A stretch of DNA of 64,000 nt from Adineta vaga (GCA_021613535.1 CP075497.1:1798001-1862000), one strand, 5' to 3'. Shown: positions 1-64,000, numbered from the stretch's first letter. Numbers and translations: made by a program. The notes: generated by a model not told the origin, from the letters alone.

Positions 1-264
1 ATTCTAATTCATTATCGATTTCTCTCAAATAACAAAATAAATAAATTCGATAGATTTGCGGCATCTGTCGATAGTTACCTTTGAAATCATGGTAACCATA
101 TACAGCATCTCCTAGGTATATGAACGTGTAAATGGCATCGATAAAATGTTCTTTTCTTTTCATGAATCATTTATATATCAATCTAATAGAATTTCTGATT
201 GCTTATTTCTGGTTAATTAATTTTGTCATTTACATGTCTTTTTTTCTTCTCTAGTTATAAACTA

Positions 265-3200
265 ATGGCAGATATTTCACTCACTAGTAGATCTCATGAA
301 CAAATGGAAAATTCTACTAGTGATGTAATGTCAATAGGTAAAATTAAATATTCCAAGTCAAGGTTGAACAATTCTCTTTTTAGTCATTGAAAATAACAAT
401 TCTACAAATAAATTAAATGAAATTTCAACTGTATCAATCGGCGTTGGTCCAGATGAAACTTTACCAATTGAAGAATATGTAAGTTTTTAAAGAAAAGAAT
501 TTAAGAAGAATTTTGTTTCTATCGATAGACATATGTCGGTGATATTTATGATGAAAAAAAACATGGTAAAGGTATTTTATCTTATTCCGATGGTCGAAAA
601 TATACAGGTGCTTTTTTTGCTGATCGACGTCATGGTTTTGGTATATTTCATACACCAAATATATCAGAATTCAAGGTTTTATATTCAAAGCAACATCTTC
701 ATTTTATTTTTGAACTTTTTCTTTTAGGGTTTGTATTGTCATGATGAAAGATTCGGTCCTGGAATTTTACTTTATCAAAAACTTCAAAGTGCAGATGTTG
801 GCTTATGGTTAAGTGAAGATCTTATTCGTTTATTATATCCACATCCAAAATTAATATTAGATATTCATATAACTGAAAAACGAACTTCAAATTCTTTTTC
901 ATCACAAACACTTTCATGGTATTCTTCCGAAGAATTACTTCGAACTGTAACAGATTTTCATTTTCTCTTACATAAAAAATCTCCATTACGTTTCTTTCAA
1001 CAAATTTCAACTGATAAAACATTCTTATCTCGTTATGTCAATGAACATAGCGAAGGTATGAACGAAGCTTTGCTTCCTAAACGAAAAGAATTAGATGCTT
1101 ATCTCTCAAGTATTGATGAAAATGTCCTTTCAACTGAACGAATAACTGATATTTCTTCTCCAAATGAAACATATGAACAACAACGATTGTATAATTATTT
1201 AAATAAATTTTGGCCATTAAAACAACGAGCATCATTTCCAATCGATGATATTATAACAAGTAATTGAACTTTCTGGAACGAATCATTATGTTTTCATTTC
1301 TTCTTAGATACTCGTTCTTCCTTTCCAAATCCTGGTCCATTAGAAAATGCTTCTTTAAATCTTTTTGAATTATCTTATTATGGTTATGAAAAAGAAGTTC
1401 GTCAGTTGCTCATACAACGGTTCGTTTATGTCGATGTTTGTGATTCTCAAGGTTTAACAGCTTTACATTTTGCAACTTATCAACTTCATTTAAATATTCT
1501 CAATACATTGTTGGATTTTGGTGCAAATGTTAATCAATTATCGGATGAAAATTTAACTCCATTGATGATTTCATGTCTTCTTTATTATGGAAATGATTAT
1601 TTACAAACGATTAATCTCGCATTAGAACATAAAGATCCTTCGATACCAAATCCTCGAGTTTTACTTTCGAAAGATAAAAATGGTCTAACAATATTCAAAC
1701 AAGAACCGATCGATATTATAATCGATGAAATGAAATTACCAGAAACATTAGAAACAATGAAAATTCATGATTCGGAGAGAAATAGTAAGACATAATCGAA
1801 TCAATTAATCTTACTTTCTTAAATCTTCTAGATTCATATGGATTTCACTTAACAGATAATCTTCGTGAATGTATACGTGATGCACAATATCGTGAACGTG
1901 TTTACTCAGTTATTGTGTACGAAATTCTTTTTGGTTAAAAAGACACTTTTTTAGTATATTTAAAATTAATTTAGTCTTCTTCTTCGTCGTGGTGCTGATC
2001 CATCTTATAGTGATTGGCCTTTACCGGTTCTTGCTTTAGCTATTCGTGCTGGAGATAAACAAATCGTTGAATTATTATTAAAGAAACGAGCGAATGTAAA
2101 TTGTCGATTAGATTCCATTCGTCATTCGAGTCTAACTCCATTACATATTGCTTGTGGTTGTTTATCATCGAATGTTGTTGATATTGCTCAATTATTATTA
2201 GAATATGGTGCTGATGTCAATGCAGAATCATTAGCAAATAAGAAAGAATATTATTCACTTATCGATCCACTTATTCTTGAGTTAATTCAAACTGTATATC
2301 AATTTCACTTTCATATTCACATTGAAACTTGTTTTTTGTTTGTAAATTTAGATGGAAGTTCCACAGAACGGTCGAACACCATTGCATATTGCTTGTACTC
2401 GTGAACGATCGGAAGAAACATTAAATCTCGTTCGACTTCTTCTTCATTATCAAGCAAATCCAAATGCGATTTGTAATGGTCAAACTGCACTTAGTCTTGC
2501 AATTGCATTTGGTAATGAATCATTAGTTGATTTACTTCTCAATCATGAAAATACTGATCCATCAACTGTACTTGGTTTTGGAAATGGAAATGCATTATGT
2601 ATGCTTTTATCAACATTTTATGAATCATGTTGGTCGTATTCGAAACGAATACAATTAGTAATGAAGAAGAATGTCCTTCTTTTTTTTCTTGTCAAAACTT
2701 TTCCCTTTTATTTAGATCGAACGTCTTATTCTGAAAAATCCAAAAGTTCTTTATCCTGTACGATTCGGACCGAAAAATCATCTTGGTTCATGTGTAGATT
2801 ATGGTTATTATATGTTTTTTGCTGTAAGAAAATGCAAAATTATTTTCTTGATCTTTGTTTTTTTCTGGTAATTTTAAGGATACTCGAATTGCTCAATCTC
2901 CATATCATTCATTAACGAATCAAGAACGTGTGATAATAAATCAAAGAAAAGAATTACTTGCTTACATTGCCAAACGATTTCGAGAAGAAGTGACGAAATA
3001 TGATGGATTTTTACGATTAACTCCATCAGGTTAATATCATCATCGAAATTCTTGCGAAAGATTTTCTTCTCTTTTTCAATAGACGGTTCAAATTCAGCTC
3101 GTTTAAGTTCTCAAGAATTTCGATTTTGTGCAACATGTGGTCGAAATATTGGTGTTCGTCTTTCGGTTTGTAAACGATGTCAAAAAGCATCGTTTTGTTC

Positions 3201-3600
3201 GAAAACATGTATTGTTAATGGATGGAACAATTTTCATCGATATGAATGTCGACAATTATCACCAAGACCACGTAGGAAACATCTTTTCTGCAATATTCTA
3301 ATTGACTTTTCTCTTTTAGATACGACAGGAAGAAACAAAGTTTGTTATGTGAATTTTGATTTGATTGATCTGTTCTTTTTTTTTTAGAATTTAACAAAAT
3401 CGGAGAATGTTTTATTGAAAGATGGAAGTTCGCTTTTGAAAAATACAACTCGTACAAATGAAAATAATCGTTTACCTCCATTATCGAAGATCTTACGACA
3501 AAATCGCTTGAAAAAACGAATAAAATCAGCTTCCTTAGAAGGAATCGAATTATCTTGGAATTCAACTTATAATGCACCGGAAAACTACAGTTTTAATTAA
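265..3600 (+). CDS. ANKMY1: Ankyrin repeat and MYND domain-containing protein 1-like (MORN + ankyrin + MYND), multi-exon
   Basis: MORN-like repeats at the N-terminus (RFGPGILLY), several ankyrin repeats (GLTALHFA, GRTPLHIAC, GQTALSLA) and a C-terminal MYND finger (CATC..CKRC..FCSKTC..HRYEC). ORF pieces are separated by short GT-AG introns. The ATG at 265 was picked by eye. Confidence 0.85.
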
Positions 3601-3714
3601 AGCATTTTTTATGAATTTGCATTTTTTTTCATTTATTTCATCAATTGGTTAAATTTATTTATTTTTGATAACTATATAAATTTTCTTCTCTAAAACAAAT
3701 ATGAATCGAAGATG

Positions 3715-5894
3715 TTATTCTTGTTCATCCTCGACAAGTAATTCAATTCCATGTTGATTCCAAGGTTGTTCATTTCCATCGAAAAAAATACAATAAAACA
3801 AACATCCAAAAAGTCCAATACCAGCTGATAAATCAAAAATTAATTTCCACGCATGAACTGTTTGCTAAACAAAATCAAATCAAATCAATTTACTGAAAAA
3901 ACAAAACAAACAAATTCTTCTCACATTATTATTTGTTATTGCTCCAACAACATAAGGACCAACAAAACCTGGTATAGATGCTAAAGTATTCGTAATACCA
4001 ACAAGTGTTCCTAAAATAGATCTCTTACATTTACAATCAAACAATGCATATCTTAGAAACTTTACCTGCGTAGTTACTTGCAATATCTAGATGTGATATT
4101 TGACAACCACTTGAATGAAATCCAATAAATGCTACAGCTAATGTAATGCAAATCATTGCTCCTGTTTTACTACATCCAACATAACCAATAAGTACCAGAA
4201 ATAATGATGAACCAACTCCACCTATTCGTTTTTAAGGAAATTTATTTAAGAACAAAAAAACCGAGAAGAAAAATCTATTTTTTTACCAATAATTGTCTGT
4301 AATTTTCGTACAGCTGTTGTTGACATGATTTTTCGTGCTCGTAATCGATCAGCTATTTGTCCACTAATAACAATAACAATCATCATAAAAACATACGGAA
4401 TTGCAAACATTAAACCATTCTAATTGAAACAAAATCTTTATAAATATGAAAAGAAAAACAAAAAACTTACTTTTTGTAAATTAAATTTTAATATTGTTGC
4501 AAAATACGTTGGTAGAGATGTTAATAAAACATAATAAACAAATTGAATACAAGTTGAAGCAACAGCAATTGACCAAAATGGAACGGATTTACAAATATCC
4601 ATCCATGGAGTTACCAACTACAAAAAAAAATGAACTTGTGATTTAAACAAACAAAAACAAACCTTTTTAGGTTTCGGAAGACATGATATCAGATAATTGC
4701 GTTCTTGTTCAGAACATCGTGGATGTTGTGAAGGACTATTATAAGCAAAGAAACACCAGAATACGAACCATATACATGTAATGATACCTTTTAAATCAAT
4801 GGCAATATATTTTTCTCTTCGAAATCTTTTAATTTCATACCGAAAACATAAAATGCTGCTGGCCAACCACCTAGAAAGTTTGAAGCACAAAGAATTCCAG
4901 CTAATGGCGTCGTTACAATAACACCAACTTCTTTTCCTAAGATCAAAAAATTTTTATTTTTTCTGAATATTTTTTTCTAATAAATATTTACCAGCATGAG
5001 CAATCGGTGGTATAATACTTCTTTCTAATGGAGGAACCCATTGACCCCATAATGCACCTGTACTTGGAAATGCTGGACCCTTGGAAAAGAAAAATAATAA
5101 ACATAAATGAAGTTGTATAAACAAATGAATATTTTTACTTCGAAAATACCAGTAAGAATACGAATAGCAATCAGAAGTCCAACATGAGTTTTCGCTGCAA
5201 TTGGTGCAAGTAATGTAAGAATTCCAGCACCTAAAAGACCACAACCAAATATCCATTTTGCACCAAATCGTTCAGCTAATATTCCTATTAACAAAAGAAC
5301 AACACCTCAATATTAAATGATTGAACTTTTCTCTCTTTCTTTTCTAACCTCCAATAAATTGCGAAAGAATATAACCATAAAAAAAAGAACCTAAAACATA
5401 ACCTTGAGTTTTCGGATCCCAATCGAATTCTCCATGCTAAAAACAAACCAATATATCACCATGTTGACTTTTAAAACTCATAAAAAGAAAAGTAAAACCT
5501 TCTGTGGTGTACTACTCGAATCATTCGTATCCGATGGACATGCATCTGCTGATTGATTTTTCAGACTTTGTGGTGTAGTCATAGCCACAATAGCTACTGA
5601 TAAATTCACACGAAGCATATACAAACAAAGAAATCCAAAAAATGTCCATCCAGCTACCACTGAAATTCAACAAGACAACATTTGTTTTTTGTGGCAAAAG
5701 AAAAAGAAACTTTTCGTTCTGAACAAACCATATCTAGCATATATTCGACGATACCATGGTTCATATTTACTCATATCATCCATATCTGTATATCCTAACA
5801 ATGGTTTTTGATCTAAGATTGCATCAATTGTTTCAGCATTTTCATCATATAACAAAGCAGATGTGCTTCGACGTGTATTCGGCTGAGAAAGCAT
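3715..5894 (-). CDS. SLC17 family (sialin-like) MFS anion transporter, multi-exon
   Basis: [75 protein letters not shown]. Stop TAA at 3715-3717. Confidence 0.9.
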
Positions 5895-6119
5895 CTTATC
5901 TTCCCAATATTCTTAACAAAGAATAACAAAAATAAACACGAAACCATCACTGAAGTTGTAATAGTGACAGATAAATAAATATAATGCGCATGTCTTTTTG
6001 TTATCATCAAGTATTACAAAGCGAAATCATTTGTTTTTTAATTTATTCATAAATGAGAATTTCATCGACTTAATTTGTATATTTTCAGTAACAAATACAA
6101 ACAAAAAAACGAAGAATTC

Positions 6120-7287
6120 TTAAAGCTTTACAATATAAACACTCATATTATCTGTACTCTGACGACGAAGACATTCATCTAATAATTGAGCAGCAATATC
6201 TTCCAATTTTGTTGTTGACATATGTTCAACAACAAATGATGCAACATCTGAATTTGTCATTACATCCCAAACTCCATCACATGCAAGAACAATAAATGCT
6301 GCTGTTGAATCTCTTGGATATTCGACAATATCTGCCATTGGTGGAACAATATGTTTATCCATTCCGAAATCTCCTAAGACACGCGTCATTGCTAATTGAT
6401 TTTCCACACGTAAAACATCACCTGGACATGGTTTTGAAATTTTTCCTCCCGCTTCATGAATACGTTCTTGTTCAGCTGGATCATCAGGCTTATGATCTAA
6501 ATTAAACTTGAATGAATAAAAACAAAGATTAATCTCGAGGTTTTCTTACCTTCTGTACAAGCTAAAACATGTCCTTCTTTAGAAAATATAATGGCACGTG
6601 AATCACCAATGTTAATCAAATAGATTTGTTCTGGACCAATTAAACACGTAATCTAAAAGACGAATGAAATATTCGATTTAGATTTATGAAAGAAAAAAGA
6701 CGACGAAGAAACGTACACAAACACAACCACTATCATCTTTAATAAAAGATTTTAAATCTTTATCTAATTGAAAATAGGTTTGTTTAATTGCTGCACGTAA
6801 TTGTATTAGATCAAGTTGAGATGAACGAACTGGTTCACCATTTCTTAAGTTTGTATCATGTTGAGCAAGCATTTGATTTAAAGCATCCAATAAATGAATA
6901 TCAAGATGATCTGCTGCATTTTTTGCTGTATCAAGACCTTTGAATCATTAAAATTGAAGAGAAATTGTTGATAACAATGACATTCTTACCATTATGTCCA
7001 TCAAAAATAGCGAAATACGACCATAATTTCCATGAACGATTATCGAAATTAAGTAAATGTTTATGTTTATCTTCCATTGATGCTCGCCAACCTTGCATTG
7101 CAGCAAAACCAAAATTTGTTCCATTTAAAATCTCTTTTTCTGTATTTGGTTTACTTAAAAAAAGATTCGCTAATTCATCGGCTTCATCTTTATGATTATG
7201 ATGATGACGACGAAGACGAAATAAATGTCGTTTACGATGATGATCACGATTACGTCCGAAAAGTGCTTCTATACCAGCATGTAACAT
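6120..7287 (-). CDS. PP2C/PPM family Ser/Thr phosphatase (PPM1A/B-like), 4 exons
   Basis: AMQGWRASMED, YFAIFDGHNG, NIGDSRA, DHKP, LAMTRVLGD, VLACDGVWDV, STDNMS motifs. Confidence 0.92.
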
Positions 7288-8397
7288 GATTTAGTTTCTA
7301 AAAAAAGACAAATATCTCTGTTTAAATTTAACAGAAAAAAAAGTTTCTTTGCCTTTTTATCGATAGTTTTGAGTGTATGTGACACGATGAGAGAAGCTTT
7401 TTTTCTATATTAATGTATGTTTTGGTATTCGGCATGCTTCCATGTCACGTTTTCTTTTCTTCTTCTCTTTTTTCTTTCTTTTCTCTCGCCGTACGATTAA
7501 ATTACGAGAGGAAAAGGCAAACGAGTGTTGAGCTTGAAAATTCAATGAAGATTAAGGACACGACATTTTCTTTTTATAGTTATATTTTCTTTTGTTTTAT
7601 TCGATATATACGAGACACAAAAGAAAAGATGTTTTACTTTCTTTTTATAATCAATGATTAACTTAATAAATAACTGTCATCTTTCTTGATTTTGTTAAAT
7701 ATAAGTCATCAAAAGAGTCTTTTCTTTTCTTTGCAACTATTTTTTATGATAAACAAGAATATTTTCTTGATCAAATTATCTTAGAGAAGACTTTTATTTT
7801 TATACAAAACTTTTTCCTTGAGAAAAAGAAACAACAACTAATTGATATGCTAATAATAGTGCTGTCTGCTTTTGATTGTCTCCATACAACATAAAACATT
7901 TTGACAAACTTTGATTATCTTCCAGGAAATAATTCTATATCTATACAAAAGAAACGATAATTATTGTCGAAATAAACAAGTTTCTGACAATTTTTCTTAA
8001 TAAGGTCAACATATTCGTGAAAATGAAGAAGAAAAAAAAAGCGACTGTTATTTCAATTTATATTAATAAGCTAAGGTCATATCTGCATATCAAATAGAAA
8101 TCGTTTGCAATTATTCTTTAGATCATGTTTAGCGAAGAAAAGAATAACTGTCATATTTTGATTATCTATTTTTAGATTAATGACTTTTCTTTAGATAAAA
8201 ATCATCATGCGTATATGAATTGTTCGTCATCGTATCGATTTCACTTTTAAGATAAGACGAAACTAAATAACAATAATAAAAATCGTTCTTCCGATTAATC
8301 AGATATATTTTAGTTGTTAGTAATCAAGTTTATCATAATCGATGAATATAAGCAAGAATAAAAAGTATTAAAAAAAAAGAAGAAAGCAAGTTTTCAG

Positions 8398-9573
8398 TTA
8401 TTCTTCATCAGCAATTTTTAAAATTAATTTTCCTTGTGCTTTTCCACTTTTAGATTTTTCATAAAGTGAATAAAGTGCTTCAACACCATCCTTTCTCCAA
8501 TCAAATACTGTATCAATCAATGGTTTAACTTGATCAGTTTCAATATATTTCGTTCGTATATCATCTAAATTTTGATATTTTTGATTAAGAAAATGAAGTA
8601 TATAATTATGATGTGTTGAACCAAAAACCGACCAAAATTTTCGATTGATTAAACTTGAGCCAATTGCAAGAGCTTTAACTGAAATAACAGATTTCGTATC
8701 ATCACCAACAATAGTTACAAATTGTCCACCACGTTTTAAAATTTCTTGTGCAGATGTCCATTGTTCTTGTCCACCAACACAATCATAGACAACATCATAA
8801 TCTTGACCTTTTAATTCTTTTCCAAAATCTTTTTCATTATAATCAATTAGATGTATTTGATTTGAATCGCTATTTGTTTCACTTGTTTTATAACCTAAAA
8901 GAATTTTTTATCCCAAGAAAAAGTTTCGATATAAATTCTTACCAAGTTTTTCAATTAAAGACACATTTCTTTTCGAACATGTTGCTGTTACATGAGCACC
9001 AACTGCTTTTGCTAATTGAATTGCAAATAAACCAGTTGCTGTACTTCCACCACAAATTAAAACTTTACTTCCTGTTCCAACTGGAGGTGAAAATTTTGCA
9101 AATAAAGCTTGATAACTTGTTTCACATGCTAAAGGTACAGCTGCTGCTTCTTCCATTGTTAAATTCTTTGGTTTAATTGCAAATAACGAATGATCACCTC
9201 GAACATATTCCGCATAACTTCCATCGTTCATTCCAAGATTTCCATAAACTTTATCGCCAACTTGAAAACGTTTGACTGATGAACCAATATCAACAATAAC
9301 ACCCGCAACATCTTTTCCCGGAACATGTGGAAAGGAAAATCGAGTAATAAGTGATAAATTTCCATTTAAAGTTTTCCAATCAATTGGATTGATTGAAGCC
9401 GCATGAACACGAACAAGAATTTGATTCGATGATAATTCACGTGGAACAGGAACATTATCAGCAAGTGTTAACACATTTCGTACATCTCCAAAACCATTTT
9501 GTTGAGCCGCTTTCATCACCGATGGAATACCAGACATATTCTTTGAACTATCCGGAACAATTGATTCTGCCAT
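8398..9573 (-). CDS. MDR-superfamily NAD(P)H:quinone oxidoreductase-like protein (RTN4IP1-like), 2 exons
   Basis: VRVHAASINPIDWK, PGKDVAGV, GSYAEY, EAAAVPLA, VLICGGSTATG. C-terminal exon ends GKAQGKLILKIADEE*. Confidence 0.88.
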
Positions 9574-9751
9574 AGGAACGCTTAAGGAGAAGATTTATGA
9601 AAATATCTTCGAAAAAAAAACAAAAGTGAAGATCATTTTCTAGAATTGAATATAAATGATTTATTTATATAACGTAGATCTATATAATATGAGAGAAAAA
9701 TTTAACAGAAAGAAAGATTGTTTATTTGTATCACGATGATTGAAAGGCTAA

Positions 9752-10411
9752 TTAATCATTTTTCACATTGCGTCGTTGTGTTAAATAGAAAAAAACACTG
9801 AAGACGACAGTTAGTGTTAATGATATACCAAGAAATGTTCCAAATGGAAATTGTCCATGTCTTAAACATTTATAACCATAATAATCTTGTTTACATAAAC
9901 AAAGAAAATGATTTGGTCCATTTAATGTACAATAAGAGTTCGATTCTGGACAAAGATTTGTCGAATTTTCACAGAAATCTTTTTGATTCATACAAACAAA
10001 TCCCGAAGGATCAATTGTTTTATTAATCATTTGCCAAATAGATTTACCACCTGGACAAGAATATTGATCAGGTAAATAAAGTGTTTTAAGTGATTTCATT
10101 CCAAGAAAATCTTCATTTTCAAACTGTTTTAAATGAATATTTAATCGAAGATCAATCAAACTAACATTAATTAAATTCTTATATTCATTCAAATTCGGTA
10201 TTTTAACTAAATCTAATTCAGTTAAATCAATTGCAATGATATCAATGGAATTCAATGAATAACAACATCGAGATTTTAATAAACCTCCATATGATGCACA
10301 ATAATCAATAACTGATTGACTTGTTGCATTTCTATCAACACAAAAATCTTGAAATATCAATTGACTATGAATAGAAATTAGAAATGTATTCAATATGAGA
10401 AATTTAATCAT
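9752..10411 (-). CDS. ATRAID: ATRAID/APR3-like type I membrane protein (signal peptide, LRR-like, EGF, TM)
   Basis: Signal peptide, RCC..IIAIDL, LRR-like segment, CPGG..W, EGF domain (NGPNHFLCLC...YGYKCLR), TM helix and short TQRR tail. Intronless ORF. Confidence 0.8.
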   Translation of the reverse strand: MIKFLILNTFLISIHSQLIFQDFCVDRNATSQSVIDYCASYGGLLKSRCCYSLNSIDIIAIDLTELDLVKIPNLNEYKNLINVSLIDLRLNIHLKQFENEDFLGMKSLKTLYLPDQYSCPGGKSIWQMINKTIDPSGFVCMNQKDFCENSTNLCPESNSYCTLNGPNHFLCLCKQDYYGYKCLRHGQFPFGTFLGISLTLTVVFSVFFYLTQRRNVKND

Positions 10412-10748
10412 CTGAAGTTATAAGAATAAATGACAATATTCATTGAGATAAATTTTATGTTTGTTTTTCTTTTAAAACTGTACACAACAACAAAAAAAGA
10501 TAAAATGTCACAACAAATAGAAGAGTTGTTTTTTTCTCTGTTTAAAATACATCTGATTATCAATAAACTTCAATTCTCTGTTATTTGATTAAACAATATC
10601 AAACACAAAAGTTTTGCTTTTTTGATTAAACAACAACAACAACAACAACAACAAGAATAACAACATCAAGAAATAAAATATCGAACAACAAACTCTCCGC
10701 TTTCATTCTCGTTTGACTAGATAATTGAATGATTGTTTAAGTTGACGA

Positions 10749-12628
<1,880 letters not shown>

Positions 12629-13144
12629 CGAGTTTCTTTTTATTCTAAAAGCATTATTAAATATGATGAAGAAAAACTGGAGATGTTATTATGCGAGAAA
12701 AGTATTGCCTAGAAGAAAGCATAATGATACTCTTTGGAATATGTGAATAGAAAGAACGGAATCCATCTCCCACGTCTCGATCTACGAACAGTAAAAACAA
12801 CAATTCTCGTTCATTTTTTCTTTTCTCTTCCTTTCCTTTTTCTTTATCCTCAATTGCATTTCCAATAATTTTGTTGGTCTGGCCATCTTGGTTTTCTTTC
12901 TCTTAGCCTCTACCAATAATAATCATCGAAATAAAAAATCAAATAAAAACAATTTCATCAATTGAATTTTCTTTCCAATGTAATTTATTTTTATTCATCG
13001 TGACTAATTTATCTGTTCGTTTTTAAAATCGGCAATCCAAAAAAATCATATATTTCGCATACATGTAGAAGTCGAAAAGACGTTTCAACTATTCAACTAG
13101 TAAATTTAGAGTTCGAATATTTGATTTTTCAACTTTTCACCTTG

Positions 13145-13451
13145 CCAGGTCAATAAATCCGATGACGGATCCAATAAAACCGACGAAATCCGAAAAAAAA
13201 CCTGGATTCAAAGTTTTCATTGGTTCTGACGGAAATAATCTGTTTTCTCAACATTTAATTTCATGTCGAATGAGCTGGTTCTATGGAACACATTGCAAGG
13301 CTGTCGGATCCAGTCATCGGTTACCATTCGATAATTTGTAGGATATAATAGGATTCTTCCCGTTGGAACCGATAAGAATTCCGAAACCTGAACTCTTGTC
13401 GGAAATGCAAGTTAGTCCGATCGGATCCAAATATCGGATAGTTTGACCTGA
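13145..13451. mobile_element. MITE-like element with imperfect terminal inverted repeats
   Basis: Left end CCAGGTCAATAAATCCGAT pairs imperfectly with right end ATCGGATAGTTTGACCTGA. The interior is rich in TCCGA/TCGGA subrepeats. A related end (TTTGACCTGG) recurs at ~14099-14108. Confidence 0.6.
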
Positions 13452-13939
13452 GTTTTAATTTGAAAGGGTGTTGAAGGAAGCAAAAGCAAACGATGTTGCT
13501 TCCGACTGCGTTCCGTCGGTAGGAACAAATAACGTTCTACGTAGGATAAGAAAACAGTCCGATCCATCACCATATGGGAAGTACTTCGGTTACATATTAT
13601 AATTCAGATATGATTAATAAAATTCAACTATGAGAAACTTATATTCGTTAATTTGAATCAATTTATTCATATTTCTTCGAGATTCATCAAGAAAAATTTA
13701 TTATAATTCATCAAAAAATTCGTCATGATTCAAGGGAATTCTTTGACAAAAAAACAGAATATGAATAAACTGATAGGAAAACTTCAGTCTTTTTTATAAT
13801 AATTGCCTGGATTCTAGGAAGGAAATCCAGGCCCATTTACATACGATATGTATTCGAATACTTTTTCTCTTCTTCTGCTCTCTCTCTCTCTGTGTATATA
13901 TATATAGACATTAACGTTTACTTTTTTTTAGTTCATTTG

Positions 13940-14108
13940 CCTACGAATCATGTCGAACGTTCCGGTGTCCGGATCCCACGAGAACCTGCAGGAAATCGTT
14001 CGAACATGGAAGCAGTATTCCGAACGCAAGTTTTCGGATTTTTTCCCGTGAATTCCAATCGATTTCTGATACTTACCTACCGGAACCAGCCAGTATTGTT
14101 TGACCTGG
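13940..14108. mobile_element. Truncated second copy of a related MITE-like repeat
   Basis: GC-richer tract with TTCCG/CGGA subrepeats ending in TTTGACCTGG, the same terminus as the 13145-13451 element. Confidence 0.45.
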
Positions 14109-14110
14109 AG

Positions 14111-14400
14111 ATGAATCAACAAGTATATGAAGTTAGCGTAAGTCGACAGTACTTAATAAAACAGAAAATATCTAGATTTCTTTTCTTTTTAGCGACAGGA
14201 CGTACGGGTGGTGAAGAGCGGCATGATCTGTAGCGGTTGTCCGGTGGTACTCATCATCTCGCAGGTCGCTATCCGTATTGAAGACAACCTAGGTGATCTT
14301 TATGTAAATATTAAAATCTACGCTTGTTTAACTTAACCTCGATTTTCTTTTTTTTTTCTAGTATTACCACTCCAGTTGTGTACCACCCGTGCCGACGTAA
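14111..14400 (+). CDS. Putative 58-aa CxxC-x23-HxxC zinc-finger microprotein, 3 exons
   Basis: Exons 14111-14137, 14193-14303 and 14362-14400 are joined by 55- and 58-bp GT-AG phase-0 introns. Product: MNQQVYEVSRQDVRVVKSGMICSGCPVVLIISQVAIRIEDNLGDLYYYHSSCVPPVPT*. Confidence 0.55.
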
Positions 14401-14497
14401 ACGTTTTTGTTTCTGTTTCTGTCTGCGTCCTTTTGTTCATGTCTTTCTTTGTTTGTTGGTTTGCTGGTCGTTTTCTTCTCCTTTGTCTTGTGTGTTT

Positions 14498-15588
14498 CAG
14501 GTAAGAATCATTTTTATTATTTGATTTTGTAGTTTTTCTTATTTCCATCATCTAGGCAAAGAAATTGGAATTGTTATAACAACACCATTAGTTAGTCTTC
14601 TATGTGGATCAACATTTTTAGGTGGTTGGCCATCCGCATTTTATATCTTTGGTCTTCTCTCTTGTCTTTGGTTTATTGGTTGGATATTCTTCGCATATAA
14701 TTCTCCAGCTGAACATCCACGAATAAGTCATTCAGAAAAAATGTATCTTCTTCGTTCTATACCGAAAATTAAAAAATCTTCAACTCCATGGAAACATATT
14801 GTTACTTGTGTTCCATTATATGCCATTGCTGTTCAACATATATGTACAAACTTTGTTTTTTATATCTTATTAACATCATTACCAACATATTTTTCAACGA
14901 TTCTTCGATTCAATCTACAACAAGTTTGTTTTAGGTTAGACAAAAAAGATGAAATATTTTTCTTTTCGATTTTTAGAATGGAATCATGTTCGCTATTCCT
15001 TATTTATTTCAACTGATTTTTACAATTATCTCAGGTCAAATAGCTGATCGAATACGAGCAAAAGGAATTTTATCAACAACTGCAACACGACGATGGCAAA
15101 CAATCATTGGTAAATCCAATTAAATAAACAAATTTCTTCTTAAATAAGATCGTTCTATTTATAGGTGCTTGTGGAACATCTTTATTTCTTGTTTTAGTTG
15201 GTTATATTGGATGTGATCATGTTTTAGCAGTGATATTTATCTCACTTTCCGTTGCATTCATTGGATTTCAAGGTTCTGGTAGTTTGATTTCACATTTAGA
15301 TATTGCAAGTAATTATGCAGGTACATTGATGGGTATAACAAATATGTTAGCAGCAGTACCTGGTTTTGTTGGACCAATGTTTGTTGGATGGATAACAAAT
15401 CATAATGTAAGATTTGAGACTGAATTTTTCTGTATTGTTGTTATTATTGTTGTTTATAGCAAACATTATCAGCATGGAAAACGATCTTTAATATCTCATC
15501 GGGTGTTTGTCTTTTTGGTTGTTTTGTATATTGTATTTTATTTGATGGTGAAGAACAATCATGGAATCGAGATGATGCCGAACAGTGA
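14498..15588 (+). pseudogene. 5'-truncated duplicate of the SLC17 gene at 17720-19782
   Basis: Near-identical to ~18697-19782, introns included. Similarity begins at a CAG|GTAAG splice donor and the N-terminal exons are absent. Confidence 0.85.
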
Positions 15589-15685
15589 ATTAAATACTCT
15601 TTCATGCTCATACCATTGTGCTTTCGTTTATTTAAAATAAATTACTATCTAGTCGTTCATTAAGGAATCATTTTGTTAGTATTTC

Positions 15686-16345
15686 ATGAAATTCGAATAA
15701 TTTCGGAAGAACTTTTAAATATTCAGTTTCAAATGTATGAGAACAATCTTGAGCACCACCTTGAAATAAAAGAAAAAGAATTTATGAAAAGATCGAATAT
15801 GTAAACAAACCTGTACAAACATAAACGAATATCTTTTTCTGATTCATTGATTAAATCAGTTAGAAATTGTTCATGTGAATAACCTTTTATCGTCGCTGTT
15901 GGATAAACCATTGATAAAGCTGATGGACTAATCACTGCTTGTCTAAGAAAACAAAACACAAATATAAAAAAAAAGAAGAAAATCAATATCGATTTACTTG
16001 ATTGGTAGATGAGTAAACTTTTTTGCTAAATCGAGATATGTATAAGCATAAGTTGCATATCGAAATGGTGCTTTGATTAAACGTGGAAGAATACGTTGTT
16101 GACCATCGGCATATTTTAAAGAAAAACAATCGAATGAAAATGTATAATATTCATTAATGAGTTGTTTGATTGGATAGATTAAAAATGAGGGTTTCATTTG
16201 TTCACCATCGGTTACAACTTTTGATCCAATGGTTTCTAATTCACTTATCGTTGTTTCTATTGCTCGATTATAATAATCATCTAAACGTTTAGTTGTCATT
16301 CTTCCTTGACGATAAATACGAATTGCTGATAGAAGATCATCAGGT
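15686..16345 (-). pseudogene. Fragmentary duplicate of the MetE-like gene
   Basis: Matches ~23295-24112 but lacks both termini and has an internal deletion removing the segment from EKGAHC up to the HVC zinc-ligand motif. Confidence 0.85.
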
Positions 16346-17719
16346 CAACGGAGAGAAAGAATATCTTGATGTAAAGCAGCATTTCATTGCTTTGATAGAA
16401 AATATACCCTGGAAAAAAATGTTCAAAGAGTTTTCTTTTTGATTGTTTTTCATAAAAGTTGAATATTGATATTAAATTGGACTTTCGAACGTATATCTTT
16501 CCTGTTTTACATAAGGAACTATAAATATTTGTATATCAGATACAGCTAAATTTCAAGTTCCTTCCTGCTCTGATTTGGAGACCTGATGGTTTTTATCTTT
16601 ATCAATTTGAATGAAGCATTACTGACTATTCAACTAGAGTTAACAATGACAGAGACAGATTTATTCGATTATATAATAGTAATTGAGAAAGATTTTATAA
16701 TGAATGAAGATTTGTCCAAATTTGGATTTCTGCTGAAGTTAATTTTAGTTCTTGTTGACGACGATAACATTCAAATTGAATTGTTGTCTAAAAATCATAT
16801 TTATACCAAAAAAAGATGAAAAATGTATTGGGTACTTCAACAGTTTGATGTGAGTATTCAAGTAATTTGTTTGATAACGTTTCATTGTTAAACTTAAGGC
16901 TTTACATTGATCTTTAACATTATGTAGGTGTTGCTTTTGTCTTTTCATACGATCATGTAAATCGCTAGAAGAAAAAAGATTCAATGCTGATGTAAAAAGA
17001 AAACTTTATTTATTACCTTTAACACCAACAAGTGGTACGACTATAAGTAATTGTCGCTTTATATTTTCTTTCTTCGCTTGTTCTCAAACAAATGCTGTCA
17101 TATACCTGGTAGAGTTTTTTCAAGATCTTGTTTATAGTCTTGATCATTTCGTGTAAAAACTTAAAAATAACAAAAATCTGCTCCTAATCCACATCTTCAC
17201 CATCATGTTCCAAGTTGTTTTTCATTTACAACAACTATAATATCTCAATTTAAGATTCGAAAAAAAAACGAAGGCTTAGGAGGACAGCATGATTTACTTG
17301 AATACGATCATCAGCTAATGGTGAGATTTCCCTTTTTTTTCAATGAAAAATTCTTTTATTCTAAAAATATTCGAAAAAAATAATATCTGGAAGGTAATAC
17401 AATAATAGAAATATATTTTTCTCGGCACGATTTACGAATACGAACAGTAAAAAGAACAGTTCTATTTTTTTCTCATTCCTCTTGTCCTGTTTCTACTATT
17501 CTAGTTGGTCTCGCCATCTTGCTTTTCTTCTATTCATTTTGATTTGCCTCTACCATTCATAATTATCAAAATGAAAATAAAAAATATTTTCGAGAATTTA
17601 TTGTTTTTTTCTAGTAAATAAAATTCATTTTTTATTAAATATGACAACAAAACTATTCATATTTTGACAAACTCAGCTGTTTTGTATTTGATACATACGT
17701 CGAGAGAAACGCTTATTCA

Positions 17720-19782
17720 ATGCGATTAGGTCGAAAAATGGAATCATCTGAAAGTAGTTTTCTGAATAATAATCATGATGATGGATTACAAGCACCTTTA
17801 CTTGCTAATGAAGATCGTGATGAGAATTCTTATCGAATTGAAACAGGACCACATCATCATTCACGTGAGAGATTCGGTTGTTTGTAAAAACAAATTTAAT
17901 TAATATGAGAATTTCTTTTAGACAGTACACCTGCTCGATACGTTCGTAGAAAAAAAAGGTTCTATTTCTTAAAAAAATGTTTTGCTTTTATGTATTTAGG
18001 TAGTTGCAATATGGGCTTTTCTCGGTTTTCTTTGTTTATATGCATTAAGAGTTAATTTATCTGTAGCAATAGGTCAATAAAACCATCATTTCTTTGCAAA
18101 AAGCGACATTTTTCTTTTATTCATCCAGTTGCAATGACAAAATCTCATATAGTAAATAATGAATCATCTGATGCATGTCCTTCAATGGATGGTGATAATT
18201 CTTCATCACATAATCCTGAAATTCATGTAAAGAATTACTTTAGTTATTTTGCGATAATATTCTTTTTTTTAATAGGGTGAATTTGATTGGTCACCAAAAA
18301 CTCAAGGATTTATCTTAGGATCCTTTTTTTATGGTTATGTTCTTACACAAGTTCTTGGAGGTAAACTTGGATTTATGAAAATTTCTTTTTCTCATGAAGA
18401 ATTTTATTTTATAAAGGAATATTAGCTGAACGATTTGGTGCAAAATGGATCTTTGGTGGAAGTATTTTTATAGCCGGCATTCTTACACTTTTAACACCAA
18501 TGGCTGCAAGAATAAATGTTGGTTTATTAATTGCTATTCGTTTATTAATCGGTGCTTTTGAAGTAAATCTATTCCATAATATTTCATTAAATTCTTCGAT
18601 TTATTTCTAGGCACCAGCATTTCCTAGTGCAACTGCTCTATGGGGTCGATGGATTCCACCATTAGAACGAAGTATTATTCCACCCATTGCTAGTACAGGT
18701 AAGAATCATTTTTATTTGATTGTATAACTTTTCTTATTTCCATCATCTAGGCAAAGAAATTGGAATTGTTATAACAACACCATTAGTTAGTCTTCTATGT
18801 GGATCAACATTTTTAGGTGGTTGGCCATCCGCATTTTATATCTTTGGTCTTCTCTCTTGTCTTTGGTTTATTGGTTGGATATTCTTCGCATATAATTCTC
18901 CAGCTGAACATCCACGAATAAGTCATTCAGAGAAAATGTATCTTCTTCGTTCTATACCAAAAATTAAAAAATCTTCAACTCCATGGAAACATATTGTTAC
19001 TTGTGTTCCATTATATGCCATTGCTGTTCAACATATATGTACAAACTTTGTTTTTTATATCTTATTAACATCATTACCAACATATTTTTCAACAATTCTT
19101 CGATTTAATTTACAACAAGTTTGTTTTAGGTTAGACAAAAAAGATGAAATATTTTTCTTTTGATTTTTAGAATGGAATTATGTTCGCTATTCCTTATTTG
19201 TTTCAACTGATTTTTACAATTATCTCAGGTCAAATAGCTGATCGAATACGAGCAAAAGGAATTCTATCAACAACAGCAACACGACGATGGCAAACAATCA
19301 TTGGTAAATCAAACTAAATAAACAAATTTCTTCTTAAATAAGATCGTTCTATTTATAGGTGCTTGTGGAACATCATTATTTCTTGTTTTAGTTGGTTATA
19401 TCGGATGTGATCATGTTTTAGCAGTGATATTCATCTCACTTTCCGTTGCATTCATTGGATTTCAAGGTTCTGGTAGTTTGATTTCACATTTAGATATTGC
19501 AAGTAATTATGCAGGTACATTGATGGGTATAACAAATATGTTAGCAGCAGTACCTGGTTTTGTTGGACCAATGTTTGTTGGATGGATAACAAATCATAAT
19601 GTAAGATTTGAGATTGAAATTTTCTTTATTGTTGTTATTATTGTCTTTTATAGCAAACATTATCAGCATGGAAAACGATCTTTAATATCTCATCGGGTGT
19701 TTGTCTTTTTGGTTGTTTTGTATATTGTATTTTATTTGATGGTGAAGAACAATCATGGAATCGAGATGATGCCGAACAGTGA
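17720..19782 (+). CDS. SLC17 family (sialin-like) MFS transporter, full-length, multi-exon
   Basis: [60 protein letters not shown]. Start is 17720 or 17738; stop TGA at 19780-19782. Confidence 0.9.
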
Positions 19783-20777
19783 ATTAAATACTCATTCATC
19801 CTCATACCTTTGTGCTTTCATTTATTTAAAATAAAATTGTTATATTCGATCATTAAGACAGATGTCACTCGATTCTTGTCAATGAACATCAAGAAGTCAT
19901 TTTGTTGGTATTTTGCGATTCAATCAAATATATATTTGAAATGGAAAATGAATTCAAATTCTTTAGTCCTTGTCTTTGGGGAGCAGAACTATTCAATGAA
20001 CGTTTAGTGAGGGTAGTTTTGCTAACACACCAAATTATTTTATCGCATTGATATTTTCCAAAATATTCTGTGCAATTTTTGGCTAGTCTCTCTTACGTAC
20101 AGAGAGACTTTTAATAATTTATGATTTGCAAAGTTATTCATAGACAAAAGGTATCGCGAGATGAAAAAATATTGAACAGAACTTTGATCTGATTAGAGAA
20201 GAAATAATTCACAGTATGTCATTGTTTATTCCACGAACTTTCTCCTTTTATATGATCAAATTCTATCACTTTTATTGTATATTGAAGACTATGCTAATTT
20301 TCTCATCTTGTGAAGTTGAGTGTAAGTTTTAAGTCGAGAAATTTGGCCCGCCCCTCTCCATTGCAGACACAACCCTATTCTAGGCAAAAGTTCATTCATA
20401 GGAATAACTTGGTTTCAAGCAAAACCTTATTAAGTACAGGATATTATCGCAAATAGAGTATGTGCATGTCACATTTTAGCGCTAAAGGGGCAGTACTGTA
20501 AAGCTTTTCTTATTTAATTCGATCATGCTGAAGTTCTGATTAGTAAGAAATTGCTACATAGCTTTTTTTTAATGTTTTAGTTTTATGGAATGATCTCTTT
20601 GTTGTTTCACAAACAATTTTTATTTTTATATTACAGTTTCTATTAATAAGCATTAATTATCATAAAACAATGTGATGGAAATCAATGTACAGGTGAACAT
20701 TATCCAAAATTTCGATATATTTTATAACGAAAAAAAGAAGATTTTTTCTTTTATTTGAAAGACCAAATATTATGATT

Positions 20778-21062
20778 TTATTTTTTGATTGGAATAAAAA
20801 GTCTAAGTAAATAAATAAGTAGGAGTAGTTTTGAAAGAAAGATTACATACCGATGTGATCCGACTAATTTGATATTTGAAGGTGGAGTTGATTTTGTCGG
20901 TGGTGTTGGTGGTGCTGTTGTGGTTGAATCTTTTCTGACTGGTGGTTGATCATTGGATTTTTCATCGCCATCTAAAGTTGTTCGATTATCAACTCGATGA
21001 TGAAATAATGAAAGACCAGCTTGAATATCATAATGTTGTCCTTGATCATTATTTGCGGACAT
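20778..21062 (-). CDS. Small hypothetical Pro/Thr-rich protein (~77 aa, probably 2 exons)
   Basis: MSANNDQGQHYDIQAGLSLFHHRV...TTTAPPTPPTKSTPPS with a plausible GTATGT..TAG intron. No recognised family. Confidence 0.4.
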   Translation of the reverse strand: MSANNDQGQHYDIQAGLSLFHHRVDNRTTLDGDEKSNDQPPVRKDSTTTAPPTPPTKSTPPSNIKLVGSHRYVIFLSKLLLLIYLLRLFIPIKK

Positions 21063-21437
21063 TTTATTTCGAATGTTGACAGTAATGAAATAAAGAAAGT
21101 GAGATGTTTGAATCAAAGATTGCTTCTTTTTATGTGAATAAGTTTGTCTTTGTTGTATCTTTTTTCTATTGACTTATATTTACCCACCTCACCTGTTGCC
21201 AAAGAAGAACAAGAGGAAAGAAAAAGAAAGAATGAATTCTAAATATGTCATCATTCGTGAATAAAGTCCATAGTATTAATCGCACATTTCGTTTTTTTCA
21301 TACTGCAATGAATCATCTACACTGTTTAAACTATAATGGTAACATAAGTGTTGAATTATGTTTTGTTTATAAAAAAGAAGTTCGAAAAGTTTATAGATGA
21401 TTGAAAGGAGAATTGTCAAAGAAAAGAGACGTTGCGT

Positions 21438-22316
21438 TTATTTTTGATAAACTCGTACCCAATCGACAATCATTTGTTGAGGCCAAACTGTTTGATTATT
21501 TGGCGATCCAGGCCATGGACCTCCAATAGCAATATTAAGAATCATATAATAGGGCCATTTTCCTTTAAAAGCATCAACTGGATTGATTGAGTTTGTAATA
21601 TTTGTTGTATTTAGTTGAAAATATGTTATTTCATTAATTCCAATACTAATCTGTGTTGAAGTCCATTCCGTCCAATAAACTAAACTATGATTATGTAACA
21701 GAGAACCATCTGGTGTCTTCCATTGTGTTCCATATGAAGCATGATACAATGGTGACATTGTATTTGATGCATTATTCCAATGGACTGTTCCATGTGCAAT
21801 TTGATCATTTGGAGTTCCCCATTGACGTCCACCGATCATTTCTAAAATATCAATTTCACCAACTGTTGGCCAATAGAATTTATATTTATTCCAAGCATTT
21901 CCAACTAACCACCATGCTGGCCATATACCTTGACTATACGGCAAACGAATTTTAGCTGCAAATTTACCAAATGTAAATTCTCGTAGACCAACACTTGAAA
22001 GCATTCCTGATGTATATCCTTCTTTAAACGCAACAATAGTTAATTGATCATTTTGAATATAGGCATTTGAAATAGAATTTGTATAATTTTGTAAACCACC
22101 ATTGATATTACCAGTTTTTAAAGCCCAATTTGAAGGATTTGGTGCATAGGCAGGTGCACCATTGATTGTTCCTTTTACTGAACCAACATTTTCAAATTCA
22201 TCTTGCCAAACAAGATTATAACCTACGCCTGGATCATAAGTAAAATTAGATGGATTCCAACCAAGAATATTTTTACACAGAAGAATCAGAAGGATACAAT
22301 CGAATAAATGTAACAT
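21438..22316 (-). CDS. Secreted GH16 beta-1,3-glucanase (laminarinase-like), intronless
   Basis: Signal peptide, LVWQDEF, GIWPAWW, WPTVGEIDILE (ExDxxE catalytic motif), ILNIAIGGPWPG, MIVDWVRVYQ. Confidence 0.93.
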   Translation of the reverse strand: MLHLFDCILLILLCKNILGWNPSNFTYDPGVGYNLVWQDEFENVGSVKGTINGAPAYAPNPSNWALKTGNINGGLQNYTNSISNAYIQNDQLTIVAFKEGYTSGMLSSVGLREFTFGKFAAKIRLPYSQGIWPAWWLVGNAWNKYKFYWPTVGEIDILEMIGGRQWGTPNDQIAHGTVHWNNASNTMSPLYHASYGTQWKTPDGSLLHNHSLVYWTEWTSTQISIGINEITYFQLNTTNITNSINPVDAFKGKWPYYMILNIAIGGPWPGSPNNQTVWPQQMIVDWVRVYQK

Positions 22317-22953
22317 AATGTTTTGATATACTAGCTGATGTTGAATACCTTGTATTTATACTTTCTCAGTAGGTAAACAAGAAGCTCTAGTAGAGAGCAT
22401 CGGAAGATTTTTTAATCTAAAAAGAATTGTATTTATTTCGATTTGTTAAAGTTCATTTATAAATAGACGTTTCGTACTGAAATGAGTACATAAATATATA
22501 AAAGTACATACAACGAAGTGCGTAGAAGTGCTGAGTCGTATTAAAGAAAACGTGAAAAGACTTGATTTTAATCGGTTTTTAATGATGAAAAAGTGACTAA
22601 AATCTTGCCGATTTTAGGTTTTCACATATAAATCGCAATACTTTTTCCTACTGAATAATCTTTCGATTGAATAAGGACAAAATTATGGAAGTGTAACATT
22701 ACCAACATTCTCGGTACATATGTTTTCTACACACTACTTCATCATTGCTCCAGTTTTGTACATGATACATCCACAGAAACTTATATAGACAAAAAACAAA
22801 TATACGAGGTTAAATCAAAGATATGCCAACGTTTCCGATGACAGCAGATCAATAATACACATGTAAATTTTTCTACTATAATCTGGATTATGCATTTAAA
22901 CTTAAGCTTTATTTTTAAAATAAAATCGAATATCTCAAACAATTCGATATAGT

Positions 22954-24226
22954 CTATTTGATTTTTCCTTTTTTCGCCATTAATTGTTCTTCAGCCATTC
23001 TTGTTCCTTCTAATCTTGCTCGTATTTTTTCAAATGCAATTTCTCTTGATATTGATTGAGCATCATCAAATGGTGAAAATCCACAATCATCTGTTGTTCC
23101 TAATTGTTCAATAGGAATATATTTCGCTGCTTGTAAAACTTGTTCACAAACTTCTTCACGTGTTTCAATTCGTGGATCAATTGGATTAATAACTCCAATG
23201 AAAATCCGATGCCAAGGTTGCATATACTTTCGAATACATGCTAAAACTCGTTCTCGCTCAGGTTCACTTGCTAACTGAAGATAAAAATGACCCACATGAA
23301 GTTCAAATAATTTCGGAAGAACTTGTAAATATTCAGTTTCAAATGTATGAGAACAATCTTGAGCACCACCTTGAAATAAAAGAAAAAGAATTTATGAAAA
23401 GATCGAACATGTAAACAAACCTGCACAAACATGAACACCAAGACGATGTTGTTCACTAAAGGCAAATCGTTCCAATACTCGATTGTTTAAACAAACAAAA
23501 TCTTTTAATAATTGTCCAGTTGGATCAATTTTCAATGAAAAACGTGCTTCAGTAAAATCAAGCTGAATACAATGCGCACCTTTTTCCAAACATAAACGAA
23601 TATCTTTTTCTGATTCATTGATTAAATCAGTTAGAAATTGTTCATGTGAATAACCTTTAATCGTTGCTGTTGGATAAACCATTGATAAAGCTGATGGACT
23701 TATCACTGCTTGTCTAAGAAAACACCACAAATCTCAAAAAAAGAAGAAAATAAATATCGATTTACTTGATTGGTAAATGAGTAAACTTTTTTGCCATATC
23801 GAGATATGTATAAGCATAAGTTGCATATCGAAATGGAGCTTTGATTAAACGTGGAAGAATACGTTGTTGACCATCGGCATATTTTAAAGAAAAACAATCG
23901 AATGAAAATGTATAATATTCATTAATAAGTTGTTTGATTGGATAAATTAAAAATGATGGTTTCATTTGTTCACCATCGGTTACAACTTTTGATCCAATGG
24001 TTTCTAATTCACTTATCGTTGTTTCTATTGCTCGATTATAATAATCATCTAAACGTTTAGTTGTCATTCTTCCTTGATGATGATTACGAATTGCAGAGAG
24101 TAAATCATCAGGTCGAGGTAATGAACCAATTGGTTCACTTGGTATGATAATCTATTAGACAAAAAACAAGTTATTTAAATAAAAACAATAAAAAACGAAT
24201 ATAGTTACTCTCTCAATTTTGCTCAT
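22954..24226 (-). CDS. Cobalamin-independent methionine synthase II-like (single-barrel MetE family), 4 exons
   Basis: IPSEPIGSLPRP, VVTDGEQ, KQAVISPS, IQLDFTEAR, GVHVC (HxC zinc ligands), GVINPI, TTDDCGF. Confidence 0.88.
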
Positions 24227-25157
24227 GATTATGAGAATACAAAAAGAAATGCTTTTGTTTATATGGAGAAGAAGTATGTTTTTTTTAATTAAAATAAAGG
24301 GATTTGATCGGAAAACAAGACAGGAAAGATGAGAGAGTGAATTATCATTATTGATTTGGAAAATTATTCATATAGATCAAAGAATTGCCAACTGGTTAGG
24401 ATCAAATCAAGGAAAAGAAAAACTATCTTGACATAAAACAGCATTTCATATTGCTTTTTTTAGAGAAAATGGAGCCTGGAAAAATGAGTAAATCATAATA
24501 TCGAGAATATAAGTTGACTTTGGTGTTTTACATGTGAAATAGAAATATTTGTATATCAGAGACATCTGCTTTTCAAATTCTTTCCGATTCTGATTCGGAG
24601 ACACGACGGAATGTTCCATTTCTATTAAACATAAAATCATTCTTCATCAGATTTGAAAGAAATAGTAGATTCTTCTTCGACAGATTAAATAAATAAAAAA
24701 AAAGGAAATGATACACTTCCTTTCCTATCTATTGTATTTATCAATCATCGACAGAAATCTTTGTTTAATTATTCTCTATTGAACGTACATCTTTCATTTG
24801 ATTGGTAAAGTCCTTATTACGATGTTAGAAACTCTCAATGACTCATATGATATTTTTAGACAGGAAGAAAATCATATCTTAGATAGATTTTCATAACAAA
24901 ATTTTATATCGATGAATCATTTCAAGAAAGACATACATTCATTTTGTACACAGACGAAAATAGTTATTTGATAGCCCTAGACGTTTCGTTCTTTCCTTCT
25001 TTCTTCTATGTACATATATATATAGTGAGTGTTTTTACATAACGCGATCACACTCGTGATGAAAGACGTGCATACATTTATTTATTTATTTATTTTCTAT
25101 TCGTCTGATTTTAACTGTTTTTAGATATAATAAGATTAAATTCGGTGTGTGTGTATT

Positions 25158-27632
25158 ATGTCAGCAACGGATTCTGATTATCTCATTCGAGATGGTTCAG
25201 CAGAAACAACATCAAAACCCAAATTAAAAAAGGTATTTTGTTTTCTTTTGATTTTCTTTCTTTGATTCATTTTCTTGATTTAGTTTCTTATTTTATCAAG
25301 CATATTTTTATTGGGTATTGCAATTGGAAGTATTCCTTCATTTATCTATTATTTTCGTCAATCAAAACCAAATCCGAATCCACCAACACCTTCTGTATGG
25401 AATTCAAGTGATTATCAATCAAATAGTGATTTTTATAATCAATTAGTAACGATTGAGAGTTTTAATCAAACTCATAATCTTCGTTTGGATCGTCTTTCGT
25501 CTCCATGTTTTCATCCGAAGACTGGCGAAAGTGTGATCTATCTTCGAAAACAATATCATATGCCTGATTTAAATGGATCAACAACAACATTACATTGGAA
25601 AAATTTACAAACAAATCAAACAATTCAATTAACTAAACCTATTTGGAATATTCATGATCAACAAGTTTGTCTATCAACTTTTTTCTTTATACTTATATTT
25701 CTTATCGATAATTTCTATAGTTTTATTGGATTGATGAAAAAACCATTATTTTCCTTTCAAATCGAGCATCATCTGGACTTGTACAAATATTTCAATTGAA
25801 TTTACCTGAGAATTTGATCAATCTTCGAGATTATCTTGAACCAATTCAAATAACTGATTATCCATTGGATATTAACAATTTACTTGTTAATCGACAAGGA
25901 ACACGTTTAGCATTTAGTTGTCAAGTTTATTCCAATCTTTCAATTGAAGAAACAAATATTCGAATGAAAACTGAAGCCAAAACTGGTGAAAATGTTTACA
26001 AATTCGATAAATTATTTATTCGTCATTGGGATGAATTTATGCTTGGTCGTCGCCATCATCCATTTCTTGTTTCACTTCAACGAAATGCCAGAAATGTCTT
26101 CGAATTCTCATCGAAACCCCAGGATGTTCTTTTTGGTATTGATAGTGATTCACCAACACGACCATTCGGTGATGGAAAAACACAATGGTCATTTAGTGCT
26201 AGTGGCAATTCGTTTGCTTTTACAAGACAACATGATGAAACAAGTGCAGTGGCATGGTCAACGAATTTAGATATTTATACAGTTGATTTGACAGCAATGA
26301 ATTTCGTTAGTATTTGTGTAACGTGTGATAATTTCGCTGCTGATACTGATCCAAGTTATTCACCGGTTGATGAACATGTCTTAGTTTATCGATCACAATC
26401 AGTTCCTGGTTATGAATCGGATCAATTTAAAATCAAATTGATTAATGGTGATTGTTTTATTTAGTTTTTTGTTGTTGAATTTTTGTTTATTTCACTTTTT
26501 TGTAGGTTCAAATCCTCGAATGACTTTAATGAATAATTGGGATCGTAGTATTCAAGGAATGACATGGTCAAATGATGGTCAAACACTTTTTCTTGAAATA
26601 GGTGAAGAAGGTGAAAATGTTATTTATAAATTCACAAATTTAACTTCATCATTATCAATTCCTCTTCGTCTTATCAATGATGGTACATCAAAAGATCTCA
26701 ATATTCATCCATTAAATTCCAATATGTTTGTTTATACTCATGATAGTATAACTCAACCTTTGAATATTTATCTTTTCACTTCACCAATTTCAATTCAAGC
26801 ATTAACAAATCATAATGATAACTTCTTATCCAAAGTTCGAATGAGTAAATTTGCTGAAAAATTCTCATTTCTCGGTGCCAAAAATGAAACTGTTTGGGGT
26901 TGGCATATTCCTCCTTTGAATGGTACAAATCAAAAAGCTCCATTAGCATTTCTTATCCATGGTGGTCCACAAAGTAGTTGGTATAATGCTTGGAGTTACC
27001 GATGGAATTATCAATCATTTTCATCACAAGGTTACGCTATCATTGCCATAAATTTTCATGGTTCGGATTCTTATGGACAAAACTTTACAGATAGCATCAT
27101 CGGTGAATATGGAACATTACCATTCGATGATTTAAAAATGGGTTTAACAGCTGCCTTGAAACAATTCAATTATATTGATGGTAATCGATCGATTGCATTA
27201 GGTGCAAGTTATGGTGGTTATATGATCAATTGGATTGCTGGTCATCCAGAATTGAGTCAACGTTTTCGTGCACTTGTTAATCATGATGGATTATTTGATT
27301 TGAGAGCAATGGCTTATTCTACTGAAGAATTATGGTTTGCTGAACATGATGTCGGTAATTTCACACAATATGATAATCCAAAAGCATATGAAAAATATAA
27401 TCCTGTTAATTATGTTGCTAATTGGACTCAACCAATGTTAGTTATTCATGGTGGTCATGATTATCGTGTACCAGATACTCAAGGTATTAGTACATTTACT
27501 GCATTACAACGACGTGGAATTCCAAGTCGATTATTATATTTACCGAATGAAAATCATTGGACAATGAATCCATTCAATTCACTTCTTTGGTATCGTGAAG
27601 TTCTCAATTGGATGAATCAATGGACAAGTTAA
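25158..27632 (+). CDS. S9 family serine peptidase (dipeptidyl-peptidase V-like) with N-terminal TM anchor, 4 exons
   Basis: LFIRHWD, IHGGPQ, GASYGG nucleophile, HGGHDYRVP, PNENHW catalytic His. Hydrophobic N-terminal segment. Confidence 0.92.
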
Positions 27633-27789
27633 AAGAGACACAATTCTAGTTTTTTTCTTTCCGTATTTTAGATTAAAAAAACTCAATGAGAGAGAGAAAG
27701 AGAACTTTCAATTTTATTCAATAAAATTCATTTAAAATGATCATTTCTTTCACTTAAAAAAAAATCATCAGATTTTTTTGTTCATTCAA

Positions 27790-28006
27790 AATTCTTCTTC
27801 ATCTTCACATACCGATATTTAGTGCTGATCTTCGATCTTTAATTGTAAGTATAGTAATAACTAGTAATGTTCCAGATTTTGGTATTGTTGATATTCGATT
27901 GCTGTTATTCGTATTCTTCGATATGTTTGTACACAAAATCGATAAAGTTTAAAGACAGAATTTTTAGCAGTTAAACCAGTGTAAAATCTACTCCATTTTT
28001 TACGTC
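27790..28006 (-). pseudogene. Highly degraded third ADP-ribosyltransferase remnant
   Basis: The minus strand reads KKWSRFYTGLTAKNSVFKLYRFCVQTYRRIRIT...ILTIKDRRSALNIG*, collinear with the 28575-29645 ART C-terminus but with deletions and a stop. Confidence 0.7.
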
Positions 28007-28339
28007 ATTTTTTTATGTATTCGTCGGTTACTTACTGAGGGAGAAGAGAAAAGGCGAATAAAGTCATATTGAAGTGTCGAACGTTAAAACAATAGGTTTT
28101 CATTTATTAGAATAGGCATTGTACATTGTTTTGATTGTTGAACATTAGCATAAGTAATTGGATTCAGGCGGTAATGTGGTAAGACGAGTAACATCATTAT
28201 CACACTTTGCTATGAATATTTTCGTTTTCATAAACAATGAAAATTTTCTACAGTGAAAATAACTTTGCATAGAAAATTAAGGTCAGACAGTTTTATTGAG
28301 TTAGTAATGGAAGAAAATTATACCAGTAGTTCCACACAT

Positions 28340-28410
28340 CGCGCAGAACATACTGCGTCTCCTATGAGAGATGAAGGTGCATCCCTGATCTGAGGGATAT
28401 CTGACATCAC
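28340..28410. repeat. Degenerate fragment of the 35485-35656 MITE family
   Basis: GAGAGATGAAGGTGCATCCCTGATCTGAGGGATATCTGACATCACTC resembles the right half of the 35.5-kb element. Confidence 0.6.
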
Positions 28411-28574
28411 TCATAAATCAATGGACAAGTTAAAATAGACACTCGATATTTTAGTTTTACAGGAAAAAAACAAGATGTTCTGATTTTATTCTCGTAATTT
28501 CGTTCTAAAATGTATAAATATATACTTAGTATTAAATTACAATGACATGAGAATTATTTTTATTTTATTCGTTT

Positions 28575-29645
28575 TTAAAATTCATCGTTCCATTTAAGTT
28601 GTCTTAAATGAATTTCGTAGGGTTGATTTGTTTCATCCATCTCTGTAACAATGAACAAACTTCCAGGAACAATTAAAACTTCTTCTTCATATTGATATTC
28701 AGATATTTTATCAATATCAAGTGCGGATTTTTTATCGAGTATTGTAAATATGATAACAACAGATAATCTTTCTGGTCTTGGTACTGATGGACAAGCGAAA
28801 CCTTTTGCAATTTTCCATGATTTTGATGTTGATTGAAATGATTTATTTGATAAAGCAATACCAATATGATATTGTTTGTAATCAGTTGGTGTAATTTCCA
28901 TTCCACGATATGTTTGTCCACAGAATCGATAAGGTTCAAAGGCAGAATTCATTGCAATTAAACCCGTATAATATCCAGTCCATTTTTTACATAATTTTTC
29001 ATAAACTTCTCGACGAGTTCCACTGGCCATTTCTGCATTTAAAAGTGAATAAAATTGACTTTGAGCTGTATAAGCTCGAAGTAAATAAATTGGATCATTT
29101 GTTTCTGAAGCTTGTTGAAAAAGATCTTTAACCAGTGCAGTTGATTTTTCTCGATCGTCGAGTAAAGCAAGAGCTTTATCAAGTTTTTTTATTGTTTTTT
29201 TAATTCCACGATCTTTCAAACAACCCCAATGTGTAGCACGAGAATAATATTCAGCTGAATTATCTTCAAAATTCCATTCAGGTTGTTCAACTGGATTATT
29301 ACTAAAACGTTGTTTTGTTGCTTCAGCTGATCGTGGAAAAAGTTGGGCAATTTCTTTAGTCTTTGCTTCATCCAACGGTGTACAACCATATCGATTGATT
29401 ATTCGTCGACATGCACCATATTCTAATAGCATTCGAACAATATCTGTATGTCCATTATACGAAGCTACATGAAGACATGTACTTCCATTAGGTTCTAAAC
29501 GATTGAGAAGTCTTAAAGGAGTTTGTGGTAATAAACGTTCGACTGTTGCTTTATCGCCATCTCGACAAGCAAAATATAAATCACTAACAATCATTACTGC
29601 CATTCTGCTCTTACGATTTGTACTCCTATGTGATTTTATATACAT
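28575..29645 (-). CDS. Ankyrin-repeat + R-S-E mono-ADP-ribosyltransferase (exoenzyme/ARTC-like), intronless
   Basis: Ankyrin repeats (LYFACRDG, GSTCLHVAS, GCTPLDEA), then LRAYT, TYRGM (R), SFQSTS (STS) and YEEEVL (ExE). The true start may be the downstream MAVM. Confidence 0.9.
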   Translation of the reverse strand: MYIKSHRSTNRKSRMAVMIVSDLYFACRDGDKATVERLLPQTPLRLLNRLEPNGSTCLHVASYNGHTDIVRMLLEYGACRRIINRYGCTPLDEAKTKEIAQLFPRSAEATKQRFSNNPVEQPEWNFEDNSAEYYSRATHWGCLKDRGIKKTIKKLDKALALLDDREKSTALVKDLFQQASETNDPIYLLRAYTAQSQFYSLLNAEMASGTRREVYEKLCKKWTGYYTGLIAMNSAFEPYRFCGQTYRGMEITPTDYKQYHIGIALSNKSFQSTSKSWKIAKGFACPSVPRPERLSVVIIFTILDKKSALDIDKISEYQYEEEVLIVPGSLFIVTEMDETNQPYEIHLRQLKWNDEF

Positions 29646-29973
29646 ATTTTTTTCTCTGTTGACATTAAGTATAGACGATTCTTTTTCTTTTATAAATCTT
29701 TCTATTCATGATTTTCGAAAATAGTCAAGATTCTAGCTCTTTTACCATTATAATTCTGTGCTATTAACATTACTTATACACACCAGGTGAGAAGATTTCA
29801 CTTCGTTATGTCTGAGTCTTTGATAGATGTCGTAGTTATATTGTATGTATCAATAGTGGTTTATTTATTCGTACATACAGATTGAGAGATGACTCATGTG
29901 TCATCATTCATAGATATATATATATATACATTCACTATGTAATAGCTTACTTAAGTTCTTTTTTCCAGAAAGA

Positions 29974-30690
29974 ATGGCTACTGTAAATAATGGTCGTTTA
30001 TCGTCGGAAATCTTTGTTTTTCTTCATGGATTTACTCAAGATAGTAATGTAGGTGGTGGTGGTCAAATAGCAAAATATATTGCATCATTATTTGAAGTTT
30101 CAGTTGAACAACCAAATCTAAATCAACCATCATTCAATGAATTCTCTGTTTCAAATGCAATCGATGTAATCAATCGACTATACGATGAAAAACAGAACAA
30201 ACAAATGAATCTTATCGGTGCTAGTATGGGTAAGTTTTATTCTTTTCAAACTGCAAATTTGTCGAAGAGAATCTCATACTTAGGTGGTTATATTGCTGCA
30301 TGTTATGCAGAACGTTATCCTGATCGTGTCAAGAAATTATTCCTTCTTTGTCCAGCATTTGGTTTAGTTGCTCGATGGCGTGAATTTTTAACCGACGATG
30401 ATTTAGAAAAATGGAAATCATCCGGATCATATTCATACGATGGTCGACAATTACATTATTCATTCTTTAATGATATTAAAGAAAAACATTCACCTTATCC
30501 TCAAGTATCTTGTCCAACATCCATCGTACATGGAAAATCCGATCAAATCATACCAATTGAAGCGAGTCGAAAATTTATTCAAGAACAAAAAACCAAAGGA
30601 TTGATTAATCTTGTTGAAGTTGATGATGATCATTATCTAACAAAAAGTTTATCACAAATTATTCAGAGTGTTTCACAGTTTTTACTTTAA
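29974..30690 (+). CDS. YqiA/YcfP-like alpha/beta hydrolase (esterase), copy 1, one in-frame 54-bp intron
   Basis: FLHGF, GASM|GG after removing the intron at ~30230-30283, LLCPAF, VHGKSDQIIP, DDDHYL. Confidence 0.88.
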   Translation: MATVNNGRLSSEIFVFLHGFTQDSNVGGGGQIAKYIASLFEVSVEQPNLNQPSFNEFSVSNAIDVINRLYDEKQNKQMNLIGASMGKFYSFQTANLSKRISYLGGYIAACYAERYPDRVKKLFLLCPAFGLVARWREFLTDDDLEKWKSSGSYSYDGRQLHYSFFNDIKEKHSPYPQVSCPTSIVHGKSDQIIPIEASRKFIQEQKTKGLINLVEVDDDHYLTKSLSQIIQSVSQFLL

Positions 30691-30736
30691 ATTAAATTTT
30701 TTTATTAAATAAACCTGCAATGTATTTTTGTTTTAG

Positions 30737-31468
30737 ATGAATAAAACTCTTTTAGAAACATATCGAGATTGCCCATTATGTTTAAAACTACTCTATGAAC
30801 CAGTTTCAACTTTATGTGGTCACACATTTTGTTTATTATGTCTTGAACGTTTTATAATTGCATCTGATTCGATATTAAAATGTCCTATATGTCGTGTTGA
30901 TTTAACTTATCTTCGTTCATGTTCAAATCAATTGAAAACAAATACAATTCTTCATAATCTTTTTCGTGAAATCTATGGAAATGAATATGAACTTCGACGA
31001 AATGAATTTGAAAATGAAAGAAAAAATATTATAAAGAAACGTTTAATTATTGGTAATACACATCAGTTATTACCATGTGATTATCATCATAAACAACATG
31101 AATGGAGTTTATTTATTAAATTTGAAAATGATGAAGAAAATCCTGATGAAATTAGTGAATATATTAAACAAATTCAAATTCATTTACATCCAACTTTTTC
31201 TCCATCACAAATTATTTTGGATAAACCACCATTTCGACTAACAAGAATTGGATGGTAGAAATAAAATGTTTTCTTGAAAGAGAAATTAGTTGTGAAGTTT
31301 TTGTTTAGGGGAGTTTTTACTGTTCAAATTTCAATTGAATTTCAAGGCAAATGGAATAAATCAGATTTAATAACAAATTGGTTTTTATCATTTACAAATA
31401 TGGGGAATCAAAAATCAATAGAAATTGGCTTTCAAAAATCTTCAAATAATTTATTCGATGAATCGTAA
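30737..31468 (+). CDS. RING-HC + YEATS domain protein, copy 1, 2 exons
   Basis: C3HC4 RING (CPLC..CGHTFC..C..CPIC). YEATS motifs IIGN, HEWSLFI, LHPTF, KPPF and GW|GVF across the intron at 31255-31308. Confidence 0.88.
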
Positions 31469-34147
31469 TATTAGTTTTGTATATAAAATATATCTTTATT
31501 TTTCTTTGGTTGTTGTTGTTGTTGTTTAACAATGAAGATTTATTATAAATAAATTGAATTCAAATTTCATTTCGACGATATTTTTTGGTTTATTCAATAG
31601 AAATCAATGATGTATAAAAGATCAAATTATAGATTTTACCAAAATGAAACCCGTTTATCTTTATAAAACTTCATATAAATCATAAAGAATACAAATTTTA
31701 TCAGTGAGCGCGACATAATGACTGAAAGCTTATTTTATGCAAAGATATAGTTACAATAAATGTTTATATCCTTGAAATAGAACACATCGACTAGATTTGA
31801 GTACATATGAATGTATGAAAAGCTAGTAAAATAATACATATATTTGCTTTGACGGTGTGCAGTTGTGATTGTAGGTCTCAGTATCTTGCTTGAGCTTGTC
31901 GAATAGCTTCTTGATCACTGTTATGATATATTTTGAGTTTATCATTTAAGGCTTCAGCTTCTAATTCATATTTATTTTTCATTTTCTTGAATTTGTTGTT
32001 ATAAAATTTTTCGTTCTTTCTTAAAATCACCTTGTTGAGCCCTGGCATTCTTGTTCAACTTTTTCTACTCTTTAAGTGTAAATTCCACGATGACCTGGGA
32101 TTGACAATAAGAACTATCATTAGTACAGTTTTCTTTTAGTTATTGTTTTTTATTATCAGAATCTGTTTTGATGGCATCTAAAAAGCATATATCAATACTG
32201 TTAACATTCGTGTTGACCAGGAGGTTATGAAGAAGAAGAACATTCAAGTTTGATGGAGTACATTGAAAGTTATGGTATCTTCTTCTCGAATACTTTCATT
32301 TTGATGGCCAAGTATGAACTTCATATTTGATTAAGAGTCTACATAGTTCAGTTCAAGTTCACAATCACTCACTTTCTAACAGTTGTTGAATTAAATGGTG
32401 GTATAGCTGATGATGATTCAATTAATTCAATGAACTGTTCAAAGTAATCCAAATCCCATTTATTGTCAGCAATTAATTGTCAATAATCCATTTGATCGAA
32501 AAACACGACCATTTCGCATAATCTTCAAAATTCAGATCTTTCATTTTCAGTAGAACATGCTTCAGAACTAAATAAATCTGATGTACATATGTTTGGATTA
32601 TGGTAATCTAAAGAAAATATTAAACTGAAATTAAATATATTTATTTCACAACTTTTCTGCATTGTTCATCAAACAATTACAATAAAATGTTAAGATTTCC
32701 AATCACCTGTAAGAAAAATTTTGGTTCACATGAAAAAATTCAAACTACACAATAATGTTTGAAATCTAGAACAATTATTTTCACCAGGTAAATTATAATC
32801 AACAATATTTCTTATTATACGTATTCGTAAATTATCTTATAAAGAAAAAGTACTTGTATCGATTCAATATCATGAAAATCGACATCATTTCTACCCTATA
32901 ATAGTTAAAGATAATTACTTTTCGCTATTTCATAGGAAAAAACGATTATCTGAGCTATCTTTTGGAGATTTGAAACTAGTGAAGTAGGGAAAATCATAAA
33001 ATAATCGTCTGAAAATCTTTTAAACATTGATAAAGAGTATTTTCTAAAAGTCAATGTATTTTGTCTTTCATATTGAAAGTGATTTTTAAAAGTTCTTTTA
33101 GTTATCTTGCTCTTTTCTCTTAATTTTCGGACCATAAGGTACATTGATCTTCTTCAAATAGATATGGATCTTGTATTTATTAGAATTTCCTTTGATATGC
33201 TAATTAACTTGAACATTTCTCCAAAATTTCAAATGAAAAGAAAAACAATGAAGTTAAATCTTAATTTATTTCTAATACTTTTTCATACGATATATGGAAA
33301 TGTAAGATTTGAAGCTTTCACTTGAATTGAGACAAGTTTAACGGATAAGGATATTATCTTATTTTAAAATATTTCATTTGTCTATACTAATTAACTCAAG
33401 AAAAGCAATTAGCACAATCTCTTGAGGGTCAAATGTGAAATCTGATCGAGTTACTTGTTTCGTAAGTGAGAAAATTTGCTGAAGTATGAGAAAAGAGAGA
33501 GGGATATGTCCAGATTTCTAACTCTATGGTACAACATTCCTTTCGGATACTGTCTTACAAAAGTAAGTCTCAGATGATATTGAAAAGATTTATTTCTACT
33601 ATTTCTCAAACAAATTTTAGCACACTTCAGTATTTTTCTACAAAGATGATCAAACTCTATCTTTGACATTACTTTAGATGGGTACGGGAGTAAGTCGACA
33701 AACTGATGAAGAAGTAAATCTTTATAATATCATTCCAGATCCTTGTTGATTCGTTTTCTACATATATTAAAATATCAAGTGAGACAAATGTATCGAAGAA
33801 AAGATTTTTTATTATTTTTAATAAAATAGTTTAATTTTTTTTTAAGATATCTTCATCAATGAATGAATTATTTTTGAAAAAGCAGGAAAATTAGAGTCAC
33901 ATGTTCAATCGAACGCTTACTATGGACGTGATTCAAAAGCTATTCTTGGTTTAATATATCATCGTTCATACTTGAGCAGATTTTCAAATCAGAAAAATTT
34001 TGATCGTGAAAAATCAAAAACTAAAGAATGGTGAGAAGCTGCAACAACAACTCAATTTTGAAGAATAAATAGACTTTTTAATAAAATGTAACAAAAGAAG
34101 ATATAATAAATTTAAAAAAATTAACGGAGAACAATAAAAACAATGGA

Positions 34148-36583
34148 TTAATTGGATAAAGCACCGGTTGGAATCGATGATGCAGGTCTAGGATTTGTTA
34201 AAAATATAAGACACTGCTGTTTGACCTTTTCTTGGATAGAAGGTGATAACACAATCTTGAGTAAGATAATTATACCAATACAAAAATAAACACTAGGTTG
34301 TAGAACACCTTTTTCTTGTATAAATATAGCCGATGCAATAACTCCAGCAAATATATTTAATAAGAATTCCAATGTTTGTCCTATATTAGAAAATGTTTAA
34401 AAAAGTCTCTATTATAATATCTGCCGCTAAATTAAGTAAAAAACAAAGGAAAACATAGACTATCGCTACTTTATATTAACTACATGTGGCACTAGAAACA
34501 TAGACCTATGCATCTTGATTAGTTCTAATGATTCATACATAGCATCACTATATTTGAAGTTCATACTTAGGGATAGATTGATGAAATGCACGGGAAAGCT
34601 TTTGCGTTTTTCTCAAAACCTGAATCTCGGCGCAAATTTTTTCATCATAGTTTATTCTAAAGAATTGCTGTTCTTCATTGATTAGTTAATTAGGACAAAA
34701 CCAAGGACGGTTAATAAATGTTGCTACACATACTAACTGTTTGTTTTGCATGCGAATTCTTTACAACGAACAGAGAATCTATCTTAATGCAATTAAGATG
34801 AATGTTTATTTGTACATATATGAACAAATATCTTCAAAAAATAGTATAAATGTCCAATATTAACATTACTAATTGAAAATAGTAAGTAACAATGATCTTC
34901 ATCTAACAACTAGGAACACGGAGAAAAAATGCATACAACATGCAAAGCGAAGAGGAAAACGACAAAAAGACACAAATAAGTAGGCACAAGTATATATAGA
35001 TGATTTTAGTGACCACAAAATAAGAAAGTAATTTTAAACGCTATGTTAATGTTATCGTGTTGATATAAAGCATCATAGGGTACCATTTAAAAATGTAATT
35101 TACCAGCTAATTACTTTTTTTTTGATTGTCAAGATTTTTTGTCACTAGAATAGAATGAAAAAGATTTGAAATAATTACAAATATCTCTAATTAAAAATTT
35201 ATTGCAGAATTGTCTTGTCGTAAGTAGAACAATACGATCATTTCCATTAACGACCTTCGCTTTGAAGAACGTATATTCTACTCAATTTGACTAGACCAAT
35301 GACGTAGTGTAAAATTCAACGGAAACGTATGCTCTTTACTCGTATTCTTAACTATAATTTACCTGAAACGTTAGACGTATCATGATAAAAAGTTTAAATC
35401 AATGTGAGAAAGAAAATAAAGAGATATTCTCTAATATTTTTCAACAGTAATGCTGCTGGATATATCAGAGTTAGGACTCCAGCAGTGTCACATATCCCGC
35501 ATTTTGTGCGTGATATGTGCATAATGAAGAGTGAGGGTGCGTATCCTGATGGAGATAACTGCATATCCCGCACAAAATGCTGCATCTCCCGCTAGAGACC
35601 AGCTCGTCTACTGAGGGAGATGAGGATGCATCCCCGATCTGCGGGATATGTGACACCACTCGCTGACGAGCGACATAATGTATCCAATCTGTAATATTTC
35701 TGTGCTTAAATATTTCTGAATTAAGTACTTACTGAGAAAATTAAAAAAGTAATTGTTGAGAAACTTTTTGCACCAACCACCTATGTCGATATTGTTGTCA
35801 TCTACAAAAAAGACATAGACTTAGTTTATGTTTCATTTATGGAGTTCTTGACAGTATTTATAATGTACAATGTACTTATTTTTATTTTTCATTACTTTTT
35901 AATATTTTATTCTGGTACTATTAAAAGTATAGAAGACTCCTTGCGAAAGCTTAGAAAATGTTCATTTTTTTATACTTTAGTCACAAAAATCGTTTGATAG
36001 AAAGTCATTGTTTGAAATTCATATTAATCTCCATAGATTTCGTCAGAATTATATGCCTAAATTTAAGTTCCGATATATCGAAAAATCCTGCTTCTACTTT
36101 TAATCTATAGATATTCATGGAAAAGAAGTCAGATAAATCACATCAAAGTCGTTTTTTTTTGTATTAAGACAAAATATCTAATTTTTCTGTTGTATAGACA
36201 GATTTTATTTGATTTCTATCGATCAAAATTCTAGAATTTCAACAGATTTTTACTTAACCAAGAATCGACAAAAATCAGATCTTTCCTTACATAAAGTATC
36301 AAGTACTATTAAATAAAAAACATTCTTTATATTTACCAGATTCATTAATATGATAGACTGGAATATCTCTTTGTTGAATATCCCATAATTGTGATGTCAT
36401 AATAGGTACTATGAAACTGTTTGTATCTGGATTAAATAATATGATATTTGTTTCGTTTGATATTGTATACATTGCTTTAACATTATCGATAAATTTTTCA
36501 AAAGGAACGGATGGATCAATAGTTAATAATTTTTCAATACCACGAGATTTAATATTTATTGATTTTAATCCACCCATGTGCAT
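34148..36583 (-). CDS. Putative 159-aa protein: ubiquitin/PB1-like N-terminal region + two hydrophobic helices, 2 exons
   Basis: Exon 36583-36337 (ends G|GTAAAT) splices in frame to exon 34380-34148 (preceded by TAG), giving ...YHINESGQTLEFLLNIFAGVIASAIF... The fold assignment is a guess. Confidence 0.5.
35485..35656. mobile_element. MITE-like element with perfect 17-bp terminal inverted repeats
   Basis: GTGTCACATATCCCGCA (35485-35501) / TGCGGGATATGTGACAC (35640-35656), GC-rich, with an additional internal inverted repeat. Confidence 0.75.
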
Positions 36584-37150
36584 TTTTCATCTACATAAAG
36601 AAAAAAAGAAAAAACGATATTAAAACAATAGCTAAATCTTGATGAATAAAATCGAGGAACGTATACTAAAAGATACAAAAAATATATATATATATAATGC
36701 TGCTGTCAAAAAAAAGGTATACAATTTGCATGAAAAATTGGCAAATGATAATAAACTGTATAAAGATGTCGCCATAAAACTAATTATAACAAGTCTCTCT
36801 CCTTAAACATGTGCGATATACACGCTTGTTTTTATAATAGAAATCTTCTGATTTTTATCTTTTTGAAAAATGAACTATTTTTCAATAGCGTGTCGCGGCA
36901 GCCGCAGACAGACTCTTAGCCACGACGGACATCTCCGTCACTTACTTTACCTTGTTTATCTTCATTAGCATTGTCGCACCTAAGAGGAGAATTGAGGGAA
37001 GAGTCGATCACTCCCTAAAATAGTACAGAGACTGCCAACTGAGTAAAATAGTAAGTAATTTGACGCTTTCTTTATTTAAAAGTATAAAGTATTTTTCAAA
37101 AGTACAAATCACTCTACTTGTAACTTATACTAATTATAAAAATCGTTTTT

Positions 37151-38110
37151 TTAAAATTCGTCATCCCATTTTAGTTGTTCTAAATTAATTTCATATGGAT
37201 GAGTTGTTTTATTAATATTCGTAACAATGAATAGAGTTCCGAGTAGAATTAAAACTTCTTCTTCATGTTGGTATTCAGATATTTGATCAATATTAAGTGC
37301 GGATTTTTTATCGATTATTGTAAATATGATAACAACAGATAATTTTCCTGGTCTTGGTACCGATAGACAACCAAAACCTTTTGCAATTTTCCATGATTTT
37401 CATGTTGATTGAAACGATTTATTTGATAAAGCAATACCAATTTGATATTGTTCATAATCAGTTGATGTAATTTGCATTCCTCGATATGTTAATCGATCAG
37501 GTTCAAATGCTGAATTCATTGAAATTAAACCTGTATAAGCACGAAGTAAATAAATTGGATCATTTGTTTCTAAAGCTTGTTGAAAAAGATCTTTAACCAG
37601 TGCAGTTGATTTTTCTCGATCGTCGAGTAAAGCAAGAGCTTTATCAAGTTTTTTTATTGTTTTTTTAATTCCACGATCTTTCAAACAACCCCAATGTGTA
37701 GCACGAGAATAATATTCAGCTGAATTATCTTCAAAATTCCATTCAGGTTGTTCAACTGGATTATTACTAAAACGTTGTTTTGTTGCTTCAGCTGATCGTG
37801 GAAAAAGTTGGGCAATTTCTTTAGTCTTTGCTTCATCCAACGGTGTACAACCATATCGATTGATTATTCGTCGACATGCACCATATTCTAATAGCATTCG
37901 AACAATATCTGTATGTCCATTATACGAAGCTACATGAAGACATGTACTTCCATTAGGTTCTAAACGATTGAGAAGTCTTAAAGGAGTTTGTGGTAATAAA
38001 CGTTCGACTGTTGCTTTATCGCCATCTCGACAAGCAAAATATAAATCACTAACAATCATTACTGCCATTCTGCTCTTACGATTTGTACTCCTATGCGATT
38101 TTATATACAT
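37151..38110 (-). pseudogene. Ankyrin-ART copy 2, catalytic domain disrupted
   Basis: Ankyrin half is near-identical to copy 1. There is a 34-codon in-frame deletion after LRAYT and a TCA>TGA stop in the STS motif (37400-37402). The frame continues to EYQHEEEVL...KWDDEF*. Confidence 0.88.
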
Positions 38111-38433
38111 ATTTTTTTTCTCTGTTGACATTAAGTATAGACGATTCTTTTTCTTTTATAAATCTTTCTATTCATGATTTTCGAAAATAGTCAAGATTCT
38201 AGCTCTTTTACCATTATAATTCTGTGCTATTAACATTACTTGTACACACCAGGTGAGAAGATTTCACTTCGTTATGTCTGAGTCTTTGATAGATGTCGTA
38301 GTTATATTGAATGTATCAATAGTGGTTTATTTATTCGTACATACAGATTGAGAGATGACTCATATGTCATCATTCATAGATATATATATATTCACTATGT
38401 AATAGCTTACTTAAGTTCTTTTTTCCAGAAAGA

Positions 38434-39150
38434 ATGGCTACTGTAAATAATGGTCGTTTATCGTCGGAAATCTTTGTTTTTCTTCATGGATTTACTCAAG
38501 ATAGTAATGTAGGTGGTGGTGGTCAAATAGCAAAATATATTGCATCATTATTTGAAGTTTCAGTTGAACAACCAAATCTAAATCAACCATCATTCAATGA
38601 ATTCTCTGTTTCAAATGCAATCGATGTAATCAATCGACTATACGATGAAAAACAGAACAAACAAATGAATCTTATCGGTGCTAGTATGGGTAAGTTTTAT
38701 TCTTTTCAAACTGCAAATTTGTCGAAGAGAATCTCATACTTAGGTGGTTATATTGCTGCATGTTATGCAGAACGTTATCCTGATCGTGTCAAGAAATTAT
38801 TTCTTCTTTGTCCAGCATTTGGTTTAGTTGCTCGATGGCGTGAATTTTTAACCGATGATGATTTAGAAAAATGGAAATCATCCGGATCATATTCATACGA
38901 TGGTCGACAATTACATTATTCATTCTTTAATGATATTAAAGAAAAACATTCACCTTATCCTCAAGTATCTTGTCCAACATCCATCGTACATGGAAAATCC
39001 GATCAAATCATACCAATTGAAGCGAGTCGAAAGTTTATTGAAGAACAAAAAACCAAAGGATTGATTAATCTTGTTGAAGTTGATGATGATCATTATTTAA
39101 CTAAAAGTTTATCACAGATTATTGAGATTGTTTCACAATTTTTACTTTAA
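38434..39150 (+). CDS. YqiA/YcfP-like alpha/beta hydrolase, copy 2
   Basis: Near-identical to 29974-30690. Confidence 0.88.
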   Translation: MATVNNGRLSSEIFVFLHGFTQDSNVGGGGQIAKYIASLFEVSVEQPNLNQPSFNEFSVSNAIDVINRLYDEKQNKQMNLIGASMGKFYSFQTANLSKRISYLGGYIAACYAERYPDRVKKLFLLCPAFGLVARWREFLTDDDLEKWKSSGSYSYDGRQLHYSFFNDIKEKHSPYPQVSCPTSIVHGKSDQIIPIEASRKFIEEQKTKGLINLVEVDDDHYLTKSLSQIIEIVSQFLL

Positions 39151-39233
39151 ATTAAATATTTTTATATTAAATAAACCTGCAATGTATTTTTGTTTCAGAT
39201 TAAAATCTTCTCTAAGAAAAGATTATATTTTAG

Positions 39234-39962
39234 ATGAATAAAACTCTTTTAGAAACATATCGAGATTGTCCATTATGTTTAAAACTTCTCTATGAACCAG
39301 TTTCCACATTATGTGGTCATACATTTTGTTTATTATGTCTTGAACGTTTTCTAATTGCATCTGATTCGATATTAAAATGTCCTATATGTCGTGTTGATTT
39401 AACTTATCTTCGTTCATGTTCAAATCAATTGAAAACAAATACAATTCTTCATAATCTTTTTCGTGAAATCTATGGAAATGAATATGAACTTCGACGAAAT
39501 GAATTTGAAAATGAAAGAAAAAATATTATAAAGAAACGTTTAATTATTGGTAATACACATCAGTTATTACCATGTGATTATCATCATAAACAACATGAAT
39601 GGAGTTTATTTATTAAATTTGAAAATGATGAAGAAAATCCTGATGAAATTAGTGAATATATTAAACAAATTCAAATTCATTTACATCCAACTTTTTCTCC
39701 ATCACAAATTATTTTGGATAAACCACCATTTCGACTAACAAGAATTGGATGGTAGAAATAAAATGTTTTCTTGAAAGAGAAATTAGTTGTGAAGTTTTTG
39801 TTTAGGGGAGTTTTTACTGTTCAAATTTCAATTGAATTTCAAGGCAAATGGAATAAATCAGATTTAATAACAAATTGGTTTTTATCATTTACAAATATGG
39901 GGAATCAAAAATCAATAGAAATTGGCTTTCAAAAATCATCTGATCAAATCAGTATCAATTAA
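39234..39962 (+). CDS. RING-HC + YEATS domain protein, copy 2
   Basis: Near-identical to 30737-31468 with a different C-terminal tail. Confidence 0.88.
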
Positions 39963-40401
39963 TTTATCATACAATTGTTTTGTACATAGAATATATTCTT
40001 AAACATCTCTTTCTCTCTCTCCCTATATATATATATATATATTTTTGTTGTTTATAGAAGAAATAACGTTTAGAAGTTTAGATTTATTAAATAAATGAAT
40101 CAATATAGAAAATCTTTATCAACTTTTGATAATGTACGATTGAATAATATTGATCGTGATTCATACAATTTTTCTTTATTACGACGATAATTTTGTGTCT
40201 ATAGTGAGTGATTGAAACTATCTTATTTTGCTATATTTTATTACAATAATGATCGATAATCATTAATGTTAGAAGAAACAAACTTGAAATACTTTATATT
40301 GAAATAATACAATTTCTGTAAAATGCTTTTATACAAAACAGGATTCTTTTAACATATTGTACTATTAGTATTTTTTATGATATGATAACTAAACTATCGA
40401 T

Positions 40402-40738
40402 TTAGAAGAAAGATCCGCCACCCATTCCCCCATTATAACCATATGAAGATCCATAATTTCCAAAACCTCCTGGTCCGCCAAAACCTCCCATTCCACCAAA
40501 GCCTCCTGGCCCACCAAAACCTCCCATTCCACCACCAAAACCTCCTGGTCCACCGAAACCTCCCATTCCACCGCCATGACCTCCCATTCCACCAAAGCCT
40601 CCTGGCCCACCAAAACCTCCCATTCCGCCACCAAAACCTCCCATTCCACCTCCATGTCCTAATTTTATATATCAGAATTAATCAAAAAGGAATAAATATT
40701 TATTTACCATGATGGTGATGATGATGACCGCCAAACAT
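40402..40738 (-). CDS. 95-aa His6-leader, glycine-rich low-complexity protein, 2 exons
   Basis: Exon 40738-40708 (MFGGHHHHHH-G) splices in frame to exon 40658-40402 (GHGGGMGGFGG[PM]GG repeats ... GGSFF*). Confidence 0.75.
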
Positions 40739-42218
40739 CTTGTTATTTACTGTGTATTAAGAATAAACGATAGAGAAGGTAAAAAAAACGAAAATATATA
40801 TTTCAAATGCGAAAATTCGCAAGCATTTATACCCTTAAAATATGTTCTTAACTACTTTGACCTATCGTCATTATTTTATGAAAAAGTACAAATATTTTCT
40901 CATGCGTATCGCTTCCTTTCATATCATTAGCTTATAAAAAATATCGTCCTCAAACAAAATATTTTTGTGTGAATAATAATCATTGAAGCATCGATTACTC
41001 ACTCGACGCATCGTTTAACTTTAGACACACCTACGATAAACATTCTAAATATTACCAATCTTTATAATAACCAAGTTAAAAAAATTACCCAATCAACATT
41101 AATTTTTCAATATTCATCTGATTTTCATATCTAATGATCATCTTGTCATACTGAAAACTTCACTCTTATATGTGATCGAATGATTAAGCAATTATTTTTC
41201 TATTTTTGCATATAATTTATCATTCGAAATAATTTCCAAGATATTGATCTCTATAGCGACAAATAATGTTATTATACAAAGTTACCTTTTCATCAGATAG
41301 AATCTTAGTGATAAATTTGATAGTTCATTCGAAGAATAGTTATTCTCTGAGCGAATCTTTGACAATGAGAAATTACAATGTTCTTAAAATAATGACGACG
41401 ACACTACCCTTGCTGTAGACGAACGCGAAGAAGAGAGGAAGAAAAGGGTTAAAAAACACATGTATCCACTATGAATAATGAAAACTACTTCATGAAAAGA
41501 ATACCATTGACATCGAAAAAAAAACTTTTTTTACACCTAAATTGGTGAATTTAATATTTTTCCTTTCTCAGATACGATACAAAGACTCGATATGATTGAT
41601 TCAGCGTTATTACGCAGTGCACAATTTCATCTGAAAATCAAAAATCGTAGGTTTAATTGTAACTTATTGTTTACATATCCACATACCTCTTAAAAATAGA
41701 TCCGCCCAACATAAAATCCAAGGACAAATTATATTTATGTCCGTTGTTTTTGATTTCGTTTCTATTCAATATTATGCTATTTTCCTTGTCAGATTTCTGT
41801 TTGTTTTTCTAAATTCTAGATTAAATTCACCTTTACTACACAAATTCGCGACTTGATTAAACTGACAGAAATCTGGGTAAGTGCGATTTCTAATTTTTGT
41901 TTTCACTCACATTATTGTTCTTCAAGTCACAGTATAGGTGACTATGGGCTGTCTTTTGCAATATATCCATTTCCATGGCATCAAGATTACGTGATAAAAA
42001 CAATGAATATGACTTTGCTGTTACTTTTCTGTGAGTTTCAAACAATAGATGTGGTGAATATTGAAGCTTGTACAAAAGCAAACAACGGAAGAAATGATGA
42101 ATATCAATATAGAGAAAACATTTATTATTTCATAGAAAAAGAAAAAAAACGAAGAAAAAAGTATTTATTCTAATGAAATCACAAATATTTGGCAAAAAAT
42201 ACTCTTCATATAAGATAT

Positions 42219-45200
42219 TTAAATAATCGTTGTATTTGTTTTTATTGTATCTGAATTAATTAATTGTCGAATTTGTACTAAGAGATGATGAACAGGTAAT
42301 AAAACGCTCACATGATTTTCTCCAATATGTTGATTTATCTAAATAAAAATTGTGAATTCTAGTGAAAAATATGCTTAAAAAATGAATATACCATTTCACT
42401 ATTTAATTCATAAAATTGATAAAGTTTAAAAAGACATTCAATCGCTGTTTGATCTGCAAGTATCAATGATCGAATATCCATCGATGATAATAATAAAGAA
42501 TTTCTTAAAGGTGGTGCTGACAATTGAAATGTATTTGTATTCAATGGTGAAAAATATTGTTGATCATCTTCAAACAATTCTCGAATTTGTTTCGAAATAT
42601 TTTTATCATTAATATGAAAAATAAATTCTAAACCATCAGCAATAACATTTAAACATGATTGAATTATAAGACAATTGGATCTTGATAATAATAGATGATG
42701 TAAATTTCGAATAAGATCACTAATTAATTGAATATATTCATTGAATGAATCAATTGAAAGATATTTTATCCCATGGAGAAGATTTTGATAAAAATTTCGT
42801 AAAATTTTCTCATTAAATTCCTTTTTATTTTCTTTCAATTGTTTAAGAAGAAGCATTTCATCTTCAATACATGGATTTTCTTTACATAGATGATATGTAT
42901 AAATATTTGATGATGAATTTGAAAATTGATTCCATGAAGATTGTTTTCGACAAAGAATTGATGAATTAATTGCATAATGTTTTAATTGAGGAATTTCTTC
43001 TTTACATAAACAAAGACTTAATGATGGAAGAAATAAATCAATTGAATCCGATGAATTTAAATAATGAAGAATCTTCTTTTTCAATTGATCAATTGTATCA
43101 CAAGTCAAAACATTTAAAGGAAAATGAAATTGATTTTCATAATTAATCGATATTTGATATGAATGATAATCAAGTTTGGAATTGTATAATAATGTTTCGA
43201 GTGAAAGAGATTTAGTTGCACGATGTAATAATTGATCACATGGACCAGAATCAAGAAAATCAATAAGATTATCAAGTAAATTATCAAATAAATGAAAGAT
43301 TTCAATTAAATTCGTTTTCGATTGAAGAAAATATGTGGAAAGAAATTTGTAAAAATTTATTTGACGTGTTGATGGAAATCGTTGGAAATTTATGGGAGAA
43401 TAACGAAAGATATATAGATAATATTTATATAATTCAGGATCATTTCTGATCAATAATTGATCGATAAATGCTTCAGAAAATGGTGTCATACCAAGTAAAT
43501 CATAGAAATATTCCATTGATTGACGACGATTCGATGAATTTATTCTACAAAATAAAGAAATTTTATTAGATATAAATTCTAAAAAATTAATAAAATGGTT
43601 TTACTTGATATTTGATGTATGAATAAGTTTTTTTAATCGTTCATGTTCAACAGAAATTGTTTTTAAAAATGTTGATTTCGTTTGTAATTGTTGTATCAAT
43701 GATAATGATGAATAATTTTGATGATATGGACAAACAATCAATGGTGTACGTGTCAATGTATTTTGATGTGATGAAGATGATGATATCTGTTCATAAACTT
43801 GATAATAAAGTCCAGCATTTGCTGATGTTGTCGACCAAAATGTTTTTTCAGGTTTTGGTTCATTCGATGTAATTGGAGATAAAGTTAAAGGTTTTTCTTG
43901 AGATTTTTTGTATTTAAAATACAAACAAATAATTAATGTTAATAAAGCAACTGTTAATAGACAACTTGCAATAGATAAATAGATGATTGTTCCAACTGAA
44001 TAACGTGATGAGGAAGAAAATAAATGTTTATAGGATAAATAACCAATTAAATATTCACGAAAACCAATACGAAAACGAATTGGACCAATTGAAGAATTAT
44101 ACATTGAACAATCAACTTGAAAACAAAAGGATAAAATCGAGAAATCTTTTCTTTTTTTTAAAAACAAACCTTGAGATTGTTGATTATTCAAAAGTAATGG
44201 AACATTAGTTGTTAATTGATTTGGTGGTTGACAAGTAATAACTTTTGATGTAAAAGTTTTCAATTGACATTGAGTACAACCAATTAATAATTGTATATCA
44301 TCTATTGATGCTGCTTCAGTGAGATTTTCGACTTGTAATCGAAGTTCTTCACCTGTATAAGATAATGTTGGAGGAATAAGGGAAATATTTAGCAAAACAT
44401 CTGATATATAATGAAATTGAAGAAGATTTGGTAGAAGAATTAAATTATCGAAATTAAGAGAAAAATCGACGTCAATTGGTGGAGAATTGAATTCATTGGA
44501 TGGTGAAGGTATTCCTGGTGTACGGAAAGTTAATGAAGAAATGATTCCATCAGCAGATGAAGTTATATCCATTGGATTGATCTTTAATATAAAAAAATTC
44601 AATTTAGATTCAAAATCATAATGAAAAACAAACATACTTTTAATTTCGTATTCCATTTTCGATATGAAAATTCTACATTGATGTTTTGTGCAGAACCAAA
44701 ATACATTCCACGAATCGTTATTAATCGACCACCACTAGATAGATGAATAGTAAATCAAACTCCAATCTAAAAAGAATTCGTCGAACTAACCTTGCAAAAC
44801 TATTTATTGGATTAATATCTTGTACAATTGGATTTGGTGTTACTTTCAATTGAATTCCATTATTTAAAATCGTTTTCTTATCAATAATAATTGTCATATT
44901 ATAAAATCCAGATGAGACGGATGGTAAACGACATGTTAAACTATTTCGATTTGTTTGTTTAATAATTAAACATTGTGTATTTCCAATAAGAATTTCTTGG
45001 AGATTTCCAATGAGAAGATTATTTCCATTGATCTGAAGAATTTGTCCACCGAATTCATAAACAATTAATGGATTAAATGAATGAATTGTTGATCGACGAT
45101 ATTCAATAGATTGTTTCGAGAAAATTGAAATCGAATTTTCCAATTGAATTTTAATAAAACCTTTTCGAGAAGAATTCGATGGATTCGATTGACATTGAAT

Positions 45201-48200
45201 TCGATTCGACGTTTGAATGATCAAACAAGGAATATCTGCGAGTGTAATTTCACTTATTTTTTCATTCAAATTTTCATTGAGATCAATGATAACAAGTGTT
45301 TCACCATATAATGGAAGAATTTTCGGTGAAAAATCTTGAATTTTTAATGATGTACATAGAGAATCTTGTAAACATTGATTCTCTTGTTTTGTAAAACATT
45401 TTCCTTGACACCAAGAACATGTTGAACGTAATTGACATTGATCACATGAATCATAAAGATCACAACGATATAAATTGACTTTGATAGGATTACCAATTGA
45501 AATATTATTTTCATAAATTGATAAATAAAACAATTGATCGATTGTATTGACAAGATCTTTAGGAAGATTTGATAATTGACAAATATGATTTTCATTAATA
45601 AATCCAGAAATTGTTTCATTCAAACGACAAATTAATTTCGATTGAATTACATTGGAAAATTTCAATGGAATTTCAATAAATTGATTAAATTCAATAAATC
45701 TATTCGACGAATTCAATAGATTAAATGATGAACATTGTTTCGAATTATTTTCATTACAAATCGATGAACAACGATCAGAACACCAATAACAATTGGATTT
45801 CAATTGACATGTTTCACATGAGAAATACGAAGAACAATCATAAAATGTAAAATTCGTTATGGTTGCAATACTTGTATTCGATGGCCATTTTATAACAGAT
45901 AAACGAACTTGAAATTCATCTCCTAAAAAAAATAAACCAATTCATCATTATTTTTAATTAACAAGTGCAATATTTTAGGTATGATAATAAAACTAACAAT
46001 TGTTCCGTGTGATATCAAATGGTACACAGACAATTAATCTTGAGACGAAATTTACATAATATAATTTCATATCAATTGTTATTTATAATGAAAAAAAGTC
46101 AATTTTATATCATCCAATGTTAATCTGTCTGGTAAAAATCAACTTGAATTCATTCTTACCTAATTTTTGATGAAGATTAGTTCGTTCGAAATCATTCAAT
46201 GGCGTAGGACACGATAATCGATTTGAATCTAATTTAATTGCTTGTGTATTGAAGGAAAGAAATCGATTGGAGAAAATACATTGATAGATTTCAGTATGTT
46301 CTAATTGTGGTAATTTTGATAGAGTTAAATTAATCTATTCGATATACAAGAATACGATTATTGAACGATGAAAACAAGAAAAGAACAAATTCGTTAACAA
46401 ACCCATTGATTTTGATCGAGTGAAGCCTTTAATGGTTGAACATTAAGCATTTGTATACATTGATTGGTCTCTTGTTGCCAAGAATTCTTTGGGCAATCAT
46501 TTAATACTGTACATCTATATAAAACGGAAATATATCTTTTTTAGTCTAGACATACATTTTCTTTTCCGTAAATTATTGATCTCTAAAGTACAGATGGTTC
46601 ATTTCTTTCTAGATTATATAAAATACACCGAAGCGGAATTAACCCATTGAACAATTAGTATCGGTACACCCGCTGACACTCAATGTGACAGTTTATTTTT
46701 ATTCATCCTTTCATTGATGAACAATGTCACAATGGGTGTTTGATAAATTGTCATGAACAGCTCGTTTTAATGTTCACAATCTATTCTTACCTTTCACTTG
46801 TTGTACACCATCCACAAAATAGATTCATTGATGAAGATAAACATTCATCACATGATAAACGTGATGAACAATCCGAAGAAAATGATAAACGATAGATCTA
46901 AATAATTAGAAAAAAATCCTTTTTAATTAATTAAACAAATAGTTTTTCAATGCACCTTTGATCCAGATGAGAGAATAAAACTTGCACTACGATTATCAAA
47001 TAACATTTCCGATAGAATTGGTAAATGACTTGGTAATTGATATGAATATATCCAATTAATATTCAATAGAAAATCCAATATTCCCTGAAAACAAAATAGA
47101 TATCATGTCTTTAATCGCGTCATTTGAGCTATTGTTAATATCATTCTGTTCTTCTCTTCATCCATTACTTAAACTAAAACAAAAATGTCCTCCGGCGTTT
47201 TTTCTCTTCATATTCAAACAATACAAATTGTATCGTAGACACCCTTAAGAAGAAATGAGTATGTATATCCATTTGAGCATCTCTTTATTAAAATGGAATG
47301 TGTTTTGATTTGATTGATGAAACACTTACCAATTTAAAAGTACCATTGGTTAATCCTTGTAAAAAAAGAATTGATGAACCGAATGAATACAGCTGTATAC
47401 CGTTCGAATTCTCAAATGAATTCTCATAAAATAATCGACCGATAATTGGATTCATTCCTCCAACAGGATATGGTAACCGATCACTAATTATCCATGGACA
47501 TATATCATCATCTCTCATTCCAATTGACCAACTCTACAAGAAGAAGAAAACAATGAAAAAAATCTTTATTTGAAGTTTTACGTTTACATCATCTTTTCGA
47601 CAAGGTTCATTTGGTTTGATGAAACTTAATCCACGTTGTCCAATTCCTGATGAATAACAATTTTGATAATTATCATGAAAAGCTTTATCAATTTCATTCG
47701 AAATCTTCCATGAACAAAGATTTGTACCGTTAGAACCATCACGTTTATGAAAAAGGCCAATTAAAATCATTTGATCATTCGAATCAAGAATTGTTTGAGC
47801 TGATTTTAGAATCCAATCCGAATTGGAACAAATCAAAGGCATTTCTGAATATGAACGAATGATTGACGTCGATGAATTTCGACAAAAACGGATGATTTTA
47901 GTAATTATGATCGTTTGATCGAGATCATGAGGTTGATTTGTTAGAAAATAGATATAATTCTTTTGATAAAATGAATAAATATATTGAACAATAAATGTCG
48001 TTTGTTGTCGAGGCATAAAACGAAGTGATAAATCATCGCGTGAGATTGTTTCATCATCATTGATTGATAAAATTTTCATAAAATTTGTTAAATTTAACGA
48101 ACGTCCAGAAATATTTGGTATTTGCCATCGATATAAACCTTCATTTGTATAAGTTACACCGAAATAAATGAGATTTTTCTCAGGAATAATTAATCCAATT

Positions 48201-48559
48201 GTACTATTGATTGGATCATTCGCAACAATTGGTAAAGATGAATTGATAATTAAATGAAAATCTTTATCTATTAATTGACATAAACCTTGATGAAATGTTC
48301 CACAAACAAGTAAATGATTTTCATTAATTAAAAATAAAATTTTAAAATGATTCTTTGTTGGTAATTCAAATGAAGTTTGAAGTTTTGTTAAATTTGTTGC
48401 AGATAAACGATGAAGAAGATTTTCTGTTCCAATAAATAACTCATTTCGATTGAAAAGAATCTTTTCAATGGAATGATATAAATCTTTTTCTATTAAATCT
48501 ACTTTGATTCCATTTATAGTTAAAAGAAACGAATTGAATAATAGAATAATCATCCACAT
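42219..48559 (-). CDS. Divergent plexin-like receptor (Sema, PSI, IPT/TIG, TM, degenerate cytoplasmic domain), multi-exon
   Basis: Signal peptide, LLVCGTFHQGLC, SYSEMPLIC, PSI repeats (CGWC, CYWC, CSWC), IPT repeats (FSPKILPLYGET, GGQILQINGNNL), TM helix, RBD-like LTCDTIDQLKKKIL. Confidence 0.85.
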
Positions 48560-49801
48560 TCTAAACGTAAGAAGTTGATTTGAATTGCACATACTTGTCT
48601 ACTTCAACATCGATCTATATGAAGATATTCGACTTGTCAATTTGAACGAAGAGAAAGAGAAATGCTGCCACCGTGGTGGTCGTCGTCATTCTCGTCCGTT
48701 GATTCTCTTTTCTTTCGGTCATCGAAGAACGAAAGAAAGAAAGAAGGAAAGGAAGAAAGATACGATCATACAGAAGGCAATTAATGACAAATAAAATGAA
48801 ATTTTATGACAGACAAAAATGATAGATGAAAACAAATCTCATCACGTTCCAGATGATTTGTCAAGATTTTTCCCATGTGTCCAATCAATACTTTTTTTTC
48901 TTTTGATTTTTCATTGAAATAAACAAAAATCAAATTGATGAGAAGATTTTCAATCTGTCGTATTTCAAATCTATTCATTTCCCTTTCACGTCTAACACAA
49001 TCTCTTCGCAAATTAGCACATTTTGATTAAATGAGATTAACAGCATTTCACATATGAATGAGAATTGAAAGAATGCGATGTAATACCTAAAATAGCCTTA
49101 CGAGATCGATATTTGATCAGGTTAAGTGATTATGATGGATATACTGATTTGTAAGTTATTTAAATGGACAATAGAAGATGAAGTGTCGTCCATTTAAGAA
49201 GTAAACATATGGTTCATAGCACTTCTCAATTTGTTATTCGTCGAAAAATAAGAATAATAAATGAAAGAATTCGTCATTTCAAGTATTGATTTTTATCAAT
49301 TTCTTTCTTCAGACAAACAGAAAACTATAAGGAGGAAGAAATGTCAAAGATAAGTTGATATTTATCTCGATTATTTTCTTGTAGATGAAAGTGATCAACA
49401 TCAAGTAAAGAGTGTCTCTTATGTCAATCCCAATGGATATTAACATGACAGAAGAATCGAAATTACATTCAAACGTTTCTATACTATCCATGAGATTGAT
49501 TCTAACTTTATTTATCTTCTCTCTGTCTCACATCTGTTGATTGACACTCATGTACATGAACAAATGTATATTGTTTTTGTAAACGATATGGATCGCTGTG
49601 AGAGATGAGATACCAGAACAAAAAAAAAAGAAAATGAATAAGAGATTACTCTCGTGTATTTTTAATGATACGAGAAAAAAAGGCAATCTGTGATCTTTAG
49701 GAGAAAAAATGGCGAATATAGAAAATTGTGATCAACAATCATTGTCATTTTGATATTCTCTTAGCGGAAGATTTCTTCATTGGATTATAAAGCAAACAAA
49801 A

Positions 49802-50655
49802 ATGGTTGTTGAAGTAATGTTAATAAGCATCATTGCTGTTTGATCAATTGAAAGTTGTACAAATTTTTTAGGGACGTCCATTAACAGAAGAAGAGAAGAA
49901 AGCTCACAAGAAAGCTGATCGTGAACGTAAACGTCAAGAAGCTCGTGATGCGGCGGAAAAAAAGAAACGTTTTGCATTAACACCTGAAAAAAAACGTAAA
50001 TTACGGGTTCGTTTTGTTGTTTTCACAAAAGAATGAATCAATGGAAAGTTTTCTTTAGCTTTTGATTATGAAAATGGCAACAGAAAATATCAAAGATGCT
50101 GCAGATAAACGTTCAGCTGCTCGTCAAAATTACATCGATGAACGTGTTAAACCAGCTCCGAATGATTACAATAGTCTCAATGAAGCAAATCTTGTTTCAT
50201 TAGTTAAAGAACTTTATAAAAAATTAGCAGATGCTGAAGAACAAAAATATGATATGGAAATGAAAATTCGTAAACAAGATTATGATGTAAAAGAGATTTG
50301 AAAGTGTTAAAAGAGTGAAATTTTATCTTTGAATTTTAGATTAATGAATTAACGATCAAAGTAAATGATGCAAAAGGAAAATTTATTAAACCAACATTGA
50401 AAAAAGTATCGAAAACAACACAAAAGTAAGAAGAAGAGATATGTCTCTTTTTTTGTTTTGGAAAGAAAAATTTTTCAATTTAGAATTCAAAAATTACAAA
50501 AACCCAAAGAAGAAGAAATTGATTTTCGTGCTCATCTTAAACAATCAACGAATAAATTCGCATTGAAAGATGAACATAAAGATGAAGATAAAGTCAATTT
50601 TCGCGAACAAGTTCAATTAAAATCATCCAAAGAACATCATCATGAAGATGAATAA
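49802..50655 (+). CDS. Troponin I (invertebrate type), copy 1, 5 exons
   Basis: LTPEKKRKLR-LLIMKMATE, EEQKYDME..IRKQDYD-INELTIKVNDAKGKFIKPTLKKVSK, STNKFALK. Confidence 0.9.
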
Positions 50656-51276
50656 AACAAAAAAAAACCTTCGTTTCTATTTTGTTTCAAGACTTCCTCC
50701 ATTTTTCATTCTTTTAGTTTATACCATCGTAGAACAAATAAACAATCAAAATCTTTCCTTTTATGAAGATTTTCGATGAGCATATTGTGAAAAGCTTGAA
50801 TATATGAAACGAAAAAAAGGATCAGATTGCTTGAGTCTTAAGAGGAATTTCTTATTGTAATTTATTATCTTGGAAGAATAAGAAACGATAGAAGAACGAG
50901 ATATTTCTTTCTCGTCTCATCGGGCTGTTCTATATCTATCTGTACTGATTTACGCATAAGTATACGACAGAAAAGAACAATAACGAGTTTTTCTTTTATG
51001 TCGTCGAGTAGATAGATAGATAGAGAGAGAGATTTCCTTTTTTCTTCTCCTACCATTAATTCTTCGTATATCTTCTCCGTGCAGATATTTTGGGAATACA
51101 ACCACATCAACGGCTTATTTCCTCCCACTGTTGGTCTATTTTTTTCCTTTTCTGGCCTATACGTGGGTTAATATTCCGAAGAGGAAGTGTTTGTTTCTAA
51201 CATCGTCAACTATCCAATATAGATCTCATTTCTTTCTCGTTTATTACGTTACAAAATCAAGAAAACAAACTGAAAC

Positions 51277-52378
51277 ATGGCTGACGAGGTATACACAAAG
51301 AATTTCTCAAGAAAATTATCCGAAATACAATATCGTGCATGATTGATTTGAAACGATATTTAATTCATGAAATTTTCAAGTTGCATGTAATAGATTCTTT
51401 TGCACGATTATATAATCAAGAAAGAGGAAAAAATATGCCTGAAATGAATTATTATCTATAGCATGGCATGTTTTAACTAAACAAAATAAGGTCATTTGAA
51501 AATGTCGATTTGTAAAATCAACTTGTAAAATGATATCTTCATAGGATCGATCATTGACTGAAAATGAAAAGAAAGCTCGCAAGAAAGCTGATCGTGAACG
51601 TAAACGTCAAGAAGCTCGTGATGCGGCAGAAAAAAAGAAACGTTTTGGTTTAACACCAGAAAAAAAACGTAAATTACGGGTGCGTTTTGTTGTTTTCACA
51701 AAAGAATGAATCAATGGAAAGTTTTCTTTAGCTTTTGATTATGAAAATGGCAACAGATAATCTTAAAGGTGAACAACAACGTCGTTTGGAAGTACGAAAG
51801 AATTATATTGAACAACGTTTAAAACCTCTTGATGATGTTCATTCAATGAGTGATGGTAAATAAAGGAAATTTAGCGAAAATTTTCGATGAAAATTCTTCT
51901 GTCTTTTTTTTTAGCTCAACTCAAAACACTTTGTCAAGAACTTCATAATCAATTGAAAGCAACGGAAGAAAGTCGTTATGATTTAGAATTTCGAGTTCGA
52001 AAACAAGATTATGATGTAAGAATAGAATTGAATTTTTAACTTCGAATGTTTCTATCTGAATTCTAGATCAATGAATTAACGATCAAAGTTAATGATGCGA
52101 AAGGAAAATTTGTCAAACCATCATTGAAAAAAGTCTCGAAAACTGAACAAAAGTAAGTTATTGTTTCTTGACAAAAAAATGAGTCTATTGGTTTTTGAAT
52201 TAGATTGAATAAAATAAAAAAACCAAAAGAAGATGAACCAAATTTTATTAATATGGCTAATTTAAAACAATCAACCAATAAATTTGCTTTGAAAGAAGAA
52301 CAAAAAGAAGACGAAAAAGTCAAGTTTCGTGATCAAGTTCAATTAAAATCTGCTAAAGAACATAAAGATGAAGAATAA
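51277..52378 (+). CDS. Troponin I, copy 2, multi-exon
   Basis: First micro-exon MADE. Same motifs as copy 1 (GKFVKPSLKKVSK). Confidence 0.88.
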
Positions 52379-52515
52379 ATTCTTCCTTATCATATTCATT
52401 TTTAACAAATCTACTAAACTTTTGTTTTTAATTTTCTTTTCTCAACCCTTTTTGTCTTCTCTATTCTTCATCTATTATTATTCACTATGATTATATGTAG
52501 AAAAAAAAGAAAACT

Positions 52516-54061
52516 TTAACTTTTGATTTCAATTGGAATATAATCGTTATTATGTTTGCTTCTCTTCTTCGTGTCTTTTACTATGCTTTGTCGATATTGT
52601 GAATCTCGATTTTTTAAATTTCGACGATATTTCAATGGAACAGAGAATAACCAGATGAAAAGTATGATATGAATAACAAGATAAATTCCAACAGCAATAA
52701 AAAGAACACATTGATCCAATTGAAAAAACCAAGAATTTGAAGCAGCACGAAAATCAGGTGTATTTCGAAAGATCATAGCACCAATAACAGCATGCCAAAT
52801 TGAAAGAATAACAAGGATAAATAAACACATGATGGCATATTTATCCATTGTTGTTAAATAAGATATCGTAGGCTATGAAAAGAAAATTATATCTCAAGGA
52901 TAAAGATAATAAAACTATCTAAACTTACAAGAGATCTATTTACTGTCCAACGAAATGTAATAGATGTTAATAAAAGTGTACAACTTATTTGAATACGATT
53001 TGCACTGAGACTAAAAGTGAAGAGAGGAAAAAAAAGTAAACATTTTCTTTTTTTGTATGAAGAAAAATTAAACTTACTGTGGTGGAATAGCGAAAATACA
53101 AAAAGAAACAATGGTAATTAACATAATAAGACAATAACCATTCCAATAAAAATAATTCGAACATCGAGCTAAAATATTTCAAAAAACAATTTCTCTTTTT
53201 CCTTTTTTCGTTTTATTTGAGTAGTCTACTCAATTAACACGCACCTGCATGACAAGTCACCGTGACAATCGATCGATTTCGTTCCTTATTCGTTAAGGTA
53301 CCCGCATCTTCCTGTTTTCCTTCTCCTTCTCCTCCTTCTTCTTCTTCTTCTTCATCATCATCATTTCCACCTCGAAATAAAAATTCTTTAATATATCTCT
53401 GTTGTGTATCGACATGTTCATATAATGACCATTCTTGTTGATCAACAAATGCTTCTCGATTGACTCCACTTGAAAGATGTGGATCAGCTATTAATAGAAC
53501 TTTATCATCATAAAGCATTGATGCAATTGATATTGATAGATCTTGAACATCGGATGGAAAATGATGTAATTCAAGTTTTTCCCAAAATAATCCTTTGATA
53601 TCACGATGTTCACAGATATAAATTTGTGAATCAACTTTTGATTTTTTTGCACTATATCGAATTTGTTCTTTGAGATCGCCTAACGCATTTTCAATATACA
53701 ATTGTGGATGCCAATTGTTTTCAGCATATTTTATTAATGAAACAGATTTGCCTTGAGTTAAACGTTGTTGTTCTTCGGGAGAAAGATTTGGAAGAAGTTT
53801 CTGTAAATCTACTGACCAACGTGATTCAATTGCAGCTTGTGCTTGATATTTTTCATTTAATGTATCAATTTCTCCAATTCGAAGAAACATTAAACGAACA
53901 TAAACTTTCATTGCTCGATTTGAGTTCATTGCTGATGAATCGAACGTTTCTTCGGTTGTTTTTTGAAAAACTATTGATGAATAATTCGTATTATATTTTT
54001 CTTTTCGCTTTTTATACTAATATTGTGTCTTACCTGCAAGTGCACTACTCATTAATGACAT
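52516..54061 (-). CDS. Cys-less (Pro-loop) pentameric ligand-gated ion channel-like subunit, multi-exon
   Basis: IGEIDTLNEKY, WHPQLYIEN, LELHHFPSDVQDL (FPxD loop without cysteines), RIQISCTLLLT, LPTISYLTTMDKY, TM helices. First exon MSLMSSALA splices in frame. Confidence 0.82.
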
Positions 54062-54144
54062 TCTTCGTGTTTGTGAAAGGCCGTTTAAATATTCTTTGCT
54101 TTCTTTCGTTAACGCCATATATCTAAGTGTCTTTAATTACATGC

Positions 54145-54170
54145 TCTCTCTCTCTCTCTCTCTCTCTCTC
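54145..54170. repeat. (CT)n microsatellite
   Basis: Perfect CT dinucleotide run upstream of the channel gene. Confidence 0.9.
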
Positions 54171-55740
54171 ATGTTACTATGTTTTGTTTACTTACCTGAA
54201 TTTTATTCGGCAATTGAAACTACCGTCTACAAGTTACAATTTGCGCATATTATTCTTTCCAATCGATGACATTTAATAACAATATCGAAAATGAAAGCGT
54301 TATACGAAAAATAACTGAATGATTTATGATACAACCAAATGATTTACCTCGTCTGAAGAAAAATAAAAGGCGATATTATTTCGTCTTTGATTGGAGGTTA
54401 ATTATTGATCGAAGAAATAATATGTTCTTTCTTTTTTAAAATGTTTTCATCGTTAATTTCCTCTTATTTGTTGGTACATATATATATATATTTTTGATTA
54501 CAAAAAATCTTTTTTTCATTCATCTGATGCAAACGTTTCATAATCTGAAAAAAGAAAACAAAGATATTTCAATATTTGTCAATCATGTGCATGTCATGTA
54601 GGTGAAGAATACACTTATTGTCAATAGGGAAAAGTATGATTGTTTAATAAATATTGATTATACATAGTTTCCGATGTCCAATGACAATTAAAACACAAAT
54701 TATATTCACGATTAGAAGAGACATAGAAATACTTAGATGATACGATAATTATTGAGAAAGAATAAATAACCGCTGTTGCAAAATGCCAAATTCGCAGCTT
54801 ATTTTCGATGATTCACGAAAAGTTATGTTACGCCTTTGTTTTTTATTTGAATATGTCACAATGACAAAGAAATGAATAAAAATAAAATCTTATCAAATGT
54901 AGAAGAATATTAATGACGATAAATATTTAAATTAATCGATTAGAAAATGTCTAAAACAACGTATGGAACTGATCTTCTTTACTTTTCATTCTATAAATAC
55001 TATTCTGAAGTCTATTCACGAAAGAAAAATGCTCAATTTCTTCTTTTATCTATAATGAAGTCTTAATAATAGTATTATTAACTTATTCAAAACATTGGAG
55101 ATCTTAGAAATGTCAATAGGGATCGTTAACTACATGTAAACTTAAGAGCATTGAAGTGTTTGCTCGAGATCAAATACATAAGATTAAAAATGAATTATTT
55201 TCAACAATCATCTTGACAAAAATCTGTATTAAAGAGAAAAAGATGCGACATCTTGTCATCCTCAAATAATAACATAGAAACCGATCCTTTTTCTTCCCTC
55301 TCGTATAATTATCTGGAAAAAAAAGTAAAAAATCTTTCCTTCTATTTCATTTTAATCAAAATATCGATGAGAATTTACAATACCTGACTAAACAATCTAT
55401 AATATTTTTTCTCTTCATCTTCACAAACGTAAATTGTGACAAAATCTGAAGAAAAAAATCACGTTATTTCCTTGATATAATGTTTAAAAACTGAATGCAT
55501 TTACTCTCATTTCACATAGAGAAGGTATTCAATATGTAGAATAGTGTTACTAAGAAAGAAAAGTAAAATAAATATGCACTTTAAATAATGAAATCAACAA
55601 AGACGGGAAAATTCTATATAAAAACATGTTGTGTTTTTTTTCATTGAATTTTGAAGAAAATATATTGAAGAAAAGAAAAGAAATGAAAATCATAACGAAA
55701 GTTTGTGAATATTTATAAAATATATATGAAGAAATATTCG

Positions 55741-57022
55741 TCAACGAAAAAATCGCCAATCAAATGGTTCAACAGCTGCATGTTTTATTGGAGATATCGG
55801 AGGTTTAGTTGGTCGCCATGATCCATCAATTTGTTTGGAAATACAATGCATAGATAGAAAAGGAACACGTAAAACAAGAAATTTTAAATCATTAACTCGT
55901 GGTTGACCACCAGTCAATTGTCGTGTACAAACTTCTATTGATGGTGCCTGGAATGAAAACAAAGAATATTAATATGAAAATCAATCGTTTTCTCTTACAT
56001 GTCCAACAATAAGTAAATTTCCTGCATCCATTTCATGATTTTTTAGAATTGATGTCATAATAAAATGACTTCTTGTGTAATACATTAATTCATCTTCATC
56101 TTTTCTTAAACTTTCCATTGGATAAAATGCTTTATAGGATTTGTCAACATTGAATCCATTTCTTGTTAATTCATCAAAATCAAGAAATGGCCATTTCACC
56201 GGTACAACAGGATACCATTTAAGAAATTCGAAAAGACATGGTTCAATACGAATTGGTATATCGTCACGCATTCGAAGACCTTCAAGAATTTTATCAGCTG
56301 TTTGAACACAACGTAAGGCAGGTGAAGCATAAACATGATGAATTTCGATACCTTGTGCCGCCAATTCTTCGCCTACCATTTTACATTCATGTAAACCTAG
56401 TTCTGTTAATGGAGGATCAAATAGAAAATCTTTTAAATCTCTTCTTGTAACCATTTTTTTCGGTAAATTTAAATTTATTCGTCGATATGCACCTGTTGCT
56501 TTATCAAATACTTGATCAAGCCAACCAGCACCAAATGTCGAATCAACACGTTCAGCATGACGAACGACTAAGATTTTTTGTGATTCACGTTGAATCGGTT
56601 GAGATGTTGATGATTGTTGATGAATTGTTTGAAGAATAAATGGTGGTTTGATAAAACGTAAGGATCGTCGACGTGTTAATGATAAATTATTTGAATCATT
56701 TGAAAGTGTTGGATTGATTGGAACAAGTTGTTGTTGTTGTTGTAAAAGTGAATGAGAATTTCCTTGTTGTGTATTGATTAGTAGGGGTGGAAGAGTTTGA
56801 GGTGGACTCATGAAAACAGGATCAGAAAGACGTTTACGATTTTTACGTTGATCATATAATTGATTTGGATTTTTTTCACGTAAAACAACGGTATTATAAA
56901 GATTTTCAAGAAGAATTTGTTGAACTTGTGGATGTTTTAATGAGGAATAAGTAAATGTACTTGGTTGAGATGTTGTATGTTGTTGTTGTTGCTGCTGTTG
57001 CTGTTGTTGTTGCTGCTGCTGT

Positions 57023-57066
<44 letters not shown>

Positions 57067-57117
57067 TTGTTGCTGCTGAGATGATTGTAAAGGGTCATTT
57101 GTTTGACACCTCTTCAA
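55741..57117 (-). CDS. Histidine phosphatase (UBASH3/Sts/ecdysteroid-phosphate phosphatase-like PGM domain) with polyQ N-terminus; 5' end uncertain
   Basis: VVRHAERVD, DPPLT, YASPALRCVQTA, IRIEPCLFE, LIVGH|APSIE. Confidence 0.85.
56980..57078 (-). repeat. CAG/CAA repeat encoding 33 Gln
   Basis: 99-nt uninterrupted CAA/CAG tract. Confidence 0.92.
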
Positions 57118-57839
57118 ATCATGTATTATTAGGACGTATAGAAAATTTATATGAATATTTATATGAAAAATGATTCATTGTCAGCAAAATTCATTCGAAA
57201 AAAAAAAAAAAAAAGAATGAAAAGCAAAGAACAAATTTTCACATTTCTTCTATCAAGTTCAAAAGAAATGAATGGTTCAATTAATTATTCATATTTATAT
57301 ATATCATTATATTGTAAAATGAAGAGAACAAATTGTCTTTCTTTCTATCACAATTCTTTCAAATTAAAAAACAAAGAATTTTGTTTGTTTAATTAAAAAA
57401 GATAATTATCTGTTATCTTTACATAGACACAAGGACATTCTTTAATATGTTATAGTTATAATATAAGAAAACGGATCGATATTTACCTTTTGAAAATATC
57501 TTTTGATATCGATGAAAATTTTAGATATTTTATTGACCTACTATCAACAACGGGTCAGATTGATCTGTTTTTCTTTAAAATTCAATCAAGCGGAATGTTT
57601 GTTCGTATTGAAAAATCTCTTGATTCATCATCATTGAAAGAACGTGAAGTTCTCTTTATGAAACGAGTTTTTTTCTTTCTTCAGTTAAATAAATAAGTAT
57701 GGTAAAAAAAAGATTCTAAAAATATGTCATTCACTAACAGTCCGTTGCCAGTTGTCGATTGGTATTTTGTTCTCGTTTCTTTCTTTCTTCTTCGATTCAT
57801 CCAACAGTATTCAACGAGGTAACCATCGCAATAAAACAA

Positions 57840-60800
57840 ATGAATTCCAATCATAGTGAACAGATTAATCGAATCTTGACAGAATTAAAAACTGGTTCAT
57901 CATTAATTAAACAAAAACGAAATGGTGAACAATATTTACGACATTTTTATCTCGATGAAAATGAAGATTATCTTTCCTATTATCGATCAGAAAAGTTTTT
58001 CTCTCAAGCACATCGATGTAAGTATCTTGAGAAAGGAGAAACAAACTTTTTATGGTTTTTTTTATATATATTTTCGAATCTAGATCATATTAAAGATATT
58101 GATGAAGTTAGAATTGGTTTTCATGCATTAACATTTGGTGGACTTGTTAAACGAAATATTGTTGATTCAGATAAAGTAAGCAAGAGATTATAGAATTGAA
58201 AAATATAAAAAACAAAAGAGTTTTTTGAGTATCATTTTATCAAAATTTCAAAGTACTGGTATTCATGCAAAGACAGAGTAGAATGAATTTCAAATCCTCA
58301 TAGATCTTCATTTCTGCTTTTCTCCCCTTTCGGGATCCGTGTACTTTATAAGGTATACATTATTTCAGTTCATCACCTTGGATAACTAACTATCAACTGT
58401 AGTATAAAAGAAACAAAGAAAAACTATGCTCTTTCAAAATCTTCAAACTGTTCCTCTTTACAGGAATGCTGACGCTATGCTTGCTTTGTCTCGTAAAGGA
58501 TTACAGGTATTGGTCAACAAGGAATTGTTCAGATTGTCGAGGGAAATATAAACTATTTTAGAAATTTGATTTATTAGTTTACTTGTGGTTCTGAAAGTTT
58601 AAATCTCTCTTCTAACATATCATTCTATGCAAATTCACGTCCTTTTTTGCTCTTCGATTAAGTTTCATCTGTTCTTTTGTTTTTTTAGGAAAATCTTGCT
58701 TTTTCTATCTTTTATAATAACTATCGTGATGAACTTCATCTAATGGCAGATGATGCACAAACTCGAAATAGTTGGATATCAGGATTACAATATTTAATCA
58801 ATCGATCCTTACAAAATCAACAACAACAACATGTTATTCGTGATACGAAGTAAAATATCTCAATGAAATTCTTTCTATTTAATGTTTAATTTCGAATTAG
58901 TTGGATTCTTAGTCATCTTCGTTTTTCTGATAAAGATAAATCAAGTACAATGGATAAAACTGAATGTCAACAATTATTAACTAATTCATTAAATATTCAA
59001 TTGACCGATGAAACGTTCGAGAAACTTTTCGATGTAAAAATATTTTTCAAACAAAACATTCGGGTTTTCTTTTTCCATCAAATTCATTTTCGATTATTTA
59101 GAATGCAAATAAAAATGGTGATGGACATTTAACTGCGGATGAATTTCTTGATTTTTTTCAAAATTTAACTCAACGACAAGATCTTTATGAACTTATGCAG
59201 AAGTAAATGAAATAATTAAAGTTCTATTATGTTCTTATGATTAATATAGATATGTAGAGAATGGTGATGAACAAATAATCGATACGATCTATATGAATGT
59301 TGATGAACTTTTGTATTTTCTACAAATAATTCAAAAAGTAAATTTTTTATTTTGAAGATCAAATTTATGTTTTCTTTTTCTTAAAGCAAAAAATTCTGAT
59401 CTATTCATCGAAAGATAAGTTTACGGTTGAATCCGTAACAACACGTGAACAAGTTGAAGATTTAATTGATGAATATGAAACAGATATTGATTTAAAAGAA
59501 CAAAAGCTTCTCAGTCTTGATGGTTTGAATATTCTTTTCTTTTTCGTTTAAGAAAAACCAAACAAACTATTTCATCTTTAGGTTTTCGAAATTTATTACT
59601 TTCCGATGAATTTTCCATTATGAAACCATGGTGTTCACGTCGAGTTTATCAAGATATGACAAGGTCTTCCATCAATCAATAATTCTATTCAATAAACTGA
59701 TTTTATTCTTTAGACCATTGAGTGATTATTATATCAATGCTTCACATAACACGTAGATTGATCTTATTCTTTCGAATGAAAAAAAAAAGAAGCTTTTGTT
59801 TATTCGTTTAGTTATTTATTTGATAATCAAATCTATGGTGATAGTAATCCCGAAGCGTATAATCGAGCATTACGTGCTGGTTGTCGTGTTTTGGAAATTG
59901 ATTGTTATGATGGTGATGATGGTCAACCGATCGTTACACATGGATATACATTTGTACGATCATGTTCATTCGAATCAATTATTCGTTTAATTGAACCGAA
60001 TCTTTTTAAAACATCACCGTAAATTGAAGAGAAGAATGAAATTGATTTGAGAATAGTTTCTTTTAGTTATCCTGTTATTTTATCAATTGAAAATCATTGT
60101 TCGATTCAACAAGAAAAAGAAATCGCACGGATTTTACGAGAAATTCTTGGAAGTAAAAAAAAACATCAAATTGTTCAATGATTTTCTTTCTAACGATTTC
60201 TTTTTGTTATATCAAGATCGATTACTTACTCAACCACCATTCTCAAGAAATTCTTGGTTATTACCATCACCGGAAGATCTCAAATACAAAGTTCTTATTC
60301 GTGTAAGTCATTTTCTTGAACTTCGTAGACCGAAAAAGCTTTTCTGTCATTTATATTCATCTGTTGTCTTAGAGTGTTAAACGATCTACATGTGATTTAC
60401 TTGAAAACAATGATTCTTCTGATTTATTTATTTATCTTGAAAATATTCCATATCGTGAAAATGATTGTAATAAAGATCAATGTAAGTGATTCGATTTGAT
60501 TGAATGTGTACATTCATTTTCTTATGAAAGATATTTGTTCTCAATCTTCATCTCTTTCTGAAAAACAAGTAGAAAAAATGTCTCATTCAAATCCAATTGG
60601 TTTAATAAAACAAACACAAAAATATTTACTTCGAATGTATCCAAATGGTTTAAGACAAGATTCAAGTAATCCTGATCCAATTAATGGATGGAATTTTGGT
60701 CTACAAATGGTTGCACTTAATTATCAAAATGATGATCATAGTATGCAATTATGTTATGGTAAATTTCTTGATAATGGTGCATGTGGTTACATTCTTAAAC

Positions 60801-61342
60801 CGAATTATATTTTACAAATTGAAAAATCGAAATTTAATCCATTAGATTATTCGATTAAATCATTGAATGGAAATTGTAAAGAAAATTTTGAATGTCCTTT
60901 ACGTTTAACAATAACAATCATTAGTGGACAATTTTTTGAACGATCTCATGAAGATTCAGATGATATTCCTGATCCATATGTGGTGATATCAACACGAGGA
61001 ATAAAATGTGATGAACAAATACATAAAACGAAATTTATTGAAAATAATGGTTTAAATCCGAATTGGAATGAAACATTTCAATTTGATATTAATTTTCCAC
61101 AAATGTCTTTACTTCGTTTTGATGTTTATGATTATGATATTTATTCTCATGATGATCATCTGGCTTATTATTGTCTTCCTATCACAACAATACAAACAGG
61201 TAGTTATTCTTTTTTTGATTATTCTCACTAATTATACGGATTTGATGTTTTAGGTTATCGTCATATTCATTTAAGAGCAAAAGATCATGATTCAACTTAT
61301 TCAACTTTATTTGTACATGTCGTCATAGAAAATAAATCTTAA
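57840..61342 (+). CDS. Phosphoinositide phospholipase C, delta-like (PH, EF-hand, X, Y, C2), multi-exon
   Basis: YQDMT-RPLSDYYINASHNT-YL, GCRVLEIDCYDG, VTHGYT, PVILSIENHC, LPSPEDLK, RMYPNGLRQDSSN, QMVALNYQ, C2 (DPYVVI, NGLNPNWNE). Confidence 0.93.
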
Positions 61343-62036
61343 TTAATAAATAATGATGATATCGCTATTTATGAGTAGAAAATCTTAATGCGAATATCTG
61401 AAACTGAGTAGTATGTTGCGCGAAGTATGTGACACAGCTGAATTGATTCATTTTCATCACTGACGAATATAACAGCAGTTATCAAAACATGTCAATAAAA
61501 TGTTCTTTTCTTTTTATACTTATTTATTAAAGATAAAGAAAAGGGTAGTTTACCTCCTTTCTTTATTTATTTACTCGTTTAATATAAAAAGACAATCTCA
61601 TTCGTAAAATATCACAAATCGAATCAAATTTAACTTTATATCTTAGTTATTCTACATTTGGTCCTATAAAATAGTATTAAATATGAAGCAAATTATTCAA
61701 TGTGCAATCAATTCGATTAACAAATTCGTTCAATTACCTTCGAAAATAACCTCATTGATGAAACATGTGAATGTGGGTGAGATGTGACGGTAGTTGACTA
61801 CTTTTTACTTTCAGATCCTACTGAAACTCTTAACTTCAGAGCTATAGCGAAGAGAAAAAGATGGGAATGTAAGTGGCCAGTACTCTTATTCTCATCCGCA
61901 TTCACATCCTTCAATTCCTTTCACAATATTCTCCTTCGTTTATCTACCGAATAAAAATAGTTAAGAAAAAAAAGCTTCTTAGAATTATATTCTCAACAAA
62001 ACAGAAAAAAAGTAAATAATTTATTATAAAAATCAT

Positions 62037-64000
62037 CTATAAACGTTTATCAATAATTTTTAATAATTTATTCGATGTTTTATTGCGAACTAATTGACTA
62101 AATTGAATTGATTCGAACTGAACAATTAATTCATCTGAAAGGCTTGTTAATTGATTGTCAAAAAATTTGTCTAAATAATTTCTTAAAATTTTTTCTAAAT
62201 TTTCATTTGTAATTGAATCTGGTTTTACATAACGAAATAAAAGAAGTATTTGATTCGTTTTTGTAGATGAAATATAATCAATAATCAATTGCCATTCAAT
62301 TAAATCGATTTGTTTCATTGTTTCTTCGATATCCGATTTTGATAGAACATCATTACCAATCATGATTAATCTTTGACTATGAAAAACTTCGATTAAACCA
62401 TATTTTGAATGTGAATCTGTTGGAAGAATTCGTCCGAGATCTCCTGAATCAAAACGAAATAATTGATTTCGTTTTCGGATAAGATTTGTAACAATTATTT
62501 TTGAATCAATTATTTCAATTTCAACTAATTCTTTTGGATAAAGATAAATTTTTGTTGAAGAATATTTCGATGATTGACATGCATAAACTCCTGTTTCAGC
62601 TGAACCATAAAAACCAAGATAAATTGAACAATGAAATATTCGTTGAAAGTATTCCTGTTTAATTTCATCAATTGCTTCACAAGCAAAATAAATTTTTTCA
62701 AAATAAATTTCCTTTTTTCCTTGTTTTTCCAAATAAAATGCTAATTGCATTAAACGATACGGTGAACCCATTAAGATAGTTGGTTTAAAATATTCAATGA
62801 TCTCCAATACATCTTCGTCGGTTGTATTCGCACTCATAGGAATCGTTGTACAATTTGCCATCGAACAAAAATCATTGAAAATTTCAAACGATCGATAAAT
62901 ATTATCCGATTGAAATAAATTTAAACAAACATCTCGATCGGAAATAATATCTTCATCTAACATCATATTAACTAATATTTGTCTTTGACGAAGATTTTCT
63001 TGAATATCTGTCGAGAAAAATAATCGTTTTCCTCCACTTCCACCAGATGATGAAATATAAACGGATTGATTCCATTGATTATCATAGAGTTTCGTTTGAG
63101 TTAATTGTTCATGTAAGTTTTCTTTTATTAAAATACTTCCATCGTTCATAGTATGAATCAATTGTTGATGAACATATGGACGAATGTAATAACCTCCACG
63201 AGATATATTTACAATTTTATTTGGAGCCATTCGAATAACTCCCATATTAAAACAATGTTCATTAAAACATAATAACATTCCACATAAATTCATAGATTTA
63301 TATGGAACATAATCAAAATATTCTTGAACGATCCATTCGTTATGAGTTGAGTCTAATAATTGTTTAGACCATTCATCAATTGTCACATCAATACCTAGAA
63401 AAGTCTTTTCATATAATCACGAAAACATTTTTAGAAAGTAAGTCTTTCAGGTTCCTCGACATACACATTTTTGTTCAAAGAAAGATCAGGTCGAGAAACC
63501 CTTTGAGACTACAGGAAAATATGCGGAATACAATCATTCTTAAGATAAGTTTTTGATAAACTATCATGAACAAGTAACACTCATTCTTCACATTCGCTAA
63601 TCCTTTTCTGAAAGAATGATATCTCATTTTGAATATGAAATAATTCTATTTAAAAAAAAAGAAGTACTTTATATCGATAGAGATCAATTATTCTAAGGTC
63701 ACTTGTTTCTCACAAGGGGCGGATCCCACTGTTCGGCGCCCCGTACCCTTACTGCTCACCTTGAATAGAAGAAGTTTTTTGGCAATAAAAGTTTACTGTA
63801 ATCTAATTGGATTAGACAGACAAACAAACTTTAAGGATTTTTTCTCGAGCTTATATTCGAACTTAATTGTTCTTACCTATGGTAATATTTTCTCCTTTTC
63901 CTGAAGAATTTGGTTTTATACACCAATGTTGTTTGTTGTTAATAATTGAATCTTTGAGATAATTTGGTAATTGTTGAATAACAAACGTTTTTGGTATTAA
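62037..64000 (-). CDS. ATP-grasp + phenylacetate-CoA-ligase-like (ANL adenylate-forming) fusion protein; 5' end outside the window
   Basis: Exon 64000-63877 (LIPKT...WCIKPNSSGKGENITIG) joins exon 63394-62037 (IDVTIDEW...WIVQEY...NISRGG), followed by SSGGSGG, FACE, FYGSAE, TNL, RFDSGD and NKTSNK. Confidence 0.8.

What the first reader, a model, noticed from the sequence alone, without database searches (positions are those of the whole stretch)
28575..39962. Tandemly duplicated ankyrin-ART / esterase / RING-YEATS cassette: candidate post-translational-modification or defence module
Seen: the same three genes occur twice, ~8.5 kb apart. An intronless ankyrin + toxin-type ADP-ribosyltransferase is divergently transcribed from a ~330-bp shared spacer with a YqiA-like esterase, which is followed 46-83 bp later by a RING-YEATS gene. 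The promoter and both + strand genes are nearly identical between copies, but only the ART of copy 2 is inactivated. A third ART relic lies at 27.8-28.0 kb. Established: R-STS-ExE ARTs modify proteins, RING-HC domains are E3 ligases, and YEATS domains read acyl-lysine. Inference: a co-regulated writer/eraser/degrader or toxin-antidote-like unit, in which the ART undergoes birth and death while its partners are retained.
Basis: partly seen in the sequence, partly recalled or inferred. Interest (0 to 1): 0.8.

Follow-up and report, generated by a model that had tools for sequence, protein, structure and literature searches.

The report
Candidate rotifer operon beside duplicated ADP-ribosyltransferase
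In a bdelloid rotifer, an esterase gene and a RING-YEATS gene lie only 46-83 bases apart next to an ADP-ribosyltransferase gene, and are likely made as one transcript that leader splicing cuts apart (an operon, as in nematodes and sea squirts); the tandem duplication is real and likely sits on one chromosome copy only, and nothing tested points to a toxin-antidote unit.

Summary
The genes and the duplication are real; the locus matches Adineta vaga I4U23_027804-027809. The near-identical tract is only 29066-31440 / 37531-39937. The 3' third of ART copy 2 is much older (87.6%, dS 0.27), so this is an old tandem duplicate homogenised later. Contig depths fit a one-homolog duplication.

The trio is not a fixed module. 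In relatives the esterase sits inside intron 1 of an SVIP gene, ART loci without it exist, and the peptidase, glycine-rich and plexin neighbours are syntenic too.

More striking: the RING-YEATS ATG directly follows a splice acceptor in 9 of 9 intact lineages, only 16-83 nt after the esterase stop where the two genes adjoin. The acceptor is lost only where RING-YEATS is a pseudogene. RNA contigs show separate messages, one 5' end starting at the acceptor, and a weak read-through. Best reading: an operon resolved by spliced-leader trans-splicing, said in 2021 to be unreported in rotifers. No leader sequence was seen directly. The scan noted a similar candidate in A. steineri (e1-2593265).

The parts
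25284..27632 (+). S9 (prolyl-oligopeptidase family) peptidase; flanking gene, same position in L008/L009
27784..28012 (-). 3' ART relic (66-78% to ART1), part of a small local duplication that also copied the S9 3' end (27612-27653 ~ 28413-28458)
28356..28412 (.). end fragment of the MITE-like repeat found whole at 35485-35656
28575..29603 (-). ART1: intact, intronless ankyrin + helical + R-STS-ExE ADP-ribosyltransferase, 342 aa; covered by RNA-type contigs
29604..29973 (.). divergent spacer, 370 nt; a GATGA(C/T)TCAT motif shared with L001, L002, L004 lies ~85 nt before the esterase ATG
29974..30690 (+). esterase copy 1 (220 aa, intron 30230-30283); in relatives nested in intron 1 of SVIP
30691..30736 (+). 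46-nt gap: AATAAA at 30708-30713 and a splice acceptor ending at 30736, directly before the ATG; inferred poly(A) site and trans-splice site
30737..31468 (+). RING-YEATS copy 1 (225 aa, intron 31255-31308)
29066..31440 (.). homogenised core, copy 1 (98-100% to 37531-39937)
31441..37530 (.). filler between the cores, at about one-copy contig depth; holds a spliced minus-strand gene (34852-36592) and a MITE-like element (35485-35656, 17-bp inverted ends)
37151..38068 (-). ART2, broken: old divergent 3' third (37151-37530), in-frame gaps of 102 and 9 bp, premature stop at 37400-37402
38434..39150 (+). esterase copy 2 (intron 38690-38743)
39151..39233 (+). 83-nt gap: AATAAA at 39170-39175; esterase RNA contigs end at 39183-39194; acceptor directly before the ATG, where one RNA contig begins after 4 unlaid letters
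39234..39962 (+). RING-YEATS copy 2 (224 aa, intron 39752-39805); its tail resembles the A. steineri orthologue
40402..40644 (-). Gly-rich gene; a similar gene follows RING-YEATS in L008
42359..48598 (-). plexin-like gene; same position in L004, L005, L006 and L008

Best explanation
The esterase and RING-YEATS genes are likely the remnant of a bdelloid operon: one precursor RNA, probably ended at the esterase poly(A) signal and re-capped by spliced-leader trans-splicing at the acceptor directly before the RING-YEATS start codon. Shown: the gaps, the AATAAA and acceptor, their conservation, the introns, and the gene order in relatives (SVIP with the esterase inside its first intron, a small gene X, then RING-YEATS). 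Inferred: co-transcription and leader addition; loss of SVIP and X in this lineage. The ART is a separate, divergently transcribed member of a large rotifer ART family, linked as part of a wider conserved block. Its predicted activity is arginine-type mono-ADP-ribosylation; it is untested. The cassette was tandemly duplicated long ago, and the ART copy later died. A 2.4-kb core was then homogenised, probably by gene conversion, and the other homolog probably carries one copy.
For: Acceptor: positions -6 T, -5 T, -2 A and -1 G are each 9 of 9 in independent intact lineages; positions -40 to -20 reach 3-6 of 9. Background: TYYAG precedes 21 of 2,834 ATG triplets in the window. Controls: 0 of 7 ART starts and 0 of 6 SVIP starts have YAG directly before ATG. 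The acceptor is lost only in L017/L074, where RING-YEATS has a stop at codon 24 and breaks off after codon 35. Gap from esterase stop to ATG: 16 nt in L004/5/6/11 (stop, 4 nt, AATAAA, TTTCAG, ATG), 46 and 83 nt here. The A. vaga median intergenic distance is 0.8 kb and median intron 58 bp (PMC5916493). RNA: the esterase contigs end 8-19 nt after AATAAA in X11 and X17 (weak hint). One X11 contig starts at the AG of the acceptor after 4 unlaid letters, which fits the rotifer leader ending CAAGAG (PMC3795323). One X13 contig at depth 5.2, against about 55 beside it, bridges the copy-1-type gap. RING-YEATS is a stand-alone 200-250 aa family elsewhere. Duplication: dS 0.27 and dN/dS 0.39 in the ART 3' block, against dS 0-0.09 in the core. 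Depth ratios are flank/filler 1.6-1.76 and core/filler 2.1-3.6; 1.59 is expected for a collapsed heterozygous flank at 1.7% heterozygosity.
Against: No leader sequence was read: the 4 letters are not shown, and they come from 1 contig of 1 of the 4 runs. About 60% of A. ricciae mRNAs are reported as trans-spliced (review PMC4824033), so an acceptor alone does not prove an operon. The X17 esterase contig starts on genomic acceptor letters, so there is no sign of a leader on the first gene. The read-through contig is one contig with 28 letters on its short side. The runs are assembled contigs whose RNA nature the tool only guesses, and its depth figures are stated not to be copy numbers. The SVIP, X and RING-YEATS junctions all appear to be in phase 0, and public gene models fuse them. 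AATAAA is absent from 5 of 7 of the SVIP/X-to-RING-YEATS gaps examined.
Confidence: 0.57

Rival explanations
1. RING-YEATS is monocistronic: it has its own promoter inside the esterase gene, and its 5' outron is replaced by the spliced leader. The result is a tight cluster but no operon.
For: It explains the conserved acceptor and the low-depth bridging contig equally well. Trans-splicing of ordinary genes is common in Adineta.
Against: The upstream neighbour differs between lineages (esterase, SVIP, or X) while the gap stays 16-173 nt, so the promoter would have to re-arise inside different coding sequences. The shared promoter-like motif lies before the first + strand gene.
Confidence: 0.2
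2. The cluster is one alternatively cis-spliced gene: the acceptor joins RING-YEATS to an SVIP/X exon (a membrane-anchored, p97-binding E3 fusion) or to a non-coding leader exon.
For: Public models fuse SVIP, X and RING-YEATS in frame (P0188, P0189, P0204, P0212). A donor-like site near 38250 would also give an AG before the ATG.
Against: The acceptor is kept in two lineages that lack SVIP and X (window; L004 group). The Met is kept right after it. No joint to any upstream exon appears in 4 of 4 runs. SVIP and X have their own stop-bearing last exons.
Confidence: 0.12
3. One reading: ART, esterase and RING-YEATS form a co-regulated writer/eraser/degrader or toxin-antidote unit.
For: The ART is head-to-head with the cluster in 5 of the 6 metagenome lineages with enough DNA, in both ohnolog clades. 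Accession runs show the same linkage in 6 named species. All catalytic motifs are intact. The ART dies while its partners stay expressed.
Against: The esterase is absent beside the ART in L008/L009 and L074, and appears moved in Rotaria sp. Silwood2. L007 shows no ART near RING-YEATS. Peptidase, Gly-rich and plexin neighbours are syntenic as well. The spacer varies from 316 to 949 nt. An alpha/beta esterase is not a known eraser of arginine ADP-ribose; ADP-ribosylhydrolases are (recalled knowledge).
Confidence: 0.08
4. The duplication is an assembly artefact of two haplotypes placed in tandem.
For: The core differs by only about 1-2%, close to the 1.7% allelic divergence of A. vaga.
Against: In 2 of 2 DNA runs contigs join the filler to both cores. 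The core is at 2.1-3.6 times filler depth. The ART 3' ends differ by 12%. RNA contigs show copy-1, copy-2 and a third RING-YEATS variant.
Confidence: 0.04

Closest known systems
SL-trans-splicing-resolved operons with little or no intercistronic DNA (Ciona intestinalis, Oikopleura dioica; C. elegans about 100 bp), as described in PMC7986045 (passages); chaetognath operons, PMC12460157 (passages)
   Same: Same-strand genes 16-170 nt apart, a poly(A) signal followed by an unpaired acceptor, a phylum with a single known leader, and gene predictors that fuse the genes.
   Different: In a rotifer, where PMC7986045 (2021) says operons had not been reported and PMC2481426 lists them as not determined. 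One member is nested in an intron of another (esterase in SVIP). Leader addition was not shown here.
R-S-E (ARTC/cholera-toxin-like clade) mono-ADP-ribosyltransferases: fold matches XopAI, Vis, the 6dre/6drh toxin, C3 exoenzymes, rat ART2.2
   Same: R233, S258-T-S260 and E306-x-E308 are invariant in 45 of 45 aligned homologues; Pfam ART is above the cut-off.
   Different: Only 12-20% identity. It has an N-terminal ankyrin pair in place of a signal peptide or delivery domain, and belongs to a rotifer-expanded family (atlas clusters mostly Rotifera). Substrate unknown.
RING + YEATS proteins of ciliates and ascomycetes (atlas clusters); YEATS2, GAS41, Yaf9, Taf14
   Same: C3HC4 RING followed by a YEATS domain with HPTF and GWGxF motifs aligned to YEATS2; many full-length relatives of 200-250 aa.
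   Different: The architecture is not bdelloid-specific, and I found no paper on it (one search). E3 activity and acyl-lysine binding are untested.
Allelic recombination, gene conversion and hemizygous structural variants in A. vaga (PMC8494291, passages)
   Same: A patchwork-homogenised repeat and a half-depth segment.
   Different: Here it acts between tandem paralogues over 2.4 kb rather than between homologs over 100 kb or more.

Membership tests
SL-resolved eukaryotic operon | Same-strand genes with very short intercistronic distance | tested here: met
   16, 46 and 83 nt esterase to RING-YEATS; 94-173 nt after SVIP or X
SL-resolved eukaryotic operon | Unpaired splice acceptor at the 5' end of the downstream gene | tested here: met
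   9 of 9 intact lineages. No GT donor far enough upstream within the gap in copy 1 or L004; copy 2 has GT at 50 and 42 nt
SL-resolved eukaryotic operon | Spliced leader on the downstream mRNA | tested here: inconclusive
   One contig begins at the acceptor AG after 4 unlaid letters, which are not shown
SL-resolved eukaryotic operon | Polycistronic precursor from one promoter | tested here: inconclusive
   One low-depth bridging contig in 1 of 4 runs; start sites cannot be seen in contigs
SL-resolved eukaryotic operon | Organism has SL trans-splicing | not tested
   Taken from papers for Adineta ricciae and Philodina; not checked here for A. vaga
R-S-E mono-ADP-ribosyltransferase | R, S-T-S and E-x-E motifs in an ART fold | tested here: met
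   ART1. Not met for ART2 (stop in the S-T-S region; the annotated 285-aa model lacks the motif)
R-S-E mono-ADP-ribosyltransferase | NAD-dependent transfer to arginine | not testable with these tools
   needs an assay
Toxin-antidote element | Antidote always present with the intact toxin | tested here: not met
   For the esterase: absent beside the ART in L008/L009 and L074. For RING-YEATS not excluded: it is broken in L017/L074, but the ART there is cut by the contig end
Toxin-antidote element | Toxicity and rescue | not testable with these tools
   needs expression tests
Toxin-antidote element | Linkage tighter than that of ordinary neighbours | tested here: inconclusive
   ART linked in 5 of 6 lineages; plexin in 2 of 2 lineages with at least 3 kb downstream; S9 peptidase in 1 of 3
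YqiA/UPF0227-like alpha/beta esterase | Profile match and Ser-Asp-His triad | tested here: met
   UPF0227 43.7 bits (cut-off 21), but Abhydrolase_1 and Hydrolase_4 score higher; G-A-S-M-G, D and H motifs are seen in the sequence
RING-HC E3 / YEATS reader | C3HC4 ligands; YEATS H-x-x-F/Y and G-W-G-x-F motifs | tested here: met
   the role of these motifs as the acyl-lysine pocket is recalled knowledge

The most novel reading that the evidence does not exclude
This is a true operon in a rotifer, and a functionally coherent one. Ancestrally one precursor yields a lipid-anchored p97 adaptor (SVIP), a serine hydrolase nested in its intron, a small protein X and a RING-YEATS ligase that would ubiquitinate acyl-lysine-marked chromatin proteins. 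A shared divergent promoter would co-induce an arginine ADP-ribosyltransferase, giving a modify-ubiquitinate-extract module. The operon part alone I put at about 0.57; the functional coupling is the unlikely part.
Probability: 0.1. Interest if true: 0.85.

Novelty: new member of a known kind. Interest (0 to 1): 0.5.

Why it matters
Rotifers trans-splice a leader onto many mRNAs, yet a 2021 survey says operons had not been reported in them, and my searches turned up no paper describing one. This locus gives a concrete test in a lab model with public RNA data. It has gaps down to 16 nt, a conserved acceptor that decays with the gene, and an operon member nested in another gene's intron. If operons are general in bdelloids, many public gene models are wrongly fused, as seen here for SVIP and RING-YEATS. 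It would also offer a route by which acquired genes could be expressed without their own promoter. The duplication itself is an ordinary structural variant.

Tried and rejected
No whole genome was held, so the ohnologous region of this genome and genome-wide gap statistics were not examined. No holder was on record as RNA ('no RNA holder listed'). I used 6 of the 24 listed runs (X3, X4, X11, X13, X16, X17); all are contigs.

Parts without cover are not counted as evidence. These are: no RNA-type contig with the ART2 junction in X13 or X16, no ART contig in X17, and none over the spacer or over 39195-39227.

Expression under stress could not be checked. The supplement of PMC10809525 held only 7,229 characters with no hit. 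The table of PMC12220480 was cut when stored and showed no row for these gene numbers. PMC11258130 does not mention ADP-ribos*, ankyrin, YEATS or esterase in its main text; its supplements were not searched. Unseen supplements may bear on co-expression. The original rotifer trans-splicing paper is not held.

Accession adjacency cannot show that the esterase is absent in R. magnacalcarata or R. socialis, because a gene nested in an SVIP intron may go unannotated; I did not count them as losses. Of the 80 loci, 14 were taken as bdelloid RING-YEATS loci (L001-L012, L017, L074); the other 66 matched only the RING motif and were dropped. Five of the 14 (L003, L010, L011, L012, L017) were too short upstream to test the ART. 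In Didymodactylos the best ART and RING hits are not adjacent to the esterase by accession.

My first gap for L004 (57 nt) used the wrong stop and was corrected to 16 nt. The RING-YEATS translation printed used a wrong exon boundary and was ignored. The PDB sequence search with the ART alignment showed only ankyrin hits among the best 60 of 490. I sent no complex prediction, because I do not claim binding. Sequence look-ups in earlier scan notes found nothing.
Full report
1. What is there. The six ORFs are at the stated places, and Pfam gives ankyrin + ART, an alpha/beta hydrolase and C3HC4 RING + YEATS. Named records identify the locus as Adineta vaga: esterases I4U23_027804 and 027808, RING-YEATS 027805 and 027809, and a 285-aa model 027807 for the second ART. 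Esterase and RING-YEATS each have a 54-nt intron, spliced in the RNA-type runs (2 of 2, 4 of 4) and not in the 2 DNA runs. ART1 is intact. R233, S258-T-S260 and E306-x-E308 are invariant in 45 of 45 aligned homologues. Its model (pLDDT 87.8) matches R-S-E ARTs at 12-20% identity. The ART domain belongs to a rotifer-expanded family.

2. The duplication. The near-identical tract runs from mid-ART to the last codons of RING-YEATS: 29066-31440 against 37531-39937. Within it dS is 0-0.09, in patches. The ART 3' block outside it has dS 0.27 and dN/dS 0.39 over 111 codons, and the RING-YEATS tails differ. So the duplication is old, the second ART was under some constraint before it broke, and the core was homogenised later (inferred: gene conversion or unequal exchange). 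In two DNA runs from different studies, contigs join the filler to both cores. Contig depths are 72 and 29.5 for the left flank, 42-45 and 17 for the filler, and 93-120 and 35-61 for the core. The flank/filler ratio of 1.6-1.76 is what a collapsed heterozygous two-copy contig gives against a one-copy contig at 1.1-1.7% heterozygosity (1.7% from PMC8494291, passages). The 4.1-kb filler contig has no differing letter. I infer one homolog with two cassettes and one with a single cassette; the tool warns that these depths are not copy numbers. RNA contigs carry copy-1, copy-2 and a third RING-YEATS variant. The relic at 27784-28012 is a 3' fragment copied with the end of the peptidase gene.

3. 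Synteny. Accession numbers run ART, esterase in 8 of 8 listed A. steineri records, 6 of 6 R. sordida and 5 of 7 Rotaria sp. Silwood1. They run ART, SVIP, RING-YEATS in 4 of 4 listed R. magnacalcarata records, and ART, RING-YEATS in 6 of 6 Silwood2 records, whose esterases are numbered elsewhere (adjacency is inferred from near-consecutive numbers). DNA from 14 bdelloid metagenome loci (of 80 fetched) shows the fuller layout: ART on the minus strand; then SVIP exon 1; the esterase inside SVIP intron 1 (L001, L002, L012); the remaining SVIP exons; a small gene X; then RING-YEATS. A Didymodactylos model fuses esterase, SVIP and X, so the nesting looks old. The RING-YEATS tree has two clades (100/100), which I read as ohnologs. 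The esterase is present in 5 of 5 clade-A lineages where DNA covers it (window included). It is absent in L007 and L008/9 (clade B) and in L074 (not in the tree; 89% to L007). L008/9 and L074 still have an ART; L007 shows none. The window and the L004 group lack SVIP and X. The S9 peptidase, a Gly-rich gene and the plexin flank the cluster in L008 as in the window, and plexin does so in L004-6. The ART's linkage is therefore real but is part of a larger conserved block.

4. The tight + strand run. The RING-YEATS ATG follows TT.(T/C)AG directly in 9 of 9 independent intact lineages. Only 21 of 2,834 ATG triplets in the window have TYYAG before them, and 0 of 7 ART and 0 of 6 SVIP starts have YAG there. 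The one lineage without the AG (L017/L074) has a RING-YEATS pseudogene. The gap after the esterase stop is 46 and 83 nt here and 16 nt in L004/5/6/11, where it holds only four bases, AATAAA and TTTCAG. The nested esterase and gene X also have acceptor-like sites before their starts (4 of 5 for X). In RNA-type contigs the esterase ends at 39183-39194, just after AATAAA. One X11 contig begins at the acceptor AG after four letters that do not fit the genome. One X13 contig at about a tenth of the local depth bridges the gap. No joint links RING-YEATS to an upstream exon (bin arithmetic). The published rotifer leader ends in CAAGAG (PMC3795323, passages), which would give that four-plus-two pattern, but the letters were not displayed. 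RING-YEATS is a free-standing family elsewhere: clusters in ciliates and ascomycetes, and many hits covering both domains among the best 150. This argues that the ATG is a true start.

5. Mechanism. Shown: layout, conservation, introns, separate RNA contigs. Inferred: a promoter in the spacer makes one precursor; 3' cleavage after the esterase AATAAA and leader addition at the next acceptor release two mRNAs (0.57). The rivals are an internal promoter with an outron (0.2) and cis-splicing to an upstream exon (0.12). An assembly artefact is unlikely (0.04).

6. Against what is known. It works like the leader-resolved operons of tunicates, nematodes and chaetognaths (PMC7986045, passages; PMC12460157, passages). 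Two defining features, a leader on the downstream mRNA and a single precursor, remain inconclusive. PMC7986045 states that operons had not been reported in rotifers; PMC2481426 lists them as not determined (passages); PMC5916493 does not use the word. PMC4824033 gives about 60% trans-splicing in A. ricciae (passages). Searches listed no paper on rotifer operons, and searches 16 and 33 none on bdelloid arginine-type ARTs. These were judged from listings; in PMC10809525 and PMC12220480 I read passages, which mention ADP-ribosylation as a GO term or for PARPs. Most subscription papers are not searchable. I had noted the idea before reading it and did not check it.

7. Verdict. The duplication is an ordinary homogenised, probably hemizygous variant, and the defence-module idea has little support. 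What deserves follow-up is a well-constrained candidate for an operon in a rotifer. Interest 0.5.

Noticed in passing
L001:3280-4655, L002:1250-2590, L012:121-1435: An intron-bearing esterase gene is nested on the same strand inside intron 1 of SVIP, with its own acceptor-like site and AATAAA; the esterase has a weak palmitoyl-thioesterase hit (below cut-off) and SVIP begins MG..CC.
   Followed up: partly
L002, L007, L008, L074, between SVIP and RING-YEATS: A small conserved gene X (about 75 aa, starting MGNT) with no Pfam match in the fused model scanned; decayed in L001, absent in L012. A CCGGT motif lies in 6 of 6 gaps from X to RING-YEATS.
   Followed up: partly
P0172 (Rotaria sp. Silwood2): The esterase model is fused to an ADP-ribosylglycohydrolase, so there it neighbours an ADP-ribose eraser, apparently away from the ART; seen in one record only.
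   Followed up: no
window 34852-36592 (-): A spliced, expressed gene inside the one-copy filler, with a MITE-like element (35485-35656, high depth, many loose ends) in an intron; paralogues elsewhere are suggested by loose ends.
   Followed up: partly
window 31850-33750 (-): Decayed coding-like sequence in the filler, with only short open frames; not identified.
   Followed up: no
window 28818-29225 and 29377-29603: RNA-type contigs of a more distant ART paralogue and of a variant about 96% like ART1, whose contig begins exactly at the ATG.
   Followed up: no
window 14498-16582, 18696-19857, 23295-24602: Other local duplicates at 95-97% identity: a transporter-like gene and a methionine-synthase-like gene (labels from reading the ORFs, not from a scan), plus an inverted older transporter copy at 3750-5446.
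   Followed up: no
window 21438-22355 (-) and 62037-63416 (-): Long uninterrupted frames resembling a GH16 glucanase and an adenylate-forming enzyme (recalled resemblance, not scanned); possible foreign genes.
   Followed up: no
P0138, P0139: The closest non-bdelloid esterase hits (45% identity) include the amoebozoan Planoprotostelium; with RING-YEATS clusters in ciliates and fungi, a non-metazoan origin of these genes is possible but was not tested with a tree.
   Followed up: no
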